In this document: piece by piece, positions 1 through 38,363 of the stretch
How positions within the stretch are numbered: the stretch's first letter is position 1
Layout: every line of letters begins with the position of its first letter
Virus record (IMG/VR): IMGVR_UViG_2541047946_000018
Coordinates: 1-38,363 of that record
Direction: 5' to 3' (one strand)
DNA: 38,363 nucleotides
Origin: a virus
Taxonomy: Duplodnaviria; Heunggongvirae; Uroviricota; Caudoviricetes
Translations under genes and position numbers: made by a program
Notes under the pieces: generated by a model
Told to the model about the DNA's origin: nothing
What the model saw: the letters and a program-made list of their open reading frames with translations, nothing else
Database searches by the model: none

Positions 1-183
1 CGTACAGCCAATCTTTGGAGCAATGGAACAAATTGTCGCCCATTGTGAGTCATATTCGCCCTGACTTTCCAGAACCATACGGACTGCCCGTTGACGGACT
101 TCAGGGGAAAAACGAGTATTTTTAGTCATCCTGTTTACCTCTTTCTCAGGAAGTTTAGTCTCCAGGATTCCCGGGGCGGTTCA
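1..183 (-). mobile_element. IS629-like (IS3 family) insertion sequence, partial copy running off the left window edge; terminal inverted repeat ends at 183
   Basis: Bases 1..183 are the exact reverse complement of 11808..11990, the left end of the full IS copy, including the terminal TGAACCGCCCCGGG repeat and the orfA start. Confidence 0.85.
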
Positions 184-1076
184 GCTTGCCACGCGGCCCA
201 GTCTATTGACTGAGATAATGAGTCAACAAAAGGATATAAGGATTTTGCTTCAGAAATTGAAGAAAACCTCTCAGATAATGGATGATATTTCCCATCCCCA
301 ATTGCTCCGAATTGTTTTACATTTAAGAAAAGAGCATTGTTTTCATGCTGAGTTATAGTTACAGCCCCGGCAAATGGCTGCCTTACACCAATTAATGCAT
401 CACCTTTTCCTTCTCCTGCGCTAGATAATTGCAGAAGAACATCTGCGGCACTGCCAGAAGGCACAGGTACACCTATAGGTTTACCATTGACGATACCAAT
501 GACAGTTTCTTCCAGTAAATGAACTGGAGGAAGTGGTTCAATAAAATTATCTGGAACCCGTAATGTCCTGTTAATATTCACATTAACAATATTATCAACA
601 TAATTCTTTGTAGCTGCATCTTGAGGCTTGGAAGGATCGCGCAAATTGCGGATGTAATTATTCAAGGCATCGTAATAGTTTGCCACAAATGATGGTTTGC
701 GCAGCGCCAGGCTAAACCAACTGCGGACTTGCTGTATCAGCATCGTCAGCTTATCTAACGCGTCTTCATGCACCTCAGCGAAAAACTTTCCCTGATTTCG
801 CAGATCAGTTTCCTGCGTAACCGGTAGCTCTCGTGATATAGAAATCTGATAACCGTTAGCTAACGCCTTCGACAGAATTACATTACCGCCATTATATCCA
901 CCAGCCCCAGTGACAGTGTAATCAGTATCAAGAGCCAGCACAGCGATATTTTCGTCAAGGTCAACCACCTGTACTGCCAGATCAGATTCCTTGAAAACCC
1001 TAAAGGTATACGGAAATGATGTCGTAACGCCGTTACCTGTGTATTCGTTGTGGTCAACTTCGGTTGAGACCGTCAT
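184..1076 (-). pseudogene. T7 gp17-like tail fiber/tailspike, N-terminal about 297 codons only; C-terminus replaced by IS sequence
   Basis: ATG at 1076 with GGAG RBS. N-terminus (YTGNGVTTSFPYTF...TDYTVTG) resembles the T7 gp17 adapter domain; a pectate-lyase-type beta-helix start motif (FGAIGDGK) follows. The frame runs into the IS at 183 and stops at 135 inside it. Confidence 0.7.
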
Positions 1077-1179
1077 GTTAAATCTCCAGATAGTCGCAGC
1101 ACCCGTTGCGCCGCATATCTGGTTATTCTATTACCTGAAAAACCACATATGGATAGAAAGGGTGTGAATACGAACAGAT

Positions 1180-1196
1180 ATTACCTTTCAGGTAAT
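1180..1196. promoter_or_regulatory. 17-bp palindromic operator ATTACCTTTCAGGTAAT (consensus ATTACC-N5-GGTAAT)
   Basis: Perfect inverted half-sites; same motif as the tripartite site between cro-like and cI-like genes. Associated AACCACATA element at 1142..1150 and half-site at 1128..1133. Confidence 0.6.
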
Positions 1197-1234
1197 TTGC
1201 AAAACGTGCTGGATAGCAAACAAATTATTTGATA

Positions 1235-1250
1235 CTGTATAAATATACAG
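1235..1250. promoter_or_regulatory. LexA (SOS) box CTGTATAAATATACAG overlapping the -10 region of the downstream plus-strand gene
   Basis: CTGT-N8-ACAG with AT-rich spacer, one mismatch from the E. coli consensus CTGTATATATATACAG; 21 bp upstream of ATG 1272. Confidence 0.7.
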
Positions 1251-1271
1251 TTATTGCATGGAGAAGATAAG

Positions 1272-1529
1272 ATGCAGCAGTATCACTATCCACTGGAAGA
1301 CGGATTTACCGAAAGGATTCACACGCCGGGAGGCGTCAGGTCACTGGTGGAGGGATCGCACTTGATGAAATTACTCCGGGATCTCGATAAGGATGGATTT
1401 AATGTCGATGGCCCACTTGCCGAACTGACTGCACTGATTAACTACGTCACCAGCTCACAGATGTCTATGCGGGATCTGCAAACACATCTCGACTATTGTG
1501 CCGAACAATTACGAAAACAAACCCGGTAA
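1272..1529 (+). CDS. Small antirepressor-like protein, homologous to the C-terminal domain of the Bro-N protein at 2913..3605; likely SOS-induced
   Basis: ATG 1272 preceded by GGAGAAG RBS (the ORF track starts at TTG 1254). About 40 percent identity by eye to the Bro-N C-terminus (LMxLL..L..DG..V.G..AELT....Y.......LRD[IL]QTH..Y). Confidence 0.6.
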   Translation: MQQYHYPLEDGFTERIHTPGGVRSLVEGSHLMKLLRDLDKDGFNVDGPLAELTALINYVTSSQMSMRDLQTHLDYCAEQLRKQTR

Positions 1530-1553
1530 ATTTAAAGGCCGCAAGAGCGGCCA

Positions 1554-2060
1554 TTAACAGTCGTAAAATTCCGGGTCCCACAAACTTGCATCGCGCGGCA
1601 TGGATTCTAAATTTTTCAGCCGCAAAATTCTGTCACACTCGACAAGAAGTTTTTGTTTTTGTTCGTCAATTTCTACTTTTTTGTGTGCTGGCTCATCCCA
1701 GTAATCCAGAAGAAACGCATGTCGCTCAGACGTTACAAGATAAATCACATACACATCACTGGTTGGTATTTTTTTATGCTTGTTGGTGGTCTTGTCTTTC
1801 TTCCCGGATGCCCAGTTTTTCCAGCATTGTTCCGTACCGCTCTCACCAAACTTGTCAGTATAGTTTCCGATGTTTACGTGAACGTGGCGTATGTGATATT
1901 CCAGCATCTCTTTCGGTGGATCCCGAAACAGAGTGTCCTTTCCGAAATCCTTATGATGACCGTAGCGCCAGTGATCTATGAACGCGTTTTTGATAGGTAT
2001 TAGCTCAGGGTCCTTCCCAAAAATTCCAGGGTGAACCAACCCCTGGAATTTATTCAGCAT
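1554..2060 (-). CDS. YafO-like putative toxin (mRNA interferase family), paralog A
   Basis: ATG 2060 overlaps the upstream gene's stop by 11 nt. Shares HWR[YH]GHH, GKDTLF, HVHVNIG, TEQCW and YWDxPAH motifs with the paralog at 4049..4561; resembles E. coli YafO from memory. Confidence 0.55.
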   Translation of the reverse strand: MLNKFQGLVHPGIFGKDPELIPIKNAFIDHWRYGHHKDFGKDTLFRDPPKEMLEYHIRHVHVNIGNYTDKFGESGTEQCWKNWASGKKDKTTNKHKKIPTSDVYVIYLVTSERHAFLLDYWDEPAHKKVEIDEQKQKLLVECDRILRLKNLESMPRDASLWDPEFYDC

Positions 2061-2469
2061 CGTCGTAGAGCTCCTGAGCCATATCTTCGGCAGTGCGTGC
2101 AAACATCCTGCGCGAGATTGCATGAGATTTCTCGACGGACATCTTTGGGACCTCATGCATAACATTTTTGGGAGTTGTGTAATAGCCTATTACAATTTTC
2201 ACACCTGACTTATGATTAATATCAGCATAATATACTTCTTGTTCAGACGTTTCACGACGAACATAATCTGCCAGTTTTCCACATTTAAATTCCCCTCCCT
2301 GATGTTTTAAAATCTCCTCAACTGCACTATTTTCAGTGAAATACCGAATAAGAAATTTCTGTCCAGTCTCTTCAGCATGAGGTATAACAGTATTATTGGA
2401 AGCCCGAACAATGGCCTTACTCAATATTTCATGGTCTTTATTTTTTTCTGATTTCCTCAAATGCTGCAT
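2050..2469 (-). CDS. Small basic partner protein of YafO-like paralog A (putative antitoxin), acidic C-terminus
   Basis: ATG 2469 with GAAGAGAG RBS (track ORF starts at TTG 2505). N-terminal region similar to the partner at 3736..4062; not YafN-like. Confidence 0.45.
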   Translation of the reverse strand: MQHLRKSEKNKDHEILSKAIVRASNNTVIPHAEETGQKFLIRYFTENSAVEEILKHQGGEFKCGKLADYVRRETSEQEVYYADINHKSGVKIVIGYYTTPKNVMHEVPKMSVEKSHAISRRMFARTAEDMAQELYDDAE

Positions 2470-2504
2470 TACTGTAGCTCTCTTCGTGTTCACGGGCCCC
2501 CCCA

Positions 2505-2521
2505 ACTACCTCTAGGGTAAA
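2505..2521. promoter_or_regulatory. Operator-like site ACTACCTCTAGGGTAAA (one mismatch), just downstream of a candidate sigma70 promoter for the minus-strand module
   Basis: On the minus strand TTGCCA-18 bp-TAGAAT precedes this site, 36 bp upstream of ATG 2469. Confidence 0.45.
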
Positions 2522-2629
2522 CATTCTATCGAAAGTATACGCATACTGGCAAAAAAATAGGCAGGTATTTTCTGAAATGGGATCAATCAAACCACATAGG
2601 GTTGAAATAACGTGAGTTATGCATTTATT

Positions 2630-2646
2630 ATTACCTTTGCGGTAAA
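2630..2646. promoter_or_regulatory. Operator site ATTACCTTTGCGGTAAA with AACCACATA element at 2590..2598
   Basis: Near-consensus palindrome in the divergent intergenic region between the minus-strand module and the Bro-N gene. Confidence 0.55.
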
Positions 2647-2723
2647 TTTACATCGCACTCCTCTTGTGCCATAGTAATCGGGCACTGGCAAAATCCAGTG
2701 CCGGGATTGGTCTCCCGGATTAC

Positions 2724-2870
2724 TACAGAGGCACATATGCCGCATAAGCGGTTTTTTTATGTGTAAAGCGCACCTATTCTATGGTGGGCTGTGTGGGGGC
2801 ACCGAAAGGTGCGCCGGGTTCCTTTGTAGCCGGTAAGACCAACTCTGCACAGTTCACCACCATCTGATTG
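2724..2870 (+). repeat. Conserved non-coding element, copy A (Bro-N leader), homologous to 22221..22360
   Basis: Shared blocks GGCACAT..GC..CG.ATA.GCGG, GGGGCACC, GTAGCCGG and TTCACCA in the same order and similar spacing in both copies; several hairpins (GGCACTGG/CCAGTGCC, CCGGGA/TCCCGG, CCGC-ataa-GCGG followed by T7). Confidence 0.4.
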
Positions 2871-2912
2871 GTCTCAGCGGTGGTGATTAACCTAACTACA
2901 AAGGTGATCGCC

Positions 2913-3605
2913 ATGAATACCAAACCTTCCATCTTTTCCTTTGAGTCATCCTGCCAGATCCGTATGTTCATGATTGACGGAGAACCTTGGTTTGTCACCA
3001 AAGATGTGTGCAATGCTTTGAATATTGATGTTACACAAGCGAGAAAACTTGATAAAAAAGGCTGGAACAAAAAGGGGCTGTATTCAATACAGACCCCTGG
3101 TGGAATACAAGAACTATCCATCGTTTCAGAATCAGGTCTCTACATCCTTATTCTGCGTTGCAAAGAGGCAATGACTGAGGGAACGAGAGCATTCAGATTT
3201 CTTGAATGGGTTACAGGTGAGGTTCTTCCTCAGATCCGCCGCACCGGAAGTTACATTAAAAACTCGCTCCCGCAGGAAGAACGCATAAAGATGGTTGCCG
3301 ACCAGGTAGCCAACGCCACAGCATCAGCAGTGATGCAGGCAATGAAGATAGAGAACAAAACCTACAGCGCCCCGCTGAAGCCCGGCTACCGTAGCCTGAT
3401 TCATTCTCCGTCTGGTGTTCTCGGCCTGACGGAGAACTCACTGCTGATGAATCTGCTGAACCAGTTACAGGAAGACGGGCACGACGTATCGGGCGCGGCG
3501 GCGGAGCTGACCACCATGTTCTGCTACATCGTTGGTGTGAGCAAATGCCTGCGTGATATCCAGACGCACGCGGAGTACATCAACGACAAGGCAGGGTTCT
3601 TCTGA
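2913..3605 (+). CDS. Bro-N domain antirepressor-like protein
   Basis: ATG 2913 with AGGTGA RBS. N-terminal Bro-N signature (IRMFMIDGEPWFVTKDVCNALNI); C-terminal domain homologous to the 1272..1529 product. Confidence 0.7.
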   Translation: MNTKPSIFSFESSCQIRMFMIDGEPWFVTKDVCNALNIDVTQARKLDKKGWNKKGLYSIQTPGGIQELSIVSESGLYILILRCKEAMTEGTRAFRFLEWVTGEVLPQIRRTGSYIKNSLPQEERIKMVADQVANATASAVMQAMKIENKTYSAPLKPGYRSLIHSPSGVLGLTENSLLMNLLNQLQEDGHDVSGAAAELTTMFCYIVGVSKCLRDIQTHAEYINDKAGFF

Positions 3606-3614
3606 CAGAACGGC

Positions 3615-3640
3615 GGCACAGGGATGTGCCTTTAAATAAT
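3615..3640 (+). terminator. Possible intrinsic terminator after the Bro-N gene
   Basis: GGCACA-ggga-TGTGCC hairpin followed by TTTAAATAATT. Confidence 0.3.
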
Positions 3641-3677
3641 TCTGTACAGATTGCAGACTGTGGGTGAATAGCGTACT

Positions 3678-3694
3678 ATTACCTTAAAGGTAAA
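3678..3694. promoter_or_regulatory. Operator site ATTACCTTAAAGGTAAA overlapping a candidate promoter (TTGCAG-17 bp-TACTAT)
   Basis: Palindrome 42 bp upstream of ATG 3736. Confidence 0.55.
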
Positions 3695-3735
3695 CCTGTT
3701 TTTATTTTATACCTGTAACTTACCGGAGATTAAAG

Positions 3736-4062
3736 ATGACAAAACTTGGATTCGTGATGAGAGGTCCGGTAAGAAGCGGAACTCATGCAAAGCGTAGCAA
3801 GAGTCGTATTTTTACTGGTAAGGTTGTAGCACGTAAATCAGCTATTGGCTCGTTCAATAGTGAAAATGCGGCATTGCGCCATATTTTTATCAGCACAAAG
3901 CCAAGAGCATCCGCTGATGTGCATACAATGTCTATTCCTATCACAAAGAATATAAAGCGGATAAAAAAGCTCTCATCTGCAGAATCAAAAGAGATATCTT
4001 TCCGCCAGCTTAACTCATTAGAAACGCATATGAAGGAAGAGGAATTCGATGTTTTTGAGTGA
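3736..4062 (+). CDS. Small basic partner protein of YafO-like paralog B (putative antitoxin), acidic C-terminus
   Basis: ATG 3736 with GGAG RBS; stop overlaps the downstream start by 14 nt. Confidence 0.5.
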   Translation: MTKLGFVMRGPVRSGTHAKRSKSRIFTGKVVARKSAIGSFNSENAALRHIFISTKPRASADVHTMSIPITKNIKRIKKLSSAESKEISFRQLNSLETHMKEEEFDVFE

Positions 4063-4561
4063 GTATAGCGGGAAGGTTATACCTACTGGTGAGTTTAAAA
4101 CTGATGACTTTCTGATTTCGCTAAAAGATGCTTTTAAACAACACTGGCGTCATGGTCATCATCCTGATCTGGGAAAAGATACTCTTTTTGAAAGACCAGA
4201 GGAAGTATTAGGCTTCCATCTCAGAAAGGTTCATGTCAATATTGGTGAATATGCATCATATTCATACTCATGTACTGAACAGTGTTGGGATGAGTGGTCA
4301 TATGGATTGATTGATGAACAAGGAAATTACAGGCCAAAACCAACCAGTAACGCATATCTCATATATGCAGTCAATGAAATAAGAGATGCAGCCTTACTAG
4401 CTTATTGGGACCCGCCCGCACACACCAAAGCTAACGCAAAAGTTTGGATGGATTCCGTATTGAATTTCACAAAATTATTTCATGAACGAACGAATACAGC
4501 TCCACTTAGTAGAAATGTTTATCCGTGGGATTATTCGTACAAATCCAAAAAGCCTGCATAG
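4049..4561 (+). CDS. YafO-like putative toxin, paralog B
   Basis: ATG 4049 with GAAGGAAGAGGAA RBS; same motif set as paralog A. Confidence 0.55.
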   Translation: MFLSEYSGKVIPTGEFKTDDFLISLKDAFKQHWRHGHHPDLGKDTLFERPEEVLGFHLRKVHVNIGEYASYSYSCTEQCWDEWSYGLIDEQGNYRPKPTSNAYLIYAVNEIRDAALLAYWDPPAHTKANAKVWMDSVLNFTKLFHERTNTAPLSRNVYPWDYSYKSKKPA

Positions 4562-4642
4562 TAGTTTTTTATGGACGAAACAAAAGTCAGTGCTACACTC
4601 ATTGACGCCACATTGAGGTGGTTTATAGATGGAAATTTCACA

Positions 4643-4804
4643 ATGAAAAAAGCATTTGCTGCACTGTTCGTTTTGTTGTCTCTGGTAGCTTCAACTCAGG
4701 CCTTTGCCGGTCGTTGTCAGCACGACAGCGACACTGCTGCTGACGGCTCCCGCTGCGGTGGGCGTTCTGCGGATTCCCGCCCGGGTGGCGGTGGCATTCG
4801 TTAA
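4643..4804 (+). CDS. Possible small secreted peptide (53 aa), third gene of the paralog-B operon
   Basis: Canonical Sec signal MKKAFAALFVLLSLVASTQAFA; no terminator between 4561 and this ORF; terminator immediately after. Confidence 0.35.
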   Translation: MKKAFAALFVLLSLVASTQAFAGRCQHDSDTAADGSRCGGRSADSRPGGGGIR

Positions 4805-4810
4805 AAACAA

Positions 4811-4832
4811 GGCCGCGAAAGCGGCCTGTTTG
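4811..4832. terminator. Bidirectional intrinsic terminator between convergent genes
   Basis: GGCCGC-gaaa-GCGGCC hairpin flanked by AAAAACAA upstream and TGTTTG downstream. Confidence 0.65.
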
Positions 4833-4833
4833 A

Positions 4834-5685
4834 TCACTGTGCAGTTTTCGCTGATCGATTTTCAGCTCTAAATTCAAGAACCGTTTCAATATTTCTTTCC
4901 TTCAGCATATCAATAACATTTTTATTCATTTGACTATCACTGGTTAATAACTGGTAAACGTTGCTTCTCTCTTTATCAGAGTTTTCTTTAACAGCTGCTT
5001 TGCATGCCAAATGCTTATTGAAATTTTCTACATCGCTAGTACAGGAATTTACGGCTGCTGATGAAATATCAGACGCTGAAGAAACACCATCATCCAAACG
5101 TTTTATAGCATTTTCTATACATGAGTTAAGGGAATAAACGACAACTGAGCGATACCCTTCAGACGCACACCATTCTAAATTTCTTGAAGGATCGAGTGGT
5201 TTTACTTCGCTGGATTGAATTAACTTGTCAAAAACTGACTTATATTCAATCTGTTTTTTATCTATAGCCCATACTTCAGTAGCTGATTTATAATTCCCCG
5301 TATGCCTATTAACATCAAACCCATGTTTTATAAGCAAATCTGCCCATGAAAGATTTATTGATTCATTGTTATGAGGCCATTTTCCTGTCAGAACCGCCCC
5401 CATAGACCCCATATATCCGCCATATGATGGTATAGCACCATGGCTCAGTAACTTCTCAGCAACCACAGGGCAATTAATTACATAAGAGGCGTAAAGCCCA
5501 TTCCATAAAGCCCCTCTATAGTAATCGCCACGATTAGGTTCTTTTAAGTCGATAGCCTTTGATAATTGTTCACACGTTTTGCATGCATCAAAGTTATCCT
5601 TATTGCATTGCAATGAACTGGCAGCTGTAGGATTTACAGAGACTATTGAAAGCACTATGCCAAAAAACAAATTTATTTTTTTCAT
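4834..5685 (-). CDS. AT-rich moron: secreted protein with possible ankyrin-like repeats
   Basis: Signal peptide MKKINLFFGIVLSIVSVNPTAASS; ANK-like segments (LLSHGA, LLIKHGFDVN); low GC versus neighbours; starts 1 nt after the gp16-like stop. Confidence 0.6.
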   Translation of the reverse strand: MKKINLFFGIVLSIVSVNPTAASSLQCNKDNFDACKTCEQLSKAIDLKEPNRGDYYRGALWNGLYASYVINCPVVAEKLLSHGAIPSYGGYMGSMGAVLTGKWPHNNESINLSWADLLIKHGFDVNRHTGNYKSATEVWAIDKKQIEYKSVFDKLIQSSEVKPLDPSRNLEWCASEGYRSVVVYSLNSCIENAIKRLDDGVSSASDISSAAVNSCTSDVENFNKHLACKAAVKENSDKERSNVYQLLTSDSQMNKNVIDMLKERNIETVLEFRAENRSAKTAQ

Positions 5686-5686
5686 C

Positions 5687-8600
5687 CTATTTCATCTGTT
5701 CTTCAACTTTATTTAGTAATGGTGATATCGCCCACAGATTCTGAAAAGGTAGCATTTTACGGACAGCGTGGGTTTGCTGGCTGTCAAATTCTCCGTTAAG
5801 TACACCATTCGCAACCGTCGCGGCATCACCGCCAAGATCAAAGGTAGGACCAAGTAAAGCACCAATAGCATTACGACTCTGAAACCTTGATACCGGAGGC
5901 GCACCAAACATCGCGCCAAGACCAAACCTACCGCCGCTTATGTTCTCAACGGTATTCAGCGGCTCAGAGAGCCAGCCAAGCATTCCGCCCCGGTCGATCC
6001 CCTCTTTCACAAGGTTATTCCAGCTGTAGTCAATATCGCGACCGCTTAACTTCTGTTTCATCATATAGACCATTGAGCCAAGCGCAATCGTGCCAAGCGC
6101 ACCAAGATAGAATGCAGCATCGCCCTGCTGGATACCAGATACCAGCACCCTGTTATGCTGTGCGAAGATAAACGTTTTGAACTGCGTGATCATCTTCCAG
6201 CCTTCTTTACTAAAAAACAGCGGTGTATCACCTACGCCAGGCGTTACAATCACTGAGTCTACATCTTTCAGCACTGCAGACTGGAAAATCTCTCTAGCGA
6301 AACGGTCATCCCACAGATGACTATGCCCGGTTAACAGCCCGTCCATATCCTCTCCGTGCTTCCCGAATTGCTCCCCGATTCGGCGCAGAACATCTTCATT
6401 GATGCCGACCTGTGCCATCTTCCGCATTTCACTTTTGGAGAGCGTGCCACCAGCAGAAACTTGGCGAGCCGCGTCAAGTATCCTCGACTGCACTATCATC
6501 CCGGACCATGATTTAAGTGCGCTGTTCCACTGATTCATCAGCGTCCAGTTACCGAATTTCTGCGTCATCCAGTTCAGACCTCGCTCAGCGGCGCTTCTCC
6601 GGCTATAGGGGTCAGTAAGATCCGCTATAGCCTTTGTACGCGTAGACAGGACATAATCAAGCCCAACGGCCATTTCTCGCAAATCCCTGGTTGCAATTTT
6701 CACTGAGTCCATATTTTTAAGCATGCTTACCATTGGTCCGAGAGATTTTCTCAGGCCATGCTGCATCATCGGTCGCATCAGATCAGTTGCAGCGGAGACA
6801 GTCATTCCACCAAGCAAACGGAGGAAGTTAATATTCCTAGCAACTCGCCCGGCACGAACAAAGAAACTGCGTGGATCTTGAGGTGCACCGTAAGTACCAA
6901 GCAGTCGATCACGCATAGCCGTAATATCCCTAATATCAGCCTCCCGTTGCTTCTCAAGAACTGCACGTCGTTTAGGTGTTTTAGCCTCTTTTATTAGCCG
7001 GGTATATTCCTCACTAACCTGACGGATTTGCTCCCCCATATCTTTACGGCCAAACTGCGCAGTCAGCTCAATTTCTGGTGCCACCTGCCGGAGATAACTT
7101 TCCATGATGTAGTTAACATCTGATTCAAGAAAATCTTCTATACGCTCATCAGGAATAAGCAGCGTTCTGCTTTTAGTGAAACCAGCCCGACCAACGAGTC
7201 TCTCTGGGATAATATCGGCTGGTACAAGCCCGGAAGGTGCGCCTATTATTTTATTCACGATCTCGTCAGCAGCGTCCTCTGCTTCCTCTCGGGATAGAGG
7301 CTCCATCTGCTTCAGTGCTCGTTCGCGGCTTGCATTCAGCCTTGTGGTTGAATTTGCCCGTTTTTGCAGTCGGCGAAGCTCAGAACGATATTTCCGTGGA
7401 TTATCCAACAACTCCATATGACGCTGATAGACAGGAAGCTCACTCTTTGCCTGCGCTATATCATCAAGGCGTGTTTTAAGGTCAGAGCTTTCTTTCATCA
7501 TTCTTGCCTGAAGTTTTTCTGATGAAGTCTCGGCCAACTCTTTTTCTATTCTTGTAAGACGCGCCTGTGTGTCAGTCTCCTGAGATATAAGCTTATTTCG
7601 TTTATCCAGTTCTTCCATGAGTAGAATTTTTTTACCAGACCATTTCTCCGCTTCAGCGATTTCACTAGCGAGAGCATCAGCGCGCGGTGCCGATTCCTCT
7701 GCAGTTTTTAGCAATGAATTTATCCTTTCAATTCGCTGACCTGCTTTGTCAGCACCTTTGGCACTAATCCCTTGTATCCAGTTGGCAATTCGCCCTCTGA
7801 ATTCAGTGCGGTCGGAAAGTATCTTATCGAACTTATAAATGCGGGGAAGATAACTTTTCGCCGTCACGACATCGATATCCTCAGGAAGGATCCCCAGTTC
7901 CTGCATACGGGCTTTTGTGGTCTCGAAAATGGGGCGGATTCTAGCGGCTGCTTGTGAAACCTCAGGAATATCACTCTGATCACCACGGCGCATAGCCATG
8001 CCAACAGCTTCATTGAAATCAATAAAGTTCATCCTCTTCACGCCGCGGGCGCTAACAGATTTGCTGTACTGCTGGTAAGCATCACGAGTGGCTTCCATCT
8101 GCTTATAAAGCATGGCGTCGTATTGCTTAATCTTAGTCTCGACTGCCGTAAACGTAGCCAACCCCTCATCATTTTTGGCGAAGAAATAGTTATTTTCGGC
8201 AAGCTGCTGGTTAATCTGACGGGAGACAAGAGATGGTGATTGCGCCAAGCGGCCAGCAGGAGTGACACTCAACGTTTTGTTAGCAAGTCCAAGTCCAGCG
8301 AGCTGTTCCTGATCGAGTGTGGTATTGAAAACCTGAGCTGCACCAATGCTTTGAGGAGAATCCATACCTCGCAAATGATTACCTACTGAGTTAACCACTG
8401 CCTCGCGCGCGCCAGGTCCAGCAAGTAGCTGTGCACCAGCACCAAGGATCCCACCAACGAGAGCATCAACAACAACGTTCGATACGCTCTCCATCGGTGA
8501 GCGAGCTTCCTGAGTGGCCTGTAATGCGGCCTCTGAAGCAACACTGCCAGCAGCATTCGCCAGGGCAAAACGCCCGGCTGTTTCTGCAATACGACCGCCA

Positions 8601-9076
8601 CGAACGACAGCGCCGAACGGAATAAACATAGAAATCGCATTGAATGGATCTGCTAATCTCATTGCTACAGAAGAGACTGTACCAGCAAATCCCAAGCCTG
8701 AATTGTATTCCATGTCAGCTCTCTGCTGATCGATTCGATGTTTAATTGCCATTGTTTCTTCAGGCGAACCGGAGTTGATAAACGAATCTGCAAAATCTTC
8801 ATAGCCTTTAATATCTGCTGCATCGTTATCAAATGGGTTATATCCTTCAACCCTGTCAAACTGACTGAAAGGAGCACTGGCAATAAAGCTACCCAGCGTG
8901 TTATCTATACGAAATGCTGCTTGTCTAGACCTTTGAACGCGTTGATCACTGGTAAATGGGTTCACAGCAGAAAGCAAAGAAGGTGTTTCCATATAGAAAT
9001 TACTGTCATCAGGTGCTGCTATTTGCTGAATATCCTCGCCAAGCAACTCTTTAGGATCCTGTTCATATATCGGCAT
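5687..9076 (-). CDS. Internal virion/ejection protein, T7 gp16-like by position and size (1129 aa)
   Basis: Large ORF in the T7-like gene order after the gp15-like gene; coiled-coil-rich centre. Confidence 0.55.
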   Translation of the reverse strand: MPIYEQDPKELLGEDIQQIAAPDDSNFYMETPSLLSAVNPFTSDQRVQRSRQAAFRIDNTLGSFIASAPFSQFDRVEGYNPFDNDAADIKGYEDFADSFINSGSPEETMAIKHRIDQQRADMEYNSGLGFAGTVSSVAMRLADPFNAISMFIPFGAVVRGGRIAETAGRFALANAAGSVASEAALQATQEARSPMESVSNVVVDALVGGILGAGAQLLAGPGAREAVVNSVGNHLRGMDSPQSIGAAQVFNTTLDQEQLAGLGLANKTLSVTPAGRLAQSPSLVSRQINQQLAENNYFFAKNDEGLATFTAVETKIKQYDAMLYKQMEATRDAYQQYSKSVSARGVKRMNFIDFNEAVGMAMRRGDQSDIPEVSQAAARIRPIFETTKARMQELGILPEDIDVVTAKSYLPRIYKFDKILSDRTEFRGRIANWIQGISAKGADKAGQRIERINSLLKTAEESAPRADALASEIAEAEKWSGKKILLMEELDKRNKLISQETDTQARLTRIEKELAETSSEKLQARMMKESSDLKTRLDDIAQAKSELPVYQRHMELLDNPRKYRSELRRLQKRANSTTRLNASRERALKQMEPLSREEAEDAADEIVNKIIGAPSGLVPADIIPERLVGRAGFTKSRTLLIPDERIEDFLESDVNYIMESYLRQVAPEIELTAQFGRKDMGEQIRQVSEEYTRLIKEAKTPKRRAVLEKQREADIRDITAMRDRLLGTYGAPQDPRSFFVRAGRVARNINFLRLLGGMTVSAATDLMRPMMQHGLRKSLGPMVSMLKNMDSVKIATRDLREMAVGLDYVLSTRTKAIADLTDPYSRRSAAERGLNWMTQKFGNWTLMNQWNSALKSWSGMIVQSRILDAARQVSAGGTLSKSEMRKMAQVGINEDVLRRIGEQFGKHGEDMDGLLTGHSHLWDDRFAREIFQSAVLKDVDSVIVTPGVGDTPLFFSKEGWKMITQFKTFIFAQHNRVLVSGIQQGDAAFYLGALGTIALGSMVYMMKQKLSGRDIDYSWNNLVKEGIDRGGMLGWLSEPLNTVENISGGRFGLGAMFGAPPVSRFQSRNAIGALLGPTFDLGGDAATVANGVLNGEFDSQQTHAVRKMLPFQNLWAISPLLNKVEEQMK

Positions 9077-11790
9077 TATTTGCCTCCTGCGTATATATTG
9101 CTCGGAAGGTAATTGGCTGAACCATAACCGAATGGTTTGGTCAGATCTGGAGGAGTATATCCATCTTTATTGCTGAACTGCGGCAGCGGATTGCCTTCTC
9201 TCCGCACTCTAGCCTCATCAACACGCTGTTGCTGGAACTGAATGGTTTGCCTGTACATTGGAGATGTCAGCTGATCCGGCTTGAAACGAACAGGGAGACC
9301 ATTTTCTCCAATATAATTTCTCGGTTCTATCGCTCCGTTTGCGTCAGGCTGTAAAACCATAACAGCATAACTCCTATCCCTTGCCGTAAGGCCATCAGAA
9401 ACAAGTATTAAGTCCGTATCACTGCGAGGACCGCCAAAGGATTTTGATTTAAGCTCGCGTTTTTCCTGCTCCCACTGCCCCTGTATCCAGTTACCAGCAC
9501 CATTATTTACTCCGTACAATGCCTCAGGTGCATACTTCATAACCTCTGCTTTGCCATTAACCGTAGAAACTCCCCAAGTGGTTCTGATCATGGCATTGGT
9601 CATTTTCTCAGCCTGTTCTGCATCGCCACCTGTCTGTACAAAGTTAGCATCGTAAATTGTCTGGTAATCTCGCTGATAGGCCGCATTTGATTTTCCTGGA
9701 TCGGTAATATCCGGAGACCACGAACCAAAGGAAGTCAGACTGCTGGCGTTATTTTGTGCAGCAGTTGCCCTCGCCGCGACATATTTTTTGTCTCGCATGG
9801 CAGTGGAAAGCATCTGTTTCATTCGGTCATCCTGTTGGAACACCTGGCTGTAAGCCATATCAACAGCCTTATCCTCCGGCACGCCAGCGCGGGAATAATC
9901 GTAAACCTTGCCGTAAAATGCCATCGTACTTTTATCAAGTGTTGCCGCTGCCGCCGGATTATTATCGAATAACTGACCGTAGAATTTTGCCATCGGGACA
10001 ACCAGCGCAGGATCTCTTGATGTTGCTCCACTGTTAAGCATTGTTTTAACCTGAGTTGGTATCATGCCGCTTTTAGTTGTGACGGTGACCAGTGTATTGA
10101 TGCTCTGCGGATCAGATATGGAAAACGAAGGCGCGATATCCTGCGCGAAATAACGGTCTACCGCTGCCTGATTGTTTTTGTCGTTCGGGTCCAGCGGGAA
10201 GTTATTTTGCATTGAAGACACGAACCTGTTTCTTCCCTGCTGAATCTCCCACTCCCTATCCATCTCTTTAAATTTGGCCTGCATTTTCTCCCAGCGTTGC
10301 TGGTTAGCTGCAAATCCAGGAGCGTTTGGATCCTGTGGACGTAAACGTTCAAGAATGTCTTGTCGTCCTTCTGGAGTGAGGTCTTTAGCGGCACCAATGA
10401 CACCTCCATATTGTATCTGCGCCTGCATATCCTTCCACTTCATAGCGCCAATGCGCGGACCATTGGCCCGGATAAAATCGTCCTCAGAAGGTAACTTCTC
10501 AGGTTTCAATCCTTCATCAAGGGCTGAATATGCATCTTTAACTACGGTGCTAAGCTGGTCCGCATACTGCTGGCGGTACTGATTTCTCAGCTCATTAGCC
10601 TGCCTCAATGCCTGTATTTGCATTTGAGGGCTCATAGCATCAAATGCCGCATTGCCCGTATAACGCTTAGGTGAATCAAGGTTAGTTAGACCAAGGGCTG
10701 CCGAGATACCAGTTTCAAGCTGTTCGGTGCTATAAGGCATACTGCCATTTTCGTGTTTAATAATCCCAGCACATAAAGCAGCTAGTGTCTTTGGGTTAGA
10801 GATATCAAGCTGATCATTCTCCCCAACACCAAGCTCACCACACAATGCCCTAATATAAGCATCAGTATTATTACCATCACTAACCGGAGCATAGCGATTA
10901 ACAATCTCGCTAACGGTGTCATAGCCTTGACGCTGGTAAGACAACATATTTTTACCCAACGCGCGGATTCCATGCTCAGGGGTAGCAAACGTTGCAAAAC
11001 GTCCATCGCTACCGATCTGACCTTCCCACGGGTTAGATTTGCTCGCTTCAATATTACCAGGGTTATTATTACGTAAACCACGAGCATCCAATGAATTACC
11101 ATGTGATATTGCACGACTCACACCATCAAGATCCCCTGGCTCTCCATTAACCTGAAGAAACTCGTTGTATTTTTGAGCGATATTTCCTATCCATGCTTGC
11201 TGCCCCATTTGTTCCTTGAGCTGAGTTTTCTGCTGAACACGCCACTCATCAGGAAGCCCATGCGCATCAGCGTATTGATCAATAGATTCAAATCGCTGCT
11301 TGGCTAAATCGACAAATGCTTGGTTATCGCTATATAGCCCCGCAGACTGAGTGACAGCCAATGCATTTCCTGACAAATACGTTTGATCTTGGAATTGCTG
11401 AAACTGCCCAACTTCATATCGACGTGCCTGATTGTAATAAGACTGCATAGACTGCTGGAGTTGAAAGGATAATTTATTCCTTTCCTCACTTTCAGGAATT
11501 GAGCCTAATAATGCCTGAGCCCTTTCCTGCATATTTTTCATAACAGCGTCACTCTGACCAAGAGCGTTTTTACCCTGTTTAGAAATCAGCCCACTTTCAG
11601 GGTTGTTAATCTGGTCATCTGCAAATTGGTTAAATTGCAGTAACGCCTCCTGGGCCATAGCAACATTCGCTTTCTGCCTGGCTTCACCATATGCCACCGC
11701 ATACTGATCTGCGACATTCGCCAGCACCTGACCTGCTTGAGGAACATCGAAGATCTGAAAACCACCGGTTTGCACACCACGACTTTGCAC
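9076..11790 (-). CDS. Internal virion protein, T7 gp15-like by position (904 aa); GTG start 18 bp from the IS end
   Basis: ORF begins GTG 11790 with weak RBS; contains a conserved NNPGNI-containing domain of unknown function; the IS sits immediately upstream. Confidence 0.5.
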   Translation of the reverse strand: MQSRGVQTGGFQIFDVPQAGQVLANVADQYAVAYGEARQKANVAMAQEALLQFNQFADDQINNPESGLISKQGKNALGQSDAVMKNMQERAQALLGSIPESEERNKLSFQLQQSMQSYYNQARRYEVGQFQQFQDQTYLSGNALAVTQSAGLYSDNQAFVDLAKQRFESIDQYADAHGLPDEWRVQQKTQLKEQMGQQAWIGNIAQKYNEFLQVNGEPGDLDGVSRAISHGNSLDARGLRNNNPGNIEASKSNPWEGQIGSDGRFATFATPEHGIRALGKNMLSYQRQGYDTVSEIVNRYAPVSDGNNTDAYIRALCGELGVGENDQLDISNPKTLAALCAGIIKHENGSMPYSTEQLETGISAALGLTNLDSPKRYTGNAAFDAMSPQMQIQALRQANELRNQYRQQYADQLSTVVKDAYSALDEGLKPEKLPSEDDFIRANGPRIGAMKWKDMQAQIQYGGVIGAAKDLTPEGRQDILERLRPQDPNAPGFAANQQRWEKMQAKFKEMDREWEIQQGRNRFVSSMQNNFPLDPNDKNNQAAVDRYFAQDIAPSFSISDPQSINTLVTVTTKSGMIPTQVKTMLNSGATSRDPALVVPMAKFYGQLFDNNPAAAATLDKSTMAFYGKVYDYSRAGVPEDKAVDMAYSQVFQQDDRMKQMLSTAMRDKKYVAARATAAQNNASSLTSFGSWSPDITDPGKSNAAYQRDYQTIYDANFVQTGGDAEQAEKMTNAMIRTTWGVSTVNGKAEVMKYAPEALYGVNNGAGNWIQGQWEQEKRELKSKSFGGPRSDTDLILVSDGLTARDRSYAVMVLQPDANGAIEPRNYIGENGLPVRFKPDQLTSPMYRQTIQFQQQRVDEARVRREGNPLPQFSNKDGYTPPDLTKPFGYGSANYLPSNIYAGGK

Positions 11791-11861
11791 CTGGCGTCCG
11801 GATGTAGTGAACCGCCCCGGGAATCCTGGAGACTAAACTTCCTGAGAAAGAGGTAAACAGG

Positions 11862-12188
11862 ATGACTAAAAATACTCGTTTTTCCCCTGAAGTCCGTCAA
11901 CGGGCAGTCCGTATGGTTCTGGAAAGTCAGGGCGAATATGACTCACAATGGGCGACAATTTGTTCCATTGCTCCAAAGATTGGCTGTACGCCGGAGACTC
12001 TGCGTGTCTGGGTTCGCCAGCATGAGCGGGATACCGGGGGCGGTGATGGAGGGCTCACCACCGCTGAACGTCAGCGTCTGAAAGAGCTGGAGCGTGAAAA
12101 TCGTGAACTGCGCCGCAGTAACGATATCCTTCGCCAGGCTTCCGCTTATTTTGCGAAGGCGGAGTTCGACCGCCTCTGGAAAAAATGA
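11862..12188 (+). CDS. IS629 OrfA (IS3-family transposase N-terminal HTH part)
   Basis: [31 protein letters not shown]...; recognised IS629/IS3411-type OrfA; A6 slippery run at its 3' end. Confidence 0.85.
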
Positions 12189-13075
12189 TGCCACTGCTGG
12201 ATAAGCTGCGTGAGCAGTACGGGGTCGGACCGCTATGCAGCGAACTGCATATTGCCCCGTCAACGTATTACCACTGTCAGCAACAGCGACATCATCCGGA
12301 TAAACGCAGTGCCCGTGCGCAGCGCGATGACTGGCTGAAGAAAGAGATACAGCGCGTATACGATGAAAATCACAAGGTATACGGTGTGCGTAAAGTCTGG
12401 CGTCAGTTGTTACGGGAAGGTATCAGAGTGGCCAGATGCACTGTGGCACGTCTCATGGCGGTTATGGGACTTGCCGGTGTTCTCCGGGGTAAAAAGGTCC
12501 GTACGACCATCAGCCGGAAAGCCGTTGCCGCAGGCGACCGCGTAAACCGTCAGTTCGTGGCAGAACGACCTGACCAGCTGTGGGTGGCTGATTTTACTTA
12601 CGTCAGCACATGGCAGGGCTTCGTCTATGTGGCGTTCATCATTGATGTGTTTGCCGGATACATTGTGGGGTGGCGGGTCTCATCGTCCATGGAGACGACA
12701 TTCGTGCTGGATGCACTGGAGCAGGCGTTATGGGCCCGTCGACCGTCCGGCACGGTCCATCACAGTGATAAAGGTTCTCAGTATGTATCGCTGGCCTACA
12801 CACAGCGGCTTAAGGAAGCCGGATTACTGGCATCAACAGGAAGTACAGGCGACTCGTATGACAACGCGATGGCGGAGAGCATCAATGGTCTTTACAAAGC
12901 GGAGGTAATACACCGTAAGAGCTGGAAAAACCGTGCAGAAGTGGAACTGGCCACACTCACGTGGGTGGACTGGTATAACAATCGACGATTGCTGGAAAGG
13001 CTGGGCCATACTCCTCCGGCAGAAGCAGAAAAAGCTTATTATGCTTCCATCGGAAACGATGATCTGGCAGCCTGA
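12185..13075 (+). CDS. IS629 OrfB (transposase catalytic DDE domain)
   Basis: Overlaps orfA in the -1 frame; rve-type integrase core by family knowledge. Confidence 0.85.
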
Positions 13076-13135
13076 GTTCACAGATAAAATACTCTCCAGG
13101 AAACCCGGGGCGGTTCATAGTAGGAACAACAGGCA

Positions 13136-13711
13136 TCAGTAACCTCCTATTTTGAATCGGGAGTCAGAATTCATAAAACCTGAGTTAGATAACATTGGCG
13201 TCCCACCACTAGATGTACTTCCTTTAGAGAACGGACTCCACGTCCCACCAAACATCTGGTACGCACCGTATGCCTTCAGAGGCGCAGTGAGCAATGTTGT
13301 TGCTGCTCCCACATTCCCCTGTTTACGGGCTGAACTGGCTTCTGCTTTATAGTTGGCAGCCTGAACCTGATAACCGTAAGCCTCGCGTTGCGCGTTATTC
13401 ACCGTCGTCAGCGAATCAAGAGCGCCAAACTGGGCAGTGTCGCCAAATATATCCAGCGCGTTACCGGTAGATAAATCGGCGCCGGTCGCCCCCATTGTCG
13501 CCGCTTGAGTACCAAGCCGCTGTCGGGTCTCTCTGCGCCGTTGCTCAGCTTCAGCGTTACCTCTGTTTATTGCATCATTTGCCTGAGCAGTGGCTATATC
13601 TGCGTTCGCTTCTGCAACCTTCGAGACATACTTTCCCTGTTGGTACTGGGTGTATGCCTGAATGCCACTCATGGCGAGCATTGCGCCACCAGCAATAACC
13701 GGATCGCACAT
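13136..13711 (-). CDS. Internal virion protein, T7 gp14-like by position and size (191 aa)
   Basis: Ala/Gln-rich low-complexity protein following the gp13-like gene; stop is 18 bp from the IS right end. Confidence 0.5.
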   Translation of the reverse strand: MCDPVIAGGAMLAMSGIQAYTQYQQGKYVSKVAEANADIATAQANDAINRGNAEAEQRRRETRQRLGTQAATMGATGADLSTGNALDIFGDTAQFGALDSLTTVNNAQREAYGYQVQAANYKAEASSARKQGNVGAATTLLTAPLKAYGAYQMFGGTWSPFSKGSTSSGGTPMLSNSGFMNSDSRFKIGGY

Positions 13712-14175
13712 TATTTTCTCTCCATGTGAAATCTGTGGAAATTAAGACCAAGAGCACCATAAGGCGCGGCTTCTTCAAGCCTGAATCCAAGCCAGTGCAG
13801 CCATGCTTTGGCAACATGGTTTCGCTCGTCGACGTAGTTTTCCAGGCGCGGATAAACTGCCAGCATCTGCTGCAATACAGGTCGGCAGTGGCGAAGAAAT
13901 GTCTTCTGATATTTTTCAATACGGCTGGTCCCGACCAGCCAGGGCGTACCATTGCCACCGATCATTGACGCCGGAGATACGCCAAACATGGTTACCAGTT
14001 CTCCGTTCGCAAATCCTGACCAGGCCATAGTCGCAGTACGCAGACCAACACGCAGCGCATCTTCGGTAGTCATCAGTGATACCGCATACAGTTCGTCAAT
14101 ATCAGCCTGACGAACATCCGGCAAAATCATCTGAAGATGCTCTTCGGTAGCGGGAATAATTTGAACATCGATCAT
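13711..14175 (-). CDS. Virion protein, T7 gp13-like by position (154 aa)
   Basis: Position between the tail tubular B and gp14-like genes; start overlaps the upstream stop. Confidence 0.4.
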   Translation of the reverse strand: MIDVQIIPATEEHLQMILPDVRQADIDELYAVSLMTTEDALRVGLRTATMAWSGFANGELVTMFGVSPASMIGGNGTPWLVGTSRIEKYQKTFLRHCRPVLQQMLAVYPRLENYVDERNHVAKAWLHWLGFRLEEAAPYGALGLNFHRFHMERK

Positions 14176-16646
14176 CAGAATCCCCCAACAGTAAGGCGAG
14201 GAATAACGGCAAGAACAGACAGCGGCAACGGGTCAAGCTGACGGATTTTTACACGCCCGTTTTTGCCCCAGTTACTGTCCAGTTTCACTTCTACTTTTCC
14301 GGTAGCATCATCAACAGGATCATCGTAGAACTCGAATTCACGCTGTGGATATTCGTACCATTTACCGCCAGGCGTAGTCGCCCAGATGCCGCGACTGGCA
14401 TTCACAACCAGAGTAACGGATGGGATCACCTGTTTTTTGTCCAGCAGCGTTTCCTGTCCGTTAATGTTGATATCCAGTGTTTCGAATTCAGCAGTTATTG
14501 GCAGGCCGATGTGCACTACAGCCCCCGGAGATTCCAGCGTGACGGCACCTCCGGAAACCACTTTCTGTGGTTCCACGTTCGCATCAGAGAGAATGTTTAC
14601 GGTCTGGCCTTCAAGATGAGACAGGCCTCCAAATGTCCGGCGCGCCATCTGCCAGTTCGTGGTGGCCACATTCCTGAGGGATGGCGGGACGTTCCTGTTA
14701 ACACGAACCACTACAGCGGTATTACTGGTTACAGAAATAATGTCGCAACGTAATTCTTTTGACACCTCATCGCCAGTATCAGGATCAGTTCCGGTATAAG
14801 GGAACTGTAGTTGCGCGCCGACATCACTACTGGTGAAGTACGCACCACCAGAAACACTGATTGTATATTCCGCGCGGTAATCCCATTCGCCAGAACCACC
14901 AGTGATGATCATCGTTCTGTCAGACGTATTTCTTCCATCATAGCTAAGGCCAGAATCAACAAAGAAAGCATCTTCATCGCTGGTAAATAAACGGCTGGAC
15001 AGTCGCTCGATGTATCTCACTGTTTGCCCGTTAACGGTTCGGTTAACGACGAAATACACCGCATCTTCATTGCCTTCGCTGATACTGCATGTGCTTTCAT
15101 ATTTTCCGGTACTGGATTGTGGTGCCCATGCAAAAACCTGCTGATCACGCAAATAGGTCATCACCAGTAATTTACCGTCATCACGGATGCAGAAGGCGCT
15201 GGAGTAAGGGACTATTGAGAAGCACCAGTCAACAATGCTGTGCTTCTGAAAAAGATGATTGGCAAGGATAGTAAGGTCGTTCCCCTGATAGCCGTCAACA
15301 TCGAATGAGTAGGCGAGATCACGGACAACACTGCCTTTCTCCTGGACGAACAGAGCAATATTCGCCACGGCAATTGGTGGGACATTGCTCGAGCCATTTG
15401 ATCCCTGAGAGCTGAATGCAAATGATGATGGGGTAAGCACTTTGTTCTGGTCGCCAGTGATGACGTACTCACCTCCGGAAGTCAGCGCCACCAGCGAACC
15501 AACATCAATCAGGTGACGGATCTCATTAACCTGACGCCCGGCATAGGTGTAGATAATTCTGTCGTCATCCTGCGTAGGATTGCTTTTGCCAAAATCCTTA
15601 TAATCCCCAGTACGGCTGGCCCAGATAGTCTGAGGGAACGCAGTCGATGCGGCGAAGTAAAGACGTTGTTGATAATAAACAACAGTGCCAGGATAACCAT
15701 TAACACTGTTCCAGGCATATTTAGCCCATTTATAGCTGGCATTATCCTCGCCAACGACCTGCGAAGGGATATAGGAAATCACCTCGGCAGTTGCAGTAGT
15801 GCCGTTTACAGCAGTGATACGGGCAATGCCAAAACCACTGTGCAGATACTCCCACTCAATGCCAGTATCATCATCACCGGATCCGCCCCAGCCATCCCAT
15901 GATGTGCCTTCTGTATGCGAAGGGCGCAAAGTACCTGTTTTGCCTGCTGTAACGGCGCGATAGTAGTTACTGTCTGCACGGCGAATATCGCCAATCGACG
16001 TACTCTTACTGGTTTCCCATACCGGTACTGAATCCACTGCTGGCTGTTCCAGATAGAACAATTTGCCTACCTGCTCCGCGCCAAAAATAGAGGCGCTTGC
16101 CGTTAACGTAATTGTCCCGGTGCTGGCGCTGGCATAAACCGTCACTGACTCGTCAATATTGATATCTTCAAATGGTCCGTTCTTCGTTACCACATCAACC
16201 AGTTGCCAGTTGTCATGCGCATAGCGACGCAACTCTTTCGGCGGGTATGCCGGATGAACCAGCGTAAGCACGTCGGCGCTTTGCGTGAATTTAATTCGGA
16301 ACAGATCGGCTTCAGTATATGGCGTGGAAATTTCATAAATAACATTGCTGCTGTTCAGCACCAACGCACCATCTTTGATAACGCGCATGTACTGGTGTCC
16401 GAACTCCAGAGCATAAGTCTGAACCGTCGAGAACTGGAACGGGATCAGGCGGCATTTCCGATTTGGATATTTGGCGGCACCGACAAAACGCGTACCAGGT
16501 CGATTCTCAACGCCGCCATACTGCCGCACGATAAAGTTATCGCACTTGCGCAATGCCACCTGGTACTTCGCCATGTCAATACGCCCGTACAACGACGGTC
16601 CAATCTCACCACCGGCAAAGCTGGGCTGGATCCAACTGATAGCCAT
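14175..16646 (-). CDS. Tail tubular protein B (T7 gp12-like, 823 aa)
   Basis: Size and position after tail tubular A in the T7-like order. Confidence 0.6.
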   Translation of the reverse strand: MAISWIQPSFAGGEIGPSLYGRIDMAKYQVALRKCDNFIVRQYGGVENRPGTRFVGAAKYPNRKCRLIPFQFSTVQTYALEFGHQYMRVIKDGALVLNSSNVIYEISTPYTEADLFRIKFTQSADVLTLVHPAYPPKELRRYAHDNWQLVDVVTKNGPFEDINIDESVTVYASASTGTITLTASASIFGAEQVGKLFYLEQPAVDSVPVWETSKSTSIGDIRRADSNYYRAVTAGKTGTLRPSHTEGTSWDGWGGSGDDDTGIEWEYLHSGFGIARITAVNGTTATAEVISYIPSQVVGEDNASYKWAKYAWNSVNGYPGTVVYYQQRLYFAASTAFPQTIWASRTGDYKDFGKSNPTQDDDRIIYTYAGRQVNEIRHLIDVGSLVALTSGGEYVITGDQNKVLTPSSFAFSSQGSNGSSNVPPIAVANIALFVQEKGSVVRDLAYSFDVDGYQGNDLTILANHLFQKHSIVDWCFSIVPYSSAFCIRDDGKLLVMTYLRDQQVFAWAPQSSTGKYESTCSISEGNEDAVYFVVNRTVNGQTVRYIERLSSRLFTSDEDAFFVDSGLSYDGRNTSDRTMIITGGSGEWDYRAEYTISVSGGAYFTSSDVGAQLQFPYTGTDPDTGDEVSKELRCDIISVTSNTAVVVRVNRNVPPSLRNVATTNWQMARRTFGGLSHLEGQTVNILSDANVEPQKVVSGGAVTLESPGAVVHIGLPITAEFETLDININGQETLLDKKQVIPSVTLVVNASRGIWATTPGGKWYEYPQREFEFYDDPVDDATGKVEVKLDSNWGKNGRVKIRQLDPLPLSVLAVIPRLTVGGF

Positions 16647-17251
16647 CAGGACAACCTCGCAATGGTAAACTCATCAACCGGTGGCTGTGGTTCCTGTGAT
16701 TCATTCTGGCTATGCGAGCCAGCACTAAGAATCACGCGATTGTACATATTGAGGGCAAACGTACCGAGGTCTGCATTCCCAGTCAGCGCCATGTTAATAG
16801 CTGCCGCAAGACGCCAGGCCAACGCCTCCATAAAAATGGCATCAAACATGTTCACATCTGTAACGCGAGAGACATACTTGAGCCATGCCTGAGGCTGGTC
16901 TGTGTAGATCAACTTTCCTGTTCCGTCGGTGTCTGCACCAACTTCGTACTGAACGCGCATTGCTGCTGTTGGATTGCGTACACCAGGAAGCATAATTTCA
17001 GTAATGCGCAGACAATCGGACGGGTACTGGTATGCGTATTCCCAGTCTGGCGGCGGATTGCTCGTATCTGCAAGCGCCACGCGTTTGGTAGCAAAGTTCC
17101 AGTCAAAATCAGAAAGCACAGCATCACGGCAGGCCTCAAAGTGCAGCGAACATTCCCCCGCTTCCTTGCTGGCTTCCGTCAGGCTGTTAATACTGCGGCT
17201 GTTGCCAATATTGGACAGCGCACGATTGCAGATCTCTACTACAGAGGCCAT
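16646..17251 (-). CDS. Tail tubular protein A (T7 gp11-like, 201 aa)
   Basis: Size and position; hairpin plus GGAG RBS upstream. Confidence 0.55.
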   Translation of the reverse strand: MASVVEICNRALSNIGNSRSINSLTEASKEAGECSLHFEACRDAVLSDFDWNFATKRVALADTSNPPPDWEYAYQYPSDCLRITEIMLPGVRNPTAAMRVQYEVGADTDGTGKLIYTDQPQAWLKYVSRVTDVNMFDAIFMEALAWRLAAAINMALTGNADLGTFALNMYNRVILSAGSHSQNESQEPQPPVDEFTIARLS

Positions 17252-17307
17252 AAGTTTCTATACTCCTGCAATAAAGGGGCCGAAGCCCCTTGTCTCATCC
17301 GCGAGGC

Positions 17308-17652
17308 TTACACGCCCAGTTCTTTACGCTTATCTGCGATCTTCTCGCGGAGCGTTTCTGCTTTGGCGTTATGGTGTGGCTTCTCGTTAAAGAGCAATTC
17401 GTACTCTTCACGGAGCTTATCCAGTTCACCATCATCTGACACATCGTTGATGATTTTGGTGCTGGTTGCTGCCATAGACACCTTTCCTGCTACCTTTGCT
17501 TTTGCCTGTCTGGCTGCATCGTTAACAGGTTCCAGTGCGCTACCAGGCTCACCTTCGTATTCGATTTCTGCCCCCTCCGGCCACAGAGTGTTATGGATAT
17601 GAGAGAGGCGCAGAACGCGGTATCTTGGTTTCTCACCTGACATCAATATCAC
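17308..17652 (-). CDS. Hypothetical virion-module protein (114 aa)
   Basis: Start overlaps the upstream stop; coding on the same strand within the structural operon. Confidence 0.45.
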   Translation of the reverse strand: MILMSGEKPRYRVLRLSHIHNTLWPEGAEIEYEGEPGSALEPVNDAARQAKAKVAGKVSMAATSTKIINDVSDDGELDKLREEYELLFNEKPHHNAKAETLREKIADKRKELGV

Positions 17653-17653
17653 C

Positions 17654-18091
17654 TTAACCAGTTACTTTTGAGCGGATCGGATACGGCGTATTGGCATCAA
17701 CATCAAGATTGATACCCGCAGTGAATTTGCCGGCCGTTAGTGGGCCAGTTGCGACGGAGTAGTTAACACGCAGATATCGCTGAACACCGGCAGGCACCTT
17801 TGCAGAAACAACTCGTTTACCTGCTGTCAGGGTAGCCTTTGCCAGTGCGCCACTATCATAAATAGTGGACCATGAGCTGTTATTCTCACTCGTCTGCAAC
17901 TGGATGTTTACAGTTGCCTCACCACTTGCCGTGGCGGCTTCGTTAACCAGCACCCAAAACTCAAGCGGATAACCCACGCCGATATCGCGACGGTTTCCAT
18001 CAATTGGACCGAGATCGATTACGTCAGTAGAAGCCGCGGTATTCGTAACCGCCTGAGCTTCGGAGAACATCAACAGTTTGTCGGTGATCAT
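17654..18091 (-). CDS. Hypothetical capsid-associated protein (145 aa)
   Basis: Strong RBS GGAGAAAGAAG; preceded by a hairpin (GTGGGTC/GACCCAC) just after the capsid gene. Confidence 0.5.
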   Translation of the reverse strand: MITDKLLMFSEAQAVTNTAASTDVIDLGPIDGNRRDIGVGYPLEFWVLVNEAATASGEATVNIQLQTSENNSSWSTIYDSGALAKATLTAGKRVVSAKVPAGVQRYLRVNYSVATGPLTAGKFTAGINLDVDANTPYPIRSKVTG

Positions 18092-18142
18092 CTTCTTTCT
18101 CCATTAGTGGGTCTGTTACGACCCACAGGTTAATAACAGGCG

Positions 18143-19135
18143 TTACACCACGCGGGCTTCTGTTTCCAGAAGCGCATCAGTTTCACGGATTGGTACACCA
18201 CAGAATGAAGTCCACCACTCGCCTTCTGTCTCTTTTACGCTGATCGCCAGAGATGTTTTCTCCAGAGATTGCAGATCAAGAGCCTGGCCTACAGTGCGGT
18301 TCATGTAGAACACCGGGCGACCCATGCCACGATTTGGAATGCGATGCAGTGCTTTAACCATCAACTTCGCAATATTTGCGGCAGAGGAAGGTTCTGAAAG
18401 ATTGCTGACATCGATGTTTGCAATGCGAACAACATAACGCCAGTCACGCAGAGCAAGTCCGTTGTCCCATTTGTAATGGGTACGGTAGCCTTCGTACTTG
18501 CCGCCATTAGCATCTTCCAGTGTCACCTGGCCTTTATCTTCCATCTGAATGCCAGCCTTCTGCCCTTTCGGGAAGATGCCATGCACTGTGTTTTCGCCCC
18601 ACACCACTAACCAGATTGAAGTGTTATCTGTACCCGTGCCACCAGCATCAATGATGTTCTGAGCATTACCCGCAGACAGGCTGGAATAGCGGGAGGACAG
18701 TCCCATAAACTGCTGAGGGTTAACGCTGGAATCACCGTAAAACAGCGTCTGCGCCATCGCCTGATTCATCGCTTCAATAAATGCTCGGTCTTCAGACAGG
18801 CGGAATTCGGCAGTATTACCGTTCAGATCAGCCAGAGACTTATCGACTTCAGCATAGGTTTCCAGCATGCCAATGGAATCAGTGACCTGCACCGTTGTTG
18901 ATTTGCTCGGTTGTACGCCATAGTTCAGCAAACGCCAGGTAGCGGAAGGCAAACCAGAACGAATGGTGGTTCGGTGTCCGGTAGGAAGGTTTCCTTCAAC
19001 AAAAGGCATATCCTGAAGGATTGGGTTGGTTTGACTGAGAAGCTCGATAATCTTATCGACTTTCCCGTTTGGATCGACGCGCTTACCCCAGTCAGCCAGC
19101 GTTAGCGCAGTTAAGCCTTTAACAGCCATTGTCAT
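18143..19135 (-). CDS. Major capsid protein (T7 gp10-like size, 330 aa)
   Basis: Follows the scaffold gene; size and position. Confidence 0.65.
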   Translation of the reverse strand: MTMAVKGLTALTLADWGKRVDPNGKVDKIIELLSQTNPILQDMPFVEGNLPTGHRTTIRSGLPSATWRLLNYGVQPSKSTTVQVTDSIGMLETYAEVDKSLADLNGNTAEFRLSEDRAFIEAMNQAMAQTLFYGDSSVNPQQFMGLSSRYSSLSAGNAQNIIDAGGTGTDNTSIWLVVWGENTVHGIFPKGQKAGIQMEDKGQVTLEDANGGKYEGYRTHYKWDNGLALRDWRYVVRIANIDVSNLSEPSSAANIAKLMVKALHRIPNRGMGRPVFYMNRTVGQALDLQSLEKTSLAISVKETEGEWWTSFCGVPIRETDALLETEARVV

Positions 19136-19143
19136 TTCCTCTC

Positions 19144-19845
19144 TTATTTGCCATAGAGCACTTCGGCCGCACTACGCTGGCCTTCATTACCACCGGTGAC
19201 CATGCCATCTTCAGACATCGCCTTTCCGATTTTCACGAACGTTTTGACCAGATCAGGGTGATTACCCAGCCCGGTGGTGTTCAGATATTCTTTGAGTTCA
19301 GGTGTCCCGAACTGGTCGAGCGCACGCTGTGCGGCGCTAAGGTTAGAAATCAACTTGTCGCCACCGATTTCTTTGTCAGCTTTTACATCCGCAGCCCACT
19401 GCTCGGTTGTTTTCTGCCAGGCTTCTGCCTGGCGCTGCTGAACACCTGCCAGAATCTTCGGATAAGCATCAACCAGCTTTTGCGCTTGCTCGTTGGTCAG
19501 GTTAAGTTCTCGCGCCACCGGCTCGAATTCCTTCAACGCTTCTGTATCCAGCTCTACGCCTTCGGCAGCCTGAAACTCGTACTTCTCCGGCGCACCATCC
19601 GGTTTATCGCCGTCCTTTTTTTCACCCTGCTTATCGCTTTCAGGCTTTTTGTCATCAGCAGGTTTATCGCCATCAGCAACAGGTTGCGGCTTATCACCTT
19701 CTTGTTGTGATGGATCACCAACTGGAGCAGGGTTATCACCTGCAGGCGCTGACGGTTCTGACGCAGCCGGAGCTGCTCCACCATCGACTGGTTGCTCATT
19801 GCAAAGACGGCGATACAGCAAACGCTCAAATAAATTCATGATCAC
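19144..19845 (-). CDS. Scaffolding protein (acidic, 233 aa)
   Basis: Highly acidic, Pro/Ala/Asp/Lys-rich protein between portal and capsid genes. Confidence 0.6.
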   Translation of the reverse strand: MIMNLFERLLYRRLCNEQPVDGGAAPAASEPSAPAGDNPAPVGDPSQQEGDKPQPVADGDKPADDKKPESDKQGEKKDGDKPDGAPEKYEFQAAEGVELDTEALKEFEPVARELNLTNEQAQKLVDAYPKILAGVQQRQAEAWQKTTEQWAADVKADKEIGGDKLISNLSAAQRALDQFGTPELKEYLNTTGLGNHPDLVKTFVKIGKAMSEDGMVTGGNEGQRSAAEVLYGK

Positions 19846-20138
19846 TCCTGTTCACTGGCCTCTTTGGCCATCTTCAAATACTGTTCAGGGCAATGCGCCA
19901 TAACGCGCTGAAACAGTTCCAGCGCCAGATTGCATTGCCCCTCATTAAATGCCATTGCCATAGCGTCCATCGGTGAGATAGCGGAAAACACACGGCCTTT
20001 CTCCAGCACCGACCAGACAACGCGACGCCCCTGTTCACTGCTCATGACAAAGCGAATGTCATCAATTTCACGCTGTGCCATGTCACGTTGCTTACGGGCG
20101 TTTTCTTCTTTCAGTTGATCATCTTCGTAATCTGTCAT
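19842..20138 (-). CDS. Hypothetical protein (98 aa) between portal and scaffold genes
   Basis: ATGA-type overlaps on both sides. Confidence 0.45.
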   Translation of the reverse strand: MTDYEDDQLKEENARKQRDMAQREIDDIRFVMSSEQGRRVVWSVLEKGRVFSAISPMDAMAMAFNEGQCNLALELFQRVMAHCPEQYLKMAKEASEQE

Positions 20139-21814
20139 TGTGATTGCCCACCCTGACCACTAACTGCATTCGCCATAGCTGACAAAACACTCGGATCCGA
20201 AGTTTTAGCTTCGCTTAGCGTCTTGGCACCCTGTGCCGCCGCCATCCCCATCGCCATCATTTGTTGCTGCTGTTGTTGCTGTGCCCGTTGCTGGCGAGCC
20301 TGCTCAACCTGTTCCTGCGGAACAATGACGGTTGGAGACACTCCGGACATATCAGCGAATGCATCGATCGCCTGATCAACGTTGAGTTTGTCGAGAGCTT
20401 CTGGTTTCGCTTGCGCAAGTTGACCAATGAAGTTAACCGTGGACGCCAGACTGGACAGGCCGATAGACTTCTGCGCCTGAGCCATGACGGAAATGTATTC
20501 GACCTTCAGGGGCATGCCTTCCATCGCGTCAGGCGGTGGCGGCAGCATGTTTTTGCGCACCATCATCGAGAAAGCGCGGTCAATGAGAGGATTAAGACAT
20601 TCGTCGTTCAGACGCTCCAGAACCGGCCCCAACATCAGAAGTTTTTCTTCTTTCATTTCGATCACCGCTTCAACAGGCATCGAGCGGGTATTGATGTTCT
20701 GCAACATCATGAACAGATCGACAAAGTAGGCGCTGTTAATGATTTGACGAGTGTCCTGAATGTCTGCCACCAAATCTGCTGTACTGGGGTTAACCAGATA
20801 AGCAGGCCTGAAGCCATCCTGACCAGTAATCTGATCGATATACGTGATGTCGCCAGGAAGAAGGGAGGCGCGCTGATTCTTGAGGGAAGTCGGAGCAACC
20901 ATCGGCGGATTGGTGGCTTTATCAATCAACTGCGACTTGCGCTTCTGGAGAAGCTGCAATGCCTTAACAGGTCCAAGCGCCAGCATACCCGGGCATGATG
21001 ATCCATAAACATCTTCGCCGTTAACTTCCCAGCGCGGAGCCATAATTGGAAACTCATCGAATCCGGACTCACGCAACAACTTGTCGTTATCGCCACCAAC
21101 CTCGTAATAAACCGATTTGAATGGCTTGTTCTTGCTATCCAGCTTCGATGTATCGCGGTCAATGTTCGGGTAAACCGAATGCATCACTTCGATCCACTTC
21201 TCGTAGGTGCCGCTTTCCCACATGCTTTTTACGGATTCGCTGACGTTATTTAGCCCGAACTCCTGAACAAGCTGACGAACAGTCATAGAGAACTTGCGAA
21301 AACAGGTGTCAACACTGCCACGAGGTGAGTTAGCCAGGTAGTAACTGCCTATCGGGAATGGCATTGTGCGAATGATGTCCTCGTCATCCTCCAGCACTGC
21401 CATTGCACCAGTGCTGTATGTGCCGAGGCTTCCGTATAACTGCGGAAGAGACTGGTAGAGATTCGACTTATTGAACATATCGTTCATGCGGTTCTGAACT
21501 GCCTCAAGCCACAACTTAACAGGGCCATAATCCATCATTTCAGGATCTGGCGTAGCCAGGCGAAACCACGGACGCGCGGGGCTTGTGATGCCTGACATCA
21601 TGCCGCTGGCGAGAGTGCGCGCCGCCATAGTCCCGGTCGAATCAATAATGCGTGTATTGCGCCGATCGTTACGGTTGGCCTCAGAAGTCAGAAAGCGGGA
21701 ACCACGCGGGTTGATGTAATCACTCAACTCGCGCCAGTGCGGCTCGAACGACTGACGCTCGCTTTCAAGTTGTGCGAACTGTTTGTTCAATCGCTCTTTA
21801 GTTGTTTCCGCCAT
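20135..21814 (-). CDS. Portal (head-to-tail connector) protein, T7 gp8-like (559 aa)
   Basis: C-terminal QQRAQQQQQQQMMAMGMAAAQGA tract resembling the T7 gp8 C-terminus; size and position. Confidence 0.75.
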   Translation of the reverse strand: MAETTKERLNKQFAQLESERQSFEPHWRELSDYINPRGSRFLTSEANRNDRRNTRIIDSTGTMAARTLASGMMSGITSPARPWFRLATPDPEMMDYGPVKLWLEAVQNRMNDMFNKSNLYQSLPQLYGSLGTYSTGAMAVLEDDEDIIRTMPFPIGSYYLANSPRGSVDTCFRKFSMTVRQLVQEFGLNNVSESVKSMWESGTYEKWIEVMHSVYPNIDRDTSKLDSKNKPFKSVYYEVGGDNDKLLRESGFDEFPIMAPRWEVNGEDVYGSSCPGMLALGPVKALQLLQKRKSQLIDKATNPPMVAPTSLKNQRASLLPGDITYIDQITGQDGFRPAYLVNPSTADLVADIQDTRQIINSAYFVDLFMMLQNINTRSMPVEAVIEMKEEKLLMLGPVLERLNDECLNPLIDRAFSMMVRKNMLPPPPDAMEGMPLKVEYISVMAQAQKSIGLSSLASTVNFIGQLAQAKPEALDKLNVDQAIDAFADMSGVSPTVIVPQEQVEQARQQRAQQQQQQQMMAMGMAAAQGAKTLSEAKTSDPSVLSAMANAVSGQGGQSQ

Positions 21815-21828
21815 TTCAATGACTCCGG

Positions 21829-22035
21829 TTACTGACCAAGCAGCGTTTTACCGCTGGTATTAGCGGTTGATGTGTCGCCCTGAGAACCGGTAAGCAGCGT
21901 AGAACTACGACCAGCAGCAGCGCGACGGCGACGTGTTTCTTCGTCGCGGGCATCAACAACGGCGGCATCCTGCTCCTGTGGTGCTGCCTGAACTTCTGGT
22001 GTTGCAGGCACTGATGGTGAGCTACCCATGCACAT
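21829..22035 (-). CDS. Small disordered virion protein (T7 gp6.7/7.3-like composition)
   Basis: 68-aa Ala/Gln/Thr-rich ORF with GGAG RBS immediately upstream of the portal gene; the alternative frame 21816..22055 looks like junk. Confidence 0.45.
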   Translation of the reverse strand: MCMGSSPSVPATPEVQAAPQEQDAAVVDARDEETRRRRAAAGRSSTLLTGSQGDTSTANTSGKTLLGQ

Positions 22036-22124
22036 ATCAATGACTCCGTACGCAATTAAATTATTACCAATTTAACCACATATGATTTATTTATCGTAGA
22101 AGGTTGACATTTAACGCGTGAATT

Positions 22125-22141
22125 ATTACCTTTCGGGTAAC
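22125..22141. promoter_or_regulatory. Operator site ATTACCTTTCGGGTAAC with adjacent TTGACA -35 hexamer (22104..22109), AACCACATA element (22074..22082) and half-site (22063..22068)
   Basis: Same cassette architecture as at 1128..1196, 2590..2646 and 29686..29764. Confidence 0.55.
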
Positions 22142-22220
22142 CAAAGAGCTCATTCCGGTTACTAACCTGACTGGCTTGTCGTTAAATTAAACAGGTGGAG
22201 TGAGCTTTTATTTTGAGCAG

Positions 22221-22360
22221 TACGGCGTATGGCACATGCGCCGATAGCGGTCTGGATACGTTTAAGGGGCACCCTCCCTTGCTCGGGCAAACGAACCAGG
22301 TAGCCGGAATGTGCAAGTCGAGCGGTTTTATTCCGCGCACGGGGATTCACCATCCCGGCG
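22221..22360 (+). repeat. Conserved non-coding element, copy B (leader upstream of tRNA-Arg), homologous to 2724..2870
   Basis: Same ordered sequence blocks as copy A; GC-rich; no ORF of 60 aa or more on the plus strand. Confidence 0.4.
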
Positions 22361-22462
22361 ATTCGGTGTGACGCCTCGGAAGAGACGAGGGTACAACGAT
22401 GAGAGCATTTATGGAGCCGCGACAAAGTGTGGCGCCTTAACAGGCTAAGTGCTCTCAGCGTT

Positions 22463-22539
22463 GTGGCATTAGCTCAGTTGGACAGAGCAACCGCCTTCTA
22501 AGCGGTTGGTCGCAGGTTCGAATCCTGCATGCCACGCCA
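22463..22539 (+). tRNA. tRNA-Arg (anticodon UCU), argU-like
   Basis: Cloverleaf: acceptor GTGGCAT/ATGCCAC, D-arm TAGCTCAGTTGGACAGAGC, anticodon stem ACCGC/GCGGT with loop CTTCTAA, T-arm GCAGGTTCGAATCCTGC, discriminator G plus CCA; close to E. coli argU. Confidence 0.9.
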
Positions 22540-22582
22540 GAATCACGCCTAAGGACCGTGATGCCAGAAGTTCCAGGTGCTT

Positions 22583-22627
22583 GGCGGTGATGGTTTCCCT
22601 TGAAGGACTATCACCGCCCTTTTTACA
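22583..22627 (+). terminator. Intrinsic terminator downstream of the tRNA
   Basis: GGCGGTGAT...ATCACCGCC stem followed by CTTTTT. Confidence 0.55.
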
Positions 22628-22702
22628 GCAGGACGCCATTGCGATGACTTCATGCTGTAAACCCGTACAGCCACGGAAGGCATAACTCATTGCTTCCAGT
22701 TC

Positions 22703-22727
22703 GCCCGGTTCGCCGGGCATTTTTTTG
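22703..22727 (+). terminator. Intrinsic terminator
   Basis: GCCCGG-ttcg-CCGGGC hairpin followed by ATTTTTTT. Confidence 0.7.
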
Positions 22728-22741
22728 CTTGATGACCGCAA

Positions 22742-22758
22742 ATTACCTTAAAGGTATA
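22742..22758. promoter_or_regulatory. Operator site ATTACCTTAAAGGTATA overlapping a TATAAT hexamer (22755..22760)
   Basis: Palindrome immediately upstream of the moron ORF. Confidence 0.55.
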
Positions 22759-22761
22759 ATC

Positions 22762-23580
22762 ATGAAAAACTTCAAGGTAATTAGCATGTTTGAATCGTTT
22801 AAAGAGCTGTTTTTATCTACTGCCAATACTGCCGTGAATCGAGCCAAAAACCCTGTGCTTGGTGCTTTTGTTATGTCCTGGTGCGCCTTCAACTGGAAAT
22901 CAATTCTTTATCTATTTTTTAGCAAATCAAACATAATAGATAAAATTTCATATATCTCAGATAACAGCACATGGAAAACTGTTATGTTTTATCCATGCTT
23001 ATCTGTAATTGCTATCTGCTGCCTATTACCATGGGTAAACAATATCATTAACGTATGGCAAGCAAAGCCTCTTGATAATAATGACTCAATCGAAAATCAC
23101 CTGAAGGCAAGAAAAATCCAGCGTGAAACCAGACTGCAGAGGTTATTGGCTAAAAAAGATGTTACATACGACAAAGTTAAGACTGGCGCGGAAAAAGACA
23201 TCCAAGAGATGAAAGAAGAGATTATTCGATCAAAGAATAGTATGGGGGAATTGACTGCTGAGTTGAAAGCTAAAGATGACGAATTGAGATCCGCCAGTGC
23301 TCAGTTAGCAGCTCTAAATCATTCATTAAAAGAGATATCGGAAACTCTTGGAAGAATGAATGAGGCATATAAGACCCTCCAAAATGATTTCGACGAATAC
23401 AAACTCAAATACCCTGAAAAATCTCAAATAAAAAGTCTTGCACTTGGCAACGGCCAAACAATTAGCAACTTTTTGGAGCAACACAACTTATCCGGATTAA
23501 AATCTGGTAAGCCAGACGTTTTTAATAACTTTGGTGTTCTATCTGGATTATCAGGTTTCGAGGATAAAAATAAAGACTAA
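22762..23580 (+). CDS. AT-rich moron: membrane protein with two predicted TM helices and a long C-terminal coiled coil; candidate superinfection-exclusion or abortive-infection factor
   Basis: Start ATG 22762 or 22786 (both have RBS); hydrophobic segments VLGAFVMSWCAFNWKSILYLFF and VMFYPCLSVIAICCLLPWV; low GC; stop codon overlaps the TerL stop tail-to-tail. Confidence 0.6.
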   Translation: MKNFKVISMFESFKELFLSTANTAVNRAKNPVLGAFVMSWCAFNWKSILYLFFSKSNIIDKISYISDNSTWKTVMFYPCLSVIAICCLLPWVNNIINVWQAKPLDNNDSIENHLKARKIQRETRLQRLLAKKDVTYDKVKTGAEKDIQEMKEEIIRSKNSMGELTAELKAKDDELRSASAQLAALNHSLKEISETLGRMNEAYKTLQNDFDEYKLKYPEKSQIKSLALGNGQTISNFLEQHNLSGLKSGKPDVFNNFGVLSGLSGFEDKNKD

Positions 23581-25052
23581 GCATATGGATCGTACTCGGT
23601 AAGCGCCTTGCCTTGCTGGTTCTGCTGCCCGGGAAGTCGCAGGCGCTTCGACACCGGGAAAGCAAACGTCAGCAGCAGCGCATCGCCTTTACCCGGCGAA
23701 CGCCCAAGTCGCTCTTTGATATCTTCCTTCGGTTCGATAACGATTTTACCGTCCACTCGAACTTTGTACTCTGCCGCCGACAGGTCGTCTGCAGTTTCCT
23801 GGTCATCCAGCATGCCGCCCAGCCTCAGCCATGTCTTACATGAGTTGAACATCTCCCCACGCTTGTTGAGCATCTGCGGGTCAGTAGACGCGCCACCGAA
23901 CGGAACAAGTTGCCATGTACGACCCCAGCCGTCACCGATTGACTTCAGACCAGTTCCGTAACCGAAGTCGATGAACACTGCGTCAGCCTGGTACTGGTCT
24001 TCAAAGTCAGCGATACGCTTCGCCATAATCAGATCGTCAGTGGTCTTGTTGCCAGTCCACAGCACCTTACTGTGCAGCCCCTGCCGCAGGTATATCACAG
24101 CGTCATCAACGCCTGAGTATGCCGGGTCAACGCCGATTATCACCGGAGCATGTGCAACCTGCGCAGCGGTGACCACCCGTTTCATTGCCTCGTCAGTAAG
24201 TCCGGTAGGGATAAACTGCAATTCAGATGCATCCGGGAATATGCCGCGCACACGGATTTTAACGAAGTCGCTGTCTTCCCCGTAGTCATCAACCCATTTC
24301 TGCAACTGCTGTTTGTTGGTGCCTTCCACCGTCCGGCTGTCAATCTGCGCAGTTTTCCAGCGGTGTTTATATTTGCGGAAACATTCGCGGAAACGTCCGG
24401 TATTACGCGTCGGGTTTCCGAACGCCACCCAGATAATCTCAGTGTCTTCGTCCGTTAGCGCACCCTCGGCAACTTCCCACACCAGATCCGCAATGTTCGA
24501 CGCTTCATCGAATACCACGATGATGCGTTTGCGCTCGTTGTGTAGTCCGGCGAATGCCTCAGTGTTGTGCTCAGACCAGGGTATTGCGTCAGCTCGCCAC
24601 CGCTTGTCGTGTCCAGGATCATTGCTGTACATCGCGGTAGCGGTACAGGTAAACCAGTCTTTCGTGATAGCAAGGTTCGACCACTTGATAATTTCCGGCC
24701 AGGTCTTCGTTCGTAGCTGGTTGTCGGTGTTGGCGGTCACCACAACCTTACAATCCTCGCAAGTGGACATGCCCCAGTTGATCAGCATTGAGATGAATGC
24801 GGATTTACCAATACCGTGACCCGAAGCGCGTGCCAGCATAAGCGGCTGATAGCGCGTCTCTGGATTCTGCAGGTGATCACGTATCTCTCGGAACGCATCA
24901 GCCTGCCACTGACGTGGACCGGTGGCATGTGCCAGTTCAGTCCCATCTTCCCCCCACGGGAACGCATAGAGGGCATAGCCAAGCGGATCGTGAGTGAACC
25001 CTGCAATATCCTCGATTAACTGCTCTTCAGGAGATAACGCTGTATCTGTCAC
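23577..25052 (-). CDS. Terminase large subunit
   Basis: P-loop SGHGIGKS and C-terminal nuclease-like Asp motifs; ATGA overlap with the upstream TerS gene. Confidence 0.8.
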   Translation of the reverse strand: MTDTALSPEEQLIEDIAGFTHDPLGYALYAFPWGEDGTELAHATGPRQWQADAFREIRDHLQNPETRYQPLMLARASGHGIGKSAFISMLINWGMSTCEDCKVVVTANTDNQLRTKTWPEIIKWSNLAITKDWFTCTATAMYSNDPGHDKRWRADAIPWSEHNTEAFAGLHNERKRIIVVFDEASNIADLVWEVAEGALTDEDTEIIWVAFGNPTRNTGRFRECFRKYKHRWKTAQIDSRTVEGTNKQQLQKWVDDYGEDSDFVKIRVRGIFPDASELQFIPTGLTDEAMKRVVTAAQVAHAPVIIGVDPAYSGVDDAVIYLRQGLHSKVLWTGNKTTDDLIMAKRIADFEDQYQADAVFIDFGYGTGLKSIGDGWGRTWQLVPFGGASTDPQMLNKRGEMFNSCKTWLRLGGMLDDQETADDLSAAEYKVRVDGKIVIEPKEDIKERLGRSPGKGDALLLTFAFPVSKRLRLPGQQNQQGKALTEYDPYA

Positions 25053-25645
25053 TGATTACCATCCTGACGTTCTTTGAGTCGCTTCCTGGCTGCTGCTATG
25101 CGATCAGCAATTGTCACATTCACATTAACATCCAGACGTTCTTTGAATGCGTTGACATCAACATGCTTACCAATCAGCTCAAGGTTCTTCACCTTGTCAG
25201 GCCATTTAATTTTTTTGAGGATTGTCTCTATTGAATCCTCGTTCATGTTCATGATGGTCGATGACAGATCAAAGCCACTAAGCGTAGTGCGCCAGATTTT
25301 CGGCCACTCACGGATTGGTTTAAGGCTCCCATCGTCGTTGAGGATGTCGATCACGTCCATCTGGTCGATCTCCACCAGGCGCATGAGAACGTAATCAGCA
25401 CTGACACGCATTCGTTTGTTGCGCTCCTCCATCAACTCGGCAATCCGTTTCTGAATGCGTTCATCGCGCATCATGACACTGGCTTTAACTGCCGCTGTAT
25501 TTGGGGAGAATCCTGCGTTAATCGCAGCCTGAGTCTGGTTTTCAGGCGTTTTGATGTATGACTGGCAATAAGCCTCCTGCATTGCTGTGAGCGGCTTAAA
25601 TTGCGTTGATTTGCGTTTATAGGTTTTAGGTTCAGCAGGCATCAT
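25049..25645 (-). CDS. Terminase small subunit
   Basis: Position immediately upstream of TerL; start taken at ATG 25645 (the track ORF extends to 25723 through an upstream terminator and operator). Confidence 0.55.
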   Translation of the reverse strand: MMPAEPKTYKRKSTQFKPLTAMQEAYCQSYIKTPENQTQAAINAGFSPNTAAVKASVMMRDERIQKRIAELMEERNKRMRVSADYVLMRLVEIDQMDVIDILNDDGSLKPIREWPKIWRTTLSGFDLSSTIMNMNEDSIETILKKIKWPDKVKNLELIGKHVDVNAFKERLDVNVNVTIADRIAAARKRLKERQDGNQ

Positions 25646-25661
25646 AACCACCGTGGTAATT

Positions 25662-25678
25662 GTTACCGTTGTGGTAAT
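25662..25678. promoter_or_regulatory. Operator site GTTACCGTTGTGGTAAT just upstream of the TerS start, with extra half-site GGTAAT at 25655..25660
   Basis: Consensus TTACC-N5-GGTAA palindrome. Confidence 0.5.
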
Positions 25679-25687
25679 AATACCATG

Positions 25688-25714
25688 CAAAATAAAGCCG
25701 CCATAGTTGGCGGC
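25688..25714 (-). terminator. Intrinsic terminator on the minus strand between the nin-like operon and TerS
   Basis: GCCGCC-aactat-GGCGGC hairpin followed by TTTATTTTG on the minus strand. Confidence 0.5.
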
Positions 25715-25763
25715 AGTATTCAAAATCCATCAAATTCATCATGCATAATCTACTCGTGACATG

Positions 25764-26111
25764 TCACACTATTAATTTCGTTTCATGCCAGCCTTTAGTC
25801 ACCCAGCATTGCGAGTCACCATTACACGGGCATGAATTAACTGGAACTCTCTCGCCGCACTTACCGCAACGTTTTCTGCTGATCGATTTTATACGCCCGC
25901 GCACACGTGCATCATCCTGGCGGATCAGCAGCGCGATGTACTCGGCCATTTCATAGGGATCGCGACCAGGGCGCCGGGCGGCGCAGTTCCGCGCCAGCAT
26001 TTCCTGCTCCTGCTTATCCAGCACCAGTTCAATTTTGCGCTCACCGGCGGCGGACTGCCGAGCGCGCTGCGCGGCTTTGCGTTCTGCGGGGGATTTAGCC
26101 ACGAATCGCAC
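25764..26111 (-). CDS. Hypothetical protein with C-terminal Cys cluster (CGKCG...CPCNG), possible zinc-binding regulator
   Basis: Start uncertain (GTG 26111 or GTG 26102, coupled to the stop of the upstream small ORF). Confidence 0.4.
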   Translation of the reverse strand: MRFVAKSPAERKAAQRARQSAAGERKIELVLDKQEQEMLARNCAARRPGRDPYEMAEYIALLIRQDDARVRGRIKSISRKRCGKCGERVPVNSCPCNGDSQCWVTKGWHETKLIV

Positions 26112-26217
26112 TCCACGCCAGATTGATTAATGACTCCCAGGTAATATAAACCCGGATACCAGCAGCCAGGCCGAAACCAATCACCATGGCATAAAGCAGA
26201 GCGTTGCACTTGTTCAT
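26095..26217 (-). CDS. Possible small membrane peptide (40 aa)
   Basis: ATG 26217 preceded by AGGAGGT RBS, overlaps the upstream stop (TGATG); hydrophobic core LLYAMVIGFGLAAGI; not in the ORF track (below the 60-aa cutoff). Confidence 0.4.
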   Translation of the reverse strand: MNKCNALLYAMVIGFGLAAGIRVYITWESLINLAWSAIRG

Positions 26218-26807
26218 CACTTCACCTCCTGCGGCGGTTCTGGTAGCGGCATCCAGTGGGTTACTCCATGCCATATACCAGTTAAGGTTTCAAACCTTGG
26301 CTCTCTGCCTTTCTGTGTCTTGGCATATCCATTCCTTGTATATACGCATTGTCTAACTGCATATCCATTCCATCCAATAACTGTTTGTCTAATTTCAGGC
26401 ATTCGCTCACTACAGCTTATCCAACCATCCGGAGTTCCCGGAGTTGGTCCATCGAATTCGGGCATGTCAGGACCTTTTCTGATAGCTTTAGCCAGCTCCA
26501 GCGGGTCATCGTAAAGCCAGTCGCCAGTTTGTGGGTGATTTGCTTCTGCCAGTTGCGCCGCCCATTCAAGGCCGTCTTTGTGACCTTGCAGATAGCCCAG
26601 CGGCAACTCATCACGATTACTTACATGTTCGGCACCCCGAAGCATGGCGGCGCGGAGTTTCTGTATCTCCCGTGCCATTATTGCGTCCTGACGAGGAGTG
26701 AACATATCACCTGCAATAATTCTGTTTAGTTCCTCGTCAGTGAACTCATAATCATCAGGAACATTGTGAACCTCAGCATAAAGAGGCTTTTTGGTAGAAA
26801 TGGTCAT
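26217..26807 (-). CDS. DUF551-like phage protein
   Basis: C-terminal WISCSERMPE...THWMPLPEPP pattern typical of DUF551, from memory. Confidence 0.5.
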   Translation of the reverse strand: MTISTKKPLYAEVHNVPDDYEFTDEELNRIIAGDMFTPRQDAIMAREIQKLRAAMLRGAEHVSNRDELPLGYLQGHKDGLEWAAQLAEANHPQTGDWLYDDPLELAKAIRKGPDMPEFDGPTPGTPDGWISCSERMPEIRQTVIGWNGYAVRQCVYTRNGYAKTQKGREPRFETLTGIWHGVTHWMPLPEPPQEVK

Positions 26808-27943
26808 CGTAAAACACCCTCCGCACTTACCAGTCCGTTTCGCAAAAGATAATCCATCGCCCTATCTGGTAATTTGCAATCAGGTTTTGCTTTTTTCAGT
26901 TGGCTGACCAATTGTTTAACCAGCACTGTTAATTCGATAACCTGGTAGCGCGGCAATGGTGAATTATCGGATTTGCCCTGACTTTCTGCGCTGCATGAAT
27001 GCCCTTCCAGCCATGCCAATGCTTGTCGCATGAAATACGCAATATGTTTGCCGTGGTAATCGTCTTCATCGATGTGAAAAGCGATACTGCGGATGTATTC
27101 TATTGCGTTTTCAATAGCCTCCGGCCTTATCGGCGCTGACATATTTTGATTTTGGAGTGCCAAGACGCGGCAGGCATACTCAACGCCCTTAACTGCATCT
27201 GCGCAGTAGTTATAGCGATTGCATTCCACTAATTTCCGTTTGAGTTTTTCAATTGCCTGCGCGACATCAGCCTGTATTACAGGAACTGGCGGAACGGCTG
27301 TTTGCTCTCGAACGTCATTAGTCGCTATCGGTTCTGCTGCCAACTGACTGGCATATTTGTTAATGGTAACGATAAGCTCTTGCTCAGCCTCATCCAGACA
27401 ATCACCGATACCTCGCCTGTCACCGTCAAAATCATCGAAATCGGCACGAATCTTGGCAACCTTCAGGATTGCGGACAACACCTCACTAGGAATTACCGGA
27501 TAGTTGGTTGACGTTTCCGCGATTTCCCGAAAATTATTGGTTGACGAATTCTTGTTTTCCCGAAAGTTTCCGGACTGAAGCATGGCGGCGCGGCAGGCGT
27601 TCCATCCAGCTGTTCGCCCAAGCGCGTAAACTTCAGATGGCTCAAGATAATCAATGTCATGCCCGTCCTCATCGTCGTTCTCAGGTAATGCAGCAGGTAC
27701 TACCGGTACTGGCGGAGCGGCGTAGACTTCAATAATCCCATTATCAATAGGCCACTCTCCATCCTTGATGTAGTCACTTGTGCCGTCAACTTGCTGTTCA
27801 GCAATGTGGAATGCACCAACTGGCTCTGCCTCAAGCGAGGCCAGTGCAATTCGTGCCAGTTCCATTTGTTCGCCACGGGTAAGCCCGTTATCAAGCGGAT
27901 TTTTAATGAATAATTCGATACGTTCTTTGGTAATAGTGGTCAT
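26804..27943 (-). CDS. Hypothetical nin-region protein (379 aa)
   Basis: ATGA-type overlaps with both neighbours; no family recognised. Confidence 0.5.
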   Translation of the reverse strand: MTTITKERIELFIKNPLDNGLTRGEQMELARIALASLEAEPVGAFHIAEQQVDGTSDYIKDGEWPIDNGIIEVYAAPPVPVVPAALPENDDEDGHDIDYLEPSEVYALGRTAGWNACRAAMLQSGNFRENKNSSTNNFREIAETSTNYPVIPSEVLSAILKVAKIRADFDDFDGDRRGIGDCLDEAEQELIVTINKYASQLAAEPIATNDVREQTAVPPVPVIQADVAQAIEKLKRKLVECNRYNYCADAVKGVEYACRVLALQNQNMSAPIRPEAIENAIEYIRSIAFHIDEDDYHGKHIAYFMRQALAWLEGHSCSAESQGKSDNSPLPRYQVIELTVLVKQLVSQLKKAKPDCKLPDRAMDYLLRNGLVSAEGVLR

Positions 27944-28149
27944 TTGTTAATCCTCAAAACTTTATGCCCGGGCGCAAAAGCACGTGTTTTGTCTTTACTT
28001 ATTCGCCACCCGTCTTTACGGGCCTCTTTTGCACAACCAGACCATGACGTACCGATATACTCACCGAAGTCTGGCACTGGATATACACCTTCCGTACACT
28101 GGCGGCAGTCACAATAGAGATGCATGGTGTAACTTGCAGCGATAGCCAT
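27940..28149 (-). CDS. Small Cys-rich protein (69 aa)
   Basis: ATG 28149 with AAGGAG RBS; CDCRQC motif. Confidence 0.45.
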   Translation of the reverse strand: MAIAASYTMHLYCDCRQCTEGVYPVPDFGEYIGTSWSGCAKEARKDGWRISKDKTRAFAPGHKVLRINK

Positions 28150-28150
28150 A

Positions 28151-28849
28151 TCACTCTCCTTTGATGCGAATGCCAGGGGCGCGTGGCACATTAACTTCCA
28201 CGATGCGCACAGTTGGTTTGTACATCTCAATCGCAGTCAGCCAGTCAGCGCCAGTCATGCGCTTTTCTGCATCGCCATTAGTCCACTTAACCGGTACACC
28301 AATAGCCTTCATCGCGATTTCTATTTCCCCGGCAATGGCGCTTTTTCCGCAACCAGTAAAACCAGATACAACGACCAGAACTTCACCTTTGGCTGGTTTT
28401 ATTTCCCGCTCCTCTAGTTCAGCAATGCGCTTACTCCCATCCGAGATAACACCTTCGTAATACTCACGCTGCTCGTTGAGTTTTGATTTTGTCTCCTCAA
28501 GCTCAACTCTCAGCTTCCCAACCGTAAGCGCAATATCCTCGTTCTCCTGATCGCGGCTTTTGATGTATTGCAGGTTTCTTTCCCGTTCATCCAGCAGTGC
28601 CAGCACGGTAGCTGGATTGGCTGCGGCGATGAATTCAGCATTGGCCTGCTGCTCCATTTGGAAATCTTCATAGAAACGGCTTTCTGGATGCGCTCCTTCA
28701 ATTCTGCAAATGGGAATATATCCAGCAACTTCACGATGAATTAGTGCATCATCACCATCAAATCGGCCATCTCCATATTCGAGCGACCACTCGCCACACG
28801 TTGCTTTCTCTGCCGCCTCACGCAGTGCCTGATAGTCAATCTTGCTCAC
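28151..28849 (-). CDS. Ead/Ea22-like protein
   Basis: N-terminus MSKIDYQALREAAEKAT..W and coiled-coil middle typical of lambdoid Ea22-like proteins, from memory. Confidence 0.5.
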   Translation of the reverse strand: MSKIDYQALREAAEKATCGEWSLEYGDGRFDGDDALIHREVAGYIPICRIEGAHPESRFYEDFQMEQQANAEFIAAANPATVLALLDERERNLQYIKSRDQENEDIALTVGKLRVELEETKSKLNEQREYYEGVISDGSKRIAELEEREIKPAKGEVLVVVSGFTGCGKSAIAGEIEIAMKAIGVPVKWTNGDAEKRMTGADWLTAIEMYKPTVRIVEVNVPRAPGIRIKGE

Positions 28850-29277
28850 TGGATGACTCCTTTACGAAGCTGTTCAGCAATACTTACGCATATCTCTGCG
28901 CCTCTAATCAGCCCCGGAACGTTCTTGTTTGGCCCAACTTCACCATCAACAAAATCAATCATCGCGTTACGAGCCATATCCACGCCCTGCGCCCGCACTT
29001 CAGCCAGGAAAGCGTCGGTGGCTGGGGTTTCCGTGAAGTTGTCCTCCCAACCGTAGTACTCCTGACGACAGAAGTTATTAAATTCCTTCTCCGACTGTTT
29101 AAGCCCCGCATTCTCCGCCGCCAGCGCATTAGCACGCACCAGTTGCACTTCCAGTTGCGTTGCCAAATCGCTGATCAGCTTTGCCACACTGCGCATATCA
29201 ACGGCACCACATTCTGCTTTCAGTTCCGAAGCCATCTCATGCCCGGCGGCAACTAACCCTTTGATATTACTTTCCAT
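28846..29277 (-). CDS. Hypothetical early protein (143 aa)
   Basis: ATG 29277 with GAGGG RBS. Confidence 0.5.
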   Translation of the reverse strand: MESNIKGLVAAGHEMASELKAECGAVDMRSVAKLISDLATQLEVQLVRANALAAENAGLKQSEKEFNNFCRQEYYGWEDNFTETPATDAFLAEVRAQGVDMARNAMIDFVDGEVGPNKNVPGLIRGAEICVSIAEQLRKGVIQ

Positions 29278-29338
29278 CTTTACCCTCGCTTATCCACATA
29301 ACTTATTGATTACATTGATAACTAAAAAGATCGTCGAT

Positions 29339-29683
29339 TCAGAACTTTTCGATGTTCCAGCCACCACCTGCTTTCTTTGGTTTAACCGTTACCCCGATGA
29401 TTCGGAACGGATACTGATCTGCGGCGACTTTGGTTTTCACCCTGGCGTCGTCGGTCCAGAAACCTTTCACTTCGTGCAGTTCCATCTCGCCGGTGGCGAG
29501 CATCACAGCAAAATCGGGCGTATAGAACGTGTTGTCAGCTAACCGCAGCTTGATACCCTCAAATCGATACCAGACGATTTCTCCTGCACGTTTACGCAGC
29601 TCAAGGTGCTGGCAATACGCAGATTCTGTTTTGTTCATCTGACCTGTTTTGAGTCGACCAAGAGCCTGTATCTGTTTTCTCAT
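29339..29683 (-). CDS. PD-(D/E)xK-type nuclease-like protein (114 aa)
   Basis: PDFAV...GEMELHEVKG resembles a PD...ExK catalytic motif; the start codon is overlapped by an operator site. Confidence 0.45.
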   Translation of the reverse strand: MRKQIQALGRLKTGQMNKTESAYCQHLELRKRAGEIVWYRFEGIKLRLADNTFYTPDFAVMLATGEMELHEVKGFWTDDARVKTKVAADQYPFRIIGVTVKPKKAGGGWNIEKF

Positions 29684-29685
29684 GA

Positions 29686-29702
29686 TTTACCTCTGAGGTA
29701 AT
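29686..29702. promoter_or_regulatory. Operator site TTTACCTCTGAGGTAAT abutting the nuclease start codon
   Basis: Consensus palindrome; AACCACATA element at 29707..29715. Confidence 0.55.
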
Positions 29703-29747
29703 TAAAAACCACATAAGACACGAAATCAATAGATTTTAGAATATTTT

Positions 29748-29764
29748 ATTACCTAACAGGTAAT
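29748..29764. promoter_or_regulatory. Operator site ATTACCTAACAGGTAAT
   Basis: Perfect half-sites. Confidence 0.6.
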
Positions 29765-29800
29765 TGTCGAGGCGTAAAAAAATGCGCTATCGCGCTGGTA

Positions 29801-30601
29801 TTACTTGATAAATCCTGCCGCCTTTCCCCGCCTGTATTCCTCCATCAGCCACTGCGCCGGTGTTATTCCCCCAAGGGTGGCGGCGTTAGGCATGCACCCG
29901 AAACTTCGCCCTGGTGGATGGTAAACGTCTCTCCCTGTGTCCGGAGGCGTACTCATGGGCTCTGGCTTTGCCTGTATGCTGATCACCGGATCGGGTATCT
30001 GCTGTCCGGAAGCCACCTTTTTCGCCCAATCATCGAGCAGCCTGCGTGCGTGTTTCTCAACCTCAATCTCGCTAAGCTGGCGCTGATACATTGCACGGCG
30101 GGTATCACATACGACCCAGTACATAACCGGATGTCGCCACGGGAATCTTTCGGGACCACCAGGATATAAACTTTTTTCCTTGCTGTACCGGTGAAACTCC
30201 GCCATCACATCGTCAATGGTGACGCCAAGAACCATCTTGCTGTCTTTGCACCACTTGATAAATTGCCCTGGAGACGGCCAGAACGGAGATTCACTGGCGC
30301 GGGCGTGGCGCATACCAGCAGAAACCTGTTCACGGGTTCGGATCCCCCCTTCGGCAAACGCAGCAATCCACTGCTGTTTTGCAGCAACTTCCTGCTCTGG
30401 CGTCTTCAGGTTGGTTACCACTGCCGCCGGAAACAGTTGTTTCAGCTGTTTAAAAAGGGCATCAACAAGCCTCTCTGCTGACATGTTCACCACATTGTCA
30501 TTGTTGACGTACTGATGCTCATAACCTGACATGCGAGAAAGGGCTTCTCCGTCACGGTTTTGTATCGCGGTAAAAACGTTGTTCACAAGAAATCCTCCCA
30601 T
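29801..30601 (-). CDS. Replication protein P-like (DnaB helicase loader)
   Basis: AAFAEGGIRTREQVSAGMRHARASESPFWPSPGQFIKWCKD matches lambda P (LAFRENGITTMEQVNAGMRVARRQNRPFLPSPGQFVAWCRE) from memory. Confidence 0.8.
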   Translation of the reverse strand: MGGFLVNNVFTAIQNRDGEALSRMSGYEHQYVNNDNVVNMSAERLVDALFKQLKQLFPAAVVTNLKTPEQEVAAKQQWIAAFAEGGIRTREQVSAGMRHARASESPFWPSPGQFIKWCKDSKMVLGVTIDDVMAEFHRYSKEKSLYPGGPERFPWRHPVMYWVVCDTRRAMYQRQLSEIEVEKHARRLLDDWAKKVASGQQIPDPVISIQAKPEPMSTPPDTGRDVYHPPGRSFGCMPNAATLGGITPAQWLMEEYRRGKAAGFIK

Positions 30602-31398
30602 GCTTCAGGGCTGTTCCAGTGCGGAACGTTGTTATCAGGTAATGTTGATTGCTTCTGTCTGCTAATCTGCAGCCGCCTTGCCAGCTTCTGCTCCCACTGT
30701 GCCTGATGGTATGCCTTACCCTCAGCCATCCAGTAAATTCTGAACTCTGCAAGTTCCTGTGCCGTTGGCAGACTGTCCAGGTAGATCCCCTGCAATGAGC
30801 TTTTCCGAAGAAAGTCATCTGATGGCTGCCATTGTTCATGCATGACAAATTTGCCTAATTGCCCTGGCCCACCAGGAGGAACAAAGTTATTCATCACGGC
30901 GTTGTTTGCTCCGGGGTCATGAGGCACAGAATCCCCGCTTTTTGTCCTGCTCTCCCTCTCTTGGTTAAATGACTGGTTATATGACTGGTTCTGGATCCCG
31001 TTTTTGGGATCATTCAACATCCCGTTTTTGGGATCATTCAACATCCCGTTTTTGGGTATATTCCCGTTTTCGGGTATATTCCCGTTTTCGGGTTCATTGC
31101 CCCCCTCCCGGTTGCCTTTAATGTTCCCGTTTTTGGTTATATTAAGAGAGAAAACCCGCACTCTTTTTGTCGCTCCCTTTCTCTCTCCGGTATCTGAAAT
31201 AATCCCCATTTTCATGAGCGATATAAGCCCGGCCTGCACGGTTTTTTTATTCAGGCAAGTGTCTTTAACGAGGCGTTCTATGCTGGGGTAGCAGAGGTTA
31301 TATTCATCGGCTCTGTCAGCCATCGAGAGCAGTATGAGCTTTAATGATGAGCTACCTGGATCTGTCTCCCAAGCCCAATCTGTTGCATGTCTGCTCAT
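30583..31398 (-). CDS. Replication initiator O-like protein with ori iterons inside the gene
   Basis: N-terminal replisome-organiser-like domain; protein repeats ENGNIP/KNGMLNDP mirror the DNA iterons. Confidence 0.75.
   Translation of the reverse strand: MSRHATDWAWETDPGSSSLKLILLSMADRADEYNLCYPSIERLVKDTCLNKKTVQAGLISLMKMGIISDTGERKGATKRVRVFSLNITKNGNIKGNREGGNEPENGNIPENGNIPKNGMLNDPKNGMLNDPKNGIQNQSYNQSFNQERESRTKSGDSVPHDPGANNAVMNNFVPPGGPGQLGKFVMHEQWQPSDDFLRKSSLQGIYLDSLPTAQELAEFRIYWMAEGKAYHQAQWEQKLARRLQISRQKQSTLPDNNVPHWNSPEAWEDFL
30995..31140. repeat. Replication origin iterons: 5-6 copies of the dyad ATCCCGTTTTTGGGAT and variants
   Basis: Direct repeats at 30995, 31019, 31043, 31061, 31079 and 31123, each internally palindromic. 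Confidence 0.8.
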
Positions 31399-31413
31399 GA
31401 TTAATCTCCGCTA

Positions 31414-31614
31414 TCAGCTTGAATGTTGTGGGGAGGAATTAATCATGATCTGCTTAATCTCTGCCCTGATGCGACGGTTTGACTCCATGGTGCACTCAAC
31501 ACAGTGTCCGTTGTAAACCCAGCGTTCACTGTCATGTCCGTGCTTACATGGTTTTCCGGTGTAGTAGCGTTTAAGTCCGCGCTTTGCGGCATCAATACGT
31601 GTAATGATTTCCAT
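31414..31614 (-). CDS. Small zinc-ribbon-like protein (66 aa) at the cII position
   Basis: ATG 31614 with RBS; CKHGH...CVEC motif; the track ORF extends upstream through the operator. Confidence 0.45.
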   Translation of the reverse strand: MEIITRIDAAKRGLKRYYTGKPCKHGHDSERWVYNGHCVECTMESNRRIRAEIKQIMINSSPQHSS

Positions 31615-31693
31615 GGTAAGCCCTGTTATTAGTATTGGGATTACGGTTATTTTGTGCTGACACAAAAAAAAGATCAACCAGATTTGGTTTTTT

Positions 31694-31710
31694 ATTACCT
31701 TTGAGGTACG
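31694..31710. promoter_or_regulatory. Operator site ATTACCTTTGAGGTACG
   Basis: Palindrome between the cro-proximal terminator and the downstream gene. Confidence 0.5.
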
Positions 31711-31717
31711 AATAGAT

Positions 31718-31742
31718 ATGAAAAGACCGCCGGATGGCGGTC
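31718..31742 (-). terminator. tR1-like intrinsic terminator after the cro-like gene
   Basis: GACCGCC-atcc-GGCGGTC hairpin followed by TTTTCAT on the minus strand. Confidence 0.65.
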
Positions 31743-31764
31743 TACAGAGGGTTGTTGCCAGATA

Positions 31765-31995
31765 TCATGAGTAGAAGAAGTATGCCAGTTCCGCTTTTGA
31801 GCGCAGCCATTGTCTTGTTTTACAGGCTTTAAAAAGCCCATTCATCAATACCTTACCTGGCATTTTGCGCTTACCTGTTAAGTGAGTCTGGATATAGTGA
31901 CTCGTCGTTCCGGCTTCCTGTGCGAAGGCTTCACGCTCATCCGGAGTAAGTGCAAGCCAGTGCTTTTTGAAATCGAAATGTCCGTTATCGCTCAT
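31765..31995 (-). CDS. Cro-like HTH regulator
   Basis: 76 aa with HTH (FAQEAGTTSHYIQTHLTGKR), divergent from the repressor gene across the operator region. Confidence 0.6.
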   Translation of the reverse strand: MSDNGHFDFKKHWLALTPDEREAFAQEAGTTSHYIQTHLTGKRKMPGKVLMNGLFKACKTRQWLRSKAELAYFFYS

Positions 31996-32030
31996 AGCTA
32001 TTGCCTGATATTTATTTCAGATAATAAATA

Positions 32031-32095
32031 TTCACCCATAAGGTAACAAAAATCAAGGATAGTTACCTATGGGGTGCATTTACCTGTTGGGTAAT
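32031..32095. promoter_or_regulatory. Immunity operator region with three operator sites between cro-like and cI-like genes
   Basis: Sites at 32031..32047 (TCACC-N5-GGTAA), 32062..32078 (degenerate) and 32079..32095 (TTTACCTGTTGGGTAAT). Confidence 0.7.
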
Positions 32096-32149
32096 ATTGC
32101 TTTAAATTGAATCATCTACTGATTCATATATGAGGCGATTTTCCAGAAA

Positions 32150-32734
32150 ATGAAAAGTATCCAGGACGTCCGCAGGCAAAATCTCAACGACTTGATCGAC
32201 CGTGAATTCAATGGTGTTCAGACGCGGATGGCTGAAAAACTTGGAACTCAGGCAAATCTGGTAAACCGCTGGGCTCTTGGCAAGAAGGTTATCGGCGACC
32301 AGGTTGCACGAAAAATTGAAGCTGCCGCCAATAAACCCCGTAACTGGCTTGATATCGATCGCTCGCTTTCTCAGGAAGGTTTTCAGCCTGTCGGCCCAAG
32401 CGACATTGGCCAGCTGGCGGCTCACAACCTGGAACGCTGGATGAGCGAAAGCCGCGACCTTTCAACACAGGGAAAACTTCACCGCGCATCCGGCGTAGCC
32501 CAGGTGACAATCAGCCGCCTGTTAAACAATGAGGTCAGCGTTTCCATTTCCACCCTGGAGAATGTTGCATCCGCATTCGGGCGTCACGGCTATGAATTAC
32601 TGATTCACCCGCACGACCCTGCGACCATCAACTATGATCGCTCGCGCTACGCATTGTTACCCGAAACCGAGAAAGCAAAGATCGAAAGTTACATTGAATT
32701 TGTCATCAACCAGAACGAAAAAAACAAACAATAA
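32150..32734 (+). CDS. CI-like repressor with two HTH domains and no recognisable S24 autopeptidase domain
   Basis: Two XRE-type HTH segments; no GDSM/Ser-Lys dyad region; position between the operator clusters. Confidence 0.6.
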   Translation: MKSIQDVRRQNLNDLIDREFNGVQTRMAEKLGTQANLVNRWALGKKVIGDQVARKIEAAANKPRNWLDIDRSLSQEGFQPVGPSDIGQLAAHNLERWMSESRDLSTQGKLHRASGVAQVTISRLLNNEVSVSISTLENVASAFGRHGYELLIHPHDPATINYDRSRYALLPETEKAKIESYIEFVINQNEKNKQ

Positions 32735-32756
32735 AACCATATTTTTCAGTAAGTAA

Positions 32757-32780
32757 GCCGCCTTATGGCGGCTTTTTTAT
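32757..32780 (+). terminator. Intrinsic terminator after the repressor gene
   Basis: GCCGCC-ttat-GGCGGC hairpin followed by TTTTTTAT. Confidence 0.75.
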
Positions 32781-32800
32781 TGCCTATTCGATTACCTAAC

Positions 32801-32870
32801 GGGTAATTTTTTTAACTCATATCTATTGACATCAAACCATATACGCATAATTATTACCTCAACGGTAACA
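32801..32870. promoter_or_regulatory. OL/PL-like region: operator sites at 32801..32817 and 32854..32870 flanking a TTGACA -35 hexamer
   Basis: ATTACCTAACGGGTAAT and ATTACCTCAACGGTAAC; TTGACA at 32825..32830; extra half-site GGTAAC at 32877..32882. Confidence 0.6.
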
Positions 32871-32887
32871 GACCGAGGTAACAAGTT

Positions 32888-33040
32888 ATGCAGTGGAAAA
32901 TCATCAACGGTTGGTACTGCGTTACTGCATGCGGATTCATGAGCTGGAAGTTCCGCACCTTACAGGAAGGCATTAAGTGGGCTTTCGTCAGCAAAGAAGC
33001 TCGCGATGTGGCCAACGATAACGAGATATGGGAGGGCTGA
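32888..33040 (+). CDS. Small first gene of the leftward-type early operon (50 aa)
   Basis: ATG 32888 with GAGGT RBS; not in the ORF track (below cutoff). Confidence 0.4.
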   Translation: MQWKIINGWYCVTACGFMSWKFRTLQEGIKWAFVSKEARDVANDNEIWEG

Positions 33041-33042
33041 TA

Positions 33043-33342
33043 ATGAACGTTAATCAGCAGAAAAATCTTCAAAAAATCATGCTGGCATTCGACAAGGACT
33101 ACCGTCTGTCAGAACAGCTATATGACCGACAAGTTGAACTGATTGAGAGTATCCGGCTTCATCAACTGGCATCAACTTTCGACGTTGTAACAGTTAAAGG
33201 CGTTCGCCAGGAAGTACTGGAGGCCGCTAAAGACAGCCCTGAGTTCGAAGAACTAATGGATGCCTACCGGCGCGAGGCAATGGCAATTATCGCCCGCTGG
33301 GATCTGGCTGATCAGCTTGATGGGCAGAGGGACGCGGCATGA
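33043..33342 (+). CDS. Hypothetical early protein (99 aa)
   Basis: ATG 33043 with GGGAGGG RBS; ATGA overlap with the downstream exonuclease gene. Confidence 0.5.
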   Translation: MNVNQQKNLQKIMLAFDKDYRLSEQLYDRQVELIESIRLHQLASTFDVVTVKGVRQEVLEAAKDSPEFEELMDAYRREAMAIIARWDLADQLDGQRDAA

Positions 33343-34160
33343 AACCGGGAATTTATTTCGACATCAGCAACGAAGACTACCACGCCGGTGACGGCGTGAG
33401 TAAGTCGCAACTGGACATGGTTGCCAAGAATCCGGCGCTTCTTAAATGGGTTCAGGCAGCACCAGAAGACGAAGAGAAAAAGTCTGCACTGGATATGGGA
33501 ACCGCATTGCACTGTCTGCTTCTGGAGCCTGGAGAGTTCGACAAACGCTTCATTGTTTCACCGAAATTCGATCGTCGGACGAAACAAGGTAAAGCTGACG
33601 AAGAGGAATTTCTTCGTGATGTGGCGGATATGGGGATTACGGTACTTGATGCCGAGCAGTGGCGGAAACTGGAGCTGATGCGTGATAGCGCAATGGCTCA
33701 CCCGGCGGCACGCTGGATGCTGGAAGCACCTGGTTACTGCGAAGCATCAATGTACTGGAACGATGAAGAGACGGGGGAGTTGTGCCGAATTCGTCCAGAC
33801 AAATGGCTGAACGAGCACAACGTGATCGTCGACGTGAAAAAGGTTGCAGATATGGACCGTTTTGCACGCCACATCGAGGAATTCCGCTACCACGTGCAGG
33901 ACGCAATGTACCGCGAAGGCGCAATGAGGGTTACTGGTCAGCCGCATGGTTTTTTCTTTCTTGCCGTGAGCGAAAGCATTGATTGTGGTCGGTATCCGGT
34001 ACGCGTGTTCGAGCTGGATGCGCAGGATGTCGATGCCGGGCACGCTCTGTTCCGCCGGGATCTGAATACCTATCACGAATGCCGCATCAATGATGAATGG
34101 GGCGGTGTGGAAATCATTAAACGCCCTGAGTGGGCACGCAAACAGGATATGTACATATGA
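33339..34160 (+). CDS. Recombination exonuclease (PD-(D/E)xK, RecE/YqaJ-like)
   Basis: Immediately upstream of and coupled to RecT; Asp/Glu/Lys-containing nuclease-like core. Confidence 0.6.
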   Translation: MKPGIYFDISNEDYHAGDGVSKSQLDMVAKNPALLKWVQAAPEDEEKKSALDMGTALHCLLLEPGEFDKRFIVSPKFDRRTKQGKADEEEFLRDVADMGITVLDAEQWRKLELMRDSAMAHPAARWMLEAPGYCEASMYWNDEETGELCRIRPDKWLNEHNVIVDVKKVADMDRFARHIEEFRYHVQDAMYREGAMRVTGQPHGFFFLAVSESIDCGRYPVRVFELDAQDVDAGHALFRRDLNTYHECRINDEWGGVEIIKRPEWARKQDMYI

Positions 34161-35098
34161 GCAACGACATCGCAAACATCAACGCACCAGTAGACACAGC
34201 AATCGCTGGAACTGCTGCAACTATTTTCAGCCCAGACGGCTTGAACCAACTGATGAAATTCGCCGAGGTAATGGCGCAAAGCCGCGTAACGGTACCGGCG
34301 CACCTCGCCGGGAAACCAGCTGATTGCATGGCCGTGGCAATGCAGGCTGCGCAGTGGGGAATGAACCCGTTTGCCGTGGCTCAGAAAACCCATGTTGTGA
34401 ACGGCACGCTAGGTTATGAAGCCCAATTAGTAAACGCAGTTATCTCAACGATGTCGCCAACAAAAGATCGCATCAACTACGAGTGGTTCGGGCCGTGGGA
34501 ACGCGTGATCGGTAAGTTTGTTGAGAAAACATCCAAAAACGGCAATCCATATATCGCACCAGGCTGGACTCTAAAAGACGAAGAAGGCTGCGGTGTTCGC
34601 GTATGGGCAACCATGAAGGGCGAGGATCAACCTCGAGTGCTTGAGTTAATGCTGTCTCAAGCACAGGTAAGAAACTCCACACTTTGGGCCAGTGATCCGA
34701 AACAACAACTCGCATACCTTGCGACAAAACGCTGGTCTCGCCTGCACTGTCCTGACGTAATCATGGGCGTCTACACCCCAGACGAATTACAGGAAACGGC
34801 ACCGCGCGTTGAGCGAGACATTACTCCGCAAACGACCACTGCTGCGGGAATGAACAGTCTGATCAACGCTAAACCAGCGAAAAAGCCTGATGAGCAAACG
34901 CGTAAATCGGACAGCCGTGATCCAGAAGAAATGCTGATGGCCTTTACCAGCGCAGCGATGAATTACAGCACTGTCTCCGAACTGGATAAGGCTTACAAAT
35001 ACATTGCACAAAAACTTTCAGATGATGACGAACTGCTGGCAAAAGCAACCGACGTTTACAGCGTTCGTCGGGAAGAATTAAACGAAACATCTATGTAA
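34157..35098 (+). CDS. recT: RecT-family single-strand annealing protein
   Basis: RecT-like core (FAEVMAQSRV...AVAMQAAQWGMNPF) and position after the exonuclease. Confidence 0.7.
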   Translation: MSNDIANINAPVDTAIAGTAATIFSPDGLNQLMKFAEVMAQSRVTVPAHLAGKPADCMAVAMQAAQWGMNPFAVAQKTHVVNGTLGYEAQLVNAVISTMSPTKDRINYEWFGPWERVIGKFVEKTSKNGNPYIAPGWTLKDEEGCGVRVWATMKGEDQPRVLELMLSQAQVRNSTLWASDPKQQLAYLATKRWSRLHCPDVIMGVYTPDELQETAPRVERDITPQTTTAAGMNSLINAKPAKKPDEQTRKSDSRDPEEMLMAFTSAAMNYSTVSELDKAYKYIAQKLSDDDELLAKATDVYSVRREELNETSM

Positions 35099-35147
35099 CC
35101 ACCACCGCGGCGCCACGTGCGCCGCACTGCAACCAAGAGAGGTATTC

Positions 35148-35396
35148 ATGAAAGGTGCATTAGGTAAGAAAGAACTCCTGGCGGTGGTGCCACTGTCATG
35201 GAGCACTATCGACCGTATGGAGCGCGCAGGGGAATTTCCTAAACGCTGGTATATCACCGATAAACGCTGCGCATGGAACCGTGATGAAGTTGAGCGTTGG
35301 CTTGATGAACGTCAGGCAGCAAGCCCGGCAGAGTTCCAGGGTAAAAAGCCTCCTGTTCAGCAACGTGTATATCGTCCCGTGAGCAACGCTGCATGA
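35148..35396 (+). CDS. AlpA/Xis-like excisionase or regulator
   Basis: KKELLAVVPLSWSTIDRMERAGEFPKRWYITDKRCAWNRDEVERWL matches the AlpA-family HTH pattern. Confidence 0.65.
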   Translation: MKGALGKKELLAVVPLSWSTIDRMERAGEFPKRWYITDKRCAWNRDEVERWLDERQAASPAEFQGKKPPVQQRVYRPVSNAA

Positions 35397-35505
35397 GTGC
35401 GCTGCTAAGGCACTGGAGCAAATGGTCAGGATGGTACTTATTCCTGGCCTCTGTTTCAGCATGGCTTTATCTGCTGGCATTAATTTTCAGAGAGGGTTGG
35501 ATTAA

Positions 35506-35805
35506 GTGAGAAAGTTAAGCCGACTTGAAAAATATCACATGAATAAGGTTTCAATGCGCAGTCCGTCAAAGATTGTCGCCGTTACTCCTGCGGCGATAGA
35601 GATCGAAAAACGCGCGATTGAAAGAGAGAAAAAAGGGCAATTCCGCATTGCCGCTCACCTTTGGCTTCAGTGTATGGATGTTGCTTCTGGTGATGTTGAA
35701 CGTGCAAGGATCGCGGTTCGCAGGGACCAATGTATCACAAAAGGTAACGGCCTTCGCCGTGGCGACTATAGCGGCATAGGATGTTGTGGGGTGGTTTATG
35801 ACTAA
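35506..35805 (+). CDS. Hypothetical protein (99 aa), GTG start
   Basis: GAGGG RBS upstream of GTG 35506; weak resemblance to PerC-like regulators, not asserted. Confidence 0.4.
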   Translation: MRKLSRLEKYHMNKVSMRSPSKIVAVTPAAIEIEKRAIEREKKGQFRIAAHLWLQCMDVASGDVERARIAVRRDQCITKGNGLRRGDYSGIGCCGVVYD

Positions 35806-36448
35806 GAAATACACACTAATCTATGCAGATCCACCCTGGGTATACCGGGACAAAGCCGCAGATGGTAATCGCGGTGCCGGTTTTAAATATCCGGTTATGA
35901 GTGTGCTGGATATCTGCCGCCTTCCTGTGTGGGATTTGGCCGATGAAAACTGTCTGTTGGCCATGTGGTGGGTGCCAACACAACCACTCGAAGCACTAAA
36001 AGTTGTTGAAGCCTGGGGATTTCGTCTGATGACGATGAAGGGCTTCACGTGGATAAAATGTGGTAGTCGACAACCAGATAAACTGGTTATGGGTATGGGA
36101 CACATGACTCGCGCCAATAGTGAAGATTGCCTGTTTGCAGTAAAGGGAAAACTACCTCCACGCATTAATGCAGGGATCGTTCAGTCATTTACCGCACCGC
36201 GGCTTGAGCATTCAAGAAAACCAGATGTCGTTCGTGAAAAACTTGTGCAATTGTTAGGCGATGTTTCTCGCATTGAACTGTTCGCCCGCCAGACGTCTCA
36301 TGGCTTCGATGTTTGGGGTAATCAGTGCGAAGACCCGGCAGTGCAACTACACCCTGGATACGCGTTGGATATTGGCGGATTAACAAATGCATTCAGCAAT
36401 GCTCCGGTGTCACCAATAGACAACCAGGGGCGGGAGCGTGCAGCATGA
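35798..36448 (+). CDS. DNA N6-adenine methyltransferase (MT-A70 family)
   Basis: N-terminal IYADPPW motif; ATG 35798. Confidence 0.75.
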
Positions 36449-37104
36449 ACCTATATCAACGCATCAATGGCGCTGACTGGTGCAATATCTTCGTCGTCGG
36501 CGATCTGCATGGGTGCTACACGCTGCTGATGAACGAACTCGACAAAGTTTCATTCGACCCGGCGCGCGATTTACTTATTTCCGTTGGTGACCTTGTTGAC
36601 CGCGGCGCTGAAAACCTCGAATGCCTGGATTTGATTACTATGCCGTGGTTCCGAGCTGTTCGTGGCAACCATGAGCAGATGATGCTGGATGCACTGGTCA
36701 ACGGCGGAAGTTTCGGACATTGGATGTCAAACGGCGGTGGATGGTGGCACCAACTTGATTCTGAGCAGGATGTGCAACTCAAATACCTTCTGCCAAAGAT
36801 TGCCAACCTCCCGATGATTATCGAACTGGTTACCGGCAATAAGAAGGTCGTCATCTGTCACGCAGACTACCCGCACAACGAATACGCATTCGATAAGCAA
36901 GTACCAGAAGAAATGGTGATATGGAATCGTGAGCGGGTTAGCGACGCGCAGGACGGTATTGTCTCGGAGATAACCGGTGCCGATTTGTTCATCTTCGGTC
37001 ATACGCCAGCACATCACCCACTGGTGTATGCAAACCAGATGTACATCGACACCGGCGCAGTGTTCTGCGGAAATCTGACGCTTATCAAAGTCCAGGAAGG
37101 ATAG
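36445..37104 (+). CDS. Ser/Thr protein phosphatase (lambda-phosphatase-like metallophosphoesterase)
   Basis: GDLHGC, GDLVDRG and GNHE motifs. Confidence 0.8.
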
Positions 37105-37106
37105 AA

Positions 37107-38363
37107 TTATTTATTACTGTCTTCCATCCACCTCTCAAACTTCGACGGGGAGAACGGAATCAGATCCGTATGCTCCCCGTTAATCCAGGAATCAATCATA
37201 TCGGCCCACTGCTGCAACATGTAGGCGCGCTGTCTGGCGTATTCCGCTTTGTTATATACGGCGCGCACACCTTTCTGCTCATGTGCCAGAGCCTTTTCAA
37301 TCCAGTCTGAAGGATAACCAGCCTCATGCAACAACGTACTTGCTGTACGGCGCATATCGTGTACGGTGAAGTCCTGAATATGCTCACCATCTTCATTTAT
37401 TATTTTCACCGTTCTGTCGATCAGAGAGTTCAGCGCGGCATTAGATAATGGCTTCCGGAAATTGTAACGACCAGGAACCAGATATTCACTTCCACCAGCG
37501 CACATCTGCAACCCAACCAATATATCCTGTGCCTGTTTAGGCAGGTAAATAACGTGCGCCCGGCTTCCCTTCATGCGGTCTGAAGGAATTGTCCATGTCC
37601 ATTTTTTAAAATCTATTTCATCCCACGTTGCATTGGTGAATTCGCCTTTACGAACCATAGTGATAAGCACCAGCTTTAAAGCCATTTTCATAGTGCCCAT
37701 AGCACCAATGGCATCCAGCGTGCGGAAGAACAGGCCAATTTCTTCTGGTGTCAGTGTTCGCTCTCGTGGTTTAAATATGGCGATAGACGAAGGTTTAATG
37801 TCAGCAGCAGGATTAAACAAACCATGACCACGGTCATTGGCATGACGGTATACGCTGCTGATGATCTCCCTGGCCTGCACTGCTGTTGCCCGGCCGCCGC
37901 GTTCGACAATCCGGTCACACAAATCACGAACCATCGATGTGGTAATTTCAGCCATCATTTTGTTACCAAGAACAGGAAGTATGTCACGGTCGATCACCGC
38001 CTGCTTCATTGCGCGGGTACTGTCAGCCAGGATGACGTGTTTCATATAACTGTCGGTATGTACCGCAAACGTCTCGGCACCACGAATCTTTTTGATACCG
38101 TCACGTTTAGCCGCAGCCGGTGACTGGCCTGCTTTAAGCAGCTTCTTTGCAGCAATCAGTTCTTCTCGCGCTTCTGCCAGGCTGATACCGTCACGCCCAT
38201 ACTGCCCAATTACCAGTGTTTCGCGGCGACCGTTGATACGGTAGTCATAGCGAAACGAGACCGTACCTGACGTAAGCACAGCTACATACAGCCCGTCACG
38301 ATCGGAGACCTTGTACAGTTTGTCCTGCGGCTTGAGGTTTTTTAATTTTGTATCGGTAAGCAC
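37107..38363 (-). CDS. int: Tyrosine integrase (P4/CP4-57-like), N-terminus at the window edge
   Basis: N-terminal LTDTKLKNLKPQDKLYKVSDRDGLYVAV arm-binding signature; ORF reaches the last base of the window. Confidence 0.85.
   Translation of the reverse strand: MLTDTKLKNLKPQDKLYKVSDRDGLYVAVLTSGTVSFRYDYRINGRRETLVIGQYGRDGISLAEAREELIAAKKLLKAGQSPAAAKRDGIKKIRGAETFAVHTDSYMKHVILADSTRAMKQAVIDRDILPVLGNKMMAEITTSMVRDLCDRIVERGGRATAVQAREIISSVYRHANDRGHGLFNPAADIKPSSIAIFKPRERTLTPEEIGLFFRTLDAIGAMGTMKMALKLVLITMVRKGEFTNATWDEIDFKKWTWTIPSDRMKGSRAHVIYLPKQAQDILVGLQMCAGGSEYLVPGRYNFRKPLSNAALNSLIDRTVKIINEDGEHIQDFTVHDMRRTASTLLHEAGYPSDWIEKALAHEQKGVRAVYNKAEYARQRAYMLQQWADMIDSWINGEHTDLIPFSPSKFERWMEDSNK

Follow-up and report, generated by a model that had tools for sequence, protein, structure and literature searches.

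The whole stretch of DNA analysed here (38,363 nucleotides, called the window below) is almost certainly a prophage of the phiV10/epsilon15 type (genus Uetakevirus) belonging to the sublineage of the isolated phage EC.W1-9, with T7-like traits of ancient origin and in a copy that is probably defective. The phiV10/epsilon15 group is one of well-known temperate short-tailed phages, of which the window is an ordinary member, and its genus and lysogeny have been covered in the paper on phage ZX5 (PMC9782041). The unusual chimeric architecture that had been proposed in a preliminary description of this DNA is not upheld, the whole window being a phage of this long-established type; both the prophage type and its resemblance to T7 were already known. 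Positions are those of the window, and genes lie on the minus strand unless a plus sign is given.

Megablast with positions 13136-25645 gave 97-98% DNA identity to phiV10, TL-2011b, phiv142-3, ZX5, PAS61 and EC.W1-9, and the 25 matches listed comprised phiV10/epsilon15-type phages of Escherichia, Salmonella, Klebsiella and Enterobacter together with unrelated Synechococcus records. Gene order and content agree throughout with phiV10 and epsilon15. The DNA is 97-98% identical to that of phiV10 from the small terminase subunit (TerS) gene to the gp14-like gene and over most of the early region (96-98% when phiV10 and PAS61 are both considered); the two share integrase, repressor region and replication genes, and the proteins from TerS through the 191-aa product are, gene by gene, 95-100% identical. 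The closest isolate overall is EC.W1-9 (PP445227), which matches the left arm (729-13200) with 98% DNA identity. Such phages had been called uncommon in enterobacteria, a view contradicted by the presence of the module in 518 of 5,426 complete E. coli genomes and by close homologues in Salmonella, Citrobacter, Enterobacter, Klebsiella, Shigella, Serratia, Proteus, Yersinia and other genera.

There are however several differences from phiV10 and epsilon15. The window carries two additional IS3-family insertions. Between its terminase and portal genes stands a different accessory gene (moron), p32 of the phiV10/epsilon15 type is replaced by a NinI-like phosphatase gene, and the distal part of the tailspike is unlike. 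It also lacks the gene for the 'capsid staple' (epsilon15 gp10, phiV10 p13): at the junction 17252-17258, in the alignment to phiV10, window position 17251 corresponds to phiV10 8458 and 17259 to phiV10 8133, so that the 324-bp p13 gene is gone. EC.W1-9 and several E. coli genomes (75% coverage, in two pieces) share this arrangement. Finally, gp15, gp16 and gp17 of phiV10/epsilon15 are replaced by a cassette encoding proteins of 915, 1129 and 283 aa. This alternative ejection-protein cassette is common to the window and EC.W1-9, with 99% identity.

The first gene of the cassette (9076-11807; phrog_1044, 1293 bits) stands in the position of T7 gp15 and is intact in EC.W1-9, with 915 aa. The N-terminal 505 aa of its product are 43% identical to epsilon15 gp15 and residues 236-388 form a lysozyme domain that matches PDB 9vvp_L and 7q47; phiKMV gp36 and SP6 gp36 are likewise annotated with a lysozyme domain on the protein in this position. 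As hhalign detected no homology to T7 gp15, the putative role is assigned from the place of the gene, the length of its product and the lysozyme domain. The 1129-aa protein (5687-9076) is an internal virion protein D of the T7 gp16 family (phrog_342, which includes T7 gp16, 779 bits over profile positions 192-1227) from which the N-terminal transglycosylase domain is absent. Its hhalign matches are T7 gp16 (P=96.9%, E=1.3e-10) and epsilon15 gp17 (P=91.4%), and in tblastn it extends to the internal virion proteins of Autographiviridae and pelagiphages. Directly 3' of it lies the 283-aa reading frame (4834-5685; phrog_6118, 666 bits), which is kept in EC.W1-9 and had no hhalign match among T7 and P22 structural families. 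Upstream of the cassette are the genes of internal virion protein B (gp14-like, 191 aa, 13136-13711; PF24072 T7_gp14, 32.6 bits at a cut-off of 27; hhalign to T7 gp14 P=94.9%, E=4.5e-8) and internal virion protein A (gp13-like, 154 aa, 13711-14175; phrog_308, the family of T7 gp13; P=97.8%, E=7.9e-13).

The tailspike gene (135-1076) matches phrog_1640 and residues 1-298 of 743 of phrog_8649. Its N-terminal 220-240 residues or so are 76% identical to phiV10 p25 and 70% to epsilon15 gp20, and the suggested resemblance of this domain to T7 gp17 proved correct (hhalign P=98.0%, E=2.1e-13, shared PHROG), with no hhalign match to P22 gp9.

Both the tailspike gene and the gp15-position gene are affected by insertions. 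An IS3-family element of 1310 bp (11808-13117, +; Pfam HTH_Tnp_1 and rve) with orfA at 11862-12188 and orfB at 12185-13075 is 100% identical to copies in E. coli genomes annotated 'IS3 family transposase'; its junctions and the target duplication TAG were determined against the uninterrupted sequence of EC.W1-9. It follows codon 6 of the gp15-position gene, whose first six codons are found at 13119-13136. The 904-aa gene of the preliminary description is thus an artefact, namely the reading frame 9076-11790 that remains of the split 915-aa gene. A second, inverted copy is cut by the window edge, its end (1-183, minus strand) being 100% identical to the reverse complement of 11808-11990, and the tailspike reading frame stops 16 codons into it, after residue 297. 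Because these copies truncate the tailspike and split the gp15-position gene, the prophage copy is probably defective. For the gp15-position gene this is not proven, since translation could start at an internal GTG at 11790, and sequence past the IS, outside the window, may encode what is missing of the tailspike. The 38,363 nucleotides contain neither the segment for lysis and O-antigen modification nor the attachment sites, and so give no measure of how complete the prophage is.

That the same phiV10-type prophage is functional, tolerating the insertions by way of the internal GTG and of a tailspike completed past the IS or otherwise supplied, appears improbable. The remnant with the GTG start does retain 904 of 915 residues, and EC.W1-9 shows the gp10-less layout with the alternative ejectosome to be viable. 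However, a tailspike cut at residue 297, against a family profile of about 743 positions, has its receptor-binding and enzymatic part uncoupled, the 915-aa gene is no longer translationally coupled through ATGA to its upstream gene, and insertions in essential virion genes, here two, are typical of prophage decay.

The structural reading frames had been listed with exactly the sizes and the order found here, all on the minus strand, and are real genes. Their assignment to 13136-25645 holds from TerS to the 191-aa gene, but not for the 904-aa, 1129-aa and tailspike genes, whose coordinates are 9076-11790, 5687-9076 and 135-1076. The small terminase subunit itself has 224 aa (25049-25723; PF03592 Terminase_2, 104 bits; phrog_51) and is 99.6% identical to phiV10 p01, the earlier end at 25645 fitting a shorter start that gives about 198 aa, as in epsilon15. 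The large subunit (TerL, 491 aa, 23577-25052; phrog_2) is 98.8% identical to phiV10 p02 and, judged from hhalign (P22 TerL P=95.3%, T7 gp19 P=27%), is closer to the P22/Sf6 type than to the T7 type. The portal (559 aa, 20135-21814; PF12236 Head-tail_con, 625 bits) belongs to the T7 gp8 family, with reciprocal PHROG cross-matches to T7 gp8 (phrog_332 and phrog_449), a solved homologue (8ck0) and hhalign values of P=98.0% and E=2.7e-13 over 433 columns for T7 gp8 against 0.9% for the P22 portal. The similarity that had been noticed between its C-terminus and T7 gp8 is not significant in pairwise BLASTP (26.7% over 131 aa, E=0.82) and stands only at the level of profiles.

Between portal and adaptor lie the genes of a Bbp19-like small protein (98 aa, 19842-20138; PF25181, 54 bits), a 233-aa protein (19144-19845; phrog_458 'protease'), the major capsid protein (MCP), a Bbp16-type capsid cement protein (145 aa, 17654-18091; PF21190, 166 bits) and a 114-aa homologue of epsilon15 gp9 and phiV10 p12 (17308-17652; phrog_590; 100% identical to p12). 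T7 has no counterparts of the 98-, 145- and 114-aa proteins. The capsid protein (330 aa, 18143-19135; PF20911 GP7, 495 bits) has the HK97 fold of the BPP-1/epsilon15 type, matching BPP-1 MCP (3j4u, 433 bits), 8cjz (294 bits) and epsilon15 gp7 (3j40, 290 bits); it is only 43% identical to the latter and nearer to BPP-1, and hhalign gave no signal with T7 gp10 or the P22 coat protein. Databases label the 233-aa protein 'protease/peptidase'. It has no Pfam match, its profile found no protease in the PDB, and only P86, A121 and G162 are invariant among nine diverse homologues, hence it has no catalytic set. An AF2 model of low confidence (pLDDT 45) predicts a disordered N-terminal region of about 85 residues rich in Pro, Ala, Glu, Asp and Lys and an all-helical remainder. 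Since no catalytic residues are conserved and the model is helical, the protein looks like a scaffolding protein rather than a peptidase.

The tail adaptor (tubular tail protein A, 201 aa, 16646-17251) is of the T7 gp11 type by hhalign (P=85.8%, E=5.4e-6, 183 columns). In Foldseek its AF2 model (pLDDT 87) matches the Carin1 connector 8ck1_E with a TM of 0.83 and T7 gp11 (7box) with E=7e-6 and a TM of 0.57, but P22 gp4 only with E=0.66, so that the search with the predicted fold confirms the link to T7 gp11. The RefSeq record of epsilon15 already mentions T7 gp11 for epsilon15 gp11. The nozzle (tubular tail protein B, 823 aa, 14175-16646; PDB 8ck1_A 'Tail Nozzle', 724 bits) is of the T7 gp12 type (P=96.9%, E=1.8e-10, 510 columns) and gave no hhalign signal with P22 gp10. 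Its tblastn matches, 221 phage records, are of the epsilon15/BPP-1/pelagiphage group.

When each structural protein was compared with its T7 and P22 counterparts by profile-profile alignment (hhalign), six proteins (gp8, gp11, gp12, gp13, gp14, gp16) and the N-terminal domain of the tailspike (gp17) were linked to T7 at P 86-98%, and the gp13, gp16 and gp17 PHROG families are common to the window and T7. The P22 portal, gp4, gp10, gp14, gp7, gp20, gp16 and gp9 N-terminus all remained below 6%. By these comparisons the portal, both tubular tail proteins, all ejection proteins but the one in the gp15 position, and the tailspike N-terminus are specifically homologous to those of T7 and not to those of P22. 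Identities to the T7 proteins are however only about 11-15% and none is significant in pairwise BLASTP, which argues for deep shared ancestry and not for a recent chimera: the T7-like tail and ejection machinery reflects the ancient common descent of podovirus tails. Hardies et al. (2016, PMC4819975) have already described this remote relationship for epsilon15, in a paper that counts epsilon15-type phages and P22/Sf6 as members of one broad 'transient tail' homology group.

The T7-like structural module of the preliminary description is accordingly retained for the tail and ejection proteins at the level of profiles and folds, but not for the capsid, which shows no T7 signal, nor for TerL. 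Its T7-like gene order extends from the portal to the gp16-like gene, in the sequence of portal, scaffold-like, capsid, adaptor, nozzle and four ejection-protein genes that is shared by T7 and other Autographiviridae (SP6, phiKMV, gh-1, P-SSP7), but its terminase genes precede the portal gene, whereas those of T7 (18 and 19) follow the fibre gene. Further differences from the T7 group are the temperate lifestyle with integrase and repressor, genes on both strands, a capsid of another HK97 lineage with a cement protein, and the lack of a detectable T7 gp9 homologue (hhalign). The best matches of the structural proteins are to non-T7 families, as had been set beforehand as refutation, namely the epsilon15/BPP-1 Pfam families GP7, Bbp16 and Bbp19 and the structures of BPP-1 (Bordetella) and Carin1 (Cobetia). 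These two phages, solved as 3j4u, 8cjz, 8ck0 and 8ck1, are the best structural templates (433 bits for the capsid protein, 601 bits for the portal with 8ck0) and have the same gene order, but differ in hosts, in early regions and in having one giant protein, about 2,000 aa long or longer, in the position of internal virion protein D.

The lambdoid character of the regulatory and replication genes had been recognized correctly, the lambda-type parts being the lambda P homologue, the divergent repressor/Cro-like pair, RecT and the NinI-like phosphatase. The early region encodes a lambda P homologue (29801-30601; PF06992 Phage_lambda_P, 191 bits), a DnaT-like initiator (30583-31398; Pfam DnaT and HTH_36), an immunity region (Pfam HTH_3, phrog_35; phiV10 p40/p41 annotation) in which a Cro-like reading frame (31765-31995) is divergent to an HTH repressor (32150-32734, +), a PD-(D/E)XK exonuclease and RecT (33339-35098, +; Pfam DUF3799 and RecT) and the NinI-like phosphatase. 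A tyrosine integrase with an Arm-DNA-binding domain (37107-38363; Pfam Arm-DNA-bind_3, Phage_int_M, Phage_integrase) has 98.4% DNA identity to that of phiV10, an Ant/Bro-type antirepressor (2868-3605, +) matches phrog_130 and other Ant families, and a transcriptional regulator upstream of the terminase genes (25764-26111; phrog_536, 182 bits; phiV10 annotation) is homologous to epsilon15 gp49 and phiV10 p55. As had been stated, and as a further difference from the T7 group, the window contains no phage RNA polymerase: tblastn with those of T7 and phiKMV found nothing below E=1, while the positive control worked.

A recent and unusual chimera, in which a virulent T7-like (Autographiviridae) structural module would sit on a lambdoid temperate backbone, could draw on the synteny with T7 from the portal to the gp16-like gene, the gp17-type tailspike N-terminus, the lambda P homologue and NinI-like gene, and the many short segments that the early region shares with Stx and other lambdoid phages. 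It is nevertheless very improbable and effectively already refuted, as the T7 homology is visible in profiles or folds only, no autographivirus is among the 40 nozzle matches listed of 221, capsid and terminase are not of the T7 type, and the same module and backbone form a long-established phage group found in the 518 E. coli genomes. A P22-like (Lederbergvirus) prophage with only superficial T7 resemblance can practically be dismissed: like P22/Sf6 the window is a temperate enterobacterial podovirus with O-antigen-directed tailspike, antirepressor, terminase genes of the headful type that precede the portal gene, and a related TerL, but eight P22 families, including portal, gp4, gp10, ejection proteins and tailspike N-terminus, gave no profile signal, the fold search favoured T7 gp11 over P22 gp4, and no P22-like phage is among the 25 megablast matches listed.

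From the genes alone, read through homology and published work on epsilon15, BPP-1, Carin1 and T7, the phiV10/epsilon15-type phage may be pictured as follows. DNA would be packaged by the P22/Sf6-like large terminase and the Terminase_2 small subunit into a BPP-1-type HK97-fold capsid, built with the scaffold-like protein and strengthened by the cement protein. The gp8-family portal would bear the gp11-type adaptor ring and gp12-type nozzle, with the tailspikes docked by their gp17-type N-terminal domain. On infection an internal core of the gp13-like and gp14-like proteins, the lysozyme-bearing gp15-position protein and the gp16-family protein would be ejected and bridge the cell envelope. 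Host RNA polymerase would transcribe all genes under the control of the phage repressor, the antirepressor and the small late regulator, and the integrase would serve lysogeny.

The moron (22690-23580, +; phrog_4780, 458 bits) is missing from phiV10, whose alignment is interrupted at 22726-23575, and PADLOC gave only weak coiled-coil-type matches for it. A sigma-70-like site lies in its region at 22732-22760, where the count of such sites is not above chance. ARAGORN found a tRNA-Arg (TCT; 22463-22539, +), and phiv142-3 and the O157 typing phages likewise have an annotated tRNA-Arg at this location.

Nucleotide identities to phiV10, PAS61 and EC.W1-9, together with collinearity, assign the window, as judged from sequence comparison, to the phiV10/epsilon15-type prophages (genus Uetakevirus) and to the sublineage of EC.W1-9 (PP445227), its closest isolated phage. 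In megablast searches with positions 13136-25645, 13 phage genomes covered at least 80% of this segment, and identity was 97–98% to phiV10, TL-2011b, phiv142-3, ZX5, PAS61, the O157 typing phages 9 and 10, HEMP4 and EC.W1-9, falling to 82% for Enterobacter phage Tyrion and 77% for epsilon15. The phiV10 alignment runs collinearly and, at 97–98% identity, spans 92% of 13136-25645 and 76% of 25600-38363; this early region is 96–98% identical to phiV10 and PAS61 across about 76% of its extent. EC.W1-9 is the sole phage to match the left arm (729-13200) at 98% identity. Signature proteins of Uetakevirus are also present (Pfam GP7, 495 bits; Bbp16, 166 bits; Bbp19, 54 bits), and the adaptor and nozzle are 86–88% identical to epsilon15 gp11 and gp12. 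The integrase gene shows 98.4% DNA identity to phiV10 int, the att site and host flanks lying outside the window. The integration site at the 3' end of guaA is known from one study of a close relative, in which temperate growth and guaA integration were both shown experimentally (PMC9782041).

The preliminary description had regarded temperate T7-like podoviruses as uncommon in enterobacteria. The segment from p12 through gp10 to the adaptor is found in 518 of 5,426 complete E. coli genomes, at least 80% of positions 1-25000 in 53 E. coli genomes, and close homologues of the adaptor and of the 233-aa protein occur across many Enterobacterales genera, which contradicts that statement. The best complete E. 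coli RefSeq genome is 98.5% identical to the window and none of these genomes is identical to it. The element is a common, named and already known prophage type, and the significance of the present analysis lies mainly in correct annotation.

The late genes form a continuous operon on the minus strand with exactly the ORF sizes that had been listed for it. The operon comprises TerS (25049-25723, 224 aa), TerL (23577-25052, 491 aa), the portal (20135-21814, 559 aa), a small Bbp19-like ORF (19842-20138, 98 aa), the "scaffold" (19144-19845, 233 aa), the capsid (18143-19135, 330 aa, Pfam GP7), a Bbp16-type cement-like protein (17654-18091, 145 aa), a small ORF (17308-17652, 114 aa), the adaptor (16646-17251, 201 aa), the nozzle (14175-16646, 823 aa) and the gp13-like (13711-14175, 154 aa) and gp14-like (13136-13711, 191 aa) proteins. 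The interval 13136-25645, to which the module had been assigned, runs from TerS as far as the gene of the 191-aa protein; the 904-aa (9076-11790), 1129-aa (5687-9076) and 283-aa (4834-5685) ORFs and the tailspike (135-1076), all on the same strand, lie beyond it. For the larger part this observation was accurate. From TerS through the 191-aa protein the phiV10 counterparts are 95–100% identical per product, and these ORFs are real genes.

Since none of the 16 structural ORFs, the portal against gp8 included, matched a T7 or P22 protein significantly by BLASTP, the links to T7 are visible only through profiles and folds. Pfam searches assigned no family to the adaptor, the nozzle, TerL, the tailspike and the 154-aa, 904-aa and 283-aa proteins. 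The portal belongs to PF12236, the T7 gp8 family (625 bits), with a reciprocal cross-match to the T7 gp8 PHROG, and the 191-aa protein matches Pfam T7_gp14 with 32.6 bits (cut-off 27). In addition, the 154-aa protein and T7 gp13 share phrog_308, the 1129-aa protein and T7 gp16 share phrog_342 (779 bits, profile positions 192-1227), and phrog_1640, 8460, 27277 and 2710 are common to the tailspike and T7 gp17. As its match begins at position 192 of phrog_342, the 1129-aa protein lacks the N-terminal transglycosylase domain.

For hhalign, epsilon15-group alignments of nine members (the window, epsilon15, the Cobetia phage Carin1, YA3, the Bordetella phage BPP-1, Soumapaz, vB_E332, pelagiphage Skadi-10 and a Vibrio phage) were compared with five Autographiviridae (T7, gh-1, SP6, phiKMV, P-SSP7) and three P22-group phages (P22, Sf6, APSE-1). 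Cognate pairs were recovered for the portal with gp8 (P 98.0%, E 2.7e-13, 433 columns), the 201-aa adaptor with gp11 (P 85.8%, E 5.4e-6, 183 columns), the 823-aa nozzle with gp12 (P 96.9%, E 1.8e-10, 510 columns), the 154-aa protein with gp13 (P 97.8%, E 7.9e-13, 139 columns), the 191-aa protein with gp14 (P 94.9%, E 4.5e-8, 171 columns), the 1129-aa protein with gp16 (P 96.9%, E 1.3e-10, 333 columns) and the N-terminus of the tailspike with that of gp17 (P 98.0%, E 2.1e-13, 147 columns), while every non-cognate pair and every P22 tail or ejection family stayed below 6%. The adaptor, as the weakest profile link, was checked by structure using an AlphaFold model (pLDDT 87). In Foldseek it was most similar to the Carin1 connector 8ck1_E (TM 0.83; 8ck1 was assigned to Carin1 via the Foldseek description and GenBank annotation), followed by the adaptors of LME-1, PhiM1 and cyanophages and by T7 gp11 (7box, E=7e-6, TM 0.57). 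A P22-like (Lederbergvirus) module can be dismissed, as portal, gp4/gp10/gp26, gp7/gp20/gp16 and the gp9 N-terminus all remained below 6% in hhalign, the tailspike N-terminal domain giving no match to the latter, and P22 gp4 reached only E=0.66 against the adaptor model in Foldseek.

The hhalign, PHROG and fold matches show that portal, tail and ejection apparatus are genuinely of T7 type, yet remotely so, with 11–15% identity in the aligned regions. Hardies et al. [quoted passage not shown] Every one of these points was reproduced here, and the RefSeq epsilon15 record itself names T7 gp11 for epsilon15 gp11. The reading of the window as a novel chimera is therefore unsupported: the relationship of these tail and ejection proteins to T7 has been published before, and the resemblance, which is ancient, reflects a deep common ancestry of podovirus tails.

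What had been called a T7-like module holds for the portal, the tail and ejection proteins and the gp17-like N-terminus, but not for the capsid, the terminase and the protein in the gp15 position. The capsid protein belongs to Pfam GP7. The solved structures nearest to it are the BPP-1 capsid protein 3j4u (433 bits), Carin1 8cjz and epsilon15 gp7 3j40, and with T7 gp10 hhalign gave no signal. T7 has neither Bbp16-type cement nor Bbp19-like proteins, whereas the window carries both. TerL matches P22/Sf6 TerL at P=95% as against 27% for T7 gp19 (hhalign), and the terminase genes lie upstream of the portal instead of at the far end, downstream of the fibre gene, as in T7. The gp15-position protein, whether whole or as N-terminal and C-terminal parts, gave no hhalign signal to T7 gp15/gp16/gp14, P22 gp20/gp16 or epsilon15 gp16/gp17, and BLASTP against its phiKMV and SP6 counterparts was not significant. 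Its residues 236-388 form a lysozyme domain (PDB 9vvp_L, 7q47), and phiKMV gp36 and SP6 gp36 are likewise annotated with lysozyme. The absence of a phage RNA polymerase was borne out, as tblastn with the T7 and phiKMV polymerases found no match below E=1 within the window while the positive control worked. Autographiviridae are virulent with genes on one strand, whereas the window uses both strands and encodes integrase, repressor and antirepressor.

Thousands of database entries call the 233-aa protein a "protease/peptidase". This label looks unfounded, as no conserved catalytic residues were found across nine diverse homologues, there was no Pfam match and a profile search of the PDB was empty. 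Pro, Ala, Glu, Asp and Lys are frequent in its N-terminal third, which is predicted to be disordered, and the remainder is predicted to be all-helical. The protein gave no hhalign signal to the T7 gp9 scaffold, and its AF2 model (pLDDT 45) was too poor for a fold search. The earlier scaffold label is the more plausible one, albeit with a low-confidence model, suggesting that this is probably a scaffolding protein mis-annotated as a peptidase.

The early region shows lambda-like mosaicism, yet it is the standard phiV10 backbone. An HTH_3 repressor, in which no peptidase domain was found, is divergent from a Cro-like gene, and replication genes encode a lambda P homologue (191 bits) and a DnaT-like initiator, which differs from that of lambda. 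Also encoded are RecT, a PD-(D/E)XK exonuclease, a DNA methyltransferase, an antirepressor and a tyrosine integrase with arm-binding domain. A NinI-like Ser/Thr phosphatase (phrog_246, 36325-37104, plus strand) adjoins the integrase, at the place of the small DUF1382 gene p32 of phiV10. Segments of this region are common to hundreds of Stx, P22-like and other phages, many Salmonella phages among them. Set against a lambda-type early region, the lambda P homologue, the repressor/Cro-like pair, the NinI-like phosphatase and RecT were found, the initiator and the repressor differ, and the ORFs scanned gave no match to N/Q antiterminator families. The phrog_536 protein, encoded immediately upstream of the terminase genes (25764-26111), is a candidate late regulator. 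Scanning 21700-26300 for promoters and terminators produced no more sites than in shuffled sequence and is uninformative on late transcription.

The late operon is interrupted by a 1310-bp IS3-family element (11808-13117) with the target duplication TAG, placed after codon 6 of a gene of 915 aa in EC.W1-9. The 904-aa gp15-like ORF of the preliminary description does exist, but as a remnant of this gene read from an internal GTG. A second copy of the IS, identical and inverted, lies at 1-183 and cuts the tailspike behind residue 297; in full length the family profile has about 743 positions. From the cut tailspike and the split 915-aa gene we conclude that the prophage is probably defective, and annotation as an IS-disrupted, probably defective Uetakevirus-like prophage is advised. 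The stretch between both copies keeps the EC.W1-9 orientation. Exact matching of the IS junctions against species-representative genomes gave no hit.

A capsid staple, epsilon15 gp10 or phiV10 p13, is characteristic of epsilon15. At 17252-17258 the 324-bp staple gene is missing precisely, while the Bbp16-type cement gene is kept and the capsid protein is nearer to that of BPP-1 than to that of epsilon15. EC.W1-9 has an identical gp10-less layout, as does a minority of E. coli prophages: coverage from p12 to the adaptor is incomplete in about 83 of the 518 genomes, several of those listed showing exactly this gap. As EC.W1-9 was isolated as a phage and the gap recurs in E. coli genomes, the gp10-less layout is a viable variant.

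A cassette of 915, 1129 and 283 aa (4834-11790 plus 13119-13136) replaces gp15, gp16 and gp17 of phiV10/epsilon15, and EC.W1-9 shares it at 99%. By hhalign the 1129-aa protein is homologous not only to T7 gp16 but also to epsilon15 gp17 (P=91.4%). Its relatives are found in EC.W1-9 (99.6%), Klebsiella phage ST512-KPC3phi13.3 (92%), small Vibrio podophages (40%) and TL-2011b (36%), the latter having a third cassette variant, and it is about 23% identical to internal virion proteins of Autographiviridae and pelagiphages. For the 283-aa ORF, neither a T7, P22 or tailspike family nor a PADLOC model gave a match. Tentatively, the window, EC.W1-9 and the Klebsiella phage may form a sublineage in which the whole distal cassette was swapped and the gp10 staple is missing, the BPP-1-type capsid and cement being kept on a phiV10-type backbone of 97–98% identity. 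No description of a cassette exchange with gp10 loss was found in the literature searched. If both were functionally linked, this group would be a natural system for the modularity of ejectosome and capsid decoration. Relatives of phiV10 serve as O157 reporter and typing phages, and a group with at least two interchangeable ejection cassettes and with gp10-plus and gp10-minus heads may interest phage engineers.

The marine Cobetia phage Carin1 provides the closest solved portal, connector and nozzle and is among the closest for the capsid (8ck0/8ck1/8cjz). The gene order of its structural module is the same as in the window, showing that the epsilon15-type module is widely spread. Phages of Pelagibacter, Xanthomonas, Bordetella, Caulobacter and Liberibacter also carry such modules.

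An AT-rich accessory (moron) ORF (phrog_4780, 22690-23580, plus strand), placed between terminase and portal, replaces phiV10 p03 and is adjoined by a tRNA-Arg(TCT) gene (22463-22539). Its PADLOC hits (DndD, LmuB, JetC, 12–21 bits) were rejected as coiled-coil noise. A sigma-70-like site lies at 22732-22760, the regional count of such sites not being above shuffles. Two paralogous ORFs of phrog_1651 (1554-2165, minus strand; 4049-4561, plus strand) sit on either side of the antirepressor region, which lies between tailspike and ejection cassette.

Follow-up and report, generated by a model that had tools for sequence, protein, structure and literature searches.

To our knowledge, processive antitermination by RNA alone is limited to very few cases: put, which has been seen as a curiosity of HK022-like phages, and the less understood EAR. 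The put RNA, with copies putL and putR in the lambdoid phages HK022 and HK639, is a cis-acting, factor-independent processive antiterminator that binds the beta' zinc-binding domain of RNA polymerase; rpoC mutations in this domain, such as Y75N, abolish its read-through. A list of put-like sequences was reportedly given by King et al. in 2011. The eps-associated RNA (EAR) of Bacillus is likewise cis-acting and is reported to promote processive antitermination within an exopolysaccharide operon. Among other phage RNAs, GOLLD and ROOL are large, ornate non-coding RNAs of phages and prophages (~600-800 nt, in Firmicutes and other groups, represented in Rfam) that are often found beside tRNA genes and have no known function. 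C4 (RF01695) and isrK (RF01394), of the P1/P7-type immunity I and Gifsy-1 systems, are also phage non-coding RNAs behind an operator-controlled promoter, and the C4 RNA of P1 is matured by RNase P.

The window analysed here, the complete 38,363-nt virus record IMGVR_UViG_2541047946_000018, contains two sites where a GC-rich, structured non-coding stretch lies immediately to the right of an operator cassette and a plus-strand gene follows. The original prediction took them for two copies of one regulatory unit. The cassette is common to both, consisting in each case of an ATTACC half-site, the box AACCACATA and a palindrome TTACC-N5-GGTAA, whereas the RNAs that follow it belong to different families and are not duplicates. 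Nor is the cassette private to the two sites, being phage-wide: 15 copies of the operator TTACC-N5-GGTAA stand in the window, where 0.61 would be expected, and exact AACCACATA occurs four times, 40-52 nt upstream of an operator at 1141, 2590 and 22074 and between two operators at 29707.

Site 1 is a bona fide unit of a known kind, an isrK plus C4 antisense pair ahead of a Bro-N antirepressor. Its plus-strand control module (2590-2645) comprises AACCACATA at 2590-2598, a promoter-like TTGAAA-18-TATTAT at 2602-2631 and the operator TTACCTTTGCGGTAA at 2631-2645, and is followed on the same strand by isrK with its own terminator (2682-2758; 74.7 bits with the Rfam isrK model, gathering threshold 50) and by the C4 antisense RNA (2777-2864; 78.6 bits with the Rfam C4 model, gathering threshold 45). 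The C4 loop CCUUUGUAG (2821-2829) is an exact 9-nt complement of CUACAAAGG (2896-2904), which spans the Shine-Dalgarno sequence of the gene after C4, a plus-strand gene of the antirepressor-type Bro-N family (2913-3605; Pfam Bro-N, E = 1.8e-13). The Rfam search proposed with the original prediction divided the two sites, naming both RNAs at site 1 but returning no match for 22212-22462 at site 2, either at gathering thresholds or at E ≤ 10. At site 2 we also found no C4-type loop complementary to the ribosome-binding site of a downstream antirepressor.

We give almost no credence to the reading of site 2 as a diverged duplicate of the site-1 isrK/C4-type immunity RNA unit, or as the relic of a duplicated tRNA-containing segment. 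The four ordered 7-8-mers that suggested it are present (GGCACAT at 2730 and 22231, GGGGCACC at 2796 and 22266, GTAGCCGG at 2826 and 22300, TTCACCA at 2853 and 22346). Their collinear chain amounts to 30 nt in exact matches of at least 7 nt, was matched by 1 of 1000 dinucleotide shuffles and by none of 377 real-sequence controls, and has a nominal p of ~1e-3 before correction for the many region pairs that a reader could have picked, a correction that removes its significance. The same operator module stands ahead of both sites, and the 3' part of isrK can be aligned by eye with the first hairpin (Pa) region of the site-2 element at ~19 of 26 positions. However, the ~150 nt said to be shared cannot be aligned, as Smith-Waterman comparison of 2580-2912 with 22060-22462 returns the 19-nt operator only (score 28; shuffle maximum 29), and the common blocks fall at positions that are unconserved in one or the other family: GGCACAU of isrK is absent from the isrK consensus, and the GGGGCACC block belongs to a hairpin that differs between members of the site-2 family. 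Profile searches already contradict the duplicate reading, since the isrK and C4 models are silent at site 2 even at E ≤ 10, and neither an nhmmer profile nor the covariance model of the site-2 family (R1) finds a match at site 1. The tRNA part of the claim fares no better: neither ARAGORN nor the Rfam tRNA model detects a tRNA in 22212-22462, the only tRNA lies at 22463-22539, for most members of the family there is no tRNA in the vicinity, and structural selection on the element is strong also in phages where no tRNA adjoins it. The site 1 RNAs are unrelated to the site-2 element.

At site 2, the control region from which the minus-strand structural genes (ATG at 22035) and the plus-strand cassette diverge holds the operator half-site ATTATTACC at 22060-22068 and the AACCACATA box at 22074-22082, in the same layout as in Enterobacter phage Tyrion. 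Next on the plus strand is a putative promoter (22104-22140) with TTGACA at 22104-22109, a 17-nt spacer and TACCTT at 22127-22132, the last of which is overlapped by the operator palindrome TTACCTTTCGGGTAA (22126-22140). This TTGACA-17-TACCTT arrangement recurs ahead of the element in many Uetakevirus-type loci, and the prediction that the site-2 element stands behind a repressor-controlled promoter, itself a predicted one, is borne out. There follow the structured RNA core (22212-22398, by covariance model R1 and pair counts), a 3' hairpin domain with a variable interior (22394-22463, by alignments) and a tRNA-Arg with anticodon UCU (22463-22539, by ARAGORN; 73.3 bits with the Rfam tRNA model), all on the plus strand. 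No protein gene comes directly next; after the tRNA stand two predicted plus-strand intrinsic terminators, both kept in Tyrion, namely T1 (22583-22625; a 14-bp stem and CTTTTT) and T2 (22703-22726; GCCCGG-TTCG-CCGGGC and ATTTTTTT). A second predicted operator-controlled promoter on the same strand (ATGACC-17-TATAAT, from 22732, operator TTACCTTAAAGGTAT at 22743-22757) precedes a plus-strand 272-aa ORF (22762-23580) to which a Pfam search assigned no family. In Tyrion, mEp460, LLS and ST64B, the slot filled in the window by tRNA-Arg holds 'module B', a long hairpin GUUGUGGUG...CACCACAAC.

Window positions 22212-22462 constitute a distinct RNA of ~250 nt, made up of a ~185-nt core and the 3' hairpin, and R1 has a single match in the window, at this RNA (152.3 bits, E = 1e-45). 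The plus-strand fold opens with hairpin Pa (CGGCG/CGCCG, 22223-22227 with 22239-22243, CAUG at 22235-22238), continues with P1b (22248-22250 with 22304-22306), P2, which encloses a variable hairpin (22251-22255 with 22296-22300), Pc with loop UUCACCA (22342-22345 with 22353-22356) and Pd with loop GAAGAGA (22374-22378 with 22386-22390), and is tied together by a proposed pseudoknot that is invariant across the family (PK1, 22232-22237 with 22309-22314) and a second one backed by covariation (PK2, 22348-22351 with 22365-22368). The 3' domain contains P5 (CAACG with CGUUG, 22394-22398 with 22459-22463) and P6 (GAGAGCA with UGCUCUC, 22401-22407 with 22450-22456), which by inspection covaries among members as GAGAGCA/UGCUCUC, AAGAGCA/UGCUCUU, GAGAGUA/UACUCUC and GAUGGCU/AGUCAUC. 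Paired cells amounted to 97.7% among 30 distinct sequences and 97.4% among 65, with compensatory changes at 11 and 13 pairs, respectively; none of 500 shuffles reached the observed pairing values, and slid controls paired at 26-44% (26-43% for the 65). Junction nucleotides are nearly invariant. The strand was assigned as plus from the numerous G-U pairs, while minimum free energy z-scores do not separate the strands (-2.2 plus, -2.6 minus). ORFs of 52-87 aa over 22162-22425 were considered as protein-coding and rejected, their frames being closed in most of the 65 members and length variation showing no triplet periodicity; no open frame runs across the 65-member family. The element is a real, selected, non-coding plus-strand RNA, and the expectation of a conserved structured non-coding element, possibly a regulatory RNA or leader, holds for 22212-22462.

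The suggested search for the element in other prophages found it widely, in P1/P7, in epsilon15/phiV10-like phages and in many lambdoid and Stx phages, including Stx2a- and Stx2c-converting ones. It is present in 1,840 of 5,426 complete E. coli genomes and annotated in none of them. Family members were collected by exact 19-mer seeds, so that divergence is under-sampled. An Rfam search of the Tyrion leader gave nothing relevant, literature searches on the topic and on sequence strings turned up no account of the site-2 RNA, and we conclude that it belongs to a large family of structured phage RNAs that is so far undescribed and is absent from Rfam. Compared with GOLLD and ROOL, the element is much smaller and, at site 2, matches no Rfam model; unlike C4 and isrK, it fails both of their models, has no evident antisense target, folds differently and is ~3 times larger, although like C4 it may be matured by RNase P, in this case via the tRNA. 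The phages that carry the element (P1, Uetakevirus, lambdoids, Lastavirus) have unrelated proteomes, which fits a partner supplied by the bacterial host.

The gene order around the element was followed in lambdoid prophages. In O26 strain 11368, a cI-like gene is followed by a terminator, the promoter TTGACA-16-CATAAT with operators, ~45 nt and the element, after which come two strong terminators and yfdP-yfdQ-yfdR. The cI-then-element order occurs with at least five different repressors (HTH+Peptidase_S24 or HTH-only) and also in mEp460, mEp390, BUCT708 and an Stx2a phage, and the early-leader order (PL, element, two terminators, yfdP operon) is found in O26 11368, mEp460 and the Stx2a phage. 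Strong terminator-like hairpins lie 240-670 nt downstream of the element in most lineages; in lambdoid prophages, both terminators separate PL from the whole early-left operon, and no promoter follows them. These data establish the family, its strand, its secondary structure and its non-coding nature, and they place the element close behind a promoter and ahead of terminators.

Promoter, structured leader, terminator(s) and genes in this order would also make up a conditional attenuator, riboswitch-like or sensing a protein or tRNA, in which a signal decides whether transcription stops at the downstream terminators and thereby times the early-left operon. The very high conservation of the junction nucleotides would suit such a device, as would the capacity of GUUGUGG to pair with either the upstream CAAC (P5) or a downstream CCACAAC, making alternative structures possible. 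However, the terminators lie 100-400 nt past the conserved core without overlapping it, a whole tRNA intervenes in the window, and the genes behind the element (ban in P1, tRNA-Arg in the window, yfdP in lambdoids, small ORFs in Tyrion), unlike the members of riboswitch regulons, share nothing between P1, Uetakevirus and lambdoids. With neither a conserved downstream gene class nor a competing terminator found, we consider a conditional attenuator improbable.

In lambdoids, the slot of the element is the slot of putL in HK022 and HK639, with homologous flanks. Put and element loci have common upstream cI/PL DNA (74.5% over 620 nt in one example, ~90% over the promoter segment in another), a common module B downstream (95% over 119 nt between put locus L202 and Tyrion, 92% over 130 nt between L140 and L058) and a common T1 sequence. 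The two RNAs are mutually exclusive, never co-occurring among ~130 element loci and 68 put loci. A put profile built from 44 putL sequences, which recovers HK022 and HK639 (E = 1e-19), has no match in the ~130 element loci or the window, and R1 has none in the 68 put loci, HK022 or HK639. Because put is itself absent from Rfam, as a run on the HK022 put region showed, the negative Rfam result at site 2 is uninformative on put. Element profiles searched with nhmmer likewise found no match in HK022, HK639, LLS or ST64B; since LLS and ST64B keep the 3' modules and terminators of the leader and have no element core, the core is not indispensable for this type of leader, a point against a put-like role.

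The position is also that of nutL, and a nut-like recruitment site for an antitermination protein complex, with host Nus factors and/or a phage protein, deserves a small share of belief. The boxA sequence of lambda and rrn is GCUCUUU. In the element, the 3' strand of P6, UGCUCU(Y), resembles boxA, and in many members a short hairpin, UGCGCA-GGCUGA-UGCGCA, comes after the boxA-like stretch. Yet the boxA-like UGCUCUY is base-paired in P6, a helix that covaries, the core greatly exceeds any nut site in size, and no phage protein is common to the various carriers of the element (P1, Uetakevirus, lambdoids and Lastavirus). Moreover, phages with a yfdP-type left operon have no N homologue, and a put-type mechanism has been guessed for them by the authors who described them (PMC12315714).

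A short motif links the element to put itself. The pattern CGGC[GA]-N6-20-CATG[CT]G[CT]CG occurs 125 times in elements, 84 times in put and three times elsewhere in 5.4 Mb of phage DNA. In put, it forms the base of stem I, with a G12.U32 wobble and a C26-G29 bulge, in which U28, an essential base, touches the beta' zinc-binding domain (PMC9378689). The Pa hairpin of the element has the same base, a CGGCG/CGUCG helix with a G.U wobble and an adjacent CAUG, and about half of the members have G-U at the pair equivalent to the put wobble; the likeness extends to an identical 15-nt motif, ACGGCG...CAUGCGUCG, comprising the 5-bp helix with its G.U wobble and CAUG. If PK1 forms as modelled, however, the CAU of CAUG would be base-paired in the element rather than bulged as in put. 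A second likeness, between put GGCGGGUUCAGGAUGAAC and element GGCGAUUCGGUGUGAC, was rejected, the GGUG of the element pairing with the Pc loop, with covariation.

The resemblance to put has clear limits. The conserved series of the put family (GUCGAACGGCGCGAC..UAAACCAUGCGUCGG..GGCGGG..CGGCAAU, ~74 nt) was not found in the element. While put has 74 nt and two stems with a triplex, the element has ~185-250 nt, is built of Pa, P2, Pc, Pd and P5/P6 with one or two pseudoknots, and shows no clear counterpart of stem II and no profile-level similarity in either direction. It also occurs outside lambdoid PL leaders, in the P1 ban operon, a Uetakevirus cassette and Lastavirus. In lambdoids, like put in HK022 and HK639, it lies in the transcript just past a repressor-controlled PL, in N-less phages, with terminators after it and with homologous flanks (cI/PL upstream, module B and T1 downstream). 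The shared slot with its flanking modules, the mutual exclusion with put and the common stem-I motif are established here.

By analogy with put, we think there is close to an even chance, on the low side, that the element represents a new class of antiterminator RNA, larger than put and acting in cis as put does. It would be transcribed from the predicted promoter at the 5' end of an early transcript under repressor control, as its leader, and the nascent RNA would fold and stay on the RNA polymerase that made it, probably touching the RNA-exit/beta' zinc-binding region through its first hairpin (CGGCG...CAUG-CGUCG). The polymerase so modified would then read through the intrinsic terminators downstream, which in lambdoid prophages guard the early-left operon and in the window would be T1 and T2, after tRNA-Arg and before the gene at 22762. 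A cut by RNase P at the tRNA would free the element with its 3' end at 22462. In this proposed role the element would resemble EAR as a cis-acting RNA; sequence and host are unrelated. More tentatively, and with less than even confidence, we propose that the family is a second, structurally distinct and far more widespread class of RNA that makes RNA polymerase terminator-resistant with no protein factors, re-using the put contact motif in a pseudoknotted scaffold, and that it may supply the early antitermination so far missing from the picture in lambdoid phages without N (many Stx phages among them), in P1 and in epsilon15-like phages.

Several observations argue against a put-like role. First, beyond the 15-nt stem-I motif the element has no detectable homology to put, and its fold is different. 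Second, the P1 copy is embedded midway through the ban operon, where it comes after tRNA-Ile and is followed by no strong terminator. Third, read-through is not obviously needed in the window, because the plus-strand unit is short and the gene at 22762, past T1 and T2, has its own predicted operator-controlled promoter. Lastly, the element often has a tRNA or a tRNA-like module beside it, an arrangement that would fit an RNA processed to act in trans just as well. In such a scheme, which we regard as unlikely, the leader would be cut from the early transcript, with RNase P acting at the adjacent tRNA or tRNA-like module and further RNases on the 5' side, to leave a stable RNA of ~250 nt. Early in lytic growth this RNA would bind a macromolecule of the host or the phage; it might, for instance, decoy or inhibit an enzyme or a defence system of the host, or bind polymerase in the manner of 6S RNA. 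The closing helix ends exactly at the tRNA, the last G of P5 being G1 of tRNA-Arg. A tRNA-Arg follows the element in several lineages, a tRNA-Ile precedes it in P1, and in other phages module B is closed by a stem resembling that of an acceptor arm and in some cases includes a T-arm. With its elaborate fold and junctions that hardly vary, the element recalls RNAs that bind proteins or ligands. It is spread over unrelated phages in the manner of a mobile module, some copies standing in short, moron-like, terminator-ended cassettes such as that in the window, and directly downstream terminators could simply be the end of an RNA gene. On the other hand, no target or partner is identifiable for a trans-acting RNA, the terminators between PL and the early-left operon of lambdoids must be overcome anyway, and the equivalence of the put slot and the put motif would be left unexplained.

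For the window, these results correct the annotation: site 1 is an isrK/C4/Bro-N immunity unit, site 2 is a different leader RNA with tRNA-Arg and two terminators, and both stand under the phage-wide operator. Whatever its mechanism, a covariation-supported, pseudoknotted RNA of ~250 nt that occurs in a third of E. coli genomes merits a family entry. If the element is put-like, it would explain how the early-left operon is switched on in many N-less lambdoid phages, would offer a second, independent RNA solution for structural study of how nascent RNA controls RNA polymerase, and would provide a compact genetic part for the control of read-through.

Sequence inspection confirmed that the operator cassette of the original prediction exists at both sites. 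At site 2, a half-site ATTATTACC (22060-22068) and a box AACCACATA (22074-22082) precede a promoter-like TTGACA (22104-22109) and an operator palindrome TTACCTTTCGGGTAA (22126-22140); at site 1, the box AACCACATA (2590-2598) is followed by a promoter-like TTGAAA-18-TATTAT (2602-2631) and an operator TTACCTTTGCGGTAA (2631-2645). This cassette is not peculiar to the two sites. The window holds 15 copies of TTACC-N5-GGTAA with at most one mismatch, where 0.61 would be expected; some lie in the presumptive immunity region (~31.7-32.9 kb), and a third such site, at 22743, precedes the next gene. There are four exact plus-strand copies of AACCACATA, three of them (1141, 2590 and 22074) 40-52 nt 5' of such an operator and one (29707) flanked by operators at 29687 and 29749. 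Given 15 operators and four boxes, the cassette is the phage's general repressor-controlled promoter module, in which AACCACATA is probably a second regulatory site for a putative binding factor, or part of divergent leftward promoters.

Site 1 is fully accounted for as a P1/P7-type immunity-I unit, in which an antisense RNA precedes an antirepressor-like gene. Upstream of the Bro-N gene (2913-3605), two Rfam models exceeded their gathering thresholds: isrK (2682-2758, 74.7 bits) and C4 antisense RNA (2777-2864, 78.6 bits). The C4 loop CCUUUGUAG (2821-2829) is exactly complementary to CUACAAAGG (2896-2904), which spans the Bro-N Shine-Dalgarno sequence. The four ordered blocks on which the proposed kinship of the sites was based (GGCACAT, GGGGCACC, GTAGCCGG and TTCACCA) exist at both, and their collinear chain of 30 nt was matched by 1 of 1000 dinucleotide shuffles and 0 of 377 other real segments, a nominal p of ~1e-3 that is lost after correction for the number of available region pairs. 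Smith-Waterman alignment between the sites recovered nothing but the operator, profile tests between them were all negative, and R1, a covariance model built from the site-2 family, had no match at site 1 with the cutoff relaxed to E≤10. Block GGGGCACC lies within a variable hairpin of the site-2 family, and GGCACAU is absent from the isrK consensus. The prediction of a regulatory leader RNA at site 2 therefore stands, while its relation to site 1 fails on the alignment and profile tests; that site 2 is a duplicate of site 1 or the relic of a tRNA segment is highly improbable.

Site 2 instead holds a structured leader RNA of a new phage-borne family. The region around the element (22212-22462) is 98.5% identical in Escherichia phage phiV10 and relatives (Uetakevirus, epsilon15-like). 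By BLAST, 22222-22462 also shows 70-83% conservation in phages with no relationship to phiV10: P1, P7, D6, SJ46 and RCS47; lambdoid phages (cdtI, mEp460, mEp390, Ayreon, 2H10, Stx2a- and Stx2c-converting phages); Klebsiella, Enterobacter and Salmonella Uetakeviruses; and two further phages, SopranoGao of Klebsiella and one of Stenotrophomonas. The element is present in 1,840 of 5,426 complete E. coli genomes, with 554 E. coli occurrences on P1-like plasmids. An invariant 19-mer, GGTAGCCGGAATGTGCAAG, was found in at least 120 IMG/VR contigs and in 24 species-representative genomes, almost all Enterobacterales, the genera including Kosakonia, Citrobacter, Klebsiella, Enterobacter, Kluyvera, Buttiauxella and Erwinia. 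Element sequences form 37 clusters at 88% identity. A 1.7-kb contig from a MAG labelled Bacillota carries a full-length element (1148-1317, 171 bits) and most likely represents enterobacterial phage DNA binned in error; in a MAG labelled Oscillospiraceae, the 19-mer is present with a covariance-model match of just 7 bits. Rfam searched over 21950-22800, even at E≤10, returned no family besides tRNA. No annotated feature covered the element among the E. coli matches listed, neither RefSeq entries for E. coli nor phage records of GenBank were found to annotate it, and a literature search by topic and sequence string, which did not extend to King et al. 2011, yielded no description.

Alignments revealed near-invariant junctions spaced by hairpins variable in sequence and length. 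From these we read helices Pa (CGGCG/CGYCG), P1b (CGG/CCG), P2 (UCYG(G)/(C)CRGG, around a hairpin that varies), Pc (4 bp, loop UUCACCA) and Pd (5 bp, loop GAAGAGA), and pseudoknots PK2 (CACC of the Pc loop with GGUG) and, as a proposed pairing, PK1 (GCACAU of the Pa loop with AUGUGC). Among 30 representatives, 97.7% of cells were paired, with both-side changes in 11 pairs. Across 65 distinct sequences in a covariance-model-derived alignment, 97.4% were paired, compared to 26-43% with partners slid by 1-3 columns, and 13 pairs showed compensatory changes, values reached by 0 of 500 shuffles. Covariation backs PK2 (CG in 54 sequences and AU in 7, without mismatches); PK1 and P1b do not vary among members and hence give no covariation signal either way. 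The many G-U pairs would read as A-C on the minus strand, which identifies plus as the RNA strand; MFE z-scores did not discriminate between strands. A protein-coding reading was rejected, as frames are closed in most members and length varies without triplet periodicity. Most members add a 3' hairpin domain of variable interior, with P5 (CAAC(G)/(C)GUUG) and P6 (GAGAGCA/UGCUCUC), the latter covarying by inspection (e.g., GAUGGCU/AGUCAUC); P1 copies do not have this domain. R1 found a single copy in the window (22212-22398, 152 bits). The final G of P5 (22463) doubles as G1 of tRNA-Arg; cleavage there by RNase P would place the element's 3' end at 22462.

In the window, the element belongs to a short plus-strand cassette between minus-strand terminase and minus-strand portal/head genes, and is followed by tRNA-Arg(UCU) (22463-22539, plus strand), the sole tRNA found there. 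Between T1 and T2, the two intrinsic terminators downstream, ~100 nt (22626-22726) are conserved with phage Tyrion (locus positions 3050-3166) and end in their own terminator; this interval could be a separate small RNA, and Rfam gave weak sub-threshold matches alone (RyhB-like, E about 1.5). Elsewhere, between large minus-strand ORFs (9076-11790 and 13136-13711), lies an IS3-family insertion sequence (11862-13075) with two overlapping ORFs and an Rfam ALIL frameshift pseudoknot (12143-12259, 120 bits), which makes this phage copy a probable prophage with an IS insertion.

Uetakeviruses (the window, phiV10, Tyrion, PAT1, Klebsiella phages) share an operator-overlapped TTGACA-17-TACCTT before the element and, 3' of it, tRNA-Arg or a long hairpin module, then two conserved terminators. 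In lambdoid prophages, a CI-like repressor gene in the same orientation lies 90-250 nt upstream of the element; these repressors belong to several different sequence types (HTH+Peptidase_S24 or HTH only). The order in E. coli O26 strain 11368 is cI-like ymfK, an intrinsic terminator, TTGACA-16-CATAAT (PL) flanked by operator-like repeats, ~45 nt, the element, ~120 nt, two strong intrinsic terminators and yfdP-yfdQ-yfdR, with no promoter-like site between the terminators and these genes; mEp460, mEp390, BUCT708, contig L026 and an Stx2a phage are arranged likewise. L026 has two minus-strand copies ~800 nt apart (3992-4163 and 4799-4968) flanking an opposite-strand 166-aa ORF (4269-4769), with the cI-like gene, terminator and PL-like promoter upstream, which looks like a moron inserted with leader duplication. 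In P1 the element is part of the C1-repressed ban operon, where it separates tRNA-Ile from ban; RNA genes before ban are a dicF-like region, tRNA-Asn, tRNA-Thr, tRNA-Ile and the element (P1 locus 769-870, 1326-1479, 2911-3183). From these contexts, the transcript is predicted to be early and under repressor control. Most lineages have strong terminator-like hairpins 240-670 nt 3' of the element; P1 and a few others do not.

This position, in a PL leader with terminators and no N, is that of the antiterminator RNA putL in HK022 and HK639, and a 2025 analysis of phage LLS described lambdoids with a yfdP-type left operon lacking an N homologue, where a put-like RNA was considered possible (PMC12315714). 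We collected putL sequences and compared put with element loci. The two have in common upstream cI/PL DNA (L229/L273, 74.5% over 620 nt; L155/L224 versus L038, about 90% over the promoter segment), a downstream module B (L202 versus Tyrion, 95% over 119 nt; L140 versus L058, 92% over 130 nt) and the T1 sequence CATTGCTGTGTGTAGTCTTTGC. Put and element are mutually exclusive: a put profile matched none of about 130 element loci, and R1 gave no match in HK022, in HK639 or in any of 68 put loci. At its base, put stem I has the very sequence of the Pa hairpin (A-CGGCG...CAUG-CGUCG), with the G.U wobble (put G12.U32) and the CAUG that is bulged in put (C26-G29); U28 of that bulge is essential in put, where it enters the zinc-binding domain of beta' (PMC9378689). 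In 5.4 Mb of collected phage DNA, searched on both strands, CGGC[GA]-N6-20-CATG[CT]G[CT]CG occurs 125 times in elements, 84 in put and 3 elsewhere. Beyond this motif, similarity is undetectable and the architectures differ, and we therefore keep the element outside the put family.

Module B, found downstream of put and element alike and replaced in the window by a genuine tRNA-Arg (22463 onward), forms a long hairpin with GUUGUGGUG...CACCACAAC or GGGGUGUGGUG...CACCACACC as its closing stem. Its variable interior often begins like a tRNA 5' half (GUGGUGA-AU-GCGC-AGGCUGAU-GCGC) and in some loci ends in a T-arm plus acceptor-CCA; a GUUG in the region can pair with upstream CAAC (P5) or downstream CCACAAC. 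Module B occurs in Tyrion (2672-2805), L133 (3238-3355), LLS (about 8110-7950, minus strand), ST64B (about 27585-27450, minus strand) and put loci L140, L202, L235 and L254. The regular presence of tRNAs and tRNA-like modules beside the element suits a processed, trans-acting RNA as well as it does a put-like one, though we consider the former unlikely.

Other observations also run against a put-like role. PK1, if formed, pairs the CAU of the motif instead of leaving it bulged; the P1 element is mid-operon with no terminator after it; and the gene after T1/T2 in the window has its own operator-controlled promoter. LLS and ST64B carry the same 3' modules and terminators with other 5' modules: their PL leaders (LLS 7731-8360 and ST64B 27237-28053, both minus strand) retain the 3' hairpin/module B and both terminators and have no core element, and the ST64B 5' module contains ACGGAGCCGUUUAACCCACGGCGUCGGAG, which is put-stem-I-like, and CCUGUAGCCAGUGCAAGCG, which resembles GGUAGCCGGAAUGUGCAAG of the element. 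From this, the leaders of N-less lambdoids may include additional module types of an intermediate kind. A conditional attenuator seems a poor candidate, and a nut-like site recruiting a protein is equally doubtful. On the shared stem-I motif and locus organization, we tentatively favor the reading that the element works like put, in which case it would add a further form of RNA-based antitermination.

Follow-up and report, generated by a model that had tools for sequence, protein, structure and literature searches.

A mobile accessory gene for a predicted membrane-anchored coiled-coil protein in epsilon15/phiV10-like phages

Results

A single-gene cassette between tRNA-Arg and TerL

The 38,363-nucleotide window analyzed here is a Uetakevirus prophage (epsilon15/phiV10-like, from E. 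coli) and contains, between its tRNA-Arg gene and the gene for the terminase large subunit (TerL), what is very probably a mobile single-gene accessory cassette, or moron. The gene encodes a predicted inner-membrane hairpin that continues into a coiled coil, and its promoter overlaps an operator-like site. The reading that we favor for its function is a membrane-acting role in superinfection exclusion or an abortive response, at a probability of roughly 0.4; the same figure applies to the explanation as a whole, function being its least certain step.

The coding sequence runs on the + strand from 22786 to 23580 and specifies 264 aa plus a stop codon, in keeping with the original prediction of a protein of about 270 aa encoded opposite to the late operon. 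Two ATG codons could begin this reading frame, at 22762 (272 aa, the NCBI call) and at 22786 (264 aa). All 36 aligned homologues start at the equivalent of 22786 (MLESLKE...); the ATG at 22762 is missing outside its own lineage and lies 2 nt past the −10 hexamer, at the transcription start. It was rejected together with starts at 22690 (TTG) and 22732, which are likewise not conserved. A ribosome-binding site, AAGG (22774–22777, + strand), is located 8 nt 5′ of the ATG at 22786, and homologues have AAGG, AAGAG, or GGG at this position. The start at 22742 proposed previously did not hold up, as it is out of frame and marks the base at which the operator palindrome begins.

The GC content of the ORF (0.366) is the minimum among all 795-nt windows of the sequence (mean 0.486, S.D. 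0.036), far below that of its neighbors as had been anticipated, and its GC3 is 0.36 versus 0.61 for TerL. The TerL gene (23577–25052, − strand), named from the annotation of its phiV10 and epsilon15 homologues, is convergent with the ORF, and the two stop codons (TAA at 23578–23580 on the + strand and TAG at 23577–23579 on the − strand) share 2 nt, which is the tail-to-tail overlap originally described. In other alleles the ORF ends 0–10 nt from the TerL stop. No terminator was found between the ORF and TerL, leaving the ORF without a downstream terminator of its own. An ORF on the − strand at 22469–22741 overlaps the tRNA and was treated as spurious.

The upstream unit and its terminators

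The region preceding the cassette belongs to a + strand unit headed by TTGACA (22104–22109) and the operator ATTACCTTTCGGGTAAC (22125–22141). The segment 22104–22141 is tentatively regarded as a promoter, missed by a consensus scan because its −10 element is weak (TACCTT); the site equivalent to ATTACCTTTCGGGTAAC carries a "repressor" annotation in the epsilon15 record. The unit comprises a leader of ∼320 nt and the tRNA, joined in related phages by small cargo genes. The tRNA-Arg (22463–22539, + strand; anticodon UCU, reading AGA) was identified by ARAGORN and scored 73 bits against the Rfam tRNA model, with nothing else detected by Rfam in 21700–23800.

Two intrinsic terminators on the + strand then follow, as predicted, 5′ of the ORF. 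Terminator 1 (22583–22626) consists of a 14-bp stem (22583–22618) followed by CCUUUUU (−22.8 kcal/mol, z −5.0), and terminator 2 (22703–22727) of GCCCGG-TTCG-CCGGGC (22703–22718) followed by A and seven T residues (−12.7 kcal/mol, z −2.7). The variable cargo starts directly after this T-run, where homology to phiV10 and epsilon15 stops.

Two further inverted repeats were considered and rejected. The leader repeat at 22622–22661 (+ strand, 18-nt arms) is conserved in sequence, but a structured RNA is unsupported because there are no compensatory changes, a G-to-C substitution at arm position 7 in loci L012 and L004 being unmatched in the other arm. The repeat 22738–22753/22770–22785 (16-nt arms) was discarded as an RNA hairpin or large operator; its right arm is the ribosome-binding region and the repeat is not conserved in homologues. 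The 5′ UTR of the ORF gives no fold signal (z −0.1).

Promoter and operator of the ORF

The ORF appears to have an independent σ70 promoter at 22732–22760 on the + strand, composed of a −35 element ATGACC (22732–22737), a 17-nt spacer, and a −10 element TATAAT (22755–22760), with 10 of 12 consensus positions matched. The pattern (A/G)TGAC(C)-17-TAnAAT is conserved across ∼35 different upstream sequences, which come from several phage backgrounds.

An operator-like palindrome, ATTACCTTAAAGGTATA (ATTACC-TTAAA-GGTATA; 22742–22758, no strand assigned), extends from the spacer over the first four positions of the −10 element, so that the overlap of operator and TATAAT originally noted is indeed present. 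The palindrome resembles the epsilon15 "repressor" sites ATTACC-N5-GGTAAT and has one mismatch among the 10 specified bases of TTACC-N5-GGTAA, a motif found at 15 sites in the window against 0.61 expected. This phage operator motif flanks the cI-like gene (32150–32734) and also heads other transcription units, and a 17-mer identical to ATTACCTTAAAGGTATA is located upstream of phiV10 int. The core TACC-N5-GGTA is found at −43 in nearly all alleles; in every allele, the ORF operator differs from the backbone operators at half-site position 5. At the level of sequence, the suggested operator control is thus borne out, and we consider it rather probable that the phage repressor gates the ORF. Since the operator lies over the −10 element, the gene is predicted to be silent in a lysogen, unlike classical exclusion genes expressed from the prophage.

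The protein is a predicted membrane hairpin with an exchangeable C terminus

The 264-aa protein has hydrophobic segments at residues 23–45 and 63–92. In the predicted model a single helix extends from 63 to 208, and the second hydrophobic helix therefore runs on into the coiled coil, which agrees with the two N-terminal hydrophobic helices and C-terminal coiled coil first proposed. AF2 modeling gave a pLDDT of 84.5 with a 131-sequence alignment, whereas with only 37 close homologues the membrane part was poor (pLDDT ∼60). The protein is predicted to form a hairpin in the inner membrane, with its N and C termini on the cytoplasmic side and a periplasmic loop of ∼17 residues between the helices, helix 2 extending as a cytoplasmic coiled-coil stalk of ∼115 residues that ends in a disordered tail. 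Across the 131 sequences the mean net charge is +1 at the N terminus and +2.2 past helix 2 but −0.9 for the loop, which supports this N-in/C-in topology.

Two modules can be distinguished along the chain. The conserved N-terminal module (residues 1–160; 22786–23265, + strand) is composed of an amphipathic helix, the two hydrophobic helices, a basic juxtamembrane helix, and the start of the coiled coil, and evolves with a dN/dS of ∼0.08. Residues Arg19, Pro23, Gly26, Phe28, Trp32, Asn36, Trp37, Pro70, and Pro82 are near-invariant across the superfamily, and this degree of conservation at polar and aromatic positions within the membrane helices exceeds the needs of an anchor. The exchangeable C-terminal module (residues 161–264; 23266–23577, + strand) comprises the remaining coiled coil (to ∼208) and a Gly/Ser/Asn-rich tail, which is of low confidence (pLDDT <55 past residue 210) and closes with a K/D-rich motif. 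In the alignment the C terminus falls into discrete cassette-like alleles, and divergence between the two halves is mosaic. DNA binding of the bZIP type by the basic juxtamembrane helix was considered and rejected, as the sequence lacks a fitting bZIP signature and Pfam gave sub-threshold matches only.

A large family without a recognized entry

The protein is a full-length member of PHROG 4780 (E 2.3e-137, 458 bits; residues 9–272 of the 272-aa form on profile positions 1–267 of 275), to which PHROGs 13369 and 35327 are related. This PHROG has no assigned function, and membership leaves the mechanism unexplained. The family as a whole amounts to 2,466 representative clusters at 50% identity and is absent as a recognized entry from Pfam, PADLOC 2.0, NCBIfam, the PDB, and BFVD. 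Pfam, scanned with the protein and with 20 other members of its family, returned coiled-coil noise below the cut-offs and no match to SieB, T4 Imm, or another exclusion family; NCBIfam likewise returned coiled-coil noise and no relative. PADLOC-DB 2.0 revealed no significant system component (best DndD, E 3e-5, 21 bits), the matches to DndD, LmuB, JetC, and PbeC placing residues ∼107–258 on the coiled-coil arms of SMC-like proteins. Sequence searches of the PDB, queried once with the protein and once with a profile of its N-terminal part, gave nothing below E 0.2, and no fold matches were obtained in the PDB or BFVD. A diverse N-terminal profile run against a 5.8-billion-protein set gave 14 close matches, none with an informative name or domain fusion, and a scan of genome contigs gave pattern matches, none of them confirmed. 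Neither PF13876 (Acb4) nor PF11195 (Tad2) matched the protein. The original prediction had named homology to a virion or lysis protein as an outcome against it; Pfam and PHROGs showed no such homology, nor similarity to a holin, spanin, Kil, or CIII. We found no paper characterizing this family, and the DefensePredictor study has no bearing on it.

The cassette is mobile

The slot between tRNA-Arg/terminator 2 and TerL is a cargo hotspot. Presence or absence in related prophages, a check proposed at the outset, was surveyed in 80 phage loci with TerL at least 98% identical: the gene is present in 11, the others having different cargo or being empty. Across loci the slot contains nothing, an Acb4-family sponge, a Tad2-like sponge, several unknown small genes, or the ORF gene, and one locus (L166) has an ORF-family gene together with an Acb4-like gene. 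The small cargo genes have a ribosome-binding site only, without a promoter of their own, and the sponge genes are followed by a bidirectional terminator.

Lambdoid prophages and a phage-plasmid also carry the promoter-gene unit, as do Vibrio inoviruses of the f237-like type, in their accessory region, and a Cronobacter islet, where the copy is intact with no phage genes nearby. In these unrelated contexts it is mostly located on the strand opposite to its neighbors. The view of the gene as a self-contained, horizontally acquired accessory element is thus upheld by a slot that is polymorphic at this TerL identity and by the spread of the unit among unrelated phages. Copies outside Uetakevirus retain fragments of the Uetakevirus leader or TerL, and an origin of the cassette in epsilon15/phiV10-like podoviruses is well supported. 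Recent export as the source of the palindrome in these copies is poorly supported, the nearest sampled Uetakevirus allele being 61–81% identical. Among 50,697 records, no virulent phage was found to carry a family member; the copies found are confined to elements with a temperate or chronic lifestyle and to the chromosomal islet. One distant member adjoins DinI, a KAP NTPase, and PerC. Truncation is fairly frequent among the alleles and the gene is therefore dispensable.

Discussion

A possible role in phage conflict

In the favored reading, exclusion or an abortive function, the resident repressor would hold the gene low in a lysogen and the gene would fire on infection or induction, like int, being constitutive wherever the matching repressor is missing. 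The conserved N-terminal membrane module would be the effector or docking part and the exchangeable coiled-coil/tail cassette the specificity determinant. In phage conflict, the two would act together on the inner membrane from its cytoplasmic side. They could keep competing phages from entering or becoming established, or the membrane could be perturbed once the C-terminal module meets a cue. Three observations speak for a conflict role: the occurrence of a lone gene, mostly on the opposite strand, in accessory loci of temperate and chronic elements only, its intact retention in the phage-gene-free Cronobacter islet, and the DinI, KAP NTPase, and PerC neighbors of the distant member.

Several points weigh against exclusion. 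Homology supports no function, the same slot otherwise contains anti-defense sponges, and truncated alleles mark the gene as dispensable. The operator over the −10 element predicts silence in the lysogen, which fits poorly with a defense needed before the superinfecting phage arrives, and the deviation at half-site position 5 in all alleles would count against the repressor-gating step. Furthermore, the bulk of the protein is predicted to be cytoplasmic; many phage entry blockers act in the envelope.

The main rival, and a serious one because the slot is otherwise home to Acb4 and Tad2 sponges, is counter-defense, although we judge it unlikely. Here, an early, repressor-gated membrane protein would shield the phage against host immunity during infection or after induction, for instance by neutralizing membrane-acting effectors of signaling or other membrane-associated abortive systems, with the C-terminal cassette tracking host targets. 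Proteins of the Acb4 (PF13876) and Tad2-like (PF11195) families are anti-defense sponges (PMC11722364; 10.1101/2025.07.12.664507). The present gene lies in or adjoining the slot that they occupy, in L166 is accompanied by an Acb4-like gene, and has the variable C terminus that such a role would call for; the promoter/operator design that it shares with phiV10 int implies expression early in infection. Unlike the sponge genes, it nevertheless has a promoter of its own and stands as a distinct module, is mostly found on the strand opposite to the surrounding phage operons, and has no homology that we could find to anti-defense proteins. Anti-defense genes are common in virulent phages, and the restriction of this family to temperate or chronic elements and a chromosomal islet speaks against that role. 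To our knowledge, no known anti-defense protein combines a two-helix membrane part with a coiled coil.

Less likely again is a helper of the lytic cycle or the lysogeny decision, expressed on derepression and acting on a host membrane process for yield or lifestyle choice. Cell division (Kil- or EzrA-like), FtsH/Hfl proteolysis (CIII-like), and lysis timing would be the candidate processes. Such a helper would account for the repressor-operator control, for an inner-membrane anchor bearing a cytoplasmic coiled coil, and for a gene that can be dispensed with. It would not explain exchangeable C-terminal cassettes, given that these host targets are conserved, and it fits poorly with retention in inoviruses and the chromosomal islet. 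This phage group, moreover, has a full lysis cassette elsewhere (in phiV10 a holin, endolysin, and Rz/Rz1), and the searches of Pfam and PHROGs for holin, spanin, Kil, and CIII relatives point away from such a helper.

We think it improbable that the gene is a lysogenic-conversion or host-fitness factor with no link to phages, that is, own-promoter cargo serving for example envelope stress tolerance, adhesion, or colonization. Its classical moron features and its retention in Cronobacter chromosomes would agree with this, as would its position in the f237-like Vibrio inovirus accessory region, a site of host-phenotype genes. Yet the protein is predicted to be nearly all cytoplasmic or membrane-embedded, with the short loop as its only periplasmic part, the operator suggests that the gene is off in lysogens, and variation of the C terminus by cassettes is a trait seen more typically in conflict systems. 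Finally, a chance ORF in AT-rich filler, to which only the truncated copies lend color, is effectively refuted by the conservation data, namely the number of related clusters, the N-terminal dN/dS, the conserved start, ribosome-binding site, and promoter, and the confident AF2 model.

If a phage-conflict function is true, a widespread single-gene family would be added to the catalogue of defense and counter-defense, with natural C-terminal cassette swaps as a ready means to map specificity. A bolder version, which we put forward with some doubt, is that the ∼2,500 clusters, from tailed temperate phages, phage-plasmids, and inoviruses, represent single-gene, membrane-acting conflict proteins built from a conserved two-helix effector and swappable cytoplasmic coiled-coil cassettes that set specificity. 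In Uetakevirus the gene would then belong to the repressor regulon, and its product could be a novel exclusion or abortive system triggered when the phage infects or is induced; alternatively, it could be the first counter-defense factor anchored in a membrane. Should no phenotype emerge, the gene would be an ordinary uncharacterized moron. The short, precisely bounded tRNA-terminase slot of epsilon15/phiV10-like phages could in addition be mined for further anti-defense or defense genes.

Comparison with known systems

With the morons of HK97 (gp15) and lambda (bor, lom), the ORF gene shares insertion between backbone genes, its own promoter, AT-rich composition, presence or absence among close relatives, and, as is often the case there, a membrane protein as product. 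It differs in the missing terminator of its own and in the overlap of its stop with the convergent TerL stop. The hallmark of classical morons is expression from the repressed prophage, whereas the promoter of the ORF includes an operator-like site and is thus probably silent in that state.

SieA of P22 is an inner-membrane superinfection exclusion protein with the conserved motif FxRYPxEAxxFNK (PMC10883804). Common to both are a single prophage accessory gene sufficient alone, an inner-membrane location, temperate enterobacterial podoviruses as carriers, a most conserved motif predicted to face the cytoplasm, and several divergent sequence types (PMC10883804). SieA, however, is multi-pass, lacks a coiled coil, is expressed from the prophage, and has a demonstrated function; its motif is absent from the ORF protein, and the two have no PHROG or Pfam link and no sequence similarity.

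The 2TM effectors of CBASS, Pycsar, and Thoeris likewise have an N-terminal hydrophobic helix pair and a variable cytoplasmic C terminus, and the idea of membrane oligomerization as the effector step could apply to both. The ORF protein differs in having a long coiled coil in place of a globular sensor, with no nucleotide-binding sensor domain, and its gene is solitary, with no partner cyclase or TIR gene. The Acb4 (PF13876) and Tad2 (PF11195) sponge genes, lastly, share with the ORF gene the hotspot, the strand, and variable presence. Their products are small soluble proteins of unrelated sequence and fold encoded by promoterless genes, whereas the ORF gene is a separate module with a promoter.

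The AT-rich Gene and Its Genomic Setting

The prophage is an epsilon15/phiV10-like (Uetakevirus) element of E. coli, in which the portal (20135–21814) and gp3-like (21829–22035) genes on the minus strand are followed by tRNA-Arg(UCU) (22463–22539), two intrinsic terminators and the AT-rich ORF (22786–23580), all on the plus strand, and then by TerL (23577–25052) and TerS (25049–25723), both on the minus strand. The flanks (21800–22726 and the DNA beyond 23580) share ~98% identity with phiV10 and the O157 typing phages, and the ORF has no match at the DNA level in any deposited phage. An ORF at least 99% identical, adjoining a gene annotated "terminase," is present in 37 of 5,426 complete E. 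coli genomes. For two duck isolates, E. coli HL15 and SF10 (NZ_CP079771.1 and NZ_CP079768.1), the gene is found both on the chromosome and on a separate record of 41,027 bp that is deposited as a plasmid; its length matches the phage genome, and it is thus probably the excised circular phage of an active prophage.

All of the features listed in the original prediction were found in the window, the sole correction being the start position. The GC content of the ORF (0.366) is the minimum among all 795-nt windows (mean 0.486, sd 0.036), with a GC3 of 0.36 as compared with 0.61 for TerL. Terminator 1 has a folding energy of −22.8 kcal/mol (z −5.0) and terminator 2 one of −12.7 kcal/mol (z −2.7); a T-run follows each, and both precede a promoter, ATGACC-17-TATAAT, at 22732–22760. 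The TAA stop (23578–23580) shares 2 nt with the TerL TAG (23577–23579, minus strand), as had been proposed. The start originally placed at 22742 is not in frame with the ORF; that position is in fact the first base of the operator palindrome (22742–22758). ATG 22762, the NCBI call (272 aa), was rejected, being only 2 nt past the −10 hexamer and missing outside this lineage. ATG 22786 is the start in all aligned homologues and in the PHROG profile and is preceded at the correct distance by AAGG, giving a protein of 264 aa.

AGA accounts for 4 of 8 Arg codons in the ORF versus 0 of 29 in TerL, and the phage tRNA-Arg(UCU), which reads AGA, may serve such AT-rich cargo. On the minus strand, opposite the tRNA and terminators, a 90-aa ORF (22469–22741), annotated as hypothetical protein phiV10p04 and called similarly in other records, is probably spurious. 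The tRNA is separated from the operator-bearing promoter region by a leader of ~320 nt (22140–22462), 74–83% conserved in Klebsiella and Salmonella relatives; the leader has a moderately more stable fold than shuffled sequences (z −2.5), has no Rfam match, and corresponds to a region of the epsilon15 record where an RNase III site is marked. Further AT-rich stretches at 1600–2200 and 3500–5700 (GC 0.37–0.42) contain ORFs without assigned function (1554–2165 and 4049–4561, PHROG 1651; 3736–4062, PHROG 5933; 4834–5685, PHROG 6118), with an operator among them at 3679, and are likely to be extra accessory cargo close to the tail-fibre end.

A Conserved Membrane Module with Exchangeable C-terminal Cassettes

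The only family membership found was PHROG 4780 (E 2e-137), PHROGs 13369 and 35327 being linked more weakly; PHROG 4780 has no assigned function, and the gene family is catalogued yet uncharacterised. Searches of Pfam, NCBIfam, and PADLOC gave only sub-threshold coiled-coil matches, both for this protein and for 20 distant members, the longest included, and neither PDB sequence searches nor Foldseek against the PDB and BFVD produced a match. An exhaustive profile search recovered 2,466 representative clusters at E≤1e-3 (365 at E≤1e-10), and in nearly all of the best 150 matches the module is N-terminal, in proteins mostly of 200–400 aa. The ordinary lysis cassette of this phage group is located elsewhere in the genome.

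The two hydrophobic segments of the original prediction were borne out by hydropathy. AlphaFold2, run on 131 diverse homologues (mean pLDDT 84.5), predicted helices at residues 2–20, 23–35, 37–45, and 50–60 and a continuous helix from 63 to 208, followed by a low-confidence tail. The family-averaged net charge is +1 ahead of hydrophobic helix 1 and +2.2 past helix 2, with −0.9 for the intervening loop of 17 residues; under the positive-inside rule, this points to an N-in/C-in topology with a cytoplasmic coiled coil.

Residues 1–160 are strongly conserved, with Arg19, Pro23, Gly26, Phe28, Trp32, Asn36, Trp37, Pro70, and Pro82 nearly invariant even at 20–30% overall identity, and beyond approximately residue 160 the family divides into discrete, mutually unalignable cassettes. 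Relative to the 274-aa allele, dN is 0.038 and dS 0.46 (ratio ~0.08) over the N-terminal half, and the C-terminal cassettes differ; relative to a Salmonella allele the pattern is reversed, with a shared C-terminal cassette whose synonymous divergence (dS 0.75) is lower than that of the N-terminal half, where it is saturated. These opposite patterns show that the gene is a mosaic of two exchangeable modules. Many members end in a short Lys/Asp/Asn-rich stretch (KDKDKD, NKD, KKD, NDK; here ~23550–23577), found also in four distant proteins with unrelated C-terminal regions (P0130, P0148, P0160, and P0172), and this tail may be a short linear motif. Truncated alleles of 62, 100, 198, and 163 aa were also observed (L040, L087, L099, and protein P0027), the 163-aa form with 29 member sequences; the gene is thus dispensable and sometimes lost through point mutation instead of cassette replacement.

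A Cargo Hotspot Adjoining TerL

The stretch from terminator 2 to the TerL stop (equivalent to 22727–23580), a slot for cargo genes, was compared in 80 IMG/VR phages with TerL at least 98% identical to that of the window (L094–L173), both anchors being placed in 78. The check on presence or absence in related phages revealed a polymorphic slot of 146 to 1,307 nt, occupied by the membrane coiled-coil family (PHROG 4780) in 11 of the 78 loci. The remainder contain Acb4-family genes (PF13876, E 9e-35; 35 loci), a 135–140-aa gene (21 loci), a 110-aa gene (three loci), a 61-aa gene (two loci), an AT-rich 115-aa gene (one locus), a Tad2-like gene (PF11195, the anti-Thoeris sponge Tad2; E 3e-24; one locus), or nothing (four loci). 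Acb4 (PF13876) is a family of anti-CBASS sponges (PMC11722364; 10.1101/2025.07.12.664507), and phiV10p03 and epsilon15p50 belong to this group of slot genes.

The small slot genes begin 12–24 nt past the terminator T-run, with only an RBS (AAGGTGAG) and a bidirectional terminator downstream. The gene for the membrane protein forms a module apart from these, carrying a promoter of its own but no terminator; it directly follows terminator 2, as here, in nine loci, an Acb4-like gene in L166, and an empty-slot remnant in L159. At least four small gene families in the slot (61, 110, 115, and 135–140 aa) have no assigned function, the 61-aa protein matching the C terminus of the 135–140-aa protein, and are candidate new anti-defence genes.

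Mobility outside the Uetakevirus Group

Other alleles fill the same slot in Uetakeviruses of E. coli, Salmonella, and Klebsiella. In lambdoid Klebsiella phages the same promoter-gene unit lies in the replication/nin region, opposite in strand to its neighbours, and it also occurs within a Cronobacter chromosomal islet; a non-Uetakevirus background accounts for 10 of 69 IMG/VR loci. Some exported copies are still preceded by ~220 nt of the tRNA-distal Uetakevirus leader (L003 and L011), and others are followed by a C-terminal fragment of TerL (L063 and L056). Such remnants mark illegitimate transfer and set its direction as out of Uetakeviruses. Distant members are lone genes in an SSU5-like phage-plasmid and in Vibrio inovirus accessory regions, and one adjoins DinI, KAP NTPase, and PerC. 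In tblastn searches covering 50,697 phage records, the family turned up in only eight, none of them from a recognisably virulent phage; these were records of Uetakeviruses, prophage-derived phages, and Vibrio inoviruses.

Proposed Repressor Control

As predicted, the operator palindrome overlies the TATAAT, with the site ATTACCTTAAAGGTATA occupying the promoter spacer and its right half forming the −10 hexamer (GGTATAAT). "Repressor" sites are annotated in the epsilon15 record (ATTACCTTTTAGGTAAT and ATTACCGTTTTGGTAA), and the motif TTACC-N5-GGTAA, allowing up to one mismatch, has 15 occurrences across the window versus 0.61 expected (maximum of 5 in 100 shuffles). Sites flank the cI-like gene (32032, 32080, 32792, and 32854), head terS (25645 and 25663) and other units (29687/29749, 31695, 3679, 2506/2631, and 1181), and lie in the tRNA/gp3 intergenic region (22126) and at the ORF (22743). 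The motif stands at the head of most other transcription units, terS and structural genes included. This distribution points to a repressor regulon of scattered sites, P1- or stoperator-like, and not to one OL/OR pair.

An identical 17-mer lies 40 nt upstream of the phiV10 integrase gene, the core TACC-N5-GGTA is found at −43/−44 in nearly all alleles, and the −35 TGAC and −10 TAnAAT are kept in ~35 upstream variants. The simplest inference would be that the resident repressor gates the gene, which would be expressed together with int on infection or induction, with the caveat that the ORF site always differs from the backbone operators at half-site position 5. The core is kept in 7 of the 10 non-Uetakevirus loci and, with one mismatch, also in L011; the proteins of these loci have only 61–81% identity to the nearest sampled Uetakevirus allele, and the loci contain no other copy of the motif except two degenerate core matches (L063 and L083), and the core there may be a relic or be constrained by another factor. 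As there is no terminator between the ORF and TerL, late terL transcription would run antisense through the ORF and so restrict its expression still more at late times of infection.

Function

The comparative data support, and sharpen, the view of the gene as a moron under operator control, and the gene family is a well-defined target for experiment. The proposed exclusion or abortive role is plausible but unproven, with a probability of roughly 0.4, and has a credible rival in a counter-defence factor. The latter is favoured, at the expense of exclusion, by the operator, which predicts silence in lysogens, and by the anti-defence sponges that neighbour the gene in the slot; overall it is considered unlikely. 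A helper of lytic growth or lysogeny is somewhat less probable again and poorly explains the cassette variation. Some other benefit to host fitness fails to account well for the same variation and is improbable. An exclusion or abortive role is consistent with a lone, self-promoted gene, usually opposite in strand to its neighbours and confined to accessory loci of temperate or chronic elements, with its retention in a chromosomal islet, and with a membrane module more conserved than a mere anchor needs. It is also in keeping with the exchangeable C-terminal cassettes, which are typical of conflict systems.
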